From Trypanosoma brucei (lineage: Eukaryota), in the NCBI GenBank assembly GCA_000002445.1, contig AL929603.2:896001-960000 (forward strand): 64,000 bases of DNA, in the 5' to 3' direction. Shown piece after piece: positions 1 to 64,000 of the stretch. The notes under the pieces were generated by a model. The model worked only from the letters and a program-made list of their open reading frames with translations. It was not told the DNA's origin and ran no database searches. Position numbers and translations under genes: made by a program. The first letter of the stretch is position 1; each line of letters begins with the position of its first letter.

Positions 1-425
1 TGAGCCAATGTATATATATATATATTAAACGTATTGATAACTCCGTTCTATGAGATGAAAGGGGTAAAAAAAAAAGAAAAAGAAAAGAAGAGAGGGAAAA
101 AAGAGTGACAGCGTGGCAGTGAATTATACATGCCATTCCGCACACATTTTCATTTTTTGTCACCCCAATGGGGTCTCTCTGTTGTTGCCTCCTTGTTGGA
201 AATGGCCGGCAGGCATTTTAAAGGCGACGGGGTTCATATATGAGTGTTGTTGTTGTTGTTTTTCTTGCTTTTCGCTTTAAAATGAAAATGAATAAAAAGT
301 GAGAGTGAAAGAGAAGGGAACGAAAAGAAGAAAAAAAAAGTAGATCAAACAGACAAACGGACTAAAACGAAAAAGGAAAAGAAAATAAATGAGAGGAAGC
401 GCGGCACTTCCATTTCCATTTCCAT

Positions 426-430
<5 letters not shown>

Positions 431-461
<31 letters not shown>
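431..461. repeat. (TA)n dinucleotide microsatellite, ~15 units
   Basis: Directly visible uninterrupted tatata run. Confidence 0.95.
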
Positions 462-464
<3 letters not shown>

Positions 465-2983
465 CCTCTTCACATTTGCGAAGCATGAAACAAATAAACA
501 AAGAGAAGAAGAAAAAAAAGATATGGGGTGAGTTGAGATCATAATAATTTACTACAATTACTGTTATGATGGTTATTTTTATTACTGTTGTCAAGTCAAC
601 ACAAGGAGAGGATTAGAGGCGTGAAAAGGAGAGAAAACAAATTTTGAAATATAAAGCACTTTTTTTTTTGTTGCTGTTGTTGATGTTGATGAATTTTGAT
701 GATGTTCCCTCCTTTTTTTAAAAAAATTTAACTACCTATTTATCTATTTATCTATTTATTTAGTTATCTTTCTTTCCTTCTTTGTTTTATTTTTATTTTG
801 TGTCCTACCGTTTTGATTTGACTCTTTCCGTTGCTATATTTCCATTTATTAGACGTAATGAAGTGTTTTGAAAGATACAAGAAAGACAAGAAAAGAAAAG
901 AGAAGGAAAAGAAAAAAGAAAACAACAACAACAACATTATTAAAAGAAGAAAAGAAAAGAAGAAGCAAATAAAACAAATAAAAGGGGAAATGAGGGAGTG
1001 TTCTCTCTATCCCTGCGTGGGACTGCAGGAGGTTCCAGCAGTTATGCACATGTAGTTCATATGTTATGTATTAATGTCGTGAGGGGAAAATGATGACACG
1101 TATTTATTTATTTGTGTGTGTTTTATTATTATTATTATTTAAAATAAATAAATAAACATAAAACAAAAACAAAAATATAAAAATGTTTATTTATGCCTGT
1201 GAGAAGAGACATGGAAAAGGAAAAGGGGAATACGGGAGAGGGAGAGTATGGGAAGAGGAATATATAGGGAAAAATAGAGCAAAAAGGAATGGAGGGTTCC
1301 GTTTGGTTTTCGATGGTAATATTCATAATAAATAATAAATAATAATAATGAGAAAAATAATGAGGTGAAATATGCGGGATTGTGTTTATATGGCGCGCAC
1401 ACATTTTTTCTTTTTTTTGTTTTTGCATCATCATTGCTTTGGCTACTTGTTTTCTTTTCTTTTCTTTTTTTTTGCATTATTTGTTTACTGGGAAGAATTT
1501 TTTTGTTTTGTGTGTTTGTGTGTGTGTGGGTTTTTTTTTTGCCACTGGATCAAATAAAATAGCGGCAACAATAATAAAAAGAAAAAAAAGAGAAAGACTA
1601 AGGGAAATTATAATTGTTGTGTTAAATGTTAAACAAAAGTGAGTAATGTAAACAAAAAGAAATTATATATATTTCTAATGGGAGCAGGAGAAAAAAAAAG
1701 GAAGAGAGGAGAAAATAAAAATAAAATAAAAATAAAATACAAGGAGGTTTGGAGGATTACGATATTTGGAGTTTATGAACATAAGGGGGTAAATAGTCAC
1801 CGTGAGATGAGAGTGAGGGTAAACGTGAAGATAAATAAATAAATTAATCGTATATGTAATAATGAAAAAAAAAAGGTGAATACTTGGAGAAAAGTATAAC
1901 AAAAAATAAACAAAAAGAAAAGAAAAGAGGAAAATGCAGGAGGAGAAAAAAGAGGGATGAAGTCCCATGCGACAGTGTCCCACCGTTTTCTAAGATTTTT
2001 TTTCGTTCCATTTACAATTTTGCCACTGAACACGTCACAGTTTCCTTTTTCCTTTTTTCCTTTTCCTCCTCTCCTCCGTCATTGCCCTTAAATTAAAGAA
2101 TATGCGAATGATATGGTAACGTTGGGGAAGAGAAATGTCTGGGGAAATTTACATATGTTTTATATACCTGTTGGTTCGCACTTTATATATATATATATTT
2201 ATTTATTTTCCAGTTGTGTTTGTTGAAACCCGTGAGTCTGAGAGAAAATAGAAGGAAGTGAAGTGCAGCGGGTTCGCGCTTCTTTTTTTTTTTTATAGAG
2301 TTTTTTTTTTACATTTTTACTCATCTCCGGTATGGTGGCGCACAGCAGTAATTCCTAATATTATTATTATTAATTATTAATTATTGTTTATTATTATTAT
2401 TATCATTTCCCTTTCCTTCCCTCTTTTCAGCTCCGAAGTTCCGTATGTGTCAAACTTCCACAAAAATGTCGAATGTAGAGGCTCCTGCCAGCGAAATGAA
2501 CAAAAAAGAAAGAAAAAAGGAAGAAAAGGAAAGAGAGCAGGGTAAAGTTTTAAAAAAAGAAAAAAATACTAAAAAGGAAAGTTTCTCCCTGTCTTTTTTT
2601 AAAAAAAATTTATTTACACTTTTATTTCATGAATTTTGGTTCTTTCTTTGTTTGTTTGTTTCTTTCTTCTCATTTCTTCTCTCATTTCCTCGTAATTCGG
2701 TGCCACTGTACGTTTATATCATGGCAACAGTGCCACAACCGTATGTCACCATCGCTACCACTGTTATTATATTATATATTTATATTTATATAGTAATAAT
2801 ACTAAAAATAATTACTTTCATTACGACTAGTACCTACGATTACTACCATTGCTAGAGGAGTGGTTGTAGTGAAATAGTTGGAAATATTATGTGATGTTGC
2901 TAACAATTATTGCGGTGCATACGAACATATACACATATGCTTATATATGCGTATGTGCGTGTGTCAGTGCCATGTCGTCTTTT

Positions 2984-3240
2984 ATTTATTTTCATTTTTA
3001 TTCCTCTTTCACCTGGTTCTCCCAACTTGTTGTTCGCGTATGTATTTTTCTCGTTTTCTTTTTTTCCTCTTCTTCTTTTCTTTTCCTTTTGTGAATGTTG
3101 AGTTGAGTTGAGTTTAGTTTAGTTTCTGTTTTACTTTTTGTTTTTTTTTCCTTTTTTATTTAGTTGCTGGCTCCCTGTCTTTGAATCTCTGCGGGGAGCC
3201 TCTGTTGTGGTATATTCTCGTTTCTTTTTTTTTTTTTGTG
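2984..3240 (+). promoter_or_regulatory. Polypyrimidine-rich tract upstream of first gene (candidate trans-splice/polyadenylation signal region)
   Basis: Long C/T-rich run with interspersed AG dinucleotides ending ~400 nt before ATG 3638. Trypanosomatid mRNAs are trans-spliced downstream of such tracts. Confidence 0.4.
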
Positions 3241-3637
3241 TTTGTGTGACTTTGCGGCAGTCCATCAACGAAACTTATAAAAGTGAAAAGGAAACAAAAA
3301 CAAAAGGAAAGGAACGTTGAAAAAAAAACCCCTAAGAGATATTAACTATCAACATTTACGAAGAAAGGATAGGGGGAATAGATATAACGGGAAGCCGCAT
3401 TGATACAAAAATATACACATACACACAAGGGAATAAATATATACTCATAAATATAGAAGGTAAGAGAGGGAAAGAAAAATAAAAAAAGAAAAAAAGAAAA
3501 GGAAAAGGAATAAGGGAATAAGGGAATAAGAGAACAGAAACCAGAGACACATACACACACGAAGAAGGACAAGTAGTCCATTGTCGAGCTGTTTTCTTTT
3601 TTTTGTCTGTTTACCGTAACGAAGTGAGCATTTTTCA

Positions 3638-5788
3638 ATGAGTAGTACTGAAAGCAGCGGTGGAGGGTCGAGTAACGCTTCCCCAAGGTCAGATGGTGAA
3701 GGCTCCACTTCCATTACTAGAGTCAGCAGCAGCAGCAGCAGCGATAGCAGTAAAAGCAGCAGCAAAAGTAGTACCAGCAGCAGCGGTAGCAGTAAAAGCA
3801 GCAGCGAAGATGAGAGAAAGAAAAACCCTGGAAAGAAAAAAGGAGTGTCTGTGCAGTCAAGTGACACGACGAGTTATAATATGCAGTCGTCTTCGTTCAA
3901 AGTTAGCGGATCTACTGAAAGAAAAGACAGCCGTAGCACAACAACGAAGTCCCAACTTGGGTCAGAAAGTAAAGCACAAACTAGTTTAGATTCAGAACTA
4001 GCGACAACAGAAGATAAATCGGGGTGCCGTGAGGAGTGGGCGGAGTTGCGCAACATGGTGTCGGATATCCGCTCGCGAATGAAGCAGTGCCACCTGCCAC
4101 CATTAGATGTGACAGTAATTGAAAAGTTTATACTCCGAGTAGTGGAGGAGAGCGAAGGGGGTAACAGCTCACCCGCAGTCGTCTCCGCTCCTCAGCGCCT
4201 CAGGAATTGCGGGAGGGTTCGCCCACTGCGATATTCTTTGCCTGGAGGGCCATATGTTAGAAACATACCGAGTCGCATTACTGTGACGAAGTCACTTGGG
4301 CGTGTGGTGCAGTTCAGAGCGCGGTCACGTCACGCCGATCATTATAATTCCGTGTACAATCAGTTGCAGGCCGCTGCTGATGTATGTGTGCCGGGACGCT
4401 TAAGCGCAACGGAAGGTGGCGATGGTGGTGGTAGTGCCGTTGGTGCGCATGGAAGTAAAATGCCAGGAGGATCTTCTCACGCTCCGTTGGTTTTCGTTGG
4501 GTACGATAACGGTAACGGTGATAAAGGCGGTGACATTGATATGGACCAGGATATAGACGTGCCAATGTTGTTTACTCCAGGTGTAATGGAGGTTATATGC
4601 CTAGACAACATTTTGCGCAGGCATGAGCAATCCATTCTCATCACGCTGGCTGCCATTAACAAACGGGAATCTGTTATGGAGAGACTTCGTGCCTTCTTGG
4701 TTATTGCTGCTAAAGATTTATCTATACCTTCAGCGGGTGGATATGACGTGGGGACGGATGGTTGTTCCAATAGTGCAGACGGCAATCCTGCATCTGCTAC
4801 TGCATCGTCTCTGGTTCTCCAGCGCTGTGGTGCACCGGTACCCCTTAGGCGTTACATGGATGTTAACGATGCGAGCTGGACTTCATTCCGTGCCAAAGCC
4901 AACAAGAAGAAGTGGGGTGTTCAAAGTTTGAAACAGCGGTGGGGCTCCGATGCACGACTGCGCGGCGGATATCCGGCCGTGTGGCAGCGCTATTATAAGT
5001 TGGGTGTGTTGTGCCTCTTATATCAGCTCCAGCAGGCATCGTTGGAGGTGGTGGAGGGCATTCGTGCATGGCGTGGGACTCTTACCGCCCCGTTTCCATT
5101 TGTTACCAAAGGGCACAATTATTTGCTTGCCATGGCGCAAAGTATGGCTGAACTCGCCAATGACCCCGTCATGCATTTCCTCTTCCCGCCACCTACCCCG
5201 AGGAAGAAGAGGCCTGGGGAACCAAAACCAAAGCCTGGCATCAGTTTCAAATTTAGTGATCCCGACCCGGCGAGTTTTGTATTGCCCATGTGCCTACAAT
5301 ATTACCCACTGCTTTCCAATATGCCGCATTTACCAGTGTACAAACAACCTCCTAATGCTTTGGTTGGGATTAACACTCCATTCGACTTTGGAGGTGCTGA
5401 CACCAAAGGAAATGAGGAGGGTCTGAGAGGAACAATTCCCATGCCATCTTCTTATGTTGGGGCATTGGTGGTGCATCAAGGCCGTATACGCCCTAACAGT
5501 AGCAGTGGCGGCAGCGGTTCCTCTCAGACCCTTTTAGATTTATCGTATGGCCGTCGGTTATTAAAGGCTGAACAGGTTGTACATAGTGAACTGCGTGTAC
5601 AGTTGCGGTTGATAGAATGGGAATTGACGTTGTGTGCGAAGGGGTGTTATCCCCTTCTGCTACGCGATGTGGGCCAAACGGAAGTAGTATATTTACGATC
5701 AACAAAGCGGCAAGAAGAATGGTACTTTCACCTGCGTGACAAACTCATTTGTCTTGAGGAGGGAAGTAGTGCCGTAGTGAGAGGTTAG
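3638..5788 (+). CDS. Hypothetical protein, 716 aa, Ser-rich N-terminus
   Basis: Long ATG-initiated ORF (atg confirmed at 3638). The first ~80 aa are a poly-Ser/Lys low-complexity region (SSSSSSDSSKSSSKSS). No domain recognised by eye. Preceded by a polypyrimidine tract. Confidence 0.6.
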   Translation: MSSTESSGGGSSNASPRSDGEGSTSITRVSSSSSSDSSKSSSKSSTSSSGSSKSSSEDERKKNPGKKKGVSVQSSDTTSYNMQSSSFKVSGSTERKDSRSTTTKSQLGSESKAQTSLDSELATTEDKSGCREEWAELRNMVSDIRSRMKQCHLPPLDVTVIEKFILRVVEESEGGNSSPAVVSAPQRLRNCGRVRPLRYSLPGGPYVRNIPSRITVTKSLGRVVQFRARSRHADHYNSVYNQLQAAADVCVPGRLSATEGGDGGGSAVGAHGSKMPGGSSHAPLVFVGYDNGNGDKGGDIDMDQDIDVPMLFTPGVMEVICLDNILRRHEQSILITLAAINKRESVMERLRAFLVIAAKDLSIPSAGGYDVGTDGCSNSADGNPASATASSLVLQRCGAPVPLRRYMDVNDASWTSFRAKANKKKWGVQSLKQRWGSDARLRGGYPAVWQRYYKLGVLCLLYQLQQASLEVVEGIRAWRGTLTAPFPFVTKGHNYLLAMAQSMAELANDPVMHFLFPPPTPRKKRPGEPKPKPGISFKFSDPDPASFVLPMCLQYYPLLSNMPHLPVYKQPPNALVGINTPFDFGGADTKGNEEGLRGTIPMPSSYVGALVVHQGRIRPNSSSGGSGSSQTLLDLSYGRRLLKAEQVVHSELRVQLRLIEWELTLCAKGCYPLLLRDVGQTEVVYLRSTKRQEEWYFHLRDKLICLEEGSSAVVRG

Positions 5789-6660
5789 AGGGGCTAATTT
5801 AATGTTTTAATTATTTTTGTTATTTTTACTTTTCGTTACTAGAAGGTACGCGTCCACGTCTCACCCAATTTTCCCCCCTCTCTTCATCCGTGACACGTGC
5901 ATGTATATATGCTTTTGCCTATGCTTGTGCTTATGCTTGTGTGTTTACATGTGTAACCACCGCCCTATATTCTTCTTTGTTCATCCCTGTTGCTCTTTTC
6001 ATTTCTCTCCCCCATTTGCTTTACTCCGCTTCCGCTTCCTCTCCTTCATTTTTTATTTTTCCGTATTTGCTTATTATAGCTTTAATTTTAATTTTAATTT
6101 TGTTGTTCGTCCTTATTTTCATTGGTTTTCATTTCTTTTTTTTTCTGTTTTGTGTGCACTTTTTTGTCACATTATTTGCATATACTTTTTAAAGAATTTG
6201 CACATGGTCATGAGGTCTCAGTTGTGTAGACGAGCGGGTAAGGAGAAAAGAAAAGAAAAGAAGAGAAGAGAAGAGAAGAGGAGATGAGAAGATGAGAGAA
6301 TAGAGAAGATAAAGTGACGATAACAAAGTCACAGAAACAAATAGATGAGTGAATGAGGAGACATGTGTGACGGGAAGGGGGAGAATTTTTTTTTTTAAAA
6401 GAAAAAGTGAATGCTTCTGATGTTTATTTAGGAAGAAGAAGAAGGGACGCCGGTACCTACCCGTGTATTTGTGTGCATGCCGATGCCGCAACTCCCTTTG
6501 AGAGAAGAAAGAGAGAAGAAAAAAAGAAGGAAGAGGAAAGTTTATATATATAAATATATATAAACATATGTCTGTGGGAGTGGGAGTGCGTACATAAAAG
6601 GGAATGATAGAAGCACATGAATGAGAGATAAAGAGAAAAGATCAGAGAGTGTCGGTCATT

Positions 6661-6830
6661 ATTATTATTATTTTTTTTTTTTGGCTGCAAAACTTTACAT
6701 TCCCTATATTATGTTCACAGCTGCCTTCATTTCTTTGCACTTTCTCTACTCCGTATAATCTTTTCTCCTCTTTTCTTTTTTTTCTTTTCTTTATATATTT
6801 TCCCATCCTACTTATGCAGTGCCCAAGGAA
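6661..6830 (+). promoter_or_regulatory. Polypyrimidine tract / candidate splice-acceptor region for SMP paralogue 1
   Basis: C/T-rich run (ttttctcctcttttcttttttttcttttc...) ending in cag, upstream of ATG 7224. Confidence 0.4.
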
Positions 6831-7223
6831 GAACATCTTATGTGAGCATTTCATAGGACAGAAGCGGAATCAACATCAGGTGGGACGCCACACAACACAT
6901 TTGTCAAAAACTTGAACGTGTGCTCTCCTGAAGGAAGAGAAACATAAAAAACACCACCACCACCACCACCACCACCAACAACAACAACTAAACAGAAAAC
7001 TAAACTAAAAAAAAGAATAGGGGGAAGGGTGTGGTACACTGACAACGCAAACGAAGGACAGATTAGCCTACTGTGAGGGTTGGAACTTTTAAAAAAAAAA
7101 TAATTAAAAAATCCGGAAAGGAAAAGTTTCAATAATAAAAGGAAAAAGAGAGAGAGAACGGGACAAAAGAGGAGGAAGTCTCTCTCTGTGTGTGTGTGTG
7201 TTTGTGTGTTTGTGTGAGACGTG

Positions 7224-9026
7224 ATGGATACTCTCTTTTATTTTCCTGTTGGATGCCTTATTGGCGCTGTTTGTGTAGTTATATGTTACCTCTTTGGCAT
7301 GGAGTGTCCGGTATTTGTTGGTTCCACCGTCAAGGGCGCCGCATGCTTTATGGTGCAGAAGCTTACTAACTGTGATGTTTCCCTTTTACGCAGCAGCACA
7401 TTATTCATACCATCTGATAGTTCCTCTTTTTCTTTTGTCCCGAATCATGGGATTGGATCAGCTGCCAGGAGGTCGCTGTATGGCAGGAATGATAATGAGA
7501 TTAAAAATCCACTGATGACACAACGATGCCAGAGTCCTCACTCGGCGGGATCGACTTTATCACCGGAACGGTTAACAGTCATGTGCCAACTGGCCATGTG
7601 CCATGAAGATGAGGAGGATTATGTTGTGAGGAACTGCCACCTGGTGATGTCGGAATCGTTTATGATGTTATACGAAGTGCTTTCTTCACATAGCGTTGGA
7701 AACCATGAACGTGCAATTACAAATGAACGTTTTATTGGCCGCATACAGATGGACCGAGTGGTATCCCGGGCGATTTATGTGAGCTCGGCGGATAAGCGCT
7801 CCCTTCGCACCGGTGGGTTGCATGGGCACATGTTGATGCTCACAACTCATTCGGGCGATGACGGTCTCTTCTTTGAGGCTGAAGATGGTGAATGTGGTAT
7901 AGAGGAGGAGGATCCATCATTGGGTGTGACGGTGCGTGGCAGTAAATGGTGGGATGCAAGTAGTAAAACCCTTCATGATGTAATGTTAGGGAGGAGGAGG
8001 AGCAGTGGGTTGGTAGGTGTCACTAAGAGGGATGAGTCAGTTGAAAAACTCAGCAACTCGGCTAGTCTTCGTGCATCTGTCGGCGGACATGGGGAGAATT
8101 CATGCAGTGACCACGTTGGTGGGGGGAGTCCATGGGATGAAGATAATGGTAGTGAAGAGCCCGACCCCGATGCCAAAGGAACATCACAGATGTATATATT
8201 TTTGAAGTTTCGCTACGCGCGGGAGCAAGAGCGGGTGCACAATCTCCTTGTGGGAATGCACGAAGCGGTGCATTGGCACGAGTACTTGCAGACAATCCCA
8301 ACACCTAATGCCTTCAATGTCTTTCTGTCACGCGTGATATTTCAAAGTCTGCGTAGTACGGCGCTCGCCAACTTTATTCGTGAGAAGATCCAAAAATCAT
8401 TGGACATCATGGCCGTCAAAAAGTTCCCGAGAGGGCTTGAAGGTCGGATTCTTCTCGATGACGTTGCCCTAAACTCTGAGGTTCCTGTCATTAGCAATGT
8501 AACGGATCCACTTATTTTGGCGAAGGGTGAAATGATGTTCGACCTCGACATATTGTACCGTGGTGGTGCCTCGCTTCTGTTTCGATCGTGTTTGACGTAT
8601 CGTGGTGTTCGCATTCCCCACGTTACACTTTATGTGAAACTCGTGCGGGCAGAGGCGCGGCTGCGAGTGAGCGTTGGTCCGCCACCCAGCAAAGTGTTTT
8701 GGGTTGGCTGCCTCGCTCCACCGGATGTGCAATTGGAGGTGAGTCAAGGCATGGAAAGCGGTCATGGCTTGCTTCATCGCCTCCTCACCTCACTGCCTAA
8801 TTTGAGCGGTATCGTAACGAAACTTCTCAAATTGTACCTCTTGCATGAGATGATGTTGCCACTGATGGATGACTTTCCACTGCCTAATGTTGAGGACACA
8901 CCTCCCGTTACACCGCGAGATGATGGCAAGAAGACGTGGAATGTTCCGTTTTGTAGAAGGGAGGCGATGAGGTACATTCAGGAGCATATGAACATACACT
9001 GGTTTCAGGAGGCGGGTGATCATTAG
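7224..9026 (+). CDS. SMP/TULIP-domain (synaptotagmin-like mitochondrial lipid-binding) protein, N-terminal TM anchor; paralogue 1
   Basis: The ORF-track start at 7221 is GTG and the first ATG is at 7224. The hydrophobic N-terminus (LFYFPVGCLIGAVCVVICYLF) looks like a TM anchor. The C-terminal ~170 aa (ILLDDVALNSEVPVISNVTDP...MFDLDILYRGGASLLFRS...VKLVRAEARLRVSVGPPPSKVFWVGCLAPP...LPNLSGIVTKLLKLYLLHEMMLPLMDDFPLP) follows the block order I recall for the extended-synaptotagmin/TEX2 SMP domain (DLG..P.I..V.V; I.LDL.ISF.G; RV.LEP; DIPGL...VLP..I.VPL). This is clearly paralogous to the next gene. Confidence 0.6.
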   Translation: MDTLFYFPVGCLIGAVCVVICYLFGMECPVFVGSTVKGAACFMVQKLTNCDVSLLRSSTLFIPSDSSSFSFVPNHGIGSAARRSLYGRNDNEIKNPLMTQRCQSPHSAGSTLSPERLTVMCQLAMCHEDEEDYVVRNCHLVMSESFMMLYEVLSSHSVGNHERAITNERFIGRIQMDRVVSRAIYVSSADKRSLRTGGLHGHMLMLTTHSGDDGLFFEAEDGECGIEEEDPSLGVTVRGSKWWDASSKTLHDVMLGRRRSSGLVGVTKRDESVEKLSNSASLRASVGGHGENSCSDHVGGGSPWDEDNGSEEPDPDAKGTSQMYIFLKFRYAREQERVHNLLVGMHEAVHWHEYLQTIPTPNAFNVFLSRVIFQSLRSTALANFIREKIQKSLDIMAVKKFPRGLEGRILLDDVALNSEVPVISNVTDPLILAKGEMMFDLDILYRGGASLLFRSCLTYRGVRIPHVTLYVKLVRAEARLRVSVGPPPSKVFWVGCLAPPDVQLEVSQGMESGHGLLHRLLTSLPNLSGIVTKLLKLYLLHEMMLPLMDDFPLPNVEDTPPVTPRDDGKKTWNVPFCRREAMRYIQEHMNIHWFQEAGDH

Positions 9027-9052
9027 GTTTTGGGTTTGCCCATTTTTGTCCA

Positions 9053-9064
9053 TGTGTGTGTGTG

Positions 9065-9096
<32 letters not shown>
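9053..9096. repeat. Compound (GT)n(TA)n microsatellite
   Basis: gtgtgtgtgtgtgtgtgcatatatatatatatatatatatata, visible directly. Confidence 0.9.
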
Positions 9097-9098
<2 letters not shown>

Positions 9099-9701
9099 TA
9101 TAGTGAAGGTCCCTGGACCACCCACTAAACAGTTTCTTTGACGCGATCTTCTGGCATCCTGCCAAAAATTTCCTGCTTCATCAACGACACTTATCGCTCG
9201 TACGTTGTTTGAGTTCTATTCAACTTGGGGGAGGATTTGAGATGTTTTTCTTTCTTCTTTTGATTGCTTCTGTTTATTGCTTTTCTTTTTCTTCTTTCTT
9301 TTTTTTAAAAACCCTTTTCGCGTGGTGTTGGAGCTTGTGAGCACGCGACACGCTGGAAATGGGGGGAGGGAGATGGGCGGCTCCTCAGGACATTTCGTCG
9401 CAAAAAAAAAAAAGAGGTGTCTGTAGTTATACGCTATACTAACGGACGTGCTTGACTAAAGTTAAGGAAGATAAGTTGTTGCGAGAGCATTATCTTATCT
9501 CTGTATATGCATACAAATATTTGCATATACAGATGTAAGAATATTCCTACGTGCAGATTGGTTGTTGATTACACTTGCGTCAGAAAACAACAACAACAAG
9601 CAAACATATCTATTGGAGCTTGTTGTACCTGATTTCTGCTTGTCATTATGTTGACCTCAATTTTCTCCTTTTTACAGTTCGCTTCCTTTCGTCTTTTATA
9701 T

Positions 9702-9736
<35 letters not shown>

Positions 9737-10009
9737 CATGTTATTTATTTAATCTTTTTCATCTTTTTTTTTCTCATCTTCTTCTCTCGCATTTCTCATC
9801 GTGAAACACCACGTAATTCCCTGCGCCGTAGCCCTCAGAGCCAAAGTGTAGAAGGAGAGGAGAGACATTTAAACGAAAGGGGTGGTGAAGGCGGAGGCCT
9901 CCACCAATCCGCTTCGAGTGCCCGTGCGGACGCTCACACACGCTGTAACGTTGAGCCAATAGCTTTTGTTGCGTTGCAGGAGGAAAGACGGGCGTGTCAG
10001 GTTTTGTGT

Positions 10010-11602
10010 ATGTTGAGTCTGCTGCTTCTACTGCTATGTGGTGTTGCCTGCGGGGCAGTGGCAACTGTCTTTAGCGTGTGGTTCGCTTTCATTAGGTTCG
10101 ATAACTTCCTTCAGCGCGTGTTGGAGCGTAATGAGGAAGCTGCTATCCGAGCATTGGAGGATACGCGTACGAGTGTGACGGTGCCGGCATCCAAAGTGGA
10201 GGGTATTTGTGAAATGGCATGTTTTGATGGTGATGTCGTATGGAAGACGATTCCTGTGCGGGCTGTGCTCTTTGGTTCTACCGTGTCCGTGTATCGATTA
10301 GTTACGCGGGAGATGTCAGATGACCTTAACAACACCGTTGTGTGTGGAGATCAGTTGATTGGGAAGATAAATACAGATTCTGTCATCAGTTCTGTGGTAA
10401 AGATATCTAAATATCATCGACATGTGAATATAGCGGAACGGTGTTCGCCAGTGTCGGGCCAATGTCTTCTGCTTCGTCATAAACCAGGCCTTCCTTTGTT
10501 TCTTGTAGATCCAGTCGTGCAACTGAAGCAAAGACTTCGTCGGAAGCAGAGGGAGCAAACCAGCAGGGGGACAGTTCATCATTCACCGCTTCAAGACGAT
10601 GACGAGGATTTCATCAACGCGAAGGACACGCATAGCGACCAAAGGAACAACAGCCAGAGTAATAACTTGTCCAGTTCTGCGCTTGACTCTTCATCTTCTG
10701 TGGATGGTAGCGGGGAAGACTATAGTAAGTGGACCGCGGTGCTGTTTAAGATGTGTACGAGAAGGGAGTTGGAGCGCTGGTACAATTTGCTCCAGGGTAA
10801 TTCTCAATCAGAGGAGTGGCGCAATTTCATCAAACGGTTAACACGCGCCGATGCTCTCAGTCTTGTAGTTGCACGTCTCTACTTTGCTAACACGGACACG
10901 AGTAGTCTACAAGATTTGCTCACCCGAAAGATCAGACGGAAGCTACGAAGGGTGTCGAGGAGGCTTCCTAATCACATGAAAGGGGAGATTATACTGGACC
11001 GCTTGGAGCTTGGTGAAGAGATTCCGCTTCTTGACTCGGTAAGCGATCCAGTTGTTTCACCCAATGGTGAGATAGAATTTGACTTTTATCTCCTGTATCG
11101 CGGCGGCCTCCACTTCAGCCTACGGTTCAGCATAACGTATCGCGGCATGCGTGTGCCAGACATTATTTTTAATGTGAAGGTGCTTCAGCTGTCGAACCGT
11201 GTGCGGCTCAATGTCGGTCCCCCTCCATCAGCAAAGATTTGGCTGAGCAGCCCACACACGCCGCATCTGCAGCTGGAGTTTACGCAGGAAGTTGCCACAA
11301 ATGATGGTTTCCTACACACCTTACTGAAGCTCCTTCCAGATATGAGTGCCATCATGACGACCATCGTGAAGGTGAAATTATTTGAGGATATGCTGCTTCC
11401 ATCCATGGATGACTTCCCATTGCCGTGCCTAAGTTACTCTCCATCCTCTTCGGAGGCGAGTGATGATGGTGAAGAGGATGTGGATGCAAAAGTGGAGTAC
11501 AGTTTTGCATCACCAGCAGAAGAGGAGTCGTCACCACCGCCACTCCGCAGCTTTGACGCCGTGAGCATGGGGTCATTGATCGAACGTCGACCACATAGGT
11601 GA
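10010..11602 (+). CDS. SMP/TULIP-domain protein, N-terminal TM anchor; paralogue 2
   Basis: The ORF extends upstream to 9575, but that part reads through a (TA)n/low-complexity intergenic tract (YIYIYIYVYIY). The first ATG after the polypyrimidine tract at ~9735-9800 is 10010 (MLSLLLLLLCGVACGAVATVF, a TM-like N-terminus). The C-terminus (IILDRLELGEEIPLLDSVSDP...FDFYLLYRGGLHFSLRFS...VKVLQLSNRVRLNVGPPPSAKIWLSS...LPDMSAIMTTIVKVKLFEDMLLPSMDDFPLP) is collinear with the previous gene at roughly 40-45% identity. Confidence 0.6.
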   Translation: MLSLLLLLLCGVACGAVATVFSVWFAFIRFDNFLQRVLERNEEAAIRALEDTRTSVTVPASKVEGICEMACFDGDVVWKTIPVRAVLFGSTVSVYRLVTREMSDDLNNTVVCGDQLIGKINTDSVISSVVKISKYHRHVNIAERCSPVSGQCLLLRHKPGLPLFLVDPVVQLKQRLRRKQREQTSRGTVHHSPLQDDDEDFINAKDTHSDQRNNSQSNNLSSSALDSSSSVDGSGEDYSKWTAVLFKMCTRRELERWYNLLQGNSQSEEWRNFIKRLTRADALSLVVARLYFANTDTSSLQDLLTRKIRRKLRRVSRRLPNHMKGEIILDRLELGEEIPLLDSVSDPVVSPNGEIEFDFYLLYRGGLHFSLRFSITYRGMRVPDIIFNVKVLQLSNRVRLNVGPPPSAKIWLSSPHTPHLQLEFTQEVATNDGFLHTLLKLLPDMSAIMTTIVKVKLFEDMLLPSMDDFPLPCLSYSPSSSEASDDGEEDVDAKVEYSFASPAEEESSPPPLRSFDAVSMGSLIERRPHR

Positions 11603-12099
11603 GGAGTGAATGGCATTTCGGCCCCCCCCCCAAAAAAAAAACATGTGCAGTGTGTGACGGTTTTCCTCCTTTTCAATTTGCTTTCCCTGAATATAAACAA
11701 GTATTACACATGTATATGTGTTTGCTTGTGTTATGTGCTGCCCCACAGACGCTTTAACTGAGCCTCGTGTCTTTTATCGTTTTTTTTTTGCGATCTTTTC
11801 ATCTCCTATTGAGTTATTTCCTGATCTGGATTCTGTTTCCCTTTTGTATTGTGTGGACATTTCCCCCCTTTTTTGAAAGGATGCGGCTTAGTGCCGAGGA
11901 CAACCGCACCAACACACATCATAGGGGTCGGAAGAATTTGTGACGAAGAAGTGCAGTTAACATATCTCTATCTATACATCTATCTATATATATTGTACGC
12001 ATATACATATATCTCACCGAAGGGAGAACGGGAAAGGAGTGGTGGTTGTGTTGGCACCGTAGAGTAACCAACAACCAAACGGGCAAATTGTAAATCCAC

Positions 12100-12966
12100 A
12101 TGCCCATCACTGGACCGTCACATTCGCTTCGGTTTGGACCCGATGATACCGGCAGGGAGGGATGCTCTCAAGGGCCATTATTGGGCACATCAACCGGGCA
12201 GTCCCGTCTCGATGGGAGCAGCGCATCACTGAATGCCATTGCTCGATTTCGTTCTTTGGATAGATCTTTTCCCGTTGCGCAAGCTCTACGACAGAGGGTG
12301 AGGGGACCAGAACCTGCCGCCCCAACATCCGCAATTCAGCGCGCCGCCCCTCTCAGTAATGAAAATTCCGGCATTAACCGATCGGGAATCAACAACACCC
12401 GCGGCTCGTCGGTGGTTTCACCATATGGCATAGGCCCAGCTGCTCTTGTCTACCCAACTCATTCACAAACATCAGCGGTGGAATCCATGTCCCGGTCATC
12501 ATCGTCATCGTCGTCATCGTCATTGCCTCCTCGGCAACTAAATGAGTTGTGGCAGATGGTACGAGATCTCAGGGCAGAAAATGCTGTACTGCAGCAGCGA
12601 GTTGGTATATTGATGGAGGGCGGTGATGAGAAATTTGAGGAGACACTGCAGGGCATTCCACTGCATGGGACTGAGCATGAAAAGAATACCACGGGAGTAT
12701 CTTCAAATAACACCACCACTACCACCAGTGCCGCACGTCCTAGCAGTGAGAAAGCTGGTGCAGTTTCCGATACTACACTTCTCAGCGAAGGAAGTGGAGG
12801 TAAGAATGGACATATGACACCATATCTATTTGCAGAGAGGGAAGCGATGCTAAAGCGAATACGGCGGTTGGAAGCGGCACTAAAGTTGGAGGCGATGGAA
12901 CGTGATGCGCTGGAACTGCGGTTGAGAGCTCAGGAACGTGTACTTGCCCGGTTTGTGCAACAATGA
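12100..12966 (+). CDS. Hypothetical protein, 288 aa, poly-Ser stretch and C-terminal coiled coil
   Basis: ATG confirmed at 12100, and it is the first in-frame ATG after an upstream polypyrimidine tract (11780-11880); a short out-of-frame uORF ATG lies at 11882. Heptad-like regions are LNELWQMVRDLRAENAVLQQRV and RIRRLEAALKLEAMERDALELRLRAQE. Confidence 0.5.
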   Translation: MPITGPSHSLRFGPDDTGREGCSQGPLLGTSTGQSRLDGSSASLNAIARFRSLDRSFPVAQALRQRVRGPEPAAPTSAIQRAAPLSNENSGINRSGINNTRGSSVVSPYGIGPAALVYPTHSQTSAVESMSRSSSSSSSSSLPPRQLNELWQMVRDLRAENAVLQQRVGILMEGGDEKFEETLQGIPLHGTEHEKNTTGVSSNNTTTTTSAARPSSEKAGAVSDTTLLSEGSGGKNGHMTPYLFAEREAMLKRIRRLEAALKLEAMERDALELRLRAQERVLARFVQQ

Positions 12967-13534
12967 GGTCTCATGGTCTTATCATACTGAAGCTGAGTCG
13001 GCGGATATCTGATCATGATTTGTAGGTGTACGAGGGGAAAAATGGAGAAGGAGAGGGGGAAGGGGGAGGGAGGGAGGGGAAAGTATAAAAGACGTGTCCA
13101 TGTGGAAAAAAAAAAAGGAAGGGGCTACTATGTTTTTATTCAAAAGCAGATTTAATAAGCGAATGCACATCTTGTTTTGCACTGTTTTTTTTTTTCGCCC
13201 GCTACTGGTTGTTCCTGGTGGTCTATATATCGAAACATCCGAGGTTCCACGTGGTATGTACGGGGGTACCATTCGCTTTCTCTGCCCACCCCCCACTCCC
13301 CTTGCCCCCGTTCCCTTATCGTGACTTTGCTACTGTTACCGTCAGTGCTATTATTATTTTTATTATTGTTACTTGTTGTTTCTTTCCACTTCACTAACTG
13401 CTAAAAAGGTGTGAGAAGGAGCGTGCCAGGGAACAGTCATCAGGTGCCACCACTTCTCTGGCTCCTATTTTCCCCCCCTCCGCGTTCCTCCGTCTATTTT
13501 ACGGAGTCATATTAGTTGAAAAGGGTTCAGAAAA

Positions 13535-15871
13535 ATGCAAAAAACCCCTCGATTAACGACGCGAAACCTCTTTGACGAGGTATTTGCCACTATTCCTGCA
13601 GATGTAGTTCTGAACACCGGGCCCGCCTCTCTGAGGGAGAAATACGCCCTGATGGAGAGTATTCAGGCTGAAAATGAAGAACAAAATACTGACGGCATTA
13701 CTTTTACCACTGAGGAAGGGGGCGACAACGGCTCTGCGGCAGACGACCCGGGCCCTAACGGTAATTTGACGGAAGAAGGCATTTTAGATTTCAGCGCGGT
13801 AATGCGCCATGCAGCCAAAAGGACAGAGGAGCAGCAGCATGGGGATCAAGAGCAGGGAGGGGAAGTTCACCGTACGATTGATCTGCAGCTCGACGCTGAG
13901 GACGAGGCGGTGCAGGAGGCTATGAAGTACGCTTCGTTGTTTGACGATGTTGAACAGCCGCAACGTCAGCAGTCCGTTGGGGTTGACGCTGATGGTAATG
14001 AAGGTGGGGATGGAATTGTTAATAACACTGGAGATGGCGGGCCAGGCGTTGGGGCTTCCAGTAAAGGTACAGCAGGAGGGATGTTTACTTCCTCGCACGG
14101 CACAAGACACCATACGATGCAACATCAACATCAACATCAACAGACAAGTGGTTCTGCACAAAACGCGCCACGCAGGCAGCTTACGGCGGAAGAGCAGATT
14201 GCGTTAATGTGCCCTGGGGACGGGAGACGTCATACAGGGCGTTGTGTGTTGTTCAGACAGAACAAAAATTTTGGTTTCATTGCGCCGGACATAGGAAACC
14301 CAGATGTGTATTTCACACGGGAAAGCATTGAATTCACTTTCACTCGCCGTGTACTGGAAGCGTTTTTTGGCATGCCGGTGAGCGCTAACGCGCAGCATAG
14401 AGAAGGAGGAAGAGATGACGGAGTGGATAGCCGCCAGTCCCATCGTCGCCAGCGCCGGCATGGAAGTGAGACAGTTTCTAACACGAGTGGCACCAACAAT
14501 TGCAACAACGAGGGAAGTGGAAATGAGGCCGTGCTTGACGGGTTTGCCATTGCAGAAAGGAATATTGAAAGTAGTTGCACGGGTGAAGTTATCAGGGAAG
14601 AGCAACCGGCTTTGCCTGTGGCTGAGACTAATGCGGGTGGGGAAGTCTCGCTAGAGCAACCTCCAGATTCCGATACGGTGACCTCAAGAGGGGATAAGAA
14701 GGGGAATGGAGTTAAGGCGATGACAACAGTTGGGGTTAGTGAAATAGTGCAGACTGAAGAGGTTAAGGAAAAACCCGATGATGGAAGTGCGGGAAGTGGG
14801 GATAATGGTGGAACTGTTGCCAATGCAGAAGCGAACGATATGATCCAGAGGGCTGCTGCACTCCTTACCCCCGAGGCAGCTCGACTGCTTGCGCTCTTCC
14901 TACAAGTTGGTCAACCCGTTTTGTTGGTGGGGGAACCCTTGACATTTACGGTGCGGTGGAACACTTCTGTTAACCGGACAAACAGACGGTTGCGAGCTGA
15001 CAACATCGGTGGTCTTCCAATAAATCATCACGCATTAGCGATTGAGCAATCTTGGTTTAGTTTCGTCTTTAATCCTGGAGCCGAGCGCGGGCGAGACGGA
15101 AGGGGGAATCGGAACCAAGGCGTGCCAACGGAAGGATCGCCATCAGCCTCAGCGGGGGAAAGTGTGCCCGAAGAAAAAAAAGGTGGTGCTGAAGAGAAGG
15201 TATCGGTTCCCGGGAAGGAAGGGGGCCCAGAGACCGGGGATGCGGTGCAGAAGCAAGGGGGAAATGGACTAATGGAAGGAGGGGATAGTGGAGGTGTGAC
15301 GGTAAAGGAAAATGAGGGGGGGAAGAAGGAGAAGCGGAGGGAACGGGACAAAGGTGGGACAGGAAGCGAACGACCGGTTTGTTCTGTTCTTCGGCGCTAT
15401 CGCGGGGTTATTTACGTTTACGATGCGGATGAGCACCGGGGTCACATTCGCCCTGAAGTGAACGGCTCCTCAACGGTACAATTTAGCAGTGATGCTTTCC
15501 TATGGGCGTCATGGATGGAGGCCGGCAGGCGTCGCCCCGCGGAAGGGCTCGTGGTGAATTACTCTCTTGGTGGCACAAATAAGGGTGGTAAACACATTGC
15601 GACATTAATCACTGCCACTGACGACACTGCTCTGAGTGATACAAACTTGGTGTGGGAGACGAAAGTGGCAAATGAGAGAGCACTCAATATCGGCAGGACA
15701 GCTAGTGGTAATGGCAGCAGAGTGGAGAACGGTGATGGGGACCGGCGTAACGGCGGTGCCGGTGGTGCTACGGGCGCTGGTGGAAATCGTGACGAAGGAG
15801 CAAAGGGGCGAAAGCGTGGACGTGATGAAGAGTTACCATTGCTGGAGGAGGACGACTACGGCATCATGTGA
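13535..15871 (+). CDS. Large cold-shock-domain protein (two CSDs) with Gly/Arg-rich C-terminal tail
   Basis: ATG at 13535 follows a polypyrimidine tract (13290-13500). CSD-1 at ~14236-14340 reads GRCVLFRQNKNFGFIAPDIGNPDVYFTRESIEF, matching the cold-shock consensus (G.V.WFN..KGFGFI..D.G.DVFVH.S.I). CSD-2 at ~15400-15510 reads RGVIYVYDADEHRGHIRPEVNGSSTVQFSSDAF. The C-terminus is RGG/GAG-like (NGGAGGATGAGGNRDEGAKGRKRGRDEE). Confidence 0.65.
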   Translation: MQKTPRLTTRNLFDEVFATIPADVVLNTGPASLREKYALMESIQAENEEQNTDGITFTTEEGGDNGSAADDPGPNGNLTEEGILDFSAVMRHAAKRTEEQQHGDQEQGGEVHRTIDLQLDAEDEAVQEAMKYASLFDDVEQPQRQQSVGVDADGNEGGDGIVNNTGDGGPGVGASSKGTAGGMFTSSHGTRHHTMQHQHQHQQTSGSAQNAPRRQLTAEEQIALMCPGDGRRHTGRCVLFRQNKNFGFIAPDIGNPDVYFTRESIEFTFTRRVLEAFFGMPVSANAQHREGGRDDGVDSRQSHRRQRRHGSETVSNTSGTNNCNNEGSGNEAVLDGFAIAERNIESSCTGEVIREEQPALPVAETNAGGEVSLEQPPDSDTVTSRGDKKGNGVKAMTTVGVSEIVQTEEVKEKPDDGSAGSGDNGGTVANAEANDMIQRAAALLTPEAARLLALFLQVGQPVLLVGEPLTFTVRWNTSVNRTNRRLRADNIGGLPINHHALAIEQSWFSFVFNPGAERGRDGRGNRNQGVPTEGSPSASAGESVPEEKKGGAEEKVSVPGKEGGPETGDAVQKQGGNGLMEGGDSGGVTVKENEGGKKEKRRERDKGGTGSERPVCSVLRRYRGVIYVYDADEHRGHIRPEVNGSSTVQFSSDAFLWASWMEAGRRRPAEGLVVNYSLGGTNKGGKHIATLITATDDTALSDTNLVWETKVANERALNIGRTASGNGSRVENGDGDRRNGGAGGATGAGGNRDEGAKGRKRGRDEELPLLEEDDYGIM

Positions 15872-16189
15872 GGGATATATTTTAGTGTCAAATCATCGCG
15901 GTTGAGAAAAAAAAAAGAAAAGGTCTCAGCGAGCAAGAACACGCATGCCGGAAAAAAAAAGAATTGGTCATTCTTACAGCCGGGTATACCCATGTGTATG
16001 TGTGTGTGGTGTTCTTCACCTCCAAAATAGTTTGGAGCTGGGGTGTCCATCTCATTTTTGTCGCAATGGTGTATACTTTCGGTTTTCACATCTGTCGCAA
16101 ATGTTATATTACGTTGCACCACGTACTTTCTTCTCACCCTCACTTTTTATGTCTTATGCGCATCAGATTATAGAAAGAGGACAAATAAA

Positions 16190-16265
16190 ACAAAGCGAAC
16201 TCTCTTATACTCCTTATTATTTACCTAACTTGGTTTTTATAGCTCTGTTTGTACCGTACCTTGCC
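16190..16265 (+). promoter_or_regulatory. Polypyrimidine tract / candidate splice-acceptor region upstream of ABC-like gene
   Basis: ctcttatactccttattatttacctaacttggtttttatagctctgtttgtaccgtacc then AG. Confidence 0.4.
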
Positions 16266-16323
16266 GGAGTGATTGTGGAGGGGAGTATTCGCTGTTCGAC
16301 AAACACCGAAACAGCCACGACGA

Positions 16324-19161
16324 ATGACGACAACTCAAGGTGAAGTAATCTCCACCACTTTTTTCAGCAGCAAGGCTCTACTGAAATCCCTGCAAGATGT
16401 GAGCCGCAGCCTCCACATAAGTGGTAATCAATTTCTGCCGCCCAACACCGTTTTGCTTTGTGCCGTCGGTTTAGGCTTTTTGGTTGATGGCGTTTATACT
16501 GCAACCGTGTGGTTTCGAAACCGACGGGCCCTTAATGTGGAACGTGCCGTCAACCATCATAATGGGCCGGTGAAGTTTGTGGTGACCGATGAGTTAGAGG
16601 ACCGCGACGAGGAAGCGAAAGCGTGTTTAGTGCAGCAGTACAGTGACGAGTTATGCAAAGCAATTCTTGGGGCGCCGCGGACGTCACCAGGCTCATGGGC
16701 CAGATCTCCCCCTGCAGACGCCGTCGCCGAGTACGAGACACTTCCTGAGCCGATTCGACTGCTGTGGGAGGACCGTGTGAGGTACACTTTGGACGCGCGT
16801 GAGGTCGTGGGTCTTCTGCGCAGGCGGCTGGAGCCTCACTTGGCCGGGTCGAGGTACGGGCCCAGTGCCGCTCTGATGGCATTATTGTGGCGTTTGCAGC
16901 TCCTGCGCACCGTTCACGAGTCTATAGTGATCGCCGGAGACGTGGGACGGTGCAATGCCGAGTTGACCGAACTTGGAAAGCACACAGGAGCTCTTTATCG
17001 AGAGTTTATTTCTACGTTACACGCACCGGTGCGGGTCCCCTTCGACTCTTGCTGGGAGTGTTTGTCCGCCGAAGACGACCGGTTGCGTGGGCAGGCAAGG
17101 GCGTTACAGCTGCGCAACCTTTGGAGTCTCACCAGATATGTGTTTGCAGGGGGGCTCGATAAGTTATGCACTTACGGTATGGTGGGACTGCTCACTGCTT
17201 TTGCTGCCCGTAGTGCGAGTGCGATTTGTACAATCAGGGTGGACGTGGAGCAACTTCTTCCTAATCTCTTTGGCACCGCTGCTTCCATCAATACTGGGGG
17301 AACCACCGGGGACGGTGCCATCGTCTCATGGACTGCCATGCACATCGTCGTAGCGCGTCTTCTCGTTTCCGAGTGGATGTTGCACATGTTGCGTCTGGGA
17401 ATCACACGGGTAACACAGGACTACACCCACGCCTCTGCTGCATGGCGCAGGGACACTGTGAAGCACCGACTATACGATGCACTCACGCGGACACCCTTAA
17501 GTTACTTCGACAAAACGGAACGTTACGCTGTTGAGGAGATTGTGTACTACGTTAATGACCTTGAGGGGGTTGATGTTTTTGTGCATGACTTCTTTACGCG
17601 GCTGGCACAGTCTGGCATTTCATTGTGTGTGGCATTAAGGGTGTTAGACATGCGGAGTGCGGTGACCGTTATGGGAGCGGTTGCTGGAGCAAGTCTTTTA
17701 AATGCTAGCCTGAGTTTTCTCAAGAAGACCTACTGCGCCCTCTCATATTGTAATGGGATTGGGTTTGAGGCGGTTGACAGCCCGTCGGATGCAGAGGAGG
17801 AGGAGAATCGGAAAGATACAACAGACCACCTGATGTTCTGTGGGATGGACATTATCGAGCACATCCCCGAGCTGCGCCCGTACGGCGCTGACACCAAACT
17901 GATGGAATGGTGGAACAACTACACCGCTCACTACCGACGGCGTTCCTGTGGCCTGCGTCGTGTTTTCCAATTAACCTATAACTCCCGCTACCTTTGGGCG
18001 ATTGACGCTCTTAAACCGGTCGCACGGTGGCTTCTTCCCGCTATTGTCGCTGCGAATGCTGCGGGCACGTGTCAAATACAAGTCTTTCTTCTTGAGGCAA
18101 TACGGGCCTCGCAGGATGTATTGGAGCGTGTGGTGGACGTTCAGCGTGTTGTGGACGTAGTGGGATATAATGCATACAAGGCTGGGGTGCTTGAACGTAT
18201 CCTCGACTCCAAGAATTGGGAGGATGGAGACACCGCGGAGAGGATCTGTGAGCATACGAATAAGGGCAATATCAGTGATACTACTGCACTTACTTGTGAT
18301 ATGAATGGCGGTACGTATAAGAAAAACAAGGAAGATGGAGAGTTGAGGCTTAAAGGAAACGACGTGGAGGTGCTGGCTGTTCGCGCGAACGGTTTGCAGT
18401 TTCGTTATCCAACAGCACCAACTGTTGATGCCTTTCTGAAGCCCGCTTCGTTTCAATTTGAGTTGAGGAATAGGACGACAGGTCTTGGGCGGCTTGTGTG
18501 CATCACGGGAGTTAGTGGCTGCGGCAAAACAACACTCCTGCGCCTTCTATTGGGGCTTTACGCGCCGGAGAACCCCAACACTCTCCTTCTTGAGTTTCGG
18601 TTGCGACGGCATCATGTGTCGGAATCCAACGGAGGGGGAACGGGTAATAGCGGTAATAAAGAGCAGTGGGCTCCAGTTGAGCTTATACCGCGAGCTCAGC
18701 TTCGGTCTACTTTTTTCAGCTACGTGCCACAGGCCCCAACTATATTTCCTGGCGCGACCATAGCCCAGAATGTCTCACTTCGGAACCGCGTTTCAATTAC
18801 GGATACGTTGGTCCTTGAGCGGGTGCGTGTCTGCACGGAGGCTGCGGGTTGCGGTCATTTCATTAAGCGCTTGCCAAATGGTATCATGACGCCACTGTGC
18901 GTGAATGTTGGTTGGGCGACGCCCGATGCCGTGCGACTGAGTTGTGGTCAGGGGCAGAGACTAATGTTAGCTCGTGCTCTATTCCACTGTTCCAGTGTAC
19001 TTTTGTTGGATGAACCCACAGCAGGGTTAGACAGTGAGACGAAGAAAGCAGTCATGTCACAGTGGCGTGAGTTGCTGTCTTCTGGACTCGTGGGTGGTAT
19101 CATATGCGTGTCGCATGACGCCGATGTGTTGCAAATGGCGGATGAGACCGTAACATTGTGA
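16324..19161 (+). CDS. ABC-type ATPase-like protein: hydrophobic N-terminal region plus single C-terminal nucleotide-binding domain
   Basis: The ORF-track start 16273 is a TTG codon; the first in-frame ATG is 16324 (MTTTQGEV). Walker A is GVSGCGKTT (~18505-18540), the ABC signature is LSCGQGQR (~18938-18961, a variant of LSGGQ), Walker B is VLLLDEPTAGLD (~18995-19030) and the H-loop is ICVSHD. Several hydrophobic segments N-terminal to the NBD suggest a half-transporter-like layout, but the N-terminal region (~700 aa) is longer than a typical transmembrane domain. Confidence 0.7.
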   Translation: MTTTQGEVISTTFFSSKALLKSLQDVSRSLHISGNQFLPPNTVLLCAVGLGFLVDGVYTATVWFRNRRALNVERAVNHHNGPVKFVVTDELEDRDEEAKACLVQQYSDELCKAILGAPRTSPGSWARSPPADAVAEYETLPEPIRLLWEDRVRYTLDAREVVGLLRRRLEPHLAGSRYGPSAALMALLWRLQLLRTVHESIVIAGDVGRCNAELTELGKHTGALYREFISTLHAPVRVPFDSCWECLSAEDDRLRGQARALQLRNLWSLTRYVFAGGLDKLCTYGMVGLLTAFAARSASAICTIRVDVEQLLPNLFGTAASINTGGTTGDGAIVSWTAMHIVVARLLVSEWMLHMLRLGITRVTQDYTHASAAWRRDTVKHRLYDALTRTPLSYFDKTERYAVEEIVYYVNDLEGVDVFVHDFFTRLAQSGISLCVALRVLDMRSAVTVMGAVAGASLLNASLSFLKKTYCALSYCNGIGFEAVDSPSDAEEEENRKDTTDHLMFCGMDIIEHIPELRPYGADTKLMEWWNNYTAHYRRRSCGLRRVFQLTYNSRYLWAIDALKPVARWLLPAIVAANAAGTCQIQVFLLEAIRASQDVLERVVDVQRVVDVVGYNAYKAGVLERILDSKNWEDGDTAERICEHTNKGNISDTTALTCDMNGGTYKKNKEDGELRLKGNDVEVLAVRANGLQFRYPTAPTVDAFLKPASFQFELRNRTTGLGRLVCITGVSGCGKTTLLRLLLGLYAPENPNTLLLEFRLRRHHVSESNGGGTGNSGNKEQWAPVELIPRAQLRSTFFSYVPQAPTIFPGATIAQNVSLRNRVSITDTLVLERVRVCTEAAGCGHFIKRLPNGIMTPLCVNVGWATPDAVRLSCGQGQRLMLARALFHCSSVLLLDEPTAGLDSETKKAVMSQWRELLSSGLVGGIICVSHDADVLQMADETVTL

Positions 19162-20154
19162 GCGACTCGCTGCTGCTGAAATTGCATTACTCGCAAAACT
19201 AATTGATGCCAATGTGTGGCAGTACATATGTGTGGAGGTAGTTGGGGTATGATGGCGGAAATTTAATACATGAAGCTGACAGCGGTATCGACATTCGTGG
19301 CGTGCTGTTATTTCCAGTTTTGTCATCTCCTTTTGTCTCGTTTTATTTTTATTTTCATGCACATGATCCATTTTCCCTCCGTAGTGTTATGCGCTCTCTT
19401 TGCGTGTCATAATGCCATTTGGTGCATGCACGAATTGTGCGGGTTGGCGTTAGAAGTGATGGGATCAACGTTGGTGGGTATGGGGGGGGGAGGTAAGGGA
19501 GTAACGAAGGCTTTTATGTTTCGTCGCCGTTCACATTAATATTTATCAACAGTTCTACGTGTGGAGCGTGAAGGAAATTTCATTTGGTTCCCTTCAACTT
19601 TTTCCAGCTTCCAGTATCTCCGCTTGTTCGTTGTTTGATTGTTTGTTTTTCCTTTTCATTTTCGTCCCTAAGATTGTTTGTGACATTTTAGTTTGTCTGA
19701 ATACCGCAGTTAGTGAACTTTTTGTCGTCGTATCGTCGTATTATTATTATTATCATTATTATTATTTTTTGGTCACTGGTCTGACTTTTTTAAAAAAGGA
19801 AAAGAAACAGTGGGGGAAGGAAATAGGCATAAATCTGTGTACGAGTGTTTTTCTTTTTTCGTATGTGTGTGTGTGTGTGTGTTCCCCCTTTCCGATTTTG
19901 TGTTAAACCCTTCGAGCTGTTTGGACGTGTCAGACAAACGTTCCGCTCGCTTATTCCATCGGTCTTCGTGATCCCATTTTCCTTTTTTTTTTTTGGGGGG
20001 GGACCAGTACGCGTGTGCGTTTACGCTAAATCACATTGGTTTTCCTTGGGTTTGATCTTCTTTTCCTTCTTCCCTTCTGTCCCATTTTTTTCTTTTTGGT
20101 TTATCGTATTGTACTTATGTGTTTGTGTGTGCCTACTACAAACGTATGCGTGCG

Positions 20155-20175
20155 TCTCTCTCTCTCTCTCTCTCT
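20155..20175. repeat. (TC)n microsatellite
   Basis: tctctctctctctctctctct, visible directly inside a pyrimidine-rich intergenic region. Confidence 0.9.
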
Positions 20176-20179
20176 GTGG

Positions 20180-20330
20180 GTTGTGTGTTTCCGTGTTCAA
20201 CATGTACTTCTTTTTCACCCCATTATTCGTGCATCTGCGTGTCAATTCTGTATTTTACCTTTCCTTCTTTCACTTTCTTACTTCTTTTCTCTCTCCATCT
20301 CCCTGCCCATTTTCATGTATTCATGCGCGT
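20180..20330 (+). promoter_or_regulatory. Polypyrimidine-rich region upstream of K+ channel gene
   Basis: Extended C/T-rich sequence (ttcaccccattattcgtgcatctgcgtgtcaattctgtattttacctttccttctttcactttcttacttcttttctctctccatctccctgcccattttc). Confidence 0.4.
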
Positions 20331-20552
20331 GGTATAAAATGTACACATGTGCATATATGCACAAACAATGACAATACGAAAACAAATGATGTAGTGGGAC
20401 TGGTACCCACATCATCCTCCCCTCGAACTTTTTCAAAAAACCAGAGGTTGAAACGGTTGTGTGGGTTCAGCGCGCGTGAGTGGGAAGGTAAACTGTAAGT
20501 AATTTTTCAAATCGAGGAGGCGGAAGTGAAGGAGGTGGGGAGGGAAGTGTGC

Positions 20553-23500
20553 ATGTACACGCTGTACCCCCGCTTTGATGCTCAACCCTCCGATCCAGCG
20601 CTTTTGGGGGAGGCTGCAGGAAATGAGTTACTGAAGGAAGTGACAGATCTGACGTCGAAGGGACACCGCATGGACGTTGGTGAATATATTCCCTTTAGGC
20701 GTTCACTGCGGTTCAACACACCTCAAAGCCGCCGCCCGGCCCGGCGCAGACGAGGCCTGCAGGACACGGCACCCGAGTACGAATCTGAGGGAAGCAGTGG
20801 CTTCTGTAGTGATGTATTGGCTACTTTTGCCAGCCAGTTGCGCTGCCTCTTCCCCTGCTGTGGTCCCAGGAGGGTGGAGGATGAGAAGCTTTGGTTTGGT
20901 TTCGCCATGACACGAGGAGTAAGAAATATATACTTGCGTGTGGTGCGGCAGCACCCAATCGTTTCCATGATTGTCTGGTCCGTCCTCTTCTTGTGCGAGA
21001 CAACGATGGTGGCCATTTATTTGTGGCAAGTGTCAGGTGTTGCAGAGGGCGCCACGTGGAATTCTTTCACTGAGGAGGAATTAGGCTTGTGCTTCTGCAT
21101 AAGCAGTGCCCTGTCCATTTTACTACTATCCCAACTGATCTTTGCGTACTCCTTTACGCCTTTTACCATCGTTGTGGTGCTCGTTACAACTATCTATCAG
21201 ATTGTCCTCCTTTTTATGGCCTTGGTTTTCGGCCTGACTTGGGCGAGTCGGATGTACGTTCCGATGTTTCTGCGGTGTTGGCCCATGCGGCAGTATTTTC
21301 TCTTTCTGCTGGACTCCGTGGCCATGTTGTCATCCAGTAGTGATAGGCTCGATGTTGTTCGTTTGGCAGCACCATCGCTTTCGTTGTTCTTAACCATGGT
21401 ATTCACAACTGCGTGCATCTTTCAAATTCAGCAAATTTTTTCCGGCACGATGATTGGCACAATAGATTCGCTGTACTTTGTCATGGCGACCGTATCAACG
21501 ACTGGGTTCGGTGACGTTCTTCCGCAGGGCAACATTGGCCGTATGTTGACGATTGGAATTATCTTTGTCTTTCTTGCGAAGATGCCTTCGTGGATTGTGG
21601 TTGTGGTAGGGATGGTGAAGATGCTGCGTGACTTTCCGAAGTACGGCGGTCCACCGCATCACTTCATCGTGTATGGTCACGTGAGCCAGGAGGACGCTGT
21701 GTCCATACTTGACGAGGTCTTCAAACTATACCCAACGAGATCTGTGTGCTTTTGCAATGCAAGTTTTCCGCGGGATGTTCTATCATTGGGTGGACACCCA
21801 AATTATAGGATGCGCAGTACATTTATGGTAGTGAAGGTACTCAACAAGGCTTCGCTGCATCGCATGCGGGTGAGTGAGGCGGATGCGGTTATCATTTCCC
21901 CAACTAGCGATGGGACGGCGAAGGCGCGGGACGATGACGTGTTTTTGTCCTCCGTTACGTTCCAGCGGCATGCACCTTTTGTTCAGCAGTACCTGCAACT
22001 CCGATTCGGTACCCACATCAAACTGCTGGAGGAGCGCGAAACGATGGTGGATCAGAATATGAGGAGCATTATGGCGAGTGCTCTTATTCTTCCCGGTATT
22101 GTTCCATTTTTGGTGAACCTTGTTCGTACTGCATCGTCAGGTGGAAGCTCTCCGGCTTCTCTGTGGTCTGAGGAGGGAATGGATAACTGGAAGGACCTGT
22201 ACGAATACAGTCGGCGCGCTACATTTCGCACATTTACGGTTCCACCTTATTTTGAGCGGCGGCCTCTGCGGGACGCAGTATACCTGTTGAAGACCTTTAA
22301 TGTATTAGTTGTTGGCGTGGAGGAAGGGAGGAATAGGATGATGATACTCGACCTTGATTATAAACTTGCGTTGAGTGACACTATCCTTGTACTACATGAA
22401 AGTGGTAGCGACAGTGTGGACCTGGCGCTAAGAGCGCTTGACCCAACAGAGGGCTCCCGTGGGAGCATGACGGGGTGTGATAGGAGTGAGCAATGGGAGG
22501 CGCGGATGGCTTCGCCCGCGGCTGATGCATCCGCACAAAGCGGCTCCCGTGGTGACGTGCCGGACGCTGAGGTGGAGGAGTTGGGCGCTGTTGGAATCGA
22601 CAGCGCGAGCCTCATTTACCCGTTCAACCCAAGCTTTGAGGTGCCTACTGGTAGTAATGAGGAGGTGCCATGTCTCGGTACAGAGTGTGACAATTCGCCT
22701 GGAAAGACTCCACCAGTGGCGATGCAGGGACATAAAGGGAAAGCAAATGTGCCATTGCCGAACAGTGTAGCTCTCTCCAAAGGTACCATCACCAGCGTGT
22801 TGGATATGCAGGTCGAAAGACTGCGGAGGAGGCTGTTGGGAGAGGACTTCGTGGTTAAATGTTTCGGTGATGTTTCACTCTCACGCCTTCCTCTAGGCGG
22901 TTCGTTGGCGGTGCTGACGCATTTGCTGAACTGGCGCCAGGCGGTTTGCACAAGGTCTGAGCCTGTGGAATCTTCGGTTGAACGAATAGAGCGGCAGATC
23001 AATGACATACTGAGACATGTAAGTAACGAGTACCAGTGCGGGAGGAGCGGGAAAGCCCCTGGGGAAAACTTTCTTTTTATTGACCATGTGTCCTCGTTCA
23101 AACAACCATTGCTAGAGTCCATGTATGACCATTACCTTAATGACCATGCTTCACGGTTTGAACTCGTACAAATGATGCGTTGCATCCGGGGCATTCACTC
23201 CCGCTCCCGCGTTACACTTCTCAGTTGGCAGAGTCTGAGCGATTCTTTCCTCCGGCAGTGGGACTCTTCATTTGAGTTTCCCCTACGACATATTCGGGGC
23301 TCGAGTACAATGGAGTCTCACTTAAACTATGCCATCAAGGAAAGTGGAGGGGCGGCTAACCTGCGTGGTATTCTCATATACTGCTCACAGCTTAGTCACT
23401 GGGACTTTAAGGACGTCCCGCTTGTTGCTGTGGAGAACAACATACGCGCTATCCTTGATTGCCATGCCACTTCGGAGAAGCAGCAACAGGGGGTGGGCGG

Positions 23501-24056
23501 TGGGTCGTCTCGCGGTGCAGAGGTGGAGCAGCAGGTTATGGTGGAGCTAAAATCCTTTAAGTCCTGCATTTCAGTTACACCTCACCACGCGGACACGGAA
23601 TGGCGACAGCGTGGTGAGGTCCATTTCCAGTACTCCCTGGCGTTCATGATGGGTCGTTGCTTCTCTGCCAACATGCTGCAAACAATTTTTATCCACGCTC
23701 ACCGGAATCGTTGTATTATGAAATTCCTTAACAACGTGTTGTGCCTGCATCGGCAGGGAAGTGTGTTTGATACAGGGGGGTGGAACAGCGGCGACAAGTC
23801 GGACACCACTCTTTTTAAGGTATGTGGGAACCAGCTTTTGCATTTTCAAACGTTCGGCGATTTGTTTGTGTTCCTCCTGAAACACCGTTCGTGGGTGGCC
23901 ATCGGTGTTTTCCGCCGATTCCCGACGTCTGAGGGGCTTCCAGGCGTTCCCCGCTATTTCATTACGAACCCCCCAATGAAAATGCCGTTAAGGGTTGATG
24001 ATGTGGTGTACGCCCTTTCTGGAGTCACGGGAGCACATAACAGAATGGGTTGCTAA
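20553..24056 (+). CDS. TbK1: Potassium channel subunit, Slo/MthK-like with RCK domains (Ca2+-activated-type K+ channel)
   Basis: The track start 20526 is GTG; the first ATG is 20553. Several TM helices are followed by a pore loop with the canonical K+ selectivity filter TVSTTGFGDV (~21496-21516). An S6-like helix (LTIGIIFVFLAKMPSWIVVVVGMV) comes next, then an RCK/Rossmann start HHFIVYGHVSQEDAVSILDEV, which resembles the HIVVCGH motif of BK/MthK channels, and a long cytoplasmic tail. The symbol TbK1 is assigned from memory: my recollection is that one of the two T. brucei K+ channel subunits lies on chr 1 a short distance upstream of the CFB1 array. This is unverified. Confidence 0.8.
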   Translation: MYTLYPRFDAQPSDPALLGEAAGNELLKEVTDLTSKGHRMDVGEYIPFRRSLRFNTPQSRRPARRRRGLQDTAPEYESEGSSGFCSDVLATFASQLRCLFPCCGPRRVEDEKLWFGFAMTRGVRNIYLRVVRQHPIVSMIVWSVLFLCETTMVAIYLWQVSGVAEGATWNSFTEEELGLCFCISSALSILLLSQLIFAYSFTPFTIVVVLVTTIYQIVLLFMALVFGLTWASRMYVPMFLRCWPMRQYFLFLLDSVAMLSSSSDRLDVVRLAAPSLSLFLTMVFTTACIFQIQQIFSGTMIGTIDSLYFVMATVSTTGFGDVLPQGNIGRMLTIGIIFVFLAKMPSWIVVVVGMVKMLRDFPKYGGPPHHFIVYGHVSQEDAVSILDEVFKLYPTRSVCFCNASFPRDVLSLGGHPNYRMRSTFMVVKVLNKASLHRMRVSEADAVIISPTSDGTAKARDDDVFLSSVTFQRHAPFVQQYLQLRFGTHIKLLEERETMVDQNMRSIMASALILPGIVPFLVNLVRTASSGGSSPASLWSEEGMDNWKDLYEYSRRATFRTFTVPPYFERRPLRDAVYLLKTFNVLVVGVEEGRNRMMILDLDYKLALSDTILVLHESGSDSVDLALRALDPTEGSRGSMTGCDRSEQWEARMASPAADASAQSGSRGDVPDAEVEELGAVGIDSASLIYPFNPSFEVPTGSNEEVPCLGTECDNSPGKTPPVAMQGHKGKANVPLPNSVALSKGTITSVLDMQVERLRRRLLGEDFVVKCFGDVSLSRLPLGGSLAVLTHLLNWRQAVCTRSEPVESSVERIERQINDILRHVSNEYQCGRSGKAPGENFLFIDHVSSFKQPLLESMYDHYLNDHASRFELVQMMRCIRGIHSRSRVTLLSWQSLSDSFLRQWDSSFEFPLRHIRGSSTMESHLNYAIKESGGAANLRGILIYCSQLSHWDFKDVPLVAVENNIRAILDCHATSEKQQQGVGGGSSRGAEVEQQVMVELKSFKSCISVTPHHADTEWRQRGEVHFQYSLAFMMGRCFSANMLQTIFIHAHRNRCIMKFLNNVLCLHRQGSVFDTGGWNSGDKSDTTLFKVCGNQLLHFQTFGDLFVFLLKHRSWVAIGVFRRFPTSEGLPGVPRYFITNPPMKMPLRVDDVVYALSGVTGAHNRMGC

Positions 24057-24196
24057 CGTTTACAAGAAGGGAGTGTTAAATTGTGACTAGGTAACCGTGG
24101 GGTTTAAGGGACATGGTTTGGTGTGCGTCATATATATATATATATATATATAATGCGTTTGTGAGAATGGTACTCACGCGCTGGTGCTGGGAGATG

Positions 24197-24199
<3 letters not shown>

Positions 24200-24270
<71 letters not shown>
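24200..24270. repeat. (GT)n microsatellite, ~35 units
   Basis: Uninterrupted tgtgtg run of 71 nt, 145 nt downstream of the K+ channel stop codon. Confidence 0.95.
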
Positions 24271-24272
<2 letters not shown>

Positions 24273-25099
24273 AGCCACGTTGGTTTCTTCTTCGATTAAC
24301 GTAACTTATTGTGTGTACATGCCTTTAGTCGTTCCCTTACCTCGTTTGCACAGGAATTGTGTGCTAACGTTGTTTTCCCTGCTTCTGTTCCCTCCCTTCA
24401 CAAGTGACGAGATGTGAACGCGCCGCTGTCAGCAATGTTGTTATTGCGGATTTCCCTTCTTTGTTTCTTTTTTCAGTTACCGTTTTCTCCATTATTCCCT
24501 TTATCCGCTTCTCTTTCCTTTCTGTTGGCACTGGAGTTAAGCCGTGAAGGGAAAGGAAGCCTGCGTTGTCGTTCTTTTTGCCAGCGTTTTGGCGTTCTTT
24601 CACTCTTTTTTTTTCCGTGCTTCACTCCCTTTTTTCGTGGCTGAGAGCGCGCAACTGAAAAGTGTTCATAAACGGCGAGATCGTGGTGGTGGTGGATGAT
24701 GAATGAGTTGTGGCAGTGTTTTTACCGTTCGCGTGTATAAGTGTTGTTCCAAGAGTGGTAATAGCAGTAAGAGTTGATAATGCTCGCAGCATTTTTTTAA
24801 AGTATATGGGTAAATGAAGAAAAATACATAAATATAAATTTATGTATGCGCGTGTGTAAACGTGCTTATAGCAATATGTGAAGGTATCTTACGATGCTGG
24901 TGTTGGTGCTTGCGTTGCGCGTCTATCTCTTTGGCCACATGCGCGCACCAAATGCGAAACTCTTTTTTGTCGCTGTAGATTTTTTTTATTTCGTTGCTTT
25001 CCCCGTCTGCTCCGTTGCTTATGGAGGGGAAGAGCTGTGTACTTGCTCCGACTCGTTAACCCTAGCCCTCTCCATTGTCCTTGTTCGGCAGGAGCAGGT

Positions 25100-25205
25100 T
25101 TTGTAGTTGAGTCTTTGCTCATATTCTTTCGTCATATTGTTTTTCTTTTCTTTTTTTTCCCCTCTCCTCTACCTCTCACTTGGAATTCATTGCCCCCCCT
25201 TTTGA
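25100..25205 (+). promoter_or_regulatory. Polypyrimidine tract upstream of hypothetical gene 25423
   Basis: gtctttgctcatattctttcgtcatattgtttttcttttcttttttttcccctctcctctacctctcacttgg. Confidence 0.35.
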
Positions 25206-25422
25206 AAAAAAATTGCGCCATCTTGTTTATTGTAAAAGAGGGTAATTGTTGCTCTGTCATCCAATTGGTGACGTGCATCTCTAGACGGTTGCAATAGCAA
25301 TCGTGTCAAAGGGGACCCGGAGGCCCGGCACAAATTGCAATAGAAAAAAAAAATAAGTGAACCCACGGAGAAATAACACTAATACCCAACGCCTGTGTGT
25401 GGAGCAGGGAGTTAAGCGTCTC

Positions 25423-26754
25423 ATGATAAAAAACGCGTCGCCACTGCATCCTTACAACATTGATGCACCAATGGGAACATCTCTGTGGAGAATAGGGCGC
25501 AGCTCGCAGCATCGACCCTCGCCAGAGTGCCACACCACCGTTCCAGATGTCGTGGCCACTGTTGCCACTGACTCGATGGATTCACACCATAATTCCACAG
25601 AAGAGAAGCCGTCGTGTTGCCCACGTCTGAGAACACCCGTGAGAGGTGATGACTACGATGGTTTGTTTTCACACGCGTGGTGGCGTTGTAGTAACTGCGT
25701 ACACGACCCGGGATTACTTGCCTACGGCCTCCATCGGACGGCTGCACTGTCATCCTTTCAGGCTGCTCAACAGCAAACCACATGCGCTGCACGGCTGAAT
25801 GGCTGTTCTCATCACGCCAATCTCGGTGGTAACGACTGCGGAGGGTCATATAATTTTGTTAGGGGTTGCTGCGGGAAATTCGGCTGTGGCCACCTTCCGT
25901 GTCGCGCAACCGCTCATGGCAGCGTGGCTGAAGGAGTCAACCCTATGCGGTATTGGCCACAGACAAACGAATACCACTCATATAACTACCCCCATGCCGC
26001 GGGGCGTGCGCACGAGGCGTCCGAATTAGCGCCGTCAGGAAAGCCAACGACGCGGGCGTGGTATCAAGTGCCCTGTGACACAAGTGAACTACATCCCCTT
26101 AGTCAGCCGTACAATATTTCGGAACGTCCGTCCACTCCACAGTGTGATGCCGCTACGGCTTCTGGGGGAGTGGAAGCACCCGACTGGTTAACCAGTCGCG
26201 CTCGGGCCCGGTATGAGCAGAGCAGGTCGCGATCGCCGGTGTGCACGCCATGTCGTTCCTCCCCTGTATTGGGCGGCGATGTGGAGGGAGCCCGAGGTGA
26301 AGCATTTGCCATTCATCGATTCAGTTGCCAGTTGGAGTCGTTGCAGCGGCGACTGGACGCATTGGAAGCGGAGTGTGTGGTGAAGTCTGGTGTTATGCAT
26401 GGAAGGCCACCACCGCATGGAGTGGGAGAAATGGGATCGGTATACACGGCGGATGAGTGTCCGAGCAACCGCAGCACTGCCGTAGCGCCGACTCCCTCAA
26501 CCCCAGCAACACCGCCGCCTTTGCCACCGGAGCCGAAGATGTCACCGATGGATTCTGCATCTCATGAAGGGACAACAATGAAGTCACCGCCCTATCGGCA
26601 AGTGTGGCCGCACTCGACACCATCGTCACCGACTGCAGGCGCGTCTGACAACGGCGGTGGGATTACACTTGAGCGTCTCATGCGGGCAGTGCGTTCGGCA
26701 AGGGAGCGGGCAAGGCAGCAGGACTGCCAAACTGCAGCCTCATCAAATGCATAG
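25423..26754 (+). CDS. Hypothetical protein, ~443 aa, Cys/His-rich central region
   Basis: The track ORF starts at a GTG at 25357; the first ATG is 25423. It contains CGGSYNFVRGCCGKFGCGHLPCR and other Cys/His clusters, with a Pro/Ser/Thr-rich tail. No family recognised. Its coding status rests on ORF length, strand co-orientation and the upstream polypyrimidine tract. Confidence 0.45.
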   Translation: MIKNASPLHPYNIDAPMGTSLWRIGRSSQHRPSPECHTTVPDVVATVATDSMDSHHNSTEEKPSCCPRLRTPVRGDDYDGLFSHAWWRCSNCVHDPGLLAYGLHRTAALSSFQAAQQQTTCAARLNGCSHHANLGGNDCGGSYNFVRGCCGKFGCGHLPCRATAHGSVAEGVNPMRYWPQTNEYHSYNYPHAAGRAHEASELAPSGKPTTRAWYQVPCDTSELHPLSQPYNISERPSTPQCDAATASGGVEAPDWLTSRARARYEQSRSRSPVCTPCRSSPVLGGDVEGARGEAFAIHRFSCQLESLQRRLDALEAECVVKSGVMHGRPPPHGVGEMGSVYTADECPSNRSTAVAPTPSTPATPPPLPPEPKMSPMDSASHEGTTMKSPPYRQVWPHSTPSSPTAGASDNGGGITLERLMRAVRSARERARQQDCQTAASSNA

Positions 26755-27434
26755 ACGGTGAGAAGGTGAAAGAAAACTGATGATCGAATTCCAAAAACTT
26801 GTTTGGATTCTTTTGCCCAGTGCATCCGAGTGTGTGAGGTGGGTGCAGTGATGGTGGTACGGAGGGCTGCTGAATGCTGCTGCGACTGGTGTGTCTTACT
26901 TGCACCTTAGGGGTAAGGAAAGAAAATATTATATCTTCATCTTCCTTCTACGCCTCTCTGTATTTTTCTGTTGAGCACTTGTAAACTTCATTTTTTTTGT
27001 TTGATCACGAAAGAATGTATCACTGTATGGCATGTGCCATATGCATGTTTGCTTTTACGGCAGTCGGTGGACACCCCTCAGAAATCGAGCCCAAGTACGA
27101 TTAGGCGTCCTCACCTCTCGTGCTTACTTACTTCCTTCGTTTTTTTTTTTGTACGGGCTCAACCGCTTCTAATTTATTTTCTTTTACTATTAATACCTCA
27201 GCCGTTTATATCTTCTCTTGGACCCTCATCTCATTATCCACTCTAAGCGGTTGACACCTTTTGGGTTTAACTGTTTACTCTTTGGTGTAAAGGACGGCTA
27301 GCGAGCCGCCACTATATTGGTGGTACTAAGCAAGTATCGAACACATACTGGTAGATAGATACACATTCAAACAGTTTGGTGAGTTACACCACATCATAGA
27401 AGCTAGACCGCATACATAATATTGTTATAATAAT

Positions 27435-27439
<5 letters not shown>

Positions 27440-27475
<36 letters not shown>
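27440..27475. repeat. (AT)n microsatellite, 18 units
   Basis: Visible directly, ~60 nt upstream of the WD40 gene start. Confidence 0.95.
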
Positions 27476-27478
<3 letters not shown>

Positions 27479-27538
27479 GTGCAAATCCCTAACTAACACT
27501 CTGACACGAATTATTTAAGGATCTGAGTGTGGCAAACC

Positions 27539-30500
27539 ATGGAACATCCCCATTTGCAGGTACACTCCCCCGGCCCCATTCGAGTGAGCATCGATGGGCA
27601 TTATGCCTTAAGTGGTGGGGCTGATGGAGTTGTGGCGCTTCACCCGCTCCGACGGTTCCCAACAGCTCAGCCGCTTTGGGCACGTCAATGCCATACGGGG
27701 GCCGTCACATGTGTGCGACTTCACACTGCCCTGCGTCTTGCCATCTCTTGTGGCCGTGACGGCACCGTCGTACTCCATGAAAATGTTATTAGCGACGTCA
27801 ACGCCACAAGCAACAATAACAGCAACACAAATGCTTCCACTGCTGGAACCGATGCTAACAGCGGGGAACATACGGTGCGCGTCATGTGTCGTGTAACTGG
27901 TGAATTGCGGACGGTACTGTTTGATTCAGAGAGACGGCGTGTCTTTATTGCGGGCGACTCGTTACGTTGCCTTCACATGTCACCAAGTGGCTGTGTGGTG
28001 CAAACTATTCCTATGTGTGTGCCATCCCCAGTTGTTTCTCTCGCTCTTTCACCGTGTGGGGGCGTGTTGGCAGTTGCGTCTGCTAGCTGTGCGCTAGGTG
28101 TTGTTTCAGTTTGCAGCTCGTCGTCAAATGATTCGGCATCGTCGCACTTCTCACGTGAAAACTCCCAAGAGTCACAGGAAAGGGCTAACCGGCTGAAGGA
28201 CTTGAAGATTGTTCTTCCAAATGTGTTAACACCGGTGGCTAAGCGAGAGGACGAAGTGGCCTATCGCCTCACCTGGTGCACCACTGGAAATGGTGCTTTG
28301 TTTCTGCTGGTTCCTCGAGTGACAGAGGCGCGTGTGCTGCGCTTTGAAGAGGCGACCACACCCCCATATACTCATCGGCTTCGACATGTTGGTAATATTG
28401 ATAGTCTTGGGCTCACGGATCTACTTGGTGTGGCATGTCACCCGTTGAGTGTGCACGTGATATCCGTGCTCCTGGTGAGCGGGGCAGGTACTGTTGTGGG
28501 AAAAGTGGATACACGCAAGTGGAATATTGTGCGAATCCGGTCACAAAATTACACGGGCTGTGCGGACGCCGAAGTGGACTCAACAAGTGGCGATGTGGTT
28601 GTGGGGACGCTGGACGGGAGGGTGACATATATGAAACGGGAGGCTCCAAAGGCTGTGGGAGCATCAACAAAAGGTGCCACGGAAGGTGAAGGCAAGACTA
28701 ACAGGGTGTCGGAAAGTGACTGTGGAGGAGCAAAGAAGAAGTTGAAGACGGAGCCATCTGTGAGGGACCGAAGCAGGGACGTGACGAATGGCGATAAGGC
28801 GGGGCAACGAAATAACCGGGAGGTGAGGGACGGTGGTGGTCGCGACGGTAGTGACGATGGGTTTATTGTTGATGACGACGATAGTGGTAGTAGCGGTGGT
28901 GTCAAGTCAGTTTCCTCAGGATCATCGGTTATGGCTGTGGAGGAGGATTTTAAACAAGTGGTTGCGGATCTGAAGCGGACGAATCCGACGTACGACGATG
29001 AGATCGATCAAAAGGAGCGACCATCCCGATGGCGGAGGGAAGATCCCCGTCGAGTAATACGTGACGTGGAGGATGGTGATGCTACGGGAACCCCCCGCCG
29101 GTCAGTTTTCCTCGATGACGAGGCAGAAGAGTCATCAGACGGTAACAGTGACGACGACGGTCGCGAGGAGGAGGATGAGGAGGGTGAGGATGATTATGAT
29201 GGAAACCATGTCGCCAGTACCGTGAGGGGACATGGTCGAAAGAAATTCAATGACGGTGGTGACAACGACTGTGACAGTGAAGCGGTGGACGTTGGAAGTA
29301 CATCAAGCTCCACACACTTGCCGAACGACGCAGCTGCCACACATTCGGGCGCAGCCATGGGTGGATCACCTGTCATGGATTACTTCTTTCAGATTGGCGC
29401 AACGCCCCCTGGGGAGGAGGGCAGTTGCTACCTTGCCTATAACTCCGTTGGGTACATTCACTGCACAGCCGAGGCGACCACAATTCACTTTCACGATATG
29501 TCCCTGCAAGCAGTACGGGTTCTGGAGCGTGGGACAATGCTTATGGCTTCTCTCAGTCCTGTTGGGGCTGCTTTTGTTATTGCGCAGGAGGCTACTGACA
29601 TGGAAAGTGTTGATGACCTCGTTCCACGTCTTACCATTTACTACCGCACCTTTGTTTCTATTGGCTTACAACCTGATTGGCGGTTGCGACTTCACACGGG
29701 TGAGGTGGTGCGTTGCATTGCCACCGGTGTGCGCTATACGGCCGTCGCAACGAGCCGTTACCTTCGTATTTTCTCACTCTCTGGATTGCAGCTCGCCGTA
29801 ATAAGCCTATTTCCTCGCATTGTAGCGATGGTGGGAACCAACAGCAAAAAAGTGATGCAGGGCTACGGGGCAGATTTTGACCCACTTGCTGTGTGTTACC
29901 TTGAGGGGGGTGGGGAGTTGCGGCTTCAGGTGCTCGATGTGGGCTCTAGAAGTGTGGTGGTGCCCGCTACCACTGTTCCAGTCACTACAACACATCAGCT
30001 GCAATGGATGGGTTGGTCAGAGGATGGTCCACTTCACATTGCCGACACCGCTGGTGTGTTGCAGATGTTCACACAGAATTGGGGTGGCAGTTGGGTTCCG
30101 GTCTATGATCCGCGGTGTATGAATGATCAAACTTACAACCTGTGGATTTGGGGTGTGTGTGATGAGTCCATGCTTGTCTATCGTTCATGCAAAGACGATC
30201 CACCCTATCCAGCTGCCGTTGCAAGTGGGTTACCAACTGAGCGGGTATCGTTGTTTCTTCCTCTGCTACACTCTGGCACAGAGCGGGATACGGTCATGTG
30301 GGATCATCTTATACGCCGTGAGGTCCGCACAGATGAGATAAAGCGACGTAGCGACTTTTATACGAGTAATATCGCGAAACACGATATGTTGCACGACAAG
30401 AAGATTATGGAGTTCTTTAATAAGGCACTAGGTGATCAGCAGACCTCGAGAGCGGTGGATCTTGCCACATTTCTTGAACTTCGAGACAATATTGAGGTAT

Positions 30501-31993
30501 GTGCAAAGGAGGCAAACGCAAAGGGACATGCGCAGCTTGTGCAGAAACTTCTCGCCTTGTTGGAGGTGCGCGTAAAGTCCAGGAAAAAGAGACGCTGCTC
30601 GTTACCTTTGGAGGGCTCCGTTGTGAGCGAGCGAGAGCGGGATATGCTGTTGAGGAAGATGCTCATGAAAGAAAAGTCTGAGATGAACAATAACAACGGC
30701 AGTGGGGATTCCACCAAAGTCCACAGCAGCCTCGGTGCCACCAGCAATGAATGTGGCCACGACAACACCAAAGGCGATGGTACCAACAGCAGCAACCCAA
30801 CTGCTGGAAGTCCGGACCGTTCTCTGAATCAGGTGGAAGATAAGCCCGAAACCGCTAACAGTTCTTGTGCAACTGCGAGTTTCCCCACACGGCGGCGTGT
30901 CACGTTTGCTGACGCTCCAAGCTCTTCTCCATCGCCAGGGAGATCTCTCCGAGCCTCGCCAGGAGGTGCTGGCGCCGTAAGCACCAAAACTCCCGCGGTT
31001 CTGGGACCATCATCAGCCTCAAAGGCAACGAACCCTTTTAGCAAGCGGCCCACGGGTGGAAAGGCTCCCACAACCGCTTCGACTGCAGCGACGGCAGTGC
31101 AGGCACCGCCGCAGCCCAAGAAACCGATAAACCCCTTCAACAAGTCGGTGAAGGCGGCAACAAGTTCGGTTGATTTGTCAGCTTTACAGAGTCGCTCGTT
31201 AACCCAGTCGCCTGAAAAAGGCGCACCACCCTCCACCACCATGCTTGTTCTCGGAGATTCGCAGTCGCAGGATACCTTTGAGACGGAGGGAAGTGAAGGA
31301 AGGACAAAGGACTTAGAAATGGGGAGGGATGTTGTGGGATCACCCCAGCAGCGCTTGTCATCAAACGCAAGTGCTGTGACTCCACTGTTGTCACCATCGT
31401 TAACAACTTCAGCTGCCGCTTCGGGGACACCGAAAAGAGGCGATGGTGCTGGCATGCAGTCACCAGAGGCTGCAGCACACGGCCCCGGGTGTAACAAAGG
31501 AAATGTTATGCATCCCCAAAAAGGGATTAGTACAGAAACCGTACACCCCGCCACGCAGAAGGATTCTACCAACGGCCTCTACACTGCAGGGGGTTTGGCA
31601 ACGACAACCACAGTTACCAGAACTCAGAATAATAGTGTAACGACGACTCACTTCGTCCCAAAGGTGGAGCCTTTTCTTTCACCACAGAATGCCGTGTCTT
31701 CATCGCTACCAGTGACTAATGAGGTTGCTGATCCGTTCCTCGATGTGAATGATGGTGGTCCCGTTTCGCTTGATTCACTTTTGCTCGATGTGGGCCACGA
31801 TTCATCGGCAACCTTCACTCCACGCAGCGCCTCTTTCGGGGCGGCTTTGCTGAAGCGCTACCGCGAAGAGGAAGAGGACAACAGTAATGGTAGCGTAGGA
31901 TTTGTGGTTGAGACCAAGTTGTCTGCGGCTGCGGCTGGTAATGATATCGACGGCAGTGGTAGTGGCGGAAGTCATGACAACGTTGGCTTGTAG
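27539..31993 (+). CDS. Ctf4/AND-1(WDHD1)-like protein: N-terminal WD40 repeats, acidic spacer, SepB-like beta-propeller/helical domain, long Ser/Thr/Ala/Pro-rich tail
   Basis: The track start 27527 is GTG; the ATG is 27539 (MEHPHLQ). N-terminal WD-like repeats are present (IDGHYALSGGADGVVALHPL; ISCGRDGTVVLHEN). A poly-acidic block follows (DDDDSGSSGG...EEDEEGEDDYDG). The segment FQIGATPPGEEGSCYLAYNSVGYIHCTAEATTIHFHDMS resembles the start of the Ctf4/AND-1 SepB domain as I recall it (FQPGSTP...WNS.GII...YND...I.VEFHDTS). The C-terminal ~450 aa are low-complexity with two NPF tripeptides (NPFSKRP, NPFNKSV). Confidence 0.6.
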   Translation: MEHPHLQVHSPGPIRVSIDGHYALSGGADGVVALHPLRRFPTAQPLWARQCHTGAVTCVRLHTALRLAISCGRDGTVVLHENVISDVNATSNNNSNTNASTAGTDANSGEHTVRVMCRVTGELRTVLFDSERRRVFIAGDSLRCLHMSPSGCVVQTIPMCVPSPVVSLALSPCGGVLAVASASCALGVVSVCSSSSNDSASSHFSRENSQESQERANRLKDLKIVLPNVLTPVAKREDEVAYRLTWCTTGNGALFLLVPRVTEARVLRFEEATTPPYTHRLRHVGNIDSLGLTDLLGVACHPLSVHVISVLLVSGAGTVVGKVDTRKWNIVRIRSQNYTGCADAEVDSTSGDVVVGTLDGRVTYMKREAPKAVGASTKGATEGEGKTNRVSESDCGGAKKKLKTEPSVRDRSRDVTNGDKAGQRNNREVRDGGGRDGSDDGFIVDDDDSGSSGGVKSVSSGSSVMAVEEDFKQVVADLKRTNPTYDDEIDQKERPSRWRREDPRRVIRDVEDGDATGTPRRSVFLDDEAEESSDGNSDDDGREEEDEEGEDDYDGNHVASTVRGHGRKKFNDGGDNDCDSEAVDVGSTSSSTHLPNDAAATHSGAAMGGSPVMDYFFQIGATPPGEEGSCYLAYNSVGYIHCTAEATTIHFHDMSLQAVRVLERGTMLMASLSPVGAAFVIAQEATDMESVDDLVPRLTIYYRTFVSIGLQPDWRLRLHTGEVVRCIATGVRYTAVATSRYLRIFSLSGLQLAVISLFPRIVAMVGTNSKKVMQGYGADFDPLAVCYLEGGGELRLQVLDVGSRSVVVPATTVPVTTTHQLQWMGWSEDGPLHIADTAGVLQMFTQNWGGSWVPVYDPRCMNDQTYNLWIWGVCDESMLVYRSCKDDPPYPAAVASGLPTERVSLFLPLLHSGTERDTVMWDHLIRREVRTDEIKRRSDFYTSNIAKHDMLHDKKIMEFFNKALGDQQTSRAVDLATFLELRDNIEVCAKEANAKGHAQLVQKLLALLEVRVKSRKKRRCSLPLEGSVVSERERDMLLRKMLMKEKSEMNNNNGSGDSTKVHSSLGATSNECGHDNTKGDGTNSSNPTAGSPDRSLNQVEDKPETANSSCATASFPTRRRVTFADAPSSSPSPGRSLRASPGGAGAVSTKTPAVLGPSSASKATNPFSKRPTGGKAPTTASTAATAVQAPPQPKKPINPFNKSVKAATSSVDLSALQSRSLTQSPEKGAPPSTTMLVLGDSQSQDTFETEGSEGRTKDLEMGRDVVGSPQQRLSSNASAVTPLLSPSLTTSAAASGTPKRGDGAGMQSPEAAAHGPGCNKGNVMHPQKGISTETVHPATQKDSTNGLYTAGGLATTTTVTRTQNNSVTTTHFVPKVEPFLSPQNAVSSSLPVTNEVADPFLDVNDGGPVSLDSLLLDVGHDSSATFTPRSASFGAALLKRYREEEEDNSNGSVGFVVETKLSAAAAGNDIDGSGSGGSHDNVGL

Positions 31994-32101
31994 GAAATCT
32001 TGAGCCACCAACTCAGAGTGGCGCAGCATCGCGCTTTCGTACCATAGAATTTTGTGGTGGATCGGGAATGTGCGTATACACGTACATGTACACGTACACA
32101 T

Positions 32102-32108
<7 letters not shown>

Positions 32109-32140
<32 letters not shown>
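32109..32140. repeat. (TA)n microsatellite
   Basis: Visible directly, downstream of the WD40 gene stop. Confidence 0.95.
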
Positions 32141-32143
<3 letters not shown>

Positions 32144-32857
32144 GATGCTTGAGGCAAATGTAACTTAAGCTCAGCGTGCCTCGTGAGGGGTGATGGATGA
32201 GGACTCGGATCGAACGAGAACATGCGTGACAATGGATAGAAGGGAAGGGAAGGGAAGAGAGGGAGAGAAGTCTCTGTCTGTGTCTGTGTGTGTGTGTATT
32301 TGTGTGTTGTGCGGGATGGGGTACATAGAGACATTGTTTGTTTCCAATGTGCGCATAGAAATCGGTGTTGGCAGGATGAAATCATAGGAACAACGGCTAT
32401 TTATTTGGCTCACTGTGTGCAAGGGGTGTGGAGAGAGAGAGAGTATGTTTGGGCAGGCAAGAAAGAAAAAAAAAAAACTGTCAGGCGCGTGTGTAAAAGG
32501 GAGGTTAGGCGAAAGGTAAAGTATTCCAGTTATAGTGTGGCAACAGTATCAAGGCTGATCTCCCTCTATTTGCAGTACATACTGCTTTTTTGCTGCCTGA
32601 TGTGTTAATTTTCACTAAGATGTGCTCTTCTTTCTATTTATTCGTCAATCTGGCGCCAATTCTTTTTCATCTTTCATCTTACGTTTGTTTGTTTTCTTGT
32701 TTCTATTAACCCGCACTGATGAGGATACGGAAAGCATGTGGTCCCAACTTGCCTGCTTTGTGCGTCAACATTTTCTTCTTTGTTATCCATTTTTCATTTT
32801 AATTTCCCTCTGTAAAGTGACATATTGACTAGTAAGGGATAACATCTCATCACAGGC

Positions 32858-33376
32858 ATGACTTCCGCGTACCGCATTCGTGACGCCGCCCCTGCTGACG
32901 CTGGGATTATGGTTCGGATGCTCATGTCTCTGGCTTCCGAGACGGAAAACGTGGAGCTTGACGAGGGCGAAGTTCGCCGGGGCGTCACAACTCTGTTCGA
33001 GCAAGGGAGCCTCGGTCGACTTTATGTTGCCGAAGAGGTCCCGAAAGGTGACACGAACATCAAAGGGCCATCCGATGGCAACCGGTCCTCTCCACAAATT
33101 GTTGGAGTGATGACCGTAACTTATGAATGGTCCGATTGGCGCGGCAAACTGTTCCTTTGGATTCAATCCGTCTACATTATTCCTTCGAAGCGCAAACAGG
33201 GTATTTTTCAAAAGTTTTATGATCATTTAATACGCATCATGGCTGAGGACCCCAAATACTGCGGATTGCGTTTGGCCGTAAATAGTAAGAACGAAAAAGC
33301 AATCAGGGCGTACAAGCAAGTGGGAATGAAGAGGGAGAAATACCAGTTGATGGGTCGCATGAAAAGCAAATATTGA
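32858..33376 (+). CDS. GNAT-family N-acetyltransferase, 172 aa
   Basis: ATG confirmed at 32858. Motif A-like acetyl-CoA-binding region: IQSVYIIPSKRKQGIFQKFYDHLIRIMAED...GLRLAVNSKNEKAIRAYKQVGMKRE (Q/R-x-x-G-x-G/A followed by the typical LxVxxxNxxAxxxYxxxGF ending). Confidence 0.7.
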   Translation: MTSAYRIRDAAPADAGIMVRMLMSLASETENVELDEGEVRRGVTTLFEQGSLGRLYVAEEVPKGDTNIKGPSDGNRSSPQIVGVMTVTYEWSDWRGKLFLWIQSVYIIPSKRKQGIFQKFYDHLIRIMAEDPKYCGLRLAVNSKNEKAIRAYKQVGMKREKYQLMGRMKSKY

Positions 33377-36300
33377 AGGGGAACTGTGTTTATATGCTTA
33401 CCTATTTTTGTGTTTTTTTTTCTTTTTTTTTCTTTTTGATTACTGTGGAGAAAAGAGAAGTTTGAGAAGGAAAAGAGGGAGAAAAGAGAAGGGGAACACT
33501 AAGCACAAATGGAAAAAGAGCCGTGTCGGCATAAGATGAATTATGCATGCGTAAGTGTGCGACAGACTGGGGGTTTTACTTGGTGGAAACTCCTTGGCTG
33601 CGTTATGATTATTACTGTTATTATTTTATTTACTGTTCCCTTTCTATTTCTCCTCTTGTGACCGGTGAAGCTCACAACCGCCATGTTTCCTTGGGTATGT
33701 TGGTATTGGCGGGCTGCTTTTTTTTTTCTTTCCATGGTGCGGGTTCCTCGTTTTGTTTTGTTTTGTTTATGTTTATGTTTATGTTTGTTTGTTTGTTTTT
33801 CCATCTCTGCCGATAATTCCCTCCCTTTTCCCTTCCATTCGCGTTTTGTACTCCTTCCATTTACTTTTCCCTTTCTTCTTTCCTTTAGTTTTGCCTTTTT
33901 TTTTTGTTTGGTCAAACGCTAATGCTTTCACTCTTTTATGTAATTTTCTTTTGGTAATGATTCTACCGTGTACCGTATAAGCATAAGAAAAAATGAGGAA
34001 ATCAGCACCGCAGAAAATGATTTTTTTTTTTCAAAAAGAAAAGAACTATTTTCCTTCTTTCCTATATTTCTAGCTATATATATATATATATATATATTAG
34101 TGCTCATATTTGAATCCGTCATATAAATTGTACAGATACGAAAGAATTACAACGTGCCGCGCGCTGCCGTCCGCCCCCCTCCTTCCCCATAAACGTCGTT
34201 TTTTCCTTTACTTTTTTGTATCCGAAAATAATTAAAGAAAAAAAAGTAAAGAAAGCGAAGAGAAAAAGTAAATAAATGAAGTAAAAGAACGCTCAAATAC
34301 CGAAAAAGAAATACATGTATGGGTAAATGCATACACGTATTTCTTATGAGGTTGAAACGCGCTATTGCTCAATTTGCTCATTTTTTTTTGTTTGTTTCTT
34401 TTTTTACTTTTTTTTTCTTTTAATTGTTCTTCTCTCATTTTCCTGAAGTGATGTCAATTCATTTGACCCACTGAGAAACGTAAATATAAAAAAAAAAAAG
34501 GAAAAGAAGTGATTGAGAGGAGGGGACATGAAAAAAAAGCAAAAAGCAAAAAGCAAAAAGCGAAAAGCAAAAAAAAAAAAGAGGAGGAGGAGAAAATAAA
34601 AGTACGTTTTGTCATTTTTTCTTTTTTTTTTTCAACACCTGAGGGAGGGAGAGGGGGAGGGAGAAGCGCGTGGTAGTAATTAGTTGTAAGCGCATGTGCG
34701 TTATTTTGCATGTGTGTTCAAAGAAAGCAAATCGTTAAATAAATATGTGTGTGTGTGTGTGTTTTTTTTTTTTTTAAAAAGACGAATAAATTATAAATGC
34801 GCTTTGTTTGTGCCCCCGACCAGGCCTTCGCGGAGTTTTTATTTTCCTTTTTTCCTTTTCTTTTTTTCCTTTTTTGAGAGCAATTTAATTTGTTTTTAGA
34901 AGGAGAGGGAACTTTTTGTTACTCTTTTTTTTTTCCTTTTTCCTTTTTCCTTTCCATTACTGTTCACCTCCACAATTTTTTTTTATTTTTACTTTTACTT
35001 TTGTGATTACAATATAATAAAAATATTACTTTACTTTATTTTCCTTTCCTTTCCTTTCCTCTTGTTTTTTATTGTTTTTTTTTTGTCACTACTGACTTCG
35101 CGGTGACCTCAGCAAGAGAAAAGGAAATAAATACATTCTTATATACATATACATATATATACATATGTATACGTACGTATATGTATTTCCATTATCATTT
35201 TTTATCATCATAGTTAATTGCTTTCAAGTGGTGTAACTTTATGGGATAAAAAAATAAAATAAAAATATAAAAAAATGATAAATTTTTTATATATTAACGT
35301 TTATAAATAAATAAATAGATAAATGAATATAAATAAATATTAATATTTATTAATTTGTGTAGATTTGTATAAATTAACCCGAAATTGCTTGTAATAAAAA
35401 GGAGGGAAGTGAAGATGTGAGAAGAGGTGGAAAGAAGGAAGATGAAGAAGAAAAAAAAAAGAAAAAGAAAAAGAAAAAAAGGAAAAGGAAAAGGAGTGAA
35501 GGGAGCGAAAGGAGTTTATTTTCCTCTTGTTTTTTTTATTTTGATTGAAAATTTAACTTTTAATACAAATTTTAAATATTTTAAATATTTTAAATATTTT
35601 ATTCTCCTTTTTTCCCTTTTTCCTTTTTTAAAAAAAAAATACTATTAGTGTTTTAAGGGAAAATTTCTGATAGAAAAAAAGAGAAAAGAAGGACGCAAGT
35701 AAAAGTAAAACAAATCGAAAAGAGCGACGAGGAAGTGTTTATAAAAGGAGAGAAGACACAAAACTGAAGAAGTAAATTAGTAAGTTAGTAGCTTGAGAGA
35801 GTGGCGGGTTTCAATGAACGGTTCAAAGGGAGCAAAAAAAAAAAAGAAAAAATAAACAAACAAGCGAAAAACCAAAAAAAAAAAGGCGTAAAAAAAAAAA
35901 GTAAACTGAAAGGCAGCGAAAACAAAAGAAAAGAAAAAGAAAAAGAAGAGGGAAGGGGGAAGGGGGAAGGGAAGAGGAGGGGAGGGGGATTAAAAAACAA
36001 AAAAAAAATCCAAAATTAAAGCACAATAAAAAATAAACTATGCTTTAAGTTATTAACAACACAACTCTATGAAATTATATGCGTATATAACTTTTTCTTA
36101 TATGTTGTTCATTCACTTTGATCTGTGACTACTTTATAATTCTCTACATTTTTCACATTATTTTTTGAATCTTTTTTTTTCTTTCTTTCTTTCATTTTTT
36201 GTTTTTTCTTTAATTCTTTTCAGTCATACAAAAAGAAAAATTGGTTAATAAATATTTTTTTTTTTTAAAAAGAAAGAAAACACACAAAGGCGCTGTAGTG

Positions 36301-36706
36301 AAAAAGACGGAAGGTTTTTTTTTTTTAAAAAAAGAAGGTGGAGAAGGGGGGAGGGGCATTTCATCGGTGTAAGTTTTCGCAGCGGAAGGGAAGGGAAGAA
36401 AATTATTGTGTGTGTGTGTGTCTGTGGAATTTCAACCAGCAAATAAATAAATAAATAATAGTAATAAAAAAGTAATAAGGAGAAGATTATTTACTTATTT
36501 ATTAATATACTATTATTACTACCGTTATTATTACCGTTACCACAATAGAAGTAACACCAACACCAACAGCAACGGCGTCAAAACAGCAAAACAGATATAT
36601 AAATATATAGAAGCAAAACTTTTCAAAAAATAATATAACAATATATATATATATATATAAAGGAATAAAAAGGGGTCGGGGAATAAAAAAAGAAAGAGAA
36701 GGGGCC
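33377..36706. repeat. 3.3-kb AT-rich low-complexity intergenic region made of many short simple-sequence repeats
   Basis: No ORF over ~90 aa in any frame. Contains (TA)n at 34076-34098, (AGCAAAA)n at ~34538-34575, (TTCCT)n at ~35041-35062, (TAAATATTT)n at ~35575-35605, (AAATAAAT)n at ~36446-36470 and long A/G-rich and T/C-rich strand-biased blocks. Confidence 0.8.
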
Positions 36707-37594
36707 ATGAAGGGTGCCGTGCCATCCACATGGGCGTCGCTTGCATCCGTATGGAAGAAAACAGTAGGAGAATTTGAACTGTCAACTCTTCTCATGGCGC
36801 AGGCGGTTGCGATGTTGGCACTTTATAAAGTAACTAATGGATTTCAAATGCCATTCCGCTCCCTCTTCTTTTTCATACTTGTGATTTATGTCATTTTACT
36901 CGCCCTGCACCTCGTCGGCGCTGTTCCCCTCCTTTTCGAGGTTTATGACATTATTGTACGGAATTATACCTCAACACAAGAGGGCGACAGTATGATTCAC
37001 CTTTGCAGGGATCTTCATGAGCTGGCTGAAACGGAGCGTGCGCGTGTGATGTTTGTTCTCACTCTTGTGTATGTTTTCCTTCAATCTTTTTGTCTACCGG
37101 GATCTGCACTCATCAACGCGGCGATTGGTGCCGTCATTGGCCTTCCATTAGGTGTGCCGTATTGTGTTTTAATGGGTACTGCTGGAGCCTCCAGTTGTTA
37201 CACAATTTCTCACATTATTGCGGGGAGATGTAATGGTCATAACAACCGTCTCGTGCAGAAACTCCGCAAACAAGTGGAGGAGCGAACTCCTAGTGATTTA
37301 TTTGCTTATTTTCTGTTGCTCCGACTTACGCCCGTCGTGCCAAATTGGCTACTTAACATGGCTTCCCCCGTTGCAGGCGTGCCGTTACCGACTTATGCTG
37401 CCGGTACGCTTATTGGAATTATTCCACAAACGTACATTTCTGTGAGATTTGGAGAGGCAGCACTCACTACGCTGTCAGGTGAGGAATTAATGATGACACC
37501 TTGGGATATGATGTGGATTGGAATTCTCTGCATTGTTGTGTTTGCCGGATGTATGCTCAAGAGACGTTATGGGAAAGTGGATTGCAACACGTAA
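36707..37594 (+). CDS. TVP38/TMEM64/DedA-family (SNARE-associated Golgi protein-like) membrane protein, 295 aa
   Basis: ATG confirmed at 36707. Multiple TM helices. VTT/DedA-type motif: LQSFCLPGSALINAAIGAVIGLPLGVPYCVLMGTAGASSCYTISHIIAG, then LLRLTPVVPNWLLNMASPVAGVPLPTYAAGTLIGIIPQTYI. Confidence 0.7.
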   Translation: MKGAVPSTWASLASVWKKTVGEFELSTLLMAQAVAMLALYKVTNGFQMPFRSLFFFILVIYVILLALHLVGAVPLLFEVYDIIVRNYTSTQEGDSMIHLCRDLHELAETERARVMFVLTLVYVFLQSFCLPGSALINAAIGAVIGLPLGVPYCVLMGTAGASSCYTISHIIAGRCNGHNNRLVQKLRKQVEERTPSDLFAYFLLLRLTPVVPNWLLNMASPVAGVPLPTYAAGTLIGIIPQTYISVRFGEAALTTLSGEELMMTPWDMMWIGILCIVVFAGCMLKRRYGKVDCNT

Positions 37595-38353
37595 TGGAGA
37601 GTGTGGAGCAGTAAATGTGAGAAGTACCATACGACACGATACGGTACCATACCATGCTGTGCCCTGCCATGTGATATAATTTAAGCATTAGTGTTGTTGT
37701 TGTTTTTGTTACTGTTGTTATTGGTGGGAGAAAAGAAAGATTGCATAGAAGGTTGGATGTGGTGTGAAGGGGAGGGGAGAAAAGAAGAATGGAATGAGAG
37801 GGAGTGGAATTGAAGTTAAAACACTCACACACAAAAGCAAGGGCCGTGTGCGTGTATGTGTGATGGAAGACTGGGAGACAGAAAAGGGTAATGAAGAAGC
37901 AATAGAAGGGAGTGAAATGTTTCGCGAGTTGCAAAAGTTTAAGACGGTCGCGGCTCCACAGAAGTGTTTTGTGAAGTCGCATATTTGCTTCTCGCCTCTC
38001 CTGTTTTTGCTTTTATATCCTTCGGTATGTTGGAAGGTATTTATCCCATTATTTTATTTTTCATTGTTGCTATTATTGTCGTTGCATTGGCGTATTTAAT
38101 CCATTTCTCTCCGTGTATCCTCCTCTTCCTCTTCCCCTTTCCCTTCCTCATTTCATTTCATTTCCCTTCCTTTTCTGTTTCGCTTTCTTTTTTCTTAGCA
38201 TCTTTTGTTTGTTTGTTTGTTGCGGTTGTTTAACGTTTCTCCCCCCCTTTTTCACGAATTGCGAGGGCCACTTGACCCCTTAAACTTGCTACTTGTACTG
38301 GTGTTGCTGTTTCCACGCAACTTCTCCTTCTTACTCCTTTCCTCTTCCCCTGT

Positions 38354-38386
38354 TTCATTTCATTTCATTTCATTTCATTTCATTTG
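38354..38386. repeat. (TTCAT)n pentanucleotide repeat, ~6.5 units
   Basis: tttcatttcatttcatttcatttcatttcattt, visible directly. Confidence 0.9.
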
Positions 38387-38544
38387 ATTGACTGATTAAT
38401 ATATTAGCGTGCATATTTGTACACGTATTTGCATTGAAAAATATTATTGCAGTGGCAATTATAGTAATTGAGGGCGAGACGTACAAGCGCAAATATTATA
38501 CATAAATAACAGACAAAAAAGTAAATACAAGAACTATACGTACA

Positions 38545-38569
38545 TATATATATATATATATATATATAT
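38545..38569. repeat. (TA)n microsatellite
   Basis: Visible directly. Confidence 0.9.
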
Positions 38570-38942
38570 CCCTAGTTTAGTTGAATTCTCGATTCTGCTC
38601 GCCGTCGCAGGCTATTTTGTAGTTTTTTTAAAAAAAAACCCTTTCCCCCCTTACATCTTTCCGCGCATAACGACGCGAGATCAGCCGCTGAGGCACTCCC
38701 CATCACTGCCGCCACCGCGGCTGAATGGTGGTGGAGTGAGTTCCCTTCCATCATTGGTAAATCGTTCGGTCGCTCATTCCGGCACCAGTGCCGTGAGTCC
38801 CATTTCAAACCAACAGCTCCCGCACCAACGGGGCCCAACCGTTTCGGAGTTGTTGCAGACCGTAGCAACTCAAAAGCAAGAAATAGAGAGACTTACGGAT
38901 AGTGTCAATGCTGTTCAGCGTAACTTTGAGCGGCTGAGTGAG

Positions 38943-41138
38943 ATGTACAGCGGGGATCGTGCGGAGTTGCAGAGGTTGCGTGCGCGTGAGGCTGAGTTAG
39001 AAGAGGAGCGAAAAGCCTTGGCGGCCATGCGTGCAGAACTTGAGTCTCGTATTGGTGGGAGGATGAATGAGATTCATGAGATGGAGGAGAAGGTGAAGGG
39101 TATGTGGGAATTAGAGGATGTGAACGCAAAACTACGGGAAGAGTTGGACGAGCTTCGGGAGGTTCATGAGCAACAATGTGAGAAGGCAGAGGAAAAGCTG
39201 CGGAACGCAATGTGGGAGTTGACTGAGACGCAGCGCAAGGTGCAGAAGTTCGCCATGGAGGTACGCAACCGTTCAAATTCCATCAGTATATGCATTGACT
39301 CCAAACCCTCCGCTTCCGGGGCCAGTGGAGGTGATGGAAAGAGCTCGGATGGAAAGGCGAGTGGTAGTGACCCAAGTGGGCAACAGAGCGGATTTTCAAT
39401 AGAAGCGGAGCTGTGCGAGGCGTGGAATTGTGTAGACAAGTTATGTGTTGCTTGTTTAGAGGCACGTGTGGCATTGGAGGCTAAGCAGCAGCGTCGGGTG
39501 GCGTCGGCGGAAGGGAGGGCCGCAACTAAAGTCAATGCGGTAATGGAATTGCTGCCGGCGCTTATGGCAGAGCTGGAAGACGCCCGTCGACAGACGCTTA
39601 GTGAAGGGGAGCGCATGGAACGTCAGGCTATTTGCGGGAGTTGGGGCGATATGTCAGCGAGGGCAGTGGAGAACTGCCGCTTGTCTCATGAAAGGTTAGC
39701 AGCGGAGGAGGGGCGATATCGCATTGCATTTGAATGTTCTGAGTGGCAGGAGCGCTGCCAGATCTGCGAAGCGGCAGCTATGTCATCCTTTCGTTACTTG
39801 GCGGGTGCTCAGGATCAATTGAAGGCAACTCGTATCGCTGACGACGCTCAGCAGAAACAGCACGACATGGAGCTGAATCGACTCCGCGCGCAGATGAAAG
39901 AGGCAGAAGATATGTGGAACCGTGAGGTAAACGCGCGTCAGCGTGCACATGAGTGTGCTTTACTTGAGCAACAGAAGTGGCACGACTTGGCGATGAGGGA
40001 GGCACAAAATCGTCTCATGAAGGAATGGGAGGCCGAGAAGGAATCCTTTCAACAGCGTATAAATGCCTTAGATGAGGAAAGGTCTCACCATGCATTTTCC
40101 GTACTTTCTGAGGCGCAAAAGCGCGAGGAAGAGCTGCGCAAGGCTGCTGTGGAAATGCGTGAGGCGTTTGAAAAAAGTATTGCTGCGGCTTTGGAAACTA
40201 GTAGCGCAATGCTCGAACGTTACGAGTTTGAGACACGAGCAGGGCTCCTCAAGCTAGAACATGCGGAGCGCAGTATGTTGCGTGATCAGGAGCGTGAGGA
40301 TCGCGAGTCCAAGTGCACATCCACTCAGCACCTTAACATCCACCGAACAACGATAGAATTTTCGGCGGATATCCTGAATGCTGCCGCGGATTTCCGGTTA
40401 GACTTTCCATCAATGATGCTAGAGAGGACGAAAATTGTTGTGGACAATATGAAAGTCCTGCACGATCAGCGACTACGTGAGGTGCGGCGCCGGTATGACA
40501 ACGAGATGCGTGTTGCCGCTTCTGTGCCGCGAGAGCTTGCGAAGAAGCTTGAGCAGGAGTTAGAGGAAACAAAATGTTCCCTGCGGCAGGCTGCGGCAAC
40601 GAGTGAGCATTGTGAGGATGAGAATCGGCGGCTGACTGAGCAAATTCGCTCTCTACAGACGCAATTTGATGAACGGCCAGTCGCGCAAGAGATCCGTGTG
40701 GATGTGAAGAATTCCCTCTTGACAGCCATGCATCGTCTCATTGTAGCAGAGGAGGCAACTGAGTGTATTTTCTCCTGTGGGTTATGCATGCAGCCGCTGA
40801 AATCCCCACTTACATGTGTGCCATGCGGTCACACGTTCTGTGAAGAGTGCCTGTTGAAGCACCCTCGCAACATTACTAGCCTGCAAGCTGCGTCACAAAT
40901 GGATAGCAACAAGAGGGCACATCTCAAGGCTGGAAGTCCATTAGATGACAGCATGCCCGGAAATAAGTCCCGCAACCCCGTGCCATTAATTGTGCGGTAC
41001 TGCCCAGATTGTGCGCCCATGAACTGCAGCTCCGCTGTGCGTGTTCAGGTTCTAGACTCCCTCTCTGGAAATCTCCGGTACCGAAAGGGGGATATTGGTT
41101 TCTTACGGTCTGTCATGGCGGAAGTAGAGAAGTCGTGA
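38943..41138 (+). CDS. Coiled-coil protein with C-terminal C3HC4 RING finger (putative E3 ubiquitin ligase)
   Basis: The track ORF begins at a GTG (38736); the first in-frame ATG is 38943, and short out-of-frame uORF ATGs lie at 38725 and 38908. About 600 aa are heptad-rich and E/R/K/L/A-dominated. RING motif CGLCMQPLKSPLTCVPCGHTFCEECL at ~40775-40850. The true start could be the upstream non-ATG codon only if non-canonical initiation applies. Confidence 0.65.
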   Translation: MYSGDRAELQRLRAREAELEEERKALAAMRAELESRIGGRMNEIHEMEEKVKGMWELEDVNAKLREELDELREVHEQQCEKAEEKLRNAMWELTETQRKVQKFAMEVRNRSNSISICIDSKPSASGASGGDGKSSDGKASGSDPSGQQSGFSIEAELCEAWNCVDKLCVACLEARVALEAKQQRRVASAEGRAATKVNAVMELLPALMAELEDARRQTLSEGERMERQAICGSWGDMSARAVENCRLSHERLAAEEGRYRIAFECSEWQERCQICEAAAMSSFRYLAGAQDQLKATRIADDAQQKQHDMELNRLRAQMKEAEDMWNREVNARQRAHECALLEQQKWHDLAMREAQNRLMKEWEAEKESFQQRINALDEERSHHAFSVLSEAQKREEELRKAAVEMREAFEKSIAAALETSSAMLERYEFETRAGLLKLEHAERSMLRDQEREDRESKCTSTQHLNIHRTTIEFSADILNAAADFRLDFPSMMLERTKIVVDNMKVLHDQRLREVRRRYDNEMRVAASVPRELAKKLEQELEETKCSLRQAAATSEHCEDENRRLTEQIRSLQTQFDERPVAQEIRVDVKNSLLTAMHRLIVAEEATECIFSCGLCMQPLKSPLTCVPCGHTFCEECLLKHPRNITSLQAASQMDSNKRAHLKAGSPLDDSMPGNKSRNPVPLIVRYCPDCAPMNCSSAVRVQVLDSLSGNLRYRKGDIGFLRSVMAEVEKS

Positions 41139-43161
41139 TGGATGTGTTCAAATAATGATAATGATAATAGTAACAATGGTAATAGTAATAAAAATATTGT
41201 TATGATTACAATTATGATGCTTATAGGTGAATATAGTTTATGTATATATACACACGTCTGGCGTCTATTTACTGTCCAAAAGGTATTAGACATTGGAACC
41301 TGAAGGTGCGTTCGTAGTTTCATTTTTTTTCTCTTTCGTTTTTTGTTTTGTTTTTGTTCTACTCCTTGCTTTTACCTTCTCAGTTTTTACCTCTATACAT
41401 CATTTTCATGATATATGTATATTTATTTATGTCCTTGTGAAAGAAAAAATGAGCGACCAACTTCCACGACATCAACGAAGAACTAGGAGTGGAGGTAAAG
41501 GATAAATGGGGATAAATGTATTCCTTCCTCTTGTATATTATATTATTTTTGTTATTATTGTGTGCTGTATTAATCAGTGAAAGCTGCAGTTATTTGGTGC
41601 TAACAACGGTGGAGACAAAGACTTTCGCGTCGATGTGACCCGCAGGATTGAGGAAAGGACCAATAAGCGAGGATCAATAAAGGGGGAAAATAAAGGCGAT
41701 AAGCGGATCATCTCTTTTTTTTTTTCTTAAGGTCATTGCTATCATTTCTTTATGGGGAATCACTCACAACTGTAAATGTAATCGCGTACAAGTAATTGCA
41801 TTAGTTCATATACCTTTGTTTTTTTCTATACTTAACGTGTGCAGTAATGCACACATCTGTGCGGACTGACGTTTCTCCGTGGGTAACCGAATTACGGAAG
41901 GCAATTCAAATAAATGAGGGAGTTGGACTCTTTGGAGTTTGCTACACGGTGCCTGTTTGCTTTTTTATTCCTTTTTAACTTAGTGATGCTAATTAGTGTA
42001 CAAGTCACGAAGGAAAGTAAAATGCAGCCGGCACATATGGATATTATATATATATATATATATATATTCATATTACTTTATACGTCTTAATATATGATTG
42101 TTCTTTACTTTCCAGAAGTTGGGTGATCCAAAATGGGAGTGTGTTCACAAAAGGGGGGGGGGAAAAACGTAGTTCCAGAAGAGGAACAGCACAACTCATC
42201 TCATCAGGTCGGTAGGAAGAGGGTTTGCGTATATTATATATATATATATATAAATGTTTATTTCCATACACAAATGTTCTAATATATGTAAATAAATATA
42301 TTTATGTGTGTACACCTGTACAGATAATTGAGTTCTCCCACTCTGGCCGGACATCATTTTTGTTCCACAACTACACTACAGTTTTGTTCATATTCTTTCT
42401 ATTTGCAAAGGATAGTCGATCCAATATAGAATCAGTTGAATTATAGCTTATAAAGTCTAAATTTGCGTTCCCTGCTACACTTACCGTTTAGGACGACGGT
42501 AGTGCATGTGAAGAGACAAGTGTGTGTGTAAGAAAAGTACAACAATTTAAGCATCTGTGAAACAAATAGGAACCCGTCCTGGTTGTCCATCTACCATTGA
42601 AAAATTGGAATGACACATTTACAACAATTCACAAAGAAATCATCAACGCCTCACACCAGCAAAGAGTCAACATATAAGAACACAACAATTATATCAACTA
42701 GGGACAAGCTACCTTAAAAAAATTAAGAAAATAACGGAAGAGGGAAAAAAGCACAGCAACGCCGGACGAAAATTAATTTAAACAAGACAAAAAAGTTAAA
42801 GCAAGTCAACCATTCTTCACAGCAACTGTTAACGCGAAATAATATATTTCCAAAAAAAAAAGAAATCCAAAAAGCGCAAAAGAGAGTAAAAGAATATTAA
42901 AGATGTGCCATCACAACGATAACTACAAAAAAAAGATCGAAAGTACGAATTTGCTTTGCACTGTCGATTCGTTTCTATGACGGTATGCTTTATGTTATCA
43001 TTGCTGTGCAGCAGATCTTATGACAAGTGTTTATTGTAATTGTGGTGTTGTGTGATGCAGCGGTAGATTGGACGTGTGTGTACACTTGCAGCAGTGCCTC
43101 GCACAAATCGTATCTCCTCCCGGGACTTGTGCATGCAAGTTCCCCAATTTTTAACCCGTGG

Positions 43162-43242
43162 CCTTGTCACCCGTTACGCTGTGTCTGCTTTTCGTTTGTT
43201 TTGTCTCTTTCTCCCAAATTCCTTTTTGCTTCTACCTTCTGT
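43162..43242 (+). promoter_or_regulatory. Polypyrimidine tract 140-220 nt upstream of each array CDS (candidate trans-splice signal; repeated in every unit)
   Basis: gttacgctgtgtctgcttttcgtttgttttgtctctttctcccaaattcctttttgcttctaccttctgtttattg, present identically ahead of all six array genes. Confidence 0.45.
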
Positions 43243-43393
43243 TTATTGATGCGTGTGATAGTGTTTTCCGCTATCGGGACCAGAAGACCATAAGCAAGGT
43301 AACATCTGAGGCCAACCCAATTGCCATCATTTTCTTTGTCGTGAATTGTGAAGCAAACCTTTACCAAGCGTTATTTGAATAGCGGTGTACACG

Positions 43394-44977
43394 ATGTTTT
43401 TGAAGGAGGGAAACAGTGAAATGCGGTTGAGCGGAGCTACGTTCTTGAAGGGCGCTGTTGATGATTTCAATGCATGTGAGTCCCCTGTTTTATCATCCGG
43501 AAGCAGTTTGGTTCTTACAAGTCCTGCTCTGAGCACCTCAGACACGTGCCGATCTGCGATGCGTGAAACCATCCCTTCCGTTTGTGCTGGCGCAGGCCTC
43601 AGCAGTCGCTGCTCAACTGATTGCACTGTGCTGAAGTGTGTGAACCCGCTGCATGTTAAGTTCCAGGAGCCGTCAGGGTTGTCAGGGGCTGATTCAGTGG
43701 ACTCGTTTGACTCGTTGGGTGACCTTTCCGAGTTGCATGAGGAACATCAACATGTTTCTTCTGTTGCCTCTGAAAAGCCTTTGACCCTTCACGATGTGCC
43801 GGAATCCGTCCTGTATGGTGCCATTCCATACCTTTCCCTTCCAGACGTCATTGCCTTATCACGGACATGTAAGAAGTTTCACAAACTGGTGCAGGGATAC
43901 TTTGCAGTGAATGAGCATGGCGTGATGAGCATCCCCGCCTTTGACACCCGCAGCTTCATGCAGTACCGTCCAGAGAGGAAACCTCCGGTAACGAAGGCGT
44001 CATCTATGGAACCCGCAACGAAAGCTTCGGACGTGAAACCCATCCGTCTGTTTTTTGGCCAGCAACGACGGGACCCACACCCCTCAGCTCTACGGCGTCT
44101 GCTGCGCTTCATTGCACCTGACCTTGTGATTGCTCACATGGAGGCTCACACGAACCCAGTTAACGGTCGTGGCAAAGGCTGCGCGTGGGTGTTCGCCCTG
44201 TCACAATTGGATGCGGAGCGACTGTTACGACTCAGTGGGCGTATCTTCCTTGACATAAATTCTAATGGTGAGGAGGTATACCTGTTCGCTCCCCCTAACT
44301 GCCGAGAGTGGTTGAATGAGCACGCGGAGTGTGCAGTCGCTTCCGCAGTTCGTCCAAGTCACTTGCCACGACAGCCGATGGTTGTGGAAGCCCCCAGGAA
44401 GTCGAGTGCCAAAGTGGAGAAGGGGTTGGAACAATGTGTGCGTCCCCATCCACAACATCGCGGTGTTACGGAGCAGCAGGCACCCGTCGCGGCGGCCCAG
44501 CAGATGCCCGACTCTGTGGAACCATTGGTACGAGTTGGGTCTCCACAGGATGAGGGCCTGCAGCAGCAGGAGCGGCCGTCCGAGGCGTGGACGACCAGCA
44601 ATCATTCGCAAGGCGACTCAACACACGGAAGGCGCAGGTCAGGGGAGGCTCTGCAGTCGGGTGAGTCCACACCTGAGCGTTTGCAAGCAAGGCGCCGCCC
44701 ATGGTTGGTTGCGGCGGATGCTTCAGCCACTCAGCGTGCCAGGGAACTTCGGTTTTGCAGCAATTCCTCAACTTCTCTTCATCATGAAATGTGGGGATTC
44801 CACCCGGGAGCACGCCTTGGCTCTGGGGTAGGCGGTGACAGATTTATTGCGTGTCCCGAGACGACAACACGCACTGTGCCCCACAACGTGTACACAAGCA
44901 CTATATGGACAGGCCCTAGGCGGTTCCGGCACGACCCGTACGTGTACGGCCCACTGTGCGTACTAGCGGCATCTTAG
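43394..44977 (+). CDS. CFB1: F-box protein with RRM-like domain and C-terminal RxxHDPY (MKT1-binding-type) motif, copy 1 (CFB1-like)
   Basis: The track start 43385 is GTG; the first ATG is 43394 (MFLKEGNSEMRL). F-box reads LTLHDVPESVLYGAIPYLSLPDVIALSRTCKKFHKLV (~43780-43890). The RRM-like segment has an RNP2-like IRLFFGQ and an RNP1-like GKGCAWVF. The C-terminal RFRHDPYVYGPL has HDPY at ~44921-44932. Copy 1 carries the private variant NHSQGDS where the other copies have NHLQGDS. The symbol is assigned from memory of the T. brucei cyclin-F-box CFB1 tandem array followed by CFB2, and is unverified. Confidence 0.8.
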   Translation: MFLKEGNSEMRLSGATFLKGAVDDFNACESPVLSSGSSLVLTSPALSTSDTCRSAMRETIPSVCAGAGLSSRCSTDCTVLKCVNPLHVKFQEPSGLSGADSVDSFDSLGDLSELHEEHQHVSSVASEKPLTLHDVPESVLYGAIPYLSLPDVIALSRTCKKFHKLVQGYFAVNEHGVMSIPAFDTRSFMQYRPERKPPVTKASSMEPATKASDVKPIRLFFGQQRRDPHPSALRRLLRFIAPDLVIAHMEAHTNPVNGRGKGCAWVFALSQLDAERLLRLSGRIFLDINSNGEEVYLFAPPNCREWLNEHAECAVASAVRPSHLPRQPMVVEAPRKSSAKVEKGLEQCVRPHPQHRGVTEQQAPVAAAQQMPDSVEPLVRVGSPQDEGLQQQERPSEAWTTSNHSQGDSTHGRRRSGEALQSGESTPERLQARRRPWLVAADASATQRARELRFCSNSSTSLHHEMWGFHPGARLGSGVGGDRFIACPETTTRTVPHNVYTSTIWTGPRRFRHDPYVYGPLCVLAAS

Positions 44978-45835
44978 CGGTCCAACTGAGTGGTGAGCAC
45001 TCCATCGAGTCTGTGTGGTGATGCTGTGGACGGCGTGTCCCCACTGGTTGGACTGTAGTTTCTTCCCTCCCTTTTTTTATATTACGTTATGTTTTTTTTT
45101 TTTCATTTTCCACTCCCTTTCTTTGCCGTTTGCACTTTGCTCGCTTGCATTAAGGATGTCTTGGGGGTCTCTGGACCGAGTGCTGTAAGGAGGAGGGGGC
45201 AATCCTTCCCTATACAAATTACCACATATACTCATTTACACTTATACACATATACGCTTTCTATCAATCCCCACTATTTATATATACCGATTCAATTATA
45301 TGACCATGGAAAAAACATATATACAACTTCCTCCGTATGTAACAGCTTCCCCCGGTACGGCACATAGACCGTCACGGGCCTCCCATTGACATAACTTGTG
45401 CAAGACTCCTGTTCCCTGCTAATTGCAGGGAAGAGACGGCTAATTGGAACTACACCTTCCTCACCCTCATTGTTTTCATTGTTTTCTTTTGTATTTCTAT
45501 TAACCTAAGATAATTTCACTCGCTGTACTTTCTTCCCTCCCTACATCTATATGTTCCCTTATATAACTTTTATACACATGTTTTTTCCTCTCTTTTTCAT
45601 CCTATACAAACATATAAGCATACCTATATACACGTATATACATACATATATATGTTTGTTTTTATATGCCGTGACTTTGTTTCTTTTTTCCCCTTTTTAT
45701 CTCTTTTTATCCCTTTCTTTCTTTTTTTACTTTTTCATTTTGAATGCCCTTATGTAAGTAAATGCTTCTTACTAATAGAGGATTGTCCTTGGCAATTTCT
45801 CTCTTATCATTTTATTTTCCTCTCCCTTGTTCTTT

Positions 45836-46014
45836 TCGTTTTATATCATTTTTCATTTCGTTTCATTTTATATCATTTTTCATTTCGTTTCATTTTATAT
45901 CATTTTTCATTTCGTTTCATTTACTATTTTATTTTACTTTCGTTTCATTTACTATTTTATTTTACTTTTGTTTCTATTTTTGTTTCCGCTGCTCACACAC
46001 ACACACACACACAC
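45836..46014. repeat. Array-spacer minisatellites: 27-nt repeat x3, 25-nt repeat x2, then (CA)~10 (long spacer class)
   Basis: ATTTTATATCATTTTTCATTTCGTTTC x3, then ATTTACTATTTTATTTTACTTT(C/T)GTTTC x2, then cacacacacacacacacacac at 45994-46014. The short-class spacers (after copies 2 and 5) carry one 27-mer copy and (CA)~5, at ~48966-49076 and ~58285-58395. Confidence 0.85.
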
Positions 46015-46521
46015 CCTGCTCTTCCAGTTGCATGACATCATTACACACTAATTGCAGTGGTGCTCCATTTGCTGTTTGCTGAAACGTTTGATTTATTTCT
46101 TGTCCCTTTCCTCAAGCATCTCTTCGTTTAGGCAACACACCATCTTTATGACAAGTGTTTATTGTAATTGTGGTGTTGTGTGATGCAGCGGTAGATTGGA
46201 CGTGTGTGTACACTTGCAGCAGTGCCTCGCACAAATCGTATCTCCTCCCGGGACTTGTGCATGCAAGTTCCCCAATTTTTAACCCGTGGCCTTGTCACCC
46301 GTTACGCTGTGTCTGCTTTTCGTTTGTTTTGTCTCTTTCTCCCAAATTCCTTTTTGCTTCTACCTTCTGTTTATTGATGCGTGTGATAGTGTTTTCCGCT
46401 ATCGGGACCAGAAGACCATAAGCAAGGTAACATCTGAGGCCAACCCAATTGCCATCATTTTCTTTGTCGTGAATTGTGAAGCAAACCTTTACCAAGCGTT
46501 ATTTGAATAGCGGTGTACACG

Positions 46522-48105
46522 ATGTTTTTGAAGGAGGGAAACAGTGAAATGCGGTTGAGCGGAGCAGCGTTCTTGAAGGGCGCTGTTGATGATATCAATG
46601 CATGTGAGTCCCCTGTTTTATCATCCGGAAGCAGTTTGGTTCTTACAAGTCCTGCTCTGAGCACCTCAGACACGTGCCGATCTGCGATGCGTGAAACCAT
46701 CCCTTCCGTTTGTGCTGGCGCAGGCCTCAGCAGTCGCTGCTCAACTGATTGCACTGTGCTGAAGTGTGTGAACCCGCTGCATGTTAAGTTCCAGGAGCCG
46801 TCAGGGTTGTCAGGGGCTGATTCAGTGGACTCGTTTGACTCGTTGGGTGACCTTTCCGAGTTGCATGAGGAACATCAACATGTTTCTTCTGTTGCCTCTG
46901 AAAAGCCTTTGACCCTTCACGATGTGCCGGAATCCGTCCTGTATGGTGCCATTCCATACCTTTCCCTTCCAGACGTCATTGCCTTATCACGGACATGTAA
47001 GAAGTTTCACAAACTGGTGCAGGGATACTTTGCAGTGAATGAGCATGGCGTGATGAGCATCCCCGCCTTTGACACCCGCAGCTTCATGCAGTACCGTCCA
47101 GAGAGGAAACCTCCGGTAACGAAGGCGTCATCTATGGAACCCGCAACGAAAGCTTCGGACGTGAAACCCATCCGTCTGTTTTTTGGCCAGCAACGACGGG
47201 ACCCACACCCCTCAGCTCTACGGCGTCTGCTGCGTTTCATTGCACCTGACCTTGTGATTGCTCACATGGAGGCTCACACGAACCCGGTTAACGGTCGTGG
47301 CAAAGGCTGCGCGTGGGTGTTCGCCCTGTCACAATTGGATGCGGAGCGACTGTTACGACTCAGTGGGCGTATCTTCCTTGACATAAATTCTAATGGTGAG
47401 GAGGTATACCTGTTCGCTCCCCCTAACTGCCGAGAGTGGTTGAATGAGCACGCGGAGTGTGCAGTCGCTTCCGCAGTTCGTCCAAGTCACTTGCCACGAC
47501 AGCCGATGGTTGTGGAAGCCCCCAGGAAGTCGAGTGCCAAAGTGGAGAAGGGGTTGGAACAATGTGTGCGTCCCCATCCACAACATCGCGGTGTTACGGA
47601 GCAGCAGGCACCCGTCGCGGCGGCCCAGCAGATGCCCGACTCTGTGGAACCATTGGTACGAGTTGGGTCTCCACAGGATGAGGGCCTGCAGCAGCAGGAG
47701 CGGCCGTCCGAGGCGTGGACGACCAGCAATCATTTGCAAGGCGACTCAACACACGGAAGGCGCAGGTCAGGGGAGGCTCTGCAGTCGGGTGAGTCCACAC
47801 CTGAGCGTTTGCAAGCAAGGCGCCGCCCATGGTTGGTTGCGGCGGATGCTTCAGCCACTCAGCGTGCCAGGGAGCTTCGGTTTTGCAGCAATTCCTCAAC
47901 TTCTCTTCATCATGAAATGTGGGGATTCCACCCGGGAGCACGCCTTGGCTCTGGGGTAGGCGGTGACAGATTTATTGCGTGTCCCGAGACGACAACACGC
48001 ACTGTGCCCCACAACGTGTACACAAGCACTATATGGACAGGCCCTAGGCGGTTCCGGCACGACCCGTACGTGTACGGCCCACTGTGCGTACTAGCGGCAT
48101 CTTAG
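46522..48105 (+). CDS. CFB1: F-box/RRM-like protein, array copy 2 (CFB1-like), variant haplotype B
   Basis: More than 99% identical to copy 1. Diagnostic substitutions are AAFLKGAVDDINACE (haplotype B) versus ATFLKGAVDDFNACE (haplotype A, copies 1, 3 and 5). Confidence 0.8.
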   Translation: MFLKEGNSEMRLSGAAFLKGAVDDINACESPVLSSGSSLVLTSPALSTSDTCRSAMRETIPSVCAGAGLSSRCSTDCTVLKCVNPLHVKFQEPSGLSGADSVDSFDSLGDLSELHEEHQHVSSVASEKPLTLHDVPESVLYGAIPYLSLPDVIALSRTCKKFHKLVQGYFAVNEHGVMSIPAFDTRSFMQYRPERKPPVTKASSMEPATKASDVKPIRLFFGQQRRDPHPSALRRLLRFIAPDLVIAHMEAHTNPVNGRGKGCAWVFALSQLDAERLLRLSGRIFLDINSNGEEVYLFAPPNCREWLNEHAECAVASAVRPSHLPRQPMVVEAPRKSSAKVEKGLEQCVRPHPQHRGVTEQQAPVAAAQQMPDSVEPLVRVGSPQDEGLQQQERPSEAWTTSNHLQGDSTHGRRRSGEALQSGESTPERLQARRRPWLVAADASATQRARELRFCSNSSTSLHHEMWGFHPGARLGSGVGGDRFIACPETTTRTVPHNVYTSTIWTGPRRFRHDPYVYGPLCVLAAS

Positions 48106-49584
48106 CGGTCCAACTGAGTGGTGAGCACTCCATCGAGTCTGTGTGGTGATGCTGTGGACGGCGTGTCCCCACTGGTTGGACTGTAGTTTCTTCCCTCCCT
48201 TTTTTTATATTACGTTATGTTTTTTTTTTTCATTTTCCACTCCCTTTCTTTGCCGTTTGCACTTTGCTCGCTTGCATTAAGGATGTCTTGGGGGTCTCTG
48301 GACCGAGTGCTGTAAGGAGGAGGGGGCAATCCTTCCCTATACAAATTACCACATATACTCATTTACACTTATACACATATACGCTTTCTATCAATCCCCA
48401 CTATTTATATATACCGATTCAATTATATGACCATGGAAAAAACATATATACAACTTCCTCCGTATGTAACAGCTTCCCCCGGTACGGCACATAGACCGTC
48501 ACGGGCCTCCCATTGACATAACTTGTGCAAGACTCCTGTTCCCTGCTAATTGCAGGGAAGAGACGGCTAATTGGAACTACACCTTCCTCACCCTCATTGT
48601 TTTCATTGTTTTCTTTTGTATTTCTATTAACCTAAGATAATTTCACTCGCTGTACTTTCTTCCCTCCCTACATCTATATGTTCCCTTATATAACTTTTAT
48701 ACACATGTTTTTTCCTCTCTTTTTCATCCTATACAAACATATAAGCATATCTATATACACGTATATACATACATATATATGTTTGTTTTTATATGCCGTG
48801 ACTTTGTTTCTTTTTCCCCCTTTTTATCTCTTTTTATCCCTTTCTTTCTTTTTTTACTTTTTCATTTTGAATGCCCTTATGTAAGTAAACGCTTCTTACT
48901 AATAGAGGATTGTCCTTGGCAATTTCTCTCTTATCATTTTATTTTCCTCTCCCTTGTTCTTTTCGTTTTATATCATTTTTCATTTCGTTTCATTTACTAT
49001 TTTATTTTACTTTTGTTTCATTTACTATTTTATTTTACTTTTGTTTCTATTTTTGTTTCCGCTGCTCACACACACACCCTGCTCTTCCAGTTGCATGACA
49101 TCATTACACACTAATTGCAGTGGTGCTCCATTTGCTGTTTGCTGAAACGTTTGATTTATTTCTTGTCCCTTTCCTCAAGCATCTCTTCGTTTAGGCAACA
49201 CACCATCTTTATGACAAGTGTTTATTGTAATTGTGGTGTTGTGTGATGCAGCGGTAGATTGGACGTGTGTGTACACTTGCAGCAGTGCCTCGCACAAATC
49301 GTATCTCCTCCCGGGACTTGTGCATGCAAGTTCCCCAATTTTTAACCCGTGGCCTTGTCACCCGTTACGCTGTGTCTGCTTTTCGTTTGTTTTGTCTCTT
49401 TCTCCCAAATTCCTTTTTGCTTCTACCTTCTGTTTATTGATGCGTGTGATAGTGTTTTCCGCTATCGGGACCAGAAGACCATAAGCAAGGTAACATCTGA
49501 GGCCAACCCAATTGCCATCATTTTCTTTGTCGTGAATTGTGAAGCAAACCTCTACCAAGCGTTATTTGAATAGCGGTGTACACG

Positions 49585-51168
49585 ATGTTTTTGAAGGAGG
49601 GAAACAGTGAAATGCGGTTGAGCGGAGCTACGTTCTTGAAGGGCGCTGTTGATGATTTCAATGCATGTGAGTCCCCTGTTTTATCATCCGGAAGCAGTTT
49701 GGTTCTCACAAGTCCTGCTCTGAGCACCTCAGACACGTGCCGATCTGCGATGCGTGAAACCATCCCTTCCGTTTGTGCTGGCGCAGGCCTCAGCAGTCGC
49801 TGCTCAACTGATTGCACTGTGCTGAAGTGTGTGAACCCGCTGCATGTTAAGTTCCAGGAGCCGTCAGGGTTGTCAGGGGCTGATTCAGTGGACTCGTTTG
49901 ACTCGTTGGGTGACCTTTCCGAGTTGCATGAGGAACATCAACATGTTTCTTCTGTTGCCTCTGAAAAGCCTTTGACCCTTCACGATGTGCCGGAATCCGT
50001 CCTGTATGGTGCCATTCCATACCTTTCCCTTCCAGACGTCATTGCCTTATCACGGACATGTAAGAAGTTTCACAAACTGGTGCAGGGATACTTTGCAGTG
50101 AATGAGCATGGCGTGATGAGCATCCCCGCCTTTGACACCCGCAGCTTCATGCAGTACCGTCCAGAGAGGAAACCTCCGGTAACGAAGGCGTCATCTATGG
50201 AACCCGCAACGAAAGCTTCGGACGTGAAACCCATCCGTCTGTTTTTTGGCCAGCAACGACGGGACCCACACCCCTCAGCTCTACGGCGTCTGCTGCGCTT
50301 CATTGCACCTGACCTTGTGATTGCTCACATGGAGGCTCACACGAACCCAGTTAACGGTCGTGGCAAAGGCTGCGCGTGGGTGTTCGCCCTGTCACAATTG
50401 GATGCGGAGCGACTGTTACGACTCAGTGGGCGTATCTTCCTTGACATAAATTCTAATGGTGAGGAGGTATACCTGTTCGCTCCCCCTAACTGCCGAGAGT
50501 GGTTGAATGAGCACGCGGAGTGTGCAGTCGCTTCTGCAGTTCGTCCAAGTCACTTGCCACGACAGCCGATGGTTGTGGAAGCCCCCAGGAAGTCGAGTGC
50601 CAAAGTGGAGAAGGGGTTGGAACAATGTGTGCGTCCCCATCCACAACATCGCGGTGTTACGGAGCAGCAGGCACCCGTCGCGGCGGCCCAGCAGATGCCC
50701 GACTCTGTGGAACCATTGGTACGAGTTGGGTCTCCACAGGATGAGGGCCTGCAGCAGCAGGAGCGGCCGTCCGAGGCGTGGACGACCAGCAATCATTTGC
50801 AAGGCGACTCAACACACGGAAGGCGCAGGTCAGGGGAGGCTCTGCAGTCGGGTGAGTCCACACCTGAGCGTTTGCAAGCAAGGCGCCGCCCATGGTTGGT
50901 TGCGGCGGATGCTTCAGCCACTCAGCGTGCCAGGGAGCTTCGGTTTTGCAGCAATTCCTCAACTTCTCTTCATCATGAAATGTGGGGATTCCACCCGGGA
51001 GCACGCCTTGGCTCTGGGGTAGGCGGTGACAGATTTATTGCGTGTCCCGAGACGACAACACGCACTGTGCCCCACAACGTGTACACAAGCACTATATGGA
51101 CAGGCCCTAGGCGGTTCCGGCACGACCCGTACGTGTACGGCCCACTGTGCGTACTAGCGGCATCTTAG
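49585..51168 (+). CDS. CFB1: F-box/RRM-like protein, array copy 3 (CFB1-like), haplotype A
   Basis: Identical in protein to copy 5 and differs from copy 1 at one residue (NHLQ versus NHSQ). Confidence 0.8.
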   Translation: MFLKEGNSEMRLSGATFLKGAVDDFNACESPVLSSGSSLVLTSPALSTSDTCRSAMRETIPSVCAGAGLSSRCSTDCTVLKCVNPLHVKFQEPSGLSGADSVDSFDSLGDLSELHEEHQHVSSVASEKPLTLHDVPESVLYGAIPYLSLPDVIALSRTCKKFHKLVQGYFAVNEHGVMSIPAFDTRSFMQYRPERKPPVTKASSMEPATKASDVKPIRLFFGQQRRDPHPSALRRLLRFIAPDLVIAHMEAHTNPVNGRGKGCAWVFALSQLDAERLLRLSGRIFLDINSNGEEVYLFAPPNCREWLNEHAECAVASAVRPSHLPRQPMVVEAPRKSSAKVEKGLEQCVRPHPQHRGVTEQQAPVAAAQQMPDSVEPLVRVGSPQDEGLQQQERPSEAWTTSNHLQGDSTHGRRRSGEALQSGESTPERLQARRRPWLVAADASATQRARELRFCSNSSTSLHHEMWGFHPGARLGSGVGGDRFIACPETTTRTVPHNVYTSTIWTGPRRFRHDPYVYGPLCVLAAS

Positions 51169-52711
51169 CGGTCCAACTGAGTGGTGAGCACTCCATCGAG
51201 TCTGTGTGGTGATGCTGTGGACGGCGTGTCCCCACTGGTTGGACTGTAGTTTCTTCCCTCCCTTTTTTTATATTACGTTATGTTTTTTTTTTTCATTTTC
51301 CACTCCCTTTCTTTGCCGTTTGCACTTTGCTCGCTTGCATTAAGGATGTCTTGGGGGTCTCTGGACCGAGTGCTGTAAGGAGGAGGGGGCAATCCTTCCC
51401 TATACAAATTACCACATATACTCATTTACACTTATACACATATACGCTTTCTATCAATCCCCACTATTTATATATACCGATTCAATTATATGACCATGGA
51501 AAAAACATATATACAGCTTCCTCCGTATGTAACAGCTTCCCCCGGTACGGCACATAGACCGTCACGGGCCTCCCATTGACATAACTTGTGCAAGACTCCT
51601 GTTCCCTGCTAATTGCAGGGAAGAGACGGCTAATTGGAACTACACCTTCCTCACCCTCATTGTTTTCATTGTTTTCTTTTGTATTTCTATTAACCTAAGA
51701 TAATTTCACTCGCTGTACTTTCTTCCCTCCCTACATCTATATGTTCCCTTATATAACTTTTATACACATGTTTTTTCCTCTCTTTTTCATCCTATACAAA
51801 CATATAAGCATACCTATATACACGTATATACATACATATATATGTTTGTTTTTATATGCCGTGACTTTGTTTCTTTTTTCCCCTTTTTATCTCTTTTTAT
51901 CCCTTTCTTTCTTTTTTTACTTTTTCATTTTGAATGCCCTTATGTAAGTAAATGCTTCTTACTAATAGAGGATTGTCCTTGGCAATTTCTCTCTTATCAT
52001 TTTATTTTCCTCTCCCTTGTTCTTTTCGTTTTATATCATTTTTCATTTCGTTTCATTTTATATCATTTTTCATTTCGTTTCATTTTATATCATTTTTCAT
52101 TTCGTTTCATTTACTATTTTATTTTACTTTCGTTTCATTTACTATTTTATTTTACTTTTGTTTCTATTTTTGTTTCCGCTGCTCACACACACACACACAC
52201 ACACCCTGCTCTTCCAGTTGCATGACATCATTACACACTAATTGCAGTGGTGCTCCATTTGCTGTTTGCTGAAACGTTTGATTTATTTCTTGTCCCTTTC
52301 CTCAAGCATCTCTTCGTTTAGGCAACACACCATCTTTATGACAAGTGTTTATTGTAATTGTGGTGTTGTGTGATGCAGCGGTAGATTGGACGTGTGTGTA
52401 CACTTGCAGCAGTGCCTCGCACAAATCGTATCTCCTCCCGGGACTTGTGCATGCAAGTTCCCCAATTTTTAACCCGTGGCCTTGTCACCCGTTACGCTGT
52501 GTCTGCTTTTCGTTTGTTTTGTCTCTTTCTCCCAAATTCCTTTTTGCTTCTACCTTCTGTTTATTGATGCGTGTGATAGTGTTTTCCGCTATCGGGACCA
52601 GAAGACCATAAGCAAGGTAACATCTGAGGCCAACCCAATTGCCATCATTTTCTTTGTCGTGAATTGTGAAGCAAACCTTTACCAAGCGTTATTTGAATAG
52701 CGGTGTACACG

Positions 52712-54295
52712 ATGTTTTTGAAGGAGGGAAACAGTGAAATGCGGTTGAGCGGAGCAGCGTTCTTGAAGGGCGCTGTTGATGATATCAATGCATGTGAGTC
52801 CCCTGTTTTATCATCCGGAAGCAGTTTGGTTCTTACAAGTCCTGCTCTGAGCACCTCAGACACGTGCCGATCTGCGATGCGTGAAACCATCCCTTCCGTT
52901 TGTGCTGGCGCAGGCCTCAGCAGTCGCTGCTCAACTGATTGCACTGTGCTGAAGTGTGTGAACCCGCTGCATGTTAAGTTCCAGGAGCCGTCAGGGTTGT
53001 CAGGGGCTGATTCAGTGGACTCGTTTGACTCGTTGGGTGACCTTTCCGAGTTGCATGAGGAACATCAACATGTTTCTTCTGTTGCCTCTGAAAAGCCTTT
53101 GACCCTTCACGATGTGCCGGAATCCGTCCTGTATGGTGCCATTCCATACCTTTCCCTTCCAGACGTCATTGCCTTATCACGGACATGTAAGAAGTTTCAC
53201 AAACTGGTGCAGGGATACTTTGCAGTGAATGAGCATGGCGTGATGAGCATCCCCGCCTTTGACACCCGCAGCTTCATGCAGTACCGTCCGGAGAGGAAAC
53301 CTCCGGTAACGAAGGCGTCATCTATGGAACCCGCAACGAAAGCTTCGGACGTGAAGCCCATCCGTCTGTTTTTTGGCCAGCAACGACGGGACCCACACCC
53401 CTCAGCTCTACGGCGTCTGCTGCGCTTCATTGCACCTGACCTTGTGATTGCTCACATGGAGGCTCACACGAACCCAGTTAACGGTCGTGGCAAAGGCTGC
53501 GCGTGGGTGTTCGCCCTGTCACAATTGGATGCGGAGCGACTGTTACGACTCAGTGGGCGTATCTTCCTTGACATAAATTCTAATGGTGAGGAGGTATACC
53601 TGTTCGCTCCCCCTAACTGCCGAGAGTGGTTGAATGAGCACGCGGAGTGTGCAGTCGCTTCCGCAGTTCGTCCAAGTCACTTGCCACGACAGCCGATGGT
53701 TGTGGAAGCCCCCAGGAAGTCGAGTGCCAAAGTGGAGAAGGGGTTGGAACAATGTGTGCGTCCCCATCCACAACATCGCGGTGTTACGGAGCAGCAGGCA
53801 CCCGTCGCGGCGGCCCAGCAGATGCCCGACTCTGTGGAACCATTGGTACGAGTTGGGTCTCCACAGGATGAGGGCCTGCAGCAGCAGGAGCGGCCGTCCG
53901 AGGCGTGGACGACCAGCAATCATTTGCAAGGCGACTCAACACACGGAAGGCGCAGGTCAGGGGAGGCTCTGCAGTCGGGTGAGTCCACACCTGAGCGTTT
54001 GCAAGCAAGGCGCCGCCCATGGTTGGTTGCGGCGGATGCTTCAGCCACTCAGCGTGCCAGGGAGCTTCGGTTTTGCAGCAATTCCTCAACTTCTCTTCAT
54101 CATGAAATGTGGGGATTCCACCCGGGAGCACGCCTTGGCTCTGGGGTAGGCGGTGACAGATTTATTGCGTGTCCCGAGACGACAACACGCACTGTGCCCC
54201 ACAACGTGTACACAAGCACTATATGGACAGGCCCTAGGCGGTTCCGGCACGACCCGTACGTGTACGGCCCACTGTGCGTACTAGCGGCATCTTAG
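52712..54295 (+). CDS. CFB1: F-box/RRM-like protein, array copy 4 (CFB1-like), haplotype B
   Basis: Protein identical to copy 2. Confidence 0.8.
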   Translation: MFLKEGNSEMRLSGAAFLKGAVDDINACESPVLSSGSSLVLTSPALSTSDTCRSAMRETIPSVCAGAGLSSRCSTDCTVLKCVNPLHVKFQEPSGLSGADSVDSFDSLGDLSELHEEHQHVSSVASEKPLTLHDVPESVLYGAIPYLSLPDVIALSRTCKKFHKLVQGYFAVNEHGVMSIPAFDTRSFMQYRPERKPPVTKASSMEPATKASDVKPIRLFFGQQRRDPHPSALRRLLRFIAPDLVIAHMEAHTNPVNGRGKGCAWVFALSQLDAERLLRLSGRIFLDINSNGEEVYLFAPPNCREWLNEHAECAVASAVRPSHLPRQPMVVEAPRKSSAKVEKGLEQCVRPHPQHRGVTEQQAPVAAAQQMPDSVEPLVRVGSPQDEGLQQQERPSEAWTTSNHLQGDSTHGRRRSGEALQSGESTPERLQARRRPWLVAADASATQRARELRFCSNSSTSLHHEMWGFHPGARLGSGVGGDRFIACPETTTRTVPHNVYTSTIWTGPRRFRHDPYVYGPLCVLAAS

Positions 54296-55840
54296 CGGTC
54301 CAACTGAGTGGTGAGCACTCCATCGAGTCTGTGTGGTGATGCTGTGGACGGCGTGTCCCCACTGGTTGGACTGTAGTTTCTTCCCTCCCTTTTTTTATAT
54401 TACGTTATGTTTTTTTTTTTCATTTTCCACTCCCTTTCTTTGCCGTTTGCACTTTGCTCGCTTGCATTAAGGATGTCTTGGGGGTCTCTGGACCGAGTGC
54501 TGTAAGGAGGAGGGGGCAATCCTTCCCTATACAAATTACCACATATACTCATTTACACTTATACACATATACGCTTTCTATCAATCCCCACTATTTATAT
54601 ATACCGATTCAATTATATGACCATGGAAAAAACATATATACAACTTCCTCCGTATGTAACAGCTTCCCCCGGTACGGCACATAGACCGTCACGGGCCTCC
54701 CATTGACATAACTTGTGCAAGACTCCTGTTCCCTGCTAATTGCAGGGAAGAGACGGCTAATTGGAACTACACCTTCCTCACCCTCATTGTTTTCATTGTT
54801 TTCTTTTGTATTTCTATTAACCTAAGATAATTTCACTCGCTGTACTTTCTTCCCTCCCTACATCTATATGTTCCCTTATATAACTTTTATACACATGTTT
54901 TTTCCTCTCTTTTTCATCCTATACAAACATATAAGCATACCTATATACACGTATATACATACATATATATGTTTGTTTTTATATGCCGTGACTTTGTTTC
55001 TTTTTTCCCCTTTTTATCTCTTTTTATCCCTTTCTTTCTTTTTTTACTTTTTCATTTTGAATGCCCTTATGTAAGTAAATGCTTCTTACTAATAGAGGAT
55101 TGTCCTTGGCAATTTCTCTCTTATCATTTTATTTTCCTCTCCCTTGTTCTTTTCGTTTTATATCATTTTTCATTTCGTTTCATTTTATATCATTTTTCAT
55201 TTCGTTTCATTTTATATCATTTTTCATTTCGTTTCATTTACTATTTTATTTTACTTTCGTTTCATTTACTATTTTATTTTACTTTTGTTTCTATTTTTGT
55301 TTCCGCTGCTCACACACACACACACACACACACCCTGCTCTTCCAGTTGCATGACATCATTACACACTAATTGCAGTGGTGCTCCATTTGCTGTTTGCTG
55401 AAACGTTTGATTTATTTCTTGTCCCTTTCCTCAAGCATCTCTTCGTTTAGGCAACACACCATCTTTATGACAAGTGTTTATTGTAATTGTGGTGTTGTGT
55501 GATGCAGCGGTAGATTGGACGTGTGTGTACACTTGCAGCAGTGCCTCGCACAAATCGTATCTCCTCCCGGGACTTGTGCATGCAAGTTCCCCAATTTTTA
55601 ACCCGTGGCCTTGTCACCCGTTACGCTGTGTCTGCTTTTCGTTTGTTTTGTCTCTTTCTCCCAAATTCCTTTTTGCTTCTACCTTCTGTTTATTGATGCG
55701 TGTGATAGTGTTTTCCGCTATCGGGACCAGAAGACCATAAGCAAGGTAACATCTGAGGCCAACCCAATTGCCATCATTTTCTTTGTCGTGAATTGTGAAG
55801 CAAACCTTTACCAAGCGTTATTTGAATAGCGGTGTACACG

Positions 55841-57424
55841 ATGTTTTTGAAGGAGGGAAACAGTGAAATGCGGTTGAGCGGAGCTACGTTCTTGAAGGGC
55901 GCTGTTGATGATTTCAATGCATGTGAGTCCCCTGTTTTATCATCCGGAAGCAGTTTGGTTCTTACAAGTCCTGCTCTGAGCACCTCAGACACGTGCCGAT
56001 CTGCGATGCGTGAAACCATCCCTTCCGTTTGTGCTGGCGCAGGCCTCAGCAGTCGCTGCTCAACTGATTGCACTGTGCTGAAGTGTGTGAACCCGCTGCA
56101 TGTTAAGTTCCAGGAGCCGTCAGGGTTGTCAGGGGCTGATTCAGTGGACTCGTTTGACTCGTTGGGTGACCTTTCCGAGTTGCATGAGGAACATCAACAT
56201 GTTTCTTCTGTTGCCTCTGAAAAGCCTTTGACCCTTCACGATGTGCCGGAATCCGTCCTGTATGGTGCCATTCCATACCTTTCCCTTCCAGACGTCATTG
56301 CCTTATCACGGACATGTAAGAAGTTTCACAAACTGGTGCAGGGATACTTTGCAGTGAATGAGCATGGCGTGATGAGCATCCCCGCCTTTGACACCCGCAG
56401 CTTCATGCAGTACCGTCCAGAGAGGAAACCTCCGGTAACGAAGGCGTCATCTATGGAACCCGCAACGAAAGCTTCGGACGTGAAACCCATCCGTCTGTTT
56501 TTTGGCCAGCAACGACGGGACCCACACCCCTCAGCTCTACGGCGTCTGCTGCGCTTCATTGCACCTGACCTTGTGATTGCTCACATGGAGGCTCACACGA
56601 ACCCAGTTAACGGTCGTGGCAAAGGCTGCGCGTGGGTGTTCGCCCTGTCACAATTGGATGCGGAGCGACTGTTACGACTCAGTGGGCGTATCTTCCTTGA
56701 CATAAATTCTAATGGTGAGGAGGTATACCTGTTCGCTCCCCCTAACTGCCGAGAGTGGTTGAATGAGCACGCGGAGTGTGCAGTCGCTTCCGCAGTTCGT
56801 CCAAGTCACTTGCCACGACAGCCGATGGTTGTGGAAGCCCCCAGGAAGTCGAGTGCCAAAGTGGAGAAGGGGTTGGAACAATGTGTGCGTCCCCATCCAC
56901 AACATCGCGGTGTTACGGAGCAGCAGGCACCCGTCGCGGCGGCCCAGCAGATGCCCGACTCTGTGGAACCATTGGTACGAGTTGGGTCTCCACAGGATGA
57001 GGGCCTGCAGCAGCAGGAGCGGCCGTCCGAGGCGTGGACGACCAGCAATCATTTGCAAGGCGACTCAACACACGGAAGGCGCAGGTCAGGGGAGGCTCTG
57101 CAGTCGGGTGAGTCCACACCTGAGCGTTTGCAAGCAAGGCGCCGCCCATGGTTGGTTGCGGCGGATGCTTCAGCCACTCAGCGTGCCAGGGAACTTCGGT
57201 TTTGCAGCAATTCCTCAACTTCTCTTCATCATGAAATGTGGGGATTCCACCCGGGAGCACGCCTTGGCTCTGGGGTAGGCGGTGACAGATTTATTGCGTG
57301 TCCCGAGACGACAACACGCACTGTGCCCCACAACGTGTACACAAGCACTATATGGACAGGCCCTAGGCGGTTCCGGCACGACCCGTACGTGTACGGCCCA
57401 CTGTGCGTACTAGCGGCATCTTAG
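55841..57424 (+). CDS. CFB1: F-box/RRM-like protein, array copy 5 (CFB1-like), haplotype A
   Basis: Protein identical to copy 3. Confidence 0.8.
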   Translation: MFLKEGNSEMRLSGATFLKGAVDDFNACESPVLSSGSSLVLTSPALSTSDTCRSAMRETIPSVCAGAGLSSRCSTDCTVLKCVNPLHVKFQEPSGLSGADSVDSFDSLGDLSELHEEHQHVSSVASEKPLTLHDVPESVLYGAIPYLSLPDVIALSRTCKKFHKLVQGYFAVNEHGVMSIPAFDTRSFMQYRPERKPPVTKASSMEPATKASDVKPIRLFFGQQRRDPHPSALRRLLRFIAPDLVIAHMEAHTNPVNGRGKGCAWVFALSQLDAERLLRLSGRIFLDINSNGEEVYLFAPPNCREWLNEHAECAVASAVRPSHLPRQPMVVEAPRKSSAKVEKGLEQCVRPHPQHRGVTEQQAPVAAAQQMPDSVEPLVRVGSPQDEGLQQQERPSEAWTTSNHLQGDSTHGRRRSGEALQSGESTPERLQARRRPWLVAADASATQRARELRFCSNSSTSLHHEMWGFHPGARLGSGVGGDRFIACPETTTRTVPHNVYTSTIWTGPRRFRHDPYVYGPLCVLAAS

Positions 57425-58903
57425 CGGTCCAACTGAGTGGTGAGCACTCCATCGAGTCTGTGTGGTGATGCTGTGGACGGCGTGTCCCCACTGGTTGGAC
57501 TGTAGTTTCTTCCCTCCCTTTTTTTATATTACGTTATGTTTTTTTTTTTCATTTTCCACTCCCTTTCTTTGCCGTTTGCACTTTGCTCGCTTGCATTAAG
57601 GATGTCTTGGGGGTCTCTGGACCGAGTGCTGTAAGGAGGAGGGGGCAATCCTTCCCTATACAAATTACCACATATACTCATTTACACTTATACACATATA
57701 CGCTTTCTATCAATCCCCACTATTTATATATACCGATTCAATTATATGACCATGGAAAAAACATATATACAACTTCCTCCGTATGTAACAGCTTCCCCCG
57801 GTACGGCACATAGACCGTCACGGGCCTCCCATTGACATAACTTGTGCAAGACTCCTGTTCCCTGCTAATTGCAGGGAAGAGACGGCTAATTGGAACTACA
57901 CCTTCCTCACCCTCATTGTTTTCATTGTTTTCTTTTGTATTTCTATTAACCTAAGATAATTTCACTCGCTGTACTTTCTTCCCTCCCTACATCTATATGT
58001 TCCCTTATATAACTTTTATACACATGTTTTTTCCTCTCTTTTTCATCCTATACAAACATATAAGCATATCTATATACACGTATATACATACATATATATG
58101 TTTGTTTTTATATGCCGTGACTTTGTTTCTTTTTCCCCCTTTTTATCTCTTTTTATCCCTTTCTTTCTTTTTTTACTTTTTCATTTTGAATGCCCTTATG
58201 TAAGTAAACGCTTCTTACTAATAGAGGATTGTCCTTGGCAATTTCTCTCTTATCATTTTATTTTCCTCTCCCTTGTTCTTTTCGTTTTATATCATTTTTC
58301 ATTTCGTTTCATTTACTATTTTATTTTACTTTTGTTTCATTTACTATTTTATTTTACTTTTGTTTCTATTTTTGTTTCCGCTGCTCACACACACACCCTG
58401 CTCTTCCAGTTGCATGACATCATTACACACTAATTGCAGTGGTGCTCCATTTGCTGTTTGCTGAAACGTTTGATTTATTTCTTGTCCCTTTCCTCAAGCA
58501 TCTCTTCGTTTAGGCAACACACCATCTTTATGACAAGTGTTTATTGTAATTGTGGTGTTGTGTGATGCAGCGGTAGATTGGACGTGTGTGTACACTTGCA
58601 GCAGTGCCTCGCACAAATCGTATCTCCTCCCGGGACTTGTGCATGCAAGTTCCCCAATTTTTAACCCGTGGCCTTGTCACCCGTTACGCTGTGTCTGCTT
58701 TTCGTTTGTTTTGTCTCTTTCTCCCAAATTCCTTTTTGCTTCTACCTTCTGTTTATTGATGCGTGTGATAGTGTTTTCCGCTATCGGAACCAGAAGACCA
58801 TAAGCAAGGTAACATCTGAGGCCAACCCAATTGCCATCATTTTCTTTGTCGTGAATTGTGAAGCAAACCTCTACCAAGCGTTATTTGAATAGCGGTGTAC
58901 ACG

Positions 58904-60334
58904 ATGTCCTTGGAGGAGGGAAGCAGTGAAATGCGGTTGAGCGGAGCAGCGTTCTTGAAGGGCGCTGTTGATGATTTCCATGCGGGTAAATCTTCTGCTT
59001 TGTCATCTGGTAGCAGTCCTGCGCTTACTGTGTCTGTTTTTAGTACGCCGGCGTTCGGTTGTTCGACATTTGGTAACTCATCGCCGGTTTGTGGCGGCCA
59101 TGAAGCCAACTACGAAGCTGTTGCGCTCCGTGATGCCCCCTTGAGCAGTCGAGGTATCGTTGCTTGGGATAGGATGAAGTGTGAGAGCTCACTTTTTGTG
59201 AAACTTCAGGCGTCTTCAGGGTTGTCCGGAACCGACTCAGAGGACATAGCTAACCCGTTAGTGGATCTTTCGGATGCTTGCGGAACAGATGCCCTTTCCG
59301 AGTTGCGTGAGGAACATCAACATATTTCTTCTGTTGCCTCTGAAAAGCCTTTGACCCTTCACGATGTGCCGGAATCCGTCCTGTATGGTGCCATTCCATA
59401 CCTTTCCCTTCCAGACGTCATTGCCTTATCACGGACATGTAAGAAGTTTCACAAACTGGTGCAGGGATACTTTGCAGTGAATGAGCATGGCGTGATGAGC
59501 ATCCCCGCCTTTGACACCCGCAGCTTCATGCAGTACCGTCCAGAGAGGAAACCTCCGGTAACGAAGGTCACAGCCGCGGGACCCGCCCCTAAAATTCCTG
59601 GTGTGAAACCCATCCGTCTGTTTTTTGGCCAGCAACGACGGGACGTTTATCCCTCAGCTCTACGGCGTCTGCTGCGCTTCATTGCACCTGACCTTGTTAT
59701 CACTCACATGGAGGCTCACGTGAATGAGGCAACTGGTCGGGGCAAAGGCTGCGCATGGGTTATTGTTCCTTCAGTGTTGGAGGCGAAACGACTGTTACGA
59801 CTCAGTGGGCGTATCTTCCTTGACATAAATTCTAATGGTGAGGAGGTATACCTGTTCGCTCCCCCTAACTGCCGAGAGTGGTTAAGTGAGTACGCCGACT
59901 ACGTTGTCTCCTCAACAACTCGTGCAAGCCATCTTCCGTACTTACCAATGGTTGTTGGAGTACCGAAGAAGGAGTGTATATATGTACGTGAGCTTTTGGC
60001 ACCTTATATTTATGATCCCAATCGCGGTGACTGTCCGCCATATGCCGACGCGGTTTCGGAGTTTAAGGGCTTATTGGAGGATCATGCGTTACTTCCAGTA
60101 TCTTCCGCCGTATCGGGCATTATTCCTCCTTTTGCTTCTGTTCCTCCTATGGTGCAGACTTGCATGTTTTCTTCCTCTTTTGATCGTAGAGAATACTTTG
60201 AAGCCCCCAACGTTTATACCAGCACGGTGTGGACTGGCTTCAGTCGGTACCGCCATGATCCGTATGTGTTTGATCCACTACGGGAGCCAACGAACATGTT
60301 ACCGCTGCATGAAGTGGATTACGCTGAGATGTAG
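58904..60334 (+). CDS. CFB2: Divergent terminal array member: F-box/RRM-like protein with C-terminal RYRHDPY motif (CFB2-like)
   Basis: The track start 58895 is GTG; the ATG is 58904 (MSLEEGSSEMRL). The N-terminal ~110 aa and the C-terminal ~150 aa are diverged from CFB1. The central F-box and RRM-like core (EKPLTLHDVPESVLYG...QYRPERKPPVTK; PIRLFFGQQRRD; LRLSGRIFLDINSNGEEVYLFAPPNCREWL) is nucleotide-identical to CFB1 over long tracts. HDPY at 60254-60265 (cgc cat gat ccg tat) sits inside RYRHDPYVFDPL. The spacer upstream of it is of the short array class, and the sequence downstream of the stop is unique. Symbol assigned from memory, unverified. Confidence 0.75.
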   Translation: MSLEEGSSEMRLSGAAFLKGAVDDFHAGKSSALSSGSSPALTVSVFSTPAFGCSTFGNSSPVCGGHEANYEAVALRDAPLSSRGIVAWDRMKCESSLFVKLQASSGLSGTDSEDIANPLVDLSDACGTDALSELREEHQHISSVASEKPLTLHDVPESVLYGAIPYLSLPDVIALSRTCKKFHKLVQGYFAVNEHGVMSIPAFDTRSFMQYRPERKPPVTKVTAAGPAPKIPGVKPIRLFFGQQRRDVYPSALRRLLRFIAPDLVITHMEAHVNEATGRGKGCAWVIVPSVLEAKRLLRLSGRIFLDINSNGEEVYLFAPPNCREWLSEYADYVVSSTTRASHLPYLPMVVGVPKKECIYVRELLAPYIYDPNRGDCPPYADAVSEFKGLLEDHALLPVSSAVSGIIPPFASVPPMVQTCMFSSSFDRREYFEAPNVYTSTVWTGFSRYRHDPYVFDPLREPTNMLPLHEVDYAEM

Positions 60335-63300
60335 TGACTTCTCTTTTTGTTGATTCGCTGCGAAAATTTTCATATATTAGTGTTTCTTATGCTTCGGTAT
60401 GAAAGTTTTTTCTCTGTCGTAATGATTCGTTACGACCATTGCAGCTGAGTCATTGAGTTTGTTCTCGGTGCGCGTGCCTTTGTGTGTTTTATATCTTCTT
60501 GTTTTACTTATGCTCGGAAGTGCATCTTTCTTTCATGTATGACGGAGTGTTCGTCTCTCTGTACGGTACTTTCTTGCTGGATGGAATGCAGTCTTTCCCT
60601 CCTTTTCCTTCTTTTTTTTTAATTTTTTTTTCTCTTCATTTATATTTTGTGTGTGTGTGTGTTTTTTTTTTATTATTTATATTATTTGATTGGAATGAAA
60701 GAGGCGCTCGCTTGGATGGGATAGTGTTGGGAGAGGTGTTTTGCTGTTCCCTTTCTCTTCTTTTTTTTTTGTTCGTGGGGCTGTTTGGAAGGCGGGAAAT
60801 AATATAATGATGAAAATTGTATAATGATGCAGTTTTATACCAGTTTATGAAAAAAAAAAAGAGGAAGAAAAGTCGGGGAATGGAAGTGAAAAAGAAAAAA
60901 TATAACAAAAGCAAAAGCATGCGCACATTTGTGTATGTATGATGATGTCTTATTATTGCTATTATTTTGTGTCTACCATCTTTGCTCGATTTTCTTTTCT
61001 CATCTTTGCTTTCGCTACATTTACTGAACTGTTTTTCTCTTATACACAAATATAAGTAAATATTTAAATATACCTTCATGAGAAAAGAGAAAAGAGAAAA
61101 GGGAAAAGAGAAAAAAGAAAAAGAAGCGAAAGAAACCGAAGCGAAAAAATGTTTCGGCTCCGCTTTCATTTTTCTGCATCCTCCTTTCTCTCTGTTTTTA
61201 TATCTTTTTGATATATATTTATTTATTTATTTATGTGTGTACGATGCAGCAGTCGGATACGTTTTGCTAATGTAGAACTGAGAGAGCAGGTTCCATTATT
61301 ATTATTATTAATATTCTTATTATTAATGATTTTAGTGGGAAACTCTTCTTTCTTTTTTTTTTTGTTCCCGTCGCAAGAGAAACAGGGAAATAATTGTGTG
61401 AAAAGGAAAAATAAATAAATAAATGAATAGTTGGAAGTGCATGGCCTTCTGTTTTCCTCACTGGAATTCATTTGTTCACCTAATGCAAAACTCAAAAAAA
61501 AAAAAAGCAAGAAATGAACAGAAGAGAGGGGGAAAAAAATGAGGGAAAAATAACTTGTTTTTGGGAGCAATTGGGACGTGTGCGACGGGGAGCTGAGCTG
61601 TTGGAATTTCATTTTATATTTGATTTTTCCAATTCACTTGACTTCATGTTAAGTCGGATTTCGGTTGCAGCAGTTTTATTTCATTTCATCTTTTTTGTGT
61701 GCTTTTTTTTTTCTTCTCCCCTCCTTTTCACCCTTCCATTCTTTCATCTTTTATTATTTTCATTATTACTTTGAGTGTAATTCTGCATCATATGTATATA
61801 TATATATATAAATATATTTATATATATAAATATATTTACATACATATATTTGTTATTTCATTTTATTCTCCCGCTTTCCAAACAGTTTTTTTTGTTTGCG
61901 CGTGTTCTTGCGAGTTTTATTATCAGTTTTATTATTATTATTATTGATGGTGTTTTCGTTTTTTTGTACTAAGTTTATAGAGTTATGGGAGGGAAAATGA
62001 AGGCACAAAAAGCAGAAAGAAAGAGGAAAAAAAAAGAAAAAAAATGAAGCTGAAATGATTTCGAGTGAAATTTTTTCTTTTCTTTTCTTTTTTTGCTCGT
62101 TTTTATTTCGTTTTGTTGGGTATTAATAAAATATTTGTTGCTATTATCTACAGAGAAGCAAACAAATATTTATTATTAATCTGTTCTTTCTTCTTTTTTT
62201 TCTTTTTGTGCCTTTTGAGTGGGCTTATATTATTCTTAATATCACTTCTCCCGATTATTATTATTATTATTAATATATTATTATTATTATCCGCCAGTGA
62301 GTCGCCATCATTATTCATTTTTCATCCATCTCAAGAAGATAAAACAAAACAAGACAACAGTAATAAAATCAATTTAGCAAAAAAAAAAGTGAAAATCGAA
62401 AAAAAATCGAAACATAAAAGAATATGGAAAAAAAAAAGAAGAGAAAATAATTATTAAAAAAAAAAGAAGGAAGGGAGAGGAGGTATTTGCTCCTTTTTGT
62501 TTTTGTTTTTGTTTTTTTTTCCACCCACACACGCTTAAAAGTTTGTATGACGTGCAGTCGTATGGCTGTAATTTTTCTGTTGTGCATTCTTTTGGTTTGT
62601 CTTTTTTTTTTTTCCTCCTCCCCCCCCCAATAATCTTCGTATTCTAGTTGTTTCTAATTATTCTCATATAAAATATATAAATATATAAATGAATATATAA
62701 ATGAAAGGTTAAATATATTTATATATATAAATATATATTTAATCAGATGTACAGATGTATGATTGCGTGTTGCTGATGAGTAGCCGCATATTTAATGTGT
62801 GGCGGGAGAGGTGATGAATCACTATTTGGCACGTGCGAAAGCGAAATGACGGTTTTCTTTTTATTATTATTATTATTGATGTTTTTTGTTTTGTTGCCTC
62901 TCTGATGTATTTCACCGTCATACCACCTTGTTCATTTTTTATATTTGTTTATTTATTAGTGTTTGTATATGCGTTTGTTTGTTTGTGTTTGTTTTTGTTT
63001 TTGTGTTTGTATTTGTGTTTGTGTAGTGAAGAAGATTATGATGATGATGATGATTATTATTATTATTATTATTATGAAAATGATGATGATAGCAAATGAA
63101 TTAGATAATTATATGGATATGAAAGTGTGTGAAACGGTACACGTGATTTGAAATGAATCGATGTAAATGAATTGCTAGTTTCCTTCTACATGAGGGTTCA
63201 ATTTATTTCATTTCATTTATGCATTTAAATATCTATTTGTTTAGTTAAAAACTTGCAAAAAAGAAAAAGAAAAAAAAAGGAAAGAAAAAAAAAAGGAAAA

Positions 63301-64000
63301 GAAAAAGAAAAATTAAAAATTAAAAAAAATGTGAAAAAAAAAAGAGTCAGACAGGCACAAAAACACAAACACGCAAACACACGCATATGCGCACACATAT
63401 AAATACACATATAGATAAATACAAATAATGATGGGAAAAAAAATGTAAATAGCTATTACTATTATTACTATTATTATTATTATTACTATTATTATTATTG
63501 TTATTAGTTCGTCATTATTATGAGTTTTCGCTTTTTGTTCATTCCCCATTTGCACAAAACATATGAAACACACACATGTATGCATATTCGCGTCCATTCG
63601 CTCATAGAAAGCAGAAAAGAAGAAACAAAAACAACAACAACAGCAACAACAACAGAAAAAAGATTCAAATGACAAAAATCATCAGAAGAAAAAAAAAGAA
63701 AAAAGAGAAAACGTTTATGTAAATATAATTAAGAAAAGTTACGTTAGCGTTTGGATGCGGGCGCATATTTATGTGTTTTGTGTGTTTTATGTGTGTGGAA
63801 TAAATGTTTGAGGAATGAAATAATGAGCTGGCAGAAGCTGACGGTACGAAATGACAGCAAAAAACAATAACAACACCCCTCATCTTTTTCTTTTTCTTCT
63901 TTTTTTTTTTTCATCATTTTCTGAATGGGAAATTTCCCTTCTTTTTCTTTTTTTTCTTTTTTTCTTCTTTTTTTTCCACTCATGAGTTTCATTTATTTAT

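What the first reader, a model, noticed from the sequence alone, without database searches (positions are those of the whole stretch)
58904..60334. Terminal array member is a gene-conversion mosaic: CFB1-identical F-box/RRM core flanked by diverged N- and C-termini that retain the HDPY motif
Around 59330-59580 and 59790-59880 the sixth gene is nucleotide-identical to CFB1 copies, covering the F-box through QYRPERKPPVTK and LRLSGRIFLDINSNGEEVYLFAPPNCREWL. The first ~110 aa and last ~150 aa are clearly different and shorter: RYRHDPYVFDPLREPTNMLPLHEVDYAEM versus RFRHDPYVYGPLCVLAAS. The core is therefore being homogenised by the neighbouring array. The termini and the 3' flank (probably the 3'UTR) evolve independently. 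Independently evolving termini and 3'UTR are consistent with the paralogue at the array edge having a distinct function and regulation. The RxxHDPY motif survives in both divergent C-termini, which suggests it is under constraint.
Basis: partly seen in the sequence, partly recalled or inferred. Interest (0 to 1): 0.7.

Follow-up and report, generated by a model that had tools for sequence, protein, structure and literature searches.

The report
CFB2: gene-conversion mosaic at array edge
The last gene of this trypanosome tandem array (CFB2, the known stabiliser of the parasite's coat-protein mRNA) is a patchwork: parts are kept identical to its neighbours by DNA copying and parts stay distinct, which is a real but ordinary kind of event in an already well-studied gene.

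Summary
The window is T. brucei TREU927 chromosome 1. The ORF at 58904-60334 is CFB2 (Tb927.1.4650), downstream of five CFB1 copies. CFB2 is nucleotide-identical to CFB1 over 59325-59567 (243 nt) and 59789-59883 (95 nt). Synonymous divergence is 0 in these tracts, ~0.5 between them and saturated in both termini; permutation gave 0 of 20000. Gene conversion is further supported. T. equiperdum CFB2 carries a 9-substitution patch copied from CFB1. The edge of tract 1 differs between subspecies. T. congolense has a syntenic CFB2 orthologue with CFB2-type termini but a core identical to its own CFB1-like neighbour.

Corrections: the first 25 codons and the whole 1.5-kb upstream spacer are also array-identical, so only the 3' side is private. 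The N-terminus is longer, not shorter. The motif is H[D/E]PY in T. brucei and T. congolense, with H shifted or missing in T. vivax. The 'RRM' label is missed by Pfam but supported by a profile (CELF1, E=2e-7) and a confident model.

Most of this is known: CFB2 function, HDPY-MKT1 binding (already mutated) and concerted evolution of this array (Jackson 2007). New here are the tract map, the polymorphic patches, a duplication older than the brucei-congolense split, and the RRM assignment.

The parts
43018..58894 (+). CFB1 tandem array: five complete repeat units of 3063-3129 nt. The first unit is preceded by only 367 nt of spacer-type sequence.
   Evidence: BLAST of one unit against the window gave 97.4-100% identity over five units with a left limit at 43018. 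The CFB1 CDSs differ from each other at 1-7 sites.
55841..57424 (+). CFB1 copy 5 CDS (527 codons from the ATG), used as the reference donor-type sequence. The other copies are at 43394-44977, 46522-48105, 49585-51168 and 52712-54295.
   Evidence: The proteins are identical to TREU927 entries P0012, P0016 and P0020.
57425..58903 (+). Spacer upstream of CFB2 (CFB1 3'UTR, intergenic region and shared 5'UTR region). It is the array-type 'short' variant.
   Evidence: It differs from the spacer between CFB1 copies 2 and 3 by 1 substitution and 0 gaps. The last 367 nt before the ATG differ from all CFB1 copies by at most 2 nt.
58904..60334 (+). CFB2 CDS (476 codons plus stop), Tb927.1.4650.
   Evidence: identical to XP_001219158.1.
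58904..58978 (+). 5' shared segment, a continuation of the array-identical upstream spacer into the CDS.
   Evidence: 6 of 75 nt differ from CFB1 and dS is 0.13. In gambiense, positions 58913 and 58923 carry the CFB1 state.
58979..59293 (+). CFB2-private N-terminal segment. It is orthologous to the N-terminus of the T. congolense CFB2-like protein.
   Evidence: dS is 1.46 against CFB1. Protein identity is 51% to the T. congolense CFB2-like protein and 41% to T. brucei CFB1.
59294..59567 (+). Conversion tract 1 (exact run 59325-59567 in TREU927). It encodes the F-box (Pfam match at residues 154-186, 59363-59461) and the linker up to ...RPERKPPVTK.
   Evidence: 2 of 274 nt differ and dS is 0 over 63 synonymous sites. 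The 5' edge is 59294 in equiperdum, 59308 in gambiense and 59325 in TREU927.
59568..59788 (+). Intermediate segment: the RRM from the pre-beta1 linker to alpha2. It holds the paralogue-specific loop residues (VY248-249, the beta2-beta3 loop VNEAT, and the beta3/alpha2 junction).
   Evidence: dS is 0.50, with 42- and 47-nt identical runs. The differences are mapped onto the model.
59720..59734 (+). Site of a polymorphic conversion patch. In T. equiperdum CFB2, 9 substitutions here switch to the exact CFB1 sequence (VNEAT to TNPVN).
   Evidence: As a result, equiperdum has an extra 58-nt identical run at 59703-59760.
59789..59883 (+). Conversion tract 2. It encodes the end of RRM alpha2, beta4, beta5 and the start of alpha3 (RLLRLSGRIFLDINSNGEEVYLFAPPNCREWL).
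   Evidence: 0 of 95 nt differ in all three Trypanozoon genomes. dS is 0 over 23 synonymous sites.
59606..59959 (+). RRM-fold domain (about residues 235-352): beta1-alpha1-beta2-beta3-alpha2-beta4-beta5, plus a C-terminal helix and strand.
   Evidence: The AF2 model has pLDDT 93.4. Foldseek hits with E<1e-3 are all RRMs. The profile hits CELF1 at E 2.3e-7.
59884..60334 (+). CFB2-private C-terminal segment, shorter than that of CFB1. It is orthologous to the T. congolense CFB2-like C-terminus.
   Evidence: dS against CFB1 is saturated. Protein identity is 46% to the T. congolense CFB2-like protein and 36% to CFB1, and both CFB2-type proteins share the tail DPLR[ED]PT..PL.EVD.
60245..60265 (+). 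RYRHDPY (residues 448-454), the published MKT1-interaction motif.
   Evidence: The sequence is. D452, P453 and Y454 are invariant in A1. The function is from PMC3985637 and PMC8051951.
60335..64000 (+). CFB2-private, AT-rich, repeat-rich 3' flank (3'UTR and intergenic region). It runs off the window.
   Evidence: It shows no similarity to the CFB1 spacer or to the T. congolense flank. It is colinear at about 95% in T. equiperdum and T. b. gambiense. Low-complexity repeats are listed.

Best explanation
CFB2 is an old paralogue sitting at the 3' edge of the CFB1 array, and non-allelic gene conversion with the CFB1 copies repeatedly overwrites parts of it. Homologous recombination within the array keeps the five CFB1 units and their spacers almost identical. 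Because CFB2 shares the whole upstream spacer, exchanges run into its first ~75 nt. Two internal patches, the F-box plus linker and RRM beta4-beta5, are also kept identical. The N-terminal middle, the RNA-facing loops of the RRM, the C-terminus with its own version of the MKT1 motif region, and the entire 3' flank are not overwritten. Shown here: the tract map, the zero silent-site divergence in the tracts, recent polymorphic conversion events, and the species-wise versus orthology-wise split of phylogenetic signal. Inferred: conversions that would erase the CFB2-specific parts are removed by selection, because CFB2 has a distinct essential job (published: binding and stabilising VSG mRNA through MKT1). 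Also inferred: sequence divergence itself then blocks further heteroduplex spread, and the private 3'UTR gives CFB2 its own expression profile.
For: Sliding-window identity shows the mosaic, and the exact runs are 243 and 95 nt. dS by segment is 0.13, 1.46, 0, 0.50, 0 and >2.7. Permutation gave 0/20000 for the whole CDS, and 0 and 3 of 20000 using third positions only within the core. Most of the 24 between-strain differences in CFB2 toggle to or from the CFB1 state. They include a 9-substitution block at 59720-59734 in T. equiperdum and staggered 5' edges of tract 1. T. congolense has adjacent CFB1-like (P0003) and CFB2-like (P0160) genes, and the CFB2-like gene lies upstream of the same 323-aa and PRMT genes. 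In the 5' end and the two tracts, T. brucei CFB2 is 84/98/100% identical to T. brucei CFB1 but 36/62/75% to its T. congolense orthologue. In the N-terminal, middle and C-terminal parts the figures are 41/70/36% against 51/82/46%. Informative sites are 45:0:0 (species: orthology: third topology) in converted partitions and 12:8:0 elsewhere, Fisher p = 2.5e-5. Three independent assemblies agree. Published context: whole-gene concerted evolution of array Tb927.1.4540-4650 (PMC1855330) and copy-number change of the CFB cluster in culture (PMC8459984).
Against: The direction of transfer in the two large tracts cannot be told, because both partners are identical. The 3' edge of tract 1 and both edges of tract 2 are the same in all three Trypanozoon genomes, so those two tracts could each result from a single event before the Trypanozoon radiation rather than from continual renewal. 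The orthology signal for the CFB1-type copies is modest: 8 sites, with 12 species-type sites in the same partitions. No full-length T. congolense DNA was available, so that comparison is at protein level. Selection as the cause of the tract limits is inferred, not tested.
Confidence: 0.85

Rival explanations
1. There is no recombination. The identical tracts simply reflect very strong purifying selection on the F-box and part of the RRM.
For: The tracts coincide with recognisable domains: the F-box and RRM beta4-beta5. The F-box binds a common partner, SKP1 (PMC8051951).
Against: Protein-level selection does not remove silent differences, yet 0 of about 86 synonymous sites differ in the tracts, against pS 0.37 in the adjacent RRM segment. 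The same residues are only 62-75% conserved between T. brucei and T. congolense. The multi-nucleotide patch copied from CFB1 in T. equiperdum cannot arise by selection alone.
Confidence: 0.03
2. CFB2 arose by a recent duplication of a CFB1 unit inside T. brucei, and its termini then diverged very fast. [quoted passage not shown]
For: Whole-gene trees group paralogues by species (PMC1855330; statement in PMC8051951). 12 species-type informative sites occur even outside the tracts.
Against: Silent sites in the termini are saturated (dS 1.5 to >2.7), the same order as the T. brucei-T. congolense comparison. Fast protein evolution cannot produce that. T. congolense has a positional orthologue with CFB2-type N- and C-termini and the shared derived residues V248/Y249 and PKKE.
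Confidence: 0.07
3. The mosaic is an assembly artefact. Reads from CFB1 copies were collapsed into the CFB2 consensus in a repeat-rich region.
For: The locus is a near-perfect 3-kb tandem array. The T. b. gambiense assembly of this region contains gaps and an odd gene order.
Against: The same tracts are present in three independent assemblies: TREU927, DAL972 and T. equiperdum. Each has its own private differences and tract edges. Published RNA-seq notes reads shared between the CFB1 and CFB2 coding regions (PMC8051951).
Confidence: 0.02
4. The mosaic dates from one or two ancient exchange events (a chimeric origin by unequal crossing-over), and there is no ongoing conversion. The tracts look identical only because too little time has passed within Trypanozoon.
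For: Three of the four tract edges are fixed across the three Trypanozoon genomes. Trypanozoon divergence is so low that about one difference or fewer is expected in 369 nt.
Against: The tracts are identical although T. brucei-T. congolense silent divergence is saturated, so the events are much younger than the duplication. T. congolense independently shows 100/96/100% identity between its two paralogues in the same segments. There are at least three lineage-specific exchanges since the Trypanozoon radiation: the equiperdum patch, gambiense 58913/58923, and the staggered 5' edge of tract 1.
Confidence: 0.15

Closest known systems
T. brucei CFB2 (cyclin F-box protein 2, Tb927.1.4650) as described by Benz & Clayton 2007, Singh et al. 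2014 (PMC3985637) and Melo do Nascimento et al. 2021 (PMC8051951)
   Same: It is this gene: the protein is identical to XP_001219158.1. Its position downstream of the CFB1 copies, the F-box, the 'conserved central region', the RYRHDPY MKT1 motif, the shared coding sequence with CFB1 and the different 3'UTR are all published.
   Different: The papers I could search do not mention gene conversion and state that copies arose after species divergence. They call the UTRs different, whereas the 5' flank is array-identical. They treat the RNA-binding domain as unconventional or unidentified, whereas here it scores as an RRM.
Partial (allelic or non-allelic) gene conversion and concerted evolution in T. 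brucei tandem gene arrays (Jackson 2007, BMC Evol Biol 7:54, PMC1855330)
   Same: This is the same phenomenon: 76 conversion events in 21 of 47 arrays, chimaeric copies, and conversions spanning start codons and UTRs. This very array (no. 6, Tb927.1.4540-4650, 6 copies, F-box) was found to fit a concerted topology.
   Different: No conversion event was recorded for array 6 in that survey (Table S1). The whole-gene test also rejected orthology, whereas partitioning the gene reveals orthology in the termini.
'Mixed dynamics' arrays with a divergent end copy that keeps orthology across species (Tb24, 64a, 80, 105a, 109c in PMC1855330)
   Same: There is a divergent copy at the 3' end with a distinctive C-terminus and an unrelated 3' UTR. 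Its private parts are orthologous to the end copy of another species.
   Different: In those arrays the divergent copy is said always to have remodelled intergenic sequences on both sides and to be segregated from the array. Here the upstream spacer and the 5' end are array-identical and the core is still being exchanged.
CELF/Bruno-type RRM domains (e.g. CUGBP1 RRM1/2, PDB 2dhs, 3nmr)
   Same: They share the beta-alpha-beta-beta-alpha-beta fold. RNP2 R-L-F-F-G-Q matches K-M-F-V-G-Q, and RNP1 K-G-C-A-W-V matches K-G-C-C-F-V, including the unusual Cys at RNP1 position 3.
   Different: Sequence identity is below 25% and there is no Pfam RRM_1 hit with the single sequence. The domain has an extra beta5, a long C-terminal helix and a conserved LPRQP-x-VVE strand. 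It is embedded between an F-box and an MKT1 motif.

Membership tests
CFB2 (Tb927.1.4650) orthologue group | Protein sequence identity to the reference CFB2 | tested here: met
   The window protein equals P0008 (XP_001219158.1, TREU927) exactly. It is 99% identical to the gambiense and equiperdum CFB2.
CFB2 (Tb927.1.4650) orthologue group | Single gene immediately downstream of the CFB1 tandem copies, upstream of the ~330-aa gene and PRMT | tested here: met
   Five CFB1 copies precede it. The downstream synteny is seen in T. equiperdum L002 and T. congolense L005. The window itself ends before those genes.
CFB2 (Tb927.1.4650) orthologue group | F-box able to bind SKP1 | tested here: inconclusive
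   Pfam F-box-like scores 17.8 bits against a cut-off of 24.3, and F-box scores 16.0 against 20.5. SKP1 binding is published (PMC8051951) and cannot be tested here.
CFB2 (Tb927.1.4650) orthologue group | C-terminal MKT1-interaction motif matching (H/N)(D/E/N/Q)PY | tested here: met
   RYRHDPY lies at residues 448-454 (60245-60265). The consensus is from PMC3985637. T. congolense CFB2 has HEPY, which is within the consensus. T. vivax copies have RDPY or YDPY, which are outside it.
Non-allelic gene conversion / concerted evolution | Identical tracts significantly longer than expected from the overall distribution of differences | tested here: met
   The 243- and 95-nt runs gave 0/20000 permutations. 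Third positions only, within the core, gave 0 and 3 of 20000.
Non-allelic gene conversion / concerted evolution | Silent-site identity inside tracts but silent divergence in flanking coding sequence | tested here: met
   dS is 0 in the tracts, against 0.50, 1.46 and >2.7 in the neighbouring segments.
Non-allelic gene conversion / concerted evolution | Different segments of one gene support different trees (paralogues group by species in converted parts and by orthology elsewhere) | tested here: met
   Informative sites are 45:0:0 against 12:8:0, Fisher p = 2.5e-5. This is protein level only for T. congolense.
Non-allelic gene conversion / concerted evolution | Lineage-specific tracts with an identifiable donor | tested here: met
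   The T. equiperdum CFB2 patch at 59720-59734 equals the CFB1 sequence at all 9 sites. Gambiense 58913/58923 and the staggered edge of tract 1 add further cases.
Non-allelic gene conversion / concerted evolution | Dependence on the homologous recombination machinery, or direct observation of an event | not testable with these tools
   This needs experimental evolution or recombination mutants.
RRM (RNA recognition motif) fold | beta1-alpha1-beta2-beta3-alpha2-beta4 topology that superposes on solved RRMs | tested here: met
   The AF2 model from the 43-sequence alignment has pLDDT 93.4. All 41 Foldseek PDB hits with E<1e-3 are RRMs, and the best is RBM39 RRM2 with TM 0.77 normalised to the target.
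RRM (RNA recognition motif) fold | RNP2 and RNP1 consensus motifs on beta1 and beta3 | tested here: met
   The profile aligns R-x-F-x-G-Q and G-K-G-C-A-W-V to the CELF1 RNP2 and RNP1 motifs. RNP1 position 3 is Cys, as in CELF, and position 5 is Trp.
RRM (RNA recognition motif) fold | Significant match to the Pfam RRM_1 model | tested here: not met
   There is no RRM family at E<=1 for CFB2 or CFB1. A family profile does reach solved RRM sequences (CELF1 E 2.3e-7; all 54 hits are RRM proteins).
RRM (RNA recognition motif) fold | RNA binding mediated by this domain | not testable with these tools
   CFB2 association with VSG mRNA through the 16-mer is published (PMC8051951), but the domain responsible was not mapped in the text I read.
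'Mixed dynamics' end copy (Jackson 2007) | Divergent end copy flanked by remodelled intergenic sequences on both sides | tested here: not met
   The 3' flank is unrelated, but the 5' spacer is identical to an internal spacer apart from 1 nt.

The most novel reading that the evidence does not exclude
The conversion limits may be held in place by selection, and the shielded parts may define CFB2's function. In T. brucei and T. congolense independently, and in a similar way in T. vivax, the same pieces are kept identical between paralogues: the 5' end, the F-box plus linker, and RRM beta4-beta5. The RNA-facing loops of a previously unrecognised CELF-like RRM stay paralogue-specific, as do the termini; the loops are the beta1-alpha1 loop (VY in CFB2-type, PH in CFB1-type), the beta2-beta3 loop and the beta3/alpha2 junction. 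On this reading those loops set CFB2's specificity for the VSG 3'UTR 16-mer. The T. equiperdum allele, whose beta2-beta3 loop has been overwritten by CFB1, would then be a natural domain-swap experiment.
Probability: 0.3. Interest if true: 0.5.

Novelty: new member of a known kind. Interest (0 to 1): 0.3.

Why it matters
CFB2 is essential for the bloodstream trypanosome because it stabilises VSG mRNA, so it matters which parts of the protein are its own and which are shared with CFB1. This affects RNAi and antibody specificity, read mapping, and structure-function work. The tract map shows that any probe inside 59294-59567 or 59789-59883, or in the 5'UTR, cannot tell CFB2 from CFB1. The partitioned comparison changes the evolutionary picture: a CFB2-type gene already existed before T. 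brucei and T. congolense separated, so CFB2 is not a T. brucei-specific offshoot. Assigning the 'conserved central region' to the RRM fold gives a concrete, testable candidate for the unidentified RNA-binding domain. It also points to a handful of paralogue-specific loop residues. None of this alters the known mechanism, and the recombination process itself is commonplace in trypanosome arrays.

Tried and rejected
Four rival explanations were considered and rejected or down-weighted.
- Pure purifying selection on the tracts was rejected on silent sites.
- Recent duplication with fast-evolving termini was rejected on saturated dS and on the T. congolense positional orthologue.
- Assembly artefact was rejected because three assemblies agree, each with private differences.
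- Conserved 3'UTR elements shared with CFB1 or with the T. congolense flank were sought, and BLAST found none.

Several searches led nowhere or reached a limit.
- Pfam with single sequences gave only sub-threshold F-box hits and no RRM.
- The first AF2 run, on a 5-sequence full-length alignment, was unusable (pLDDT 38).
- The word-indexed protein search reached no further than the Salivaria, even with a profile.
- The P0005-type T. vivax paralogue was not found in the syntenic T. vivax array locus L004.
- No full-length T. congolense DNA was on record for P0003 or P0160; only the 3' third is held, on L005.
- Benz & Clayton 2007 is not held, so I could not check whether the shared tracts were already drawn there.
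- Cluster look-ups of the wider RRM+HNPY family returned only unnamed metagenome or Logan proteins, so their organisms remain unknown.
Full report
**Identity of the locus.** The window holds five nearly identical 530-codon ORFs, followed by a 479-codon ORF at 58895-60334 whose first ATG is at 58904. The protein from 58904 is identical to XP_001219158.1 of T. b. brucei TREU927. The upstream proteins are identical to TREU927 entries annotated as F-box proteins. This is therefore the chromosome 1 CFB locus: five CFB1 genes and CFB2 (Tb927.1.4650). The repeat array starts at 43018 and runs through five complete units of 3063-3129 nt. The sixth unit continues into CFB2 only as two blocks, 58895-59017 (87%) and 59290-59931 (89%).

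**Check of the observation.** In a codon-guided alignment the exact identical runs are 59325-59567 (243 nt) and 59789-59883 (95 nt), with smaller runs of 47 and 42 nt between them.
- Shuffling the 344 differences over the 1305 aligned positions never gave a run longer than 62 nt in 20000 trials.
- A stricter test used only third codon positions inside the conserved core. It gave 0/20000 for the first run and 3/20000 for the second.

Nei-Gojobori estimates by segment:

| Segment | Description | dS |
|---|---|---|
| 58895-58978 | 5' shared end | 0.13 |
| 58979-59293 | N-terminal, private | 1.46 |
| 59294-59567 | tract 1 (63 silent sites) | 0 |
| 59568-59788 | between the tracts | 0.50 |
| 59789-59883 | tract 2 (23 silent sites) | 0 |
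| 59884 onwards | C-terminal, private | >2.7 |

Constraint on the protein cannot erase silent differences, so the tracts have a much younger common ancestry than the rest of the gene.

- The similarity does not begin at the F-box. The complete 1479-nt spacer upstream of CFB2 differs from the spacer between CFB1 copies 2 and 3 by one substitution and no gaps.
- The last 367 nt before the ATG differ from every CFB1 copy by at most 2 nt, and the first 75 coding nt differ at 6 sites. Only the 3' side of CFB2 is private.
- From 59932 onward BLAST finds nothing in common with the array. The 3' flank has no counterpart in the CFB1 spacer.
- The CFB2 N-terminal region is longer than that of CFB1, not shorter. 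Only the C-terminus is shorter.

**Direct evidence for exchange.** I fetched the CFB2 loci of T. b. gambiense DAL972 (L001) and T. equiperdum (L002).
- The three CFB2 genes differ at 24 sites. At most of these, one allele carries a CFB2-private base and another carries the base found in all CFB1 copies.
- In T. equiperdum, nine substitutions within 59720-59734 convert the CFB2 sequence to the exact CFB1 sequence, changing VNEAT to TNPVN.
- In gambiense, positions 58913 and 58923 carry the CFB1 state.
- The 5' edge of tract 1 lies at 59294 in equiperdum, 59308 in gambiense and 59325 in TREU927. Its 3' edge and both edges of tract 2 are fixed.

These are lineage-specific conversion events with an identifiable donor. 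They also rule out an assembly artefact, since three assemblies carry the tracts with their own private differences.

**Age of the paralogues.** An exhaustive profile search and cluster look-ups turned up a T. congolense IL3000 protein, P0160 (CCC89419.1, 471 aa). Its accession is adjacent to that of the 530-aa CFB1-like P0003 (CCC89418.1). Its 3' part lies on contig L005, directly upstream of a 323-aa gene and the PRMT gene. That is the same neighbourhood as CFB2 in T. equiperdum.

Protein identity by partition:

| Partition | T. brucei CFB2 vs T. brucei CFB1 | T. brucei CFB2 vs T. congolense CFB2-like | T. congolense pair |
|---|---|---|---|
| 5' end | 84% | 36% | 100% |
| Tract 1 | 98% | 62% | 96% |
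| Tract 2 | 100% | 75% | 100% |
| N-terminal | 41% | 51% | 47% |
| Middle | 70% | 82% | 89% |
| C-terminal | 36% | 46% | 46% |

- Four-taxon informative sites are 45 species-type, 0 orthology-type and 0 of the third type in the converted partitions. In the others they are 12, 8 and 0 (Fisher p = 2.5e-5).
- At residue 248 both paralogue types carry shared derived states: P in CFB1-type and V in CFB2-type, against A/A/N in T. vivax and T. rangeli.
- The CFB2-type tail DPLR[ED]PT..PL.EVD is shared across the two species.
- T. brucei-T. congolense silent sites are saturated, the same order as between the CFB1 and CFB2 termini.

The simplest reading is that two paralogues already existed in the common ancestor, and that the same parts of the gene have been homogenised independently in each species. 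[quoted passage not shown] It also refines the whole-gene result of Jackson 2007 for this array, where orthology was rejected and concerted evolution accepted.

The support for orthology of the CFB1-type copies is modest, and it is at protein level only.

T. vivax shows a comparable mosaic: about 600 nt of core at 82-100% identity between two paralogue types, with unalignable termini. Those two sequences come from different assemblies.

**The 'RRM' label.** Pfam gives only sub-threshold F-box hits for CFB1 and CFB2 and no RRM. The profile search showed that the central region (profile positions ~240-362) has more than 100 relatives at 50% clustering, in proteins of many architectures.
- A 43-sequence alignment of the domain (A2) matched only RRM proteins among solved structures. 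The best hit was CELF1/CUGBP1 at E = 2.3e-7, with R-x-F-x-G-Q aligned to RNP2 and G-K-G-C-A-W-V to RNP1.
- AlphaFold2 on A2 gave pLDDT 93.4, with beta1-alpha1-beta2-beta3-alpha2-beta4-beta5, a long helix and a final strand.
- All 41 Foldseek hits in the PDB with E<1e-3 are RRMs. The best is RBM39 RRM2, with TM 0.77 normalised to the target.

The papers I could read call this part 'a conserved central region' of an 'unconventional RNA-binding protein'. I found no paper that assigns it to the RRM fold, but I could not check domain databases.

Within the RRM, the CFB1/CFB2 differences avoid RNP2, the RNP1 core, alpha1, beta4 and beta5. They cluster in the beta1-alpha1 loop, the beta2-beta3 loop, the beta3/alpha2 junction and the C-terminal helix. 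From general knowledge of RRMs, these are regions that often tune RNA specificity.

**The motif.** RYRHDPY lies at residues 448-454 (60245-60265). Across the Salivaria only D/E-P-Y is constant. T. congolense CFB2 has RYRHEPY, which is inside the published (H/N)(D/E/N/Q)PY consensus. The T. vivax copies have YHRDPY and HRYDPY, which are outside it. The last 46 codons have omega ~0.24 between the T. brucei and T. congolense orthologues.

The function is already established. The nonapeptide PRRFRHDPY suffices for the MKT1 two-hybrid interaction (PMC3985637). An HDPY mutant of CFB2 neither binds MKT1 nor activates a reporter (PMC8051951).

**Mechanism.**
- Shown: the array and its spacers are homogenised; exchanges reach into CFB2 from the shared upstream spacer and as internal patches; events have occurred since the Trypanozoon radiation.
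- Inferred: conversions that would overwrite the CFB2-specific N-terminus, RRM loops, C-terminus or 3'UTR are removed by selection, because CFB2 has a distinct, essential role. The accumulated divergence there then limits heteroduplex extension.
- The private 3' flank fits the published difference in expression between CFB1 and CFB2. Trypanosome mRNA levels are set mainly through 3'UTRs; this last point is general knowledge.

**Novelty and score.** The following are all published:
- the gene, its function and its motif;
- the fact that CFB1 and CFB2 share coding sequence;
- concerted evolution of this array;
- the general frequency of partial gene conversion in T. brucei arrays (76 events in 21 of 47 arrays).

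The following are not in the literature I could search:
- the explicit tract map, given that array 6 has no event recorded in Jackson's Table S1;
- the polymorphic patches;
- the identity of the 5' flank with the array spacer;
- the evidence that the duplication predates the brucei-congolense split;
- the RRM assignment.

These are useful refinements for people working on CFB2, not a new kind of system. I rate it a new member of a known kind, with interest 0.3.

Noticed in passing
window 59576-59983 (CFB2 residues 225-360); relatives P0042-P0159: The CFB central RRM-type domain occurs in more than 100 clusters (50% identity) of otherwise different proteins. Some have an F-box or a zinc-ribbon-like CxxC pair just upstream. 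In 84 of 147 sequences scanned, an xH(N/D)PY-type motif lies downstream of the domain. The published view is that CFB genes are Trypanosoma/Paratrypanosoma-specific. The source organisms of these relatives (ENA, JGI, Logan) could not be identified.
   Followed up: partly
L003:2528-3128 versus L004:10476-11076 (T. vivax): Two T. vivax CFB paralogue types (492 aa P0005 and 543 aa P0004) share a ~600-nt core at 82-100% identity, but their termini and flanks are at chance level. This is the same mosaic layout as in T. brucei. P0005 has a CFB2-like ending (NPLRAPT). It was not found in the syntenic array locus L004. The two sequences come from different assemblies.
   Followed up: partly
L001 (T. 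b. gambiense DAL972, FN554964.1:680719-702149): In this assembly CFB2 is preceded by truncated CFB1-like ORFs (306 and 279 aa) and followed by full CFB1 copies. The locus contains 728 N. This is probably a scaffolding problem in the repeat rather than a real rearrangement.
   Followed up: no
window 43385-58894: The array alternates between long (3127-3129 nt) and short (3063 nt) units that differ by a ~65-nt indel in the spacer. CFB1 copies fall into two 5'-end haplotypes: copies 1, 3 and 5 against copies 2 and 4, differing at CDS positions 54, 55 and 82. The CFB2 5' end in TREU927 carries the copy 2/4 state at 58948-58949. In T. equiperdum, CFB2 and all three CFB1 copies read carry the other state.
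   Followed up: partly
window 59739 region (CFB1 equivalents in L001 and L002): At one site just 3' of the equiperdum patch (GGTCGGGGC versus GGTCGTGGC), the CFB1 copies of T. equiperdum and T. b. gambiense carry the CFB2 state, while the TREU927 CFB1 copies do not. This may be an exchange in the opposite direction (CFB2 to CFB1) or an old polymorphism.
   Followed up: no
window 44316-44831 and the equivalent position in each CFB1 copy; 59886-60353 in CFB2: ORFs of 155-171 codons lie in an alternative frame inside every CFB gene. They are listed mechanically and were not examined. They are most likely a by-product of composition.
   Followed up: no
window 60600-64000, also 1-4000 and 34000-36000: These are strongly AT-rich stretches (GC 0.27-0.35) full of short low-complexity repeats. 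The one downstream of CFB2 extends for about 6 kb to the next gene in T. equiperdum, and is only ~95% conserved with many indels among Trypanozoon genomes.
   Followed up: partly
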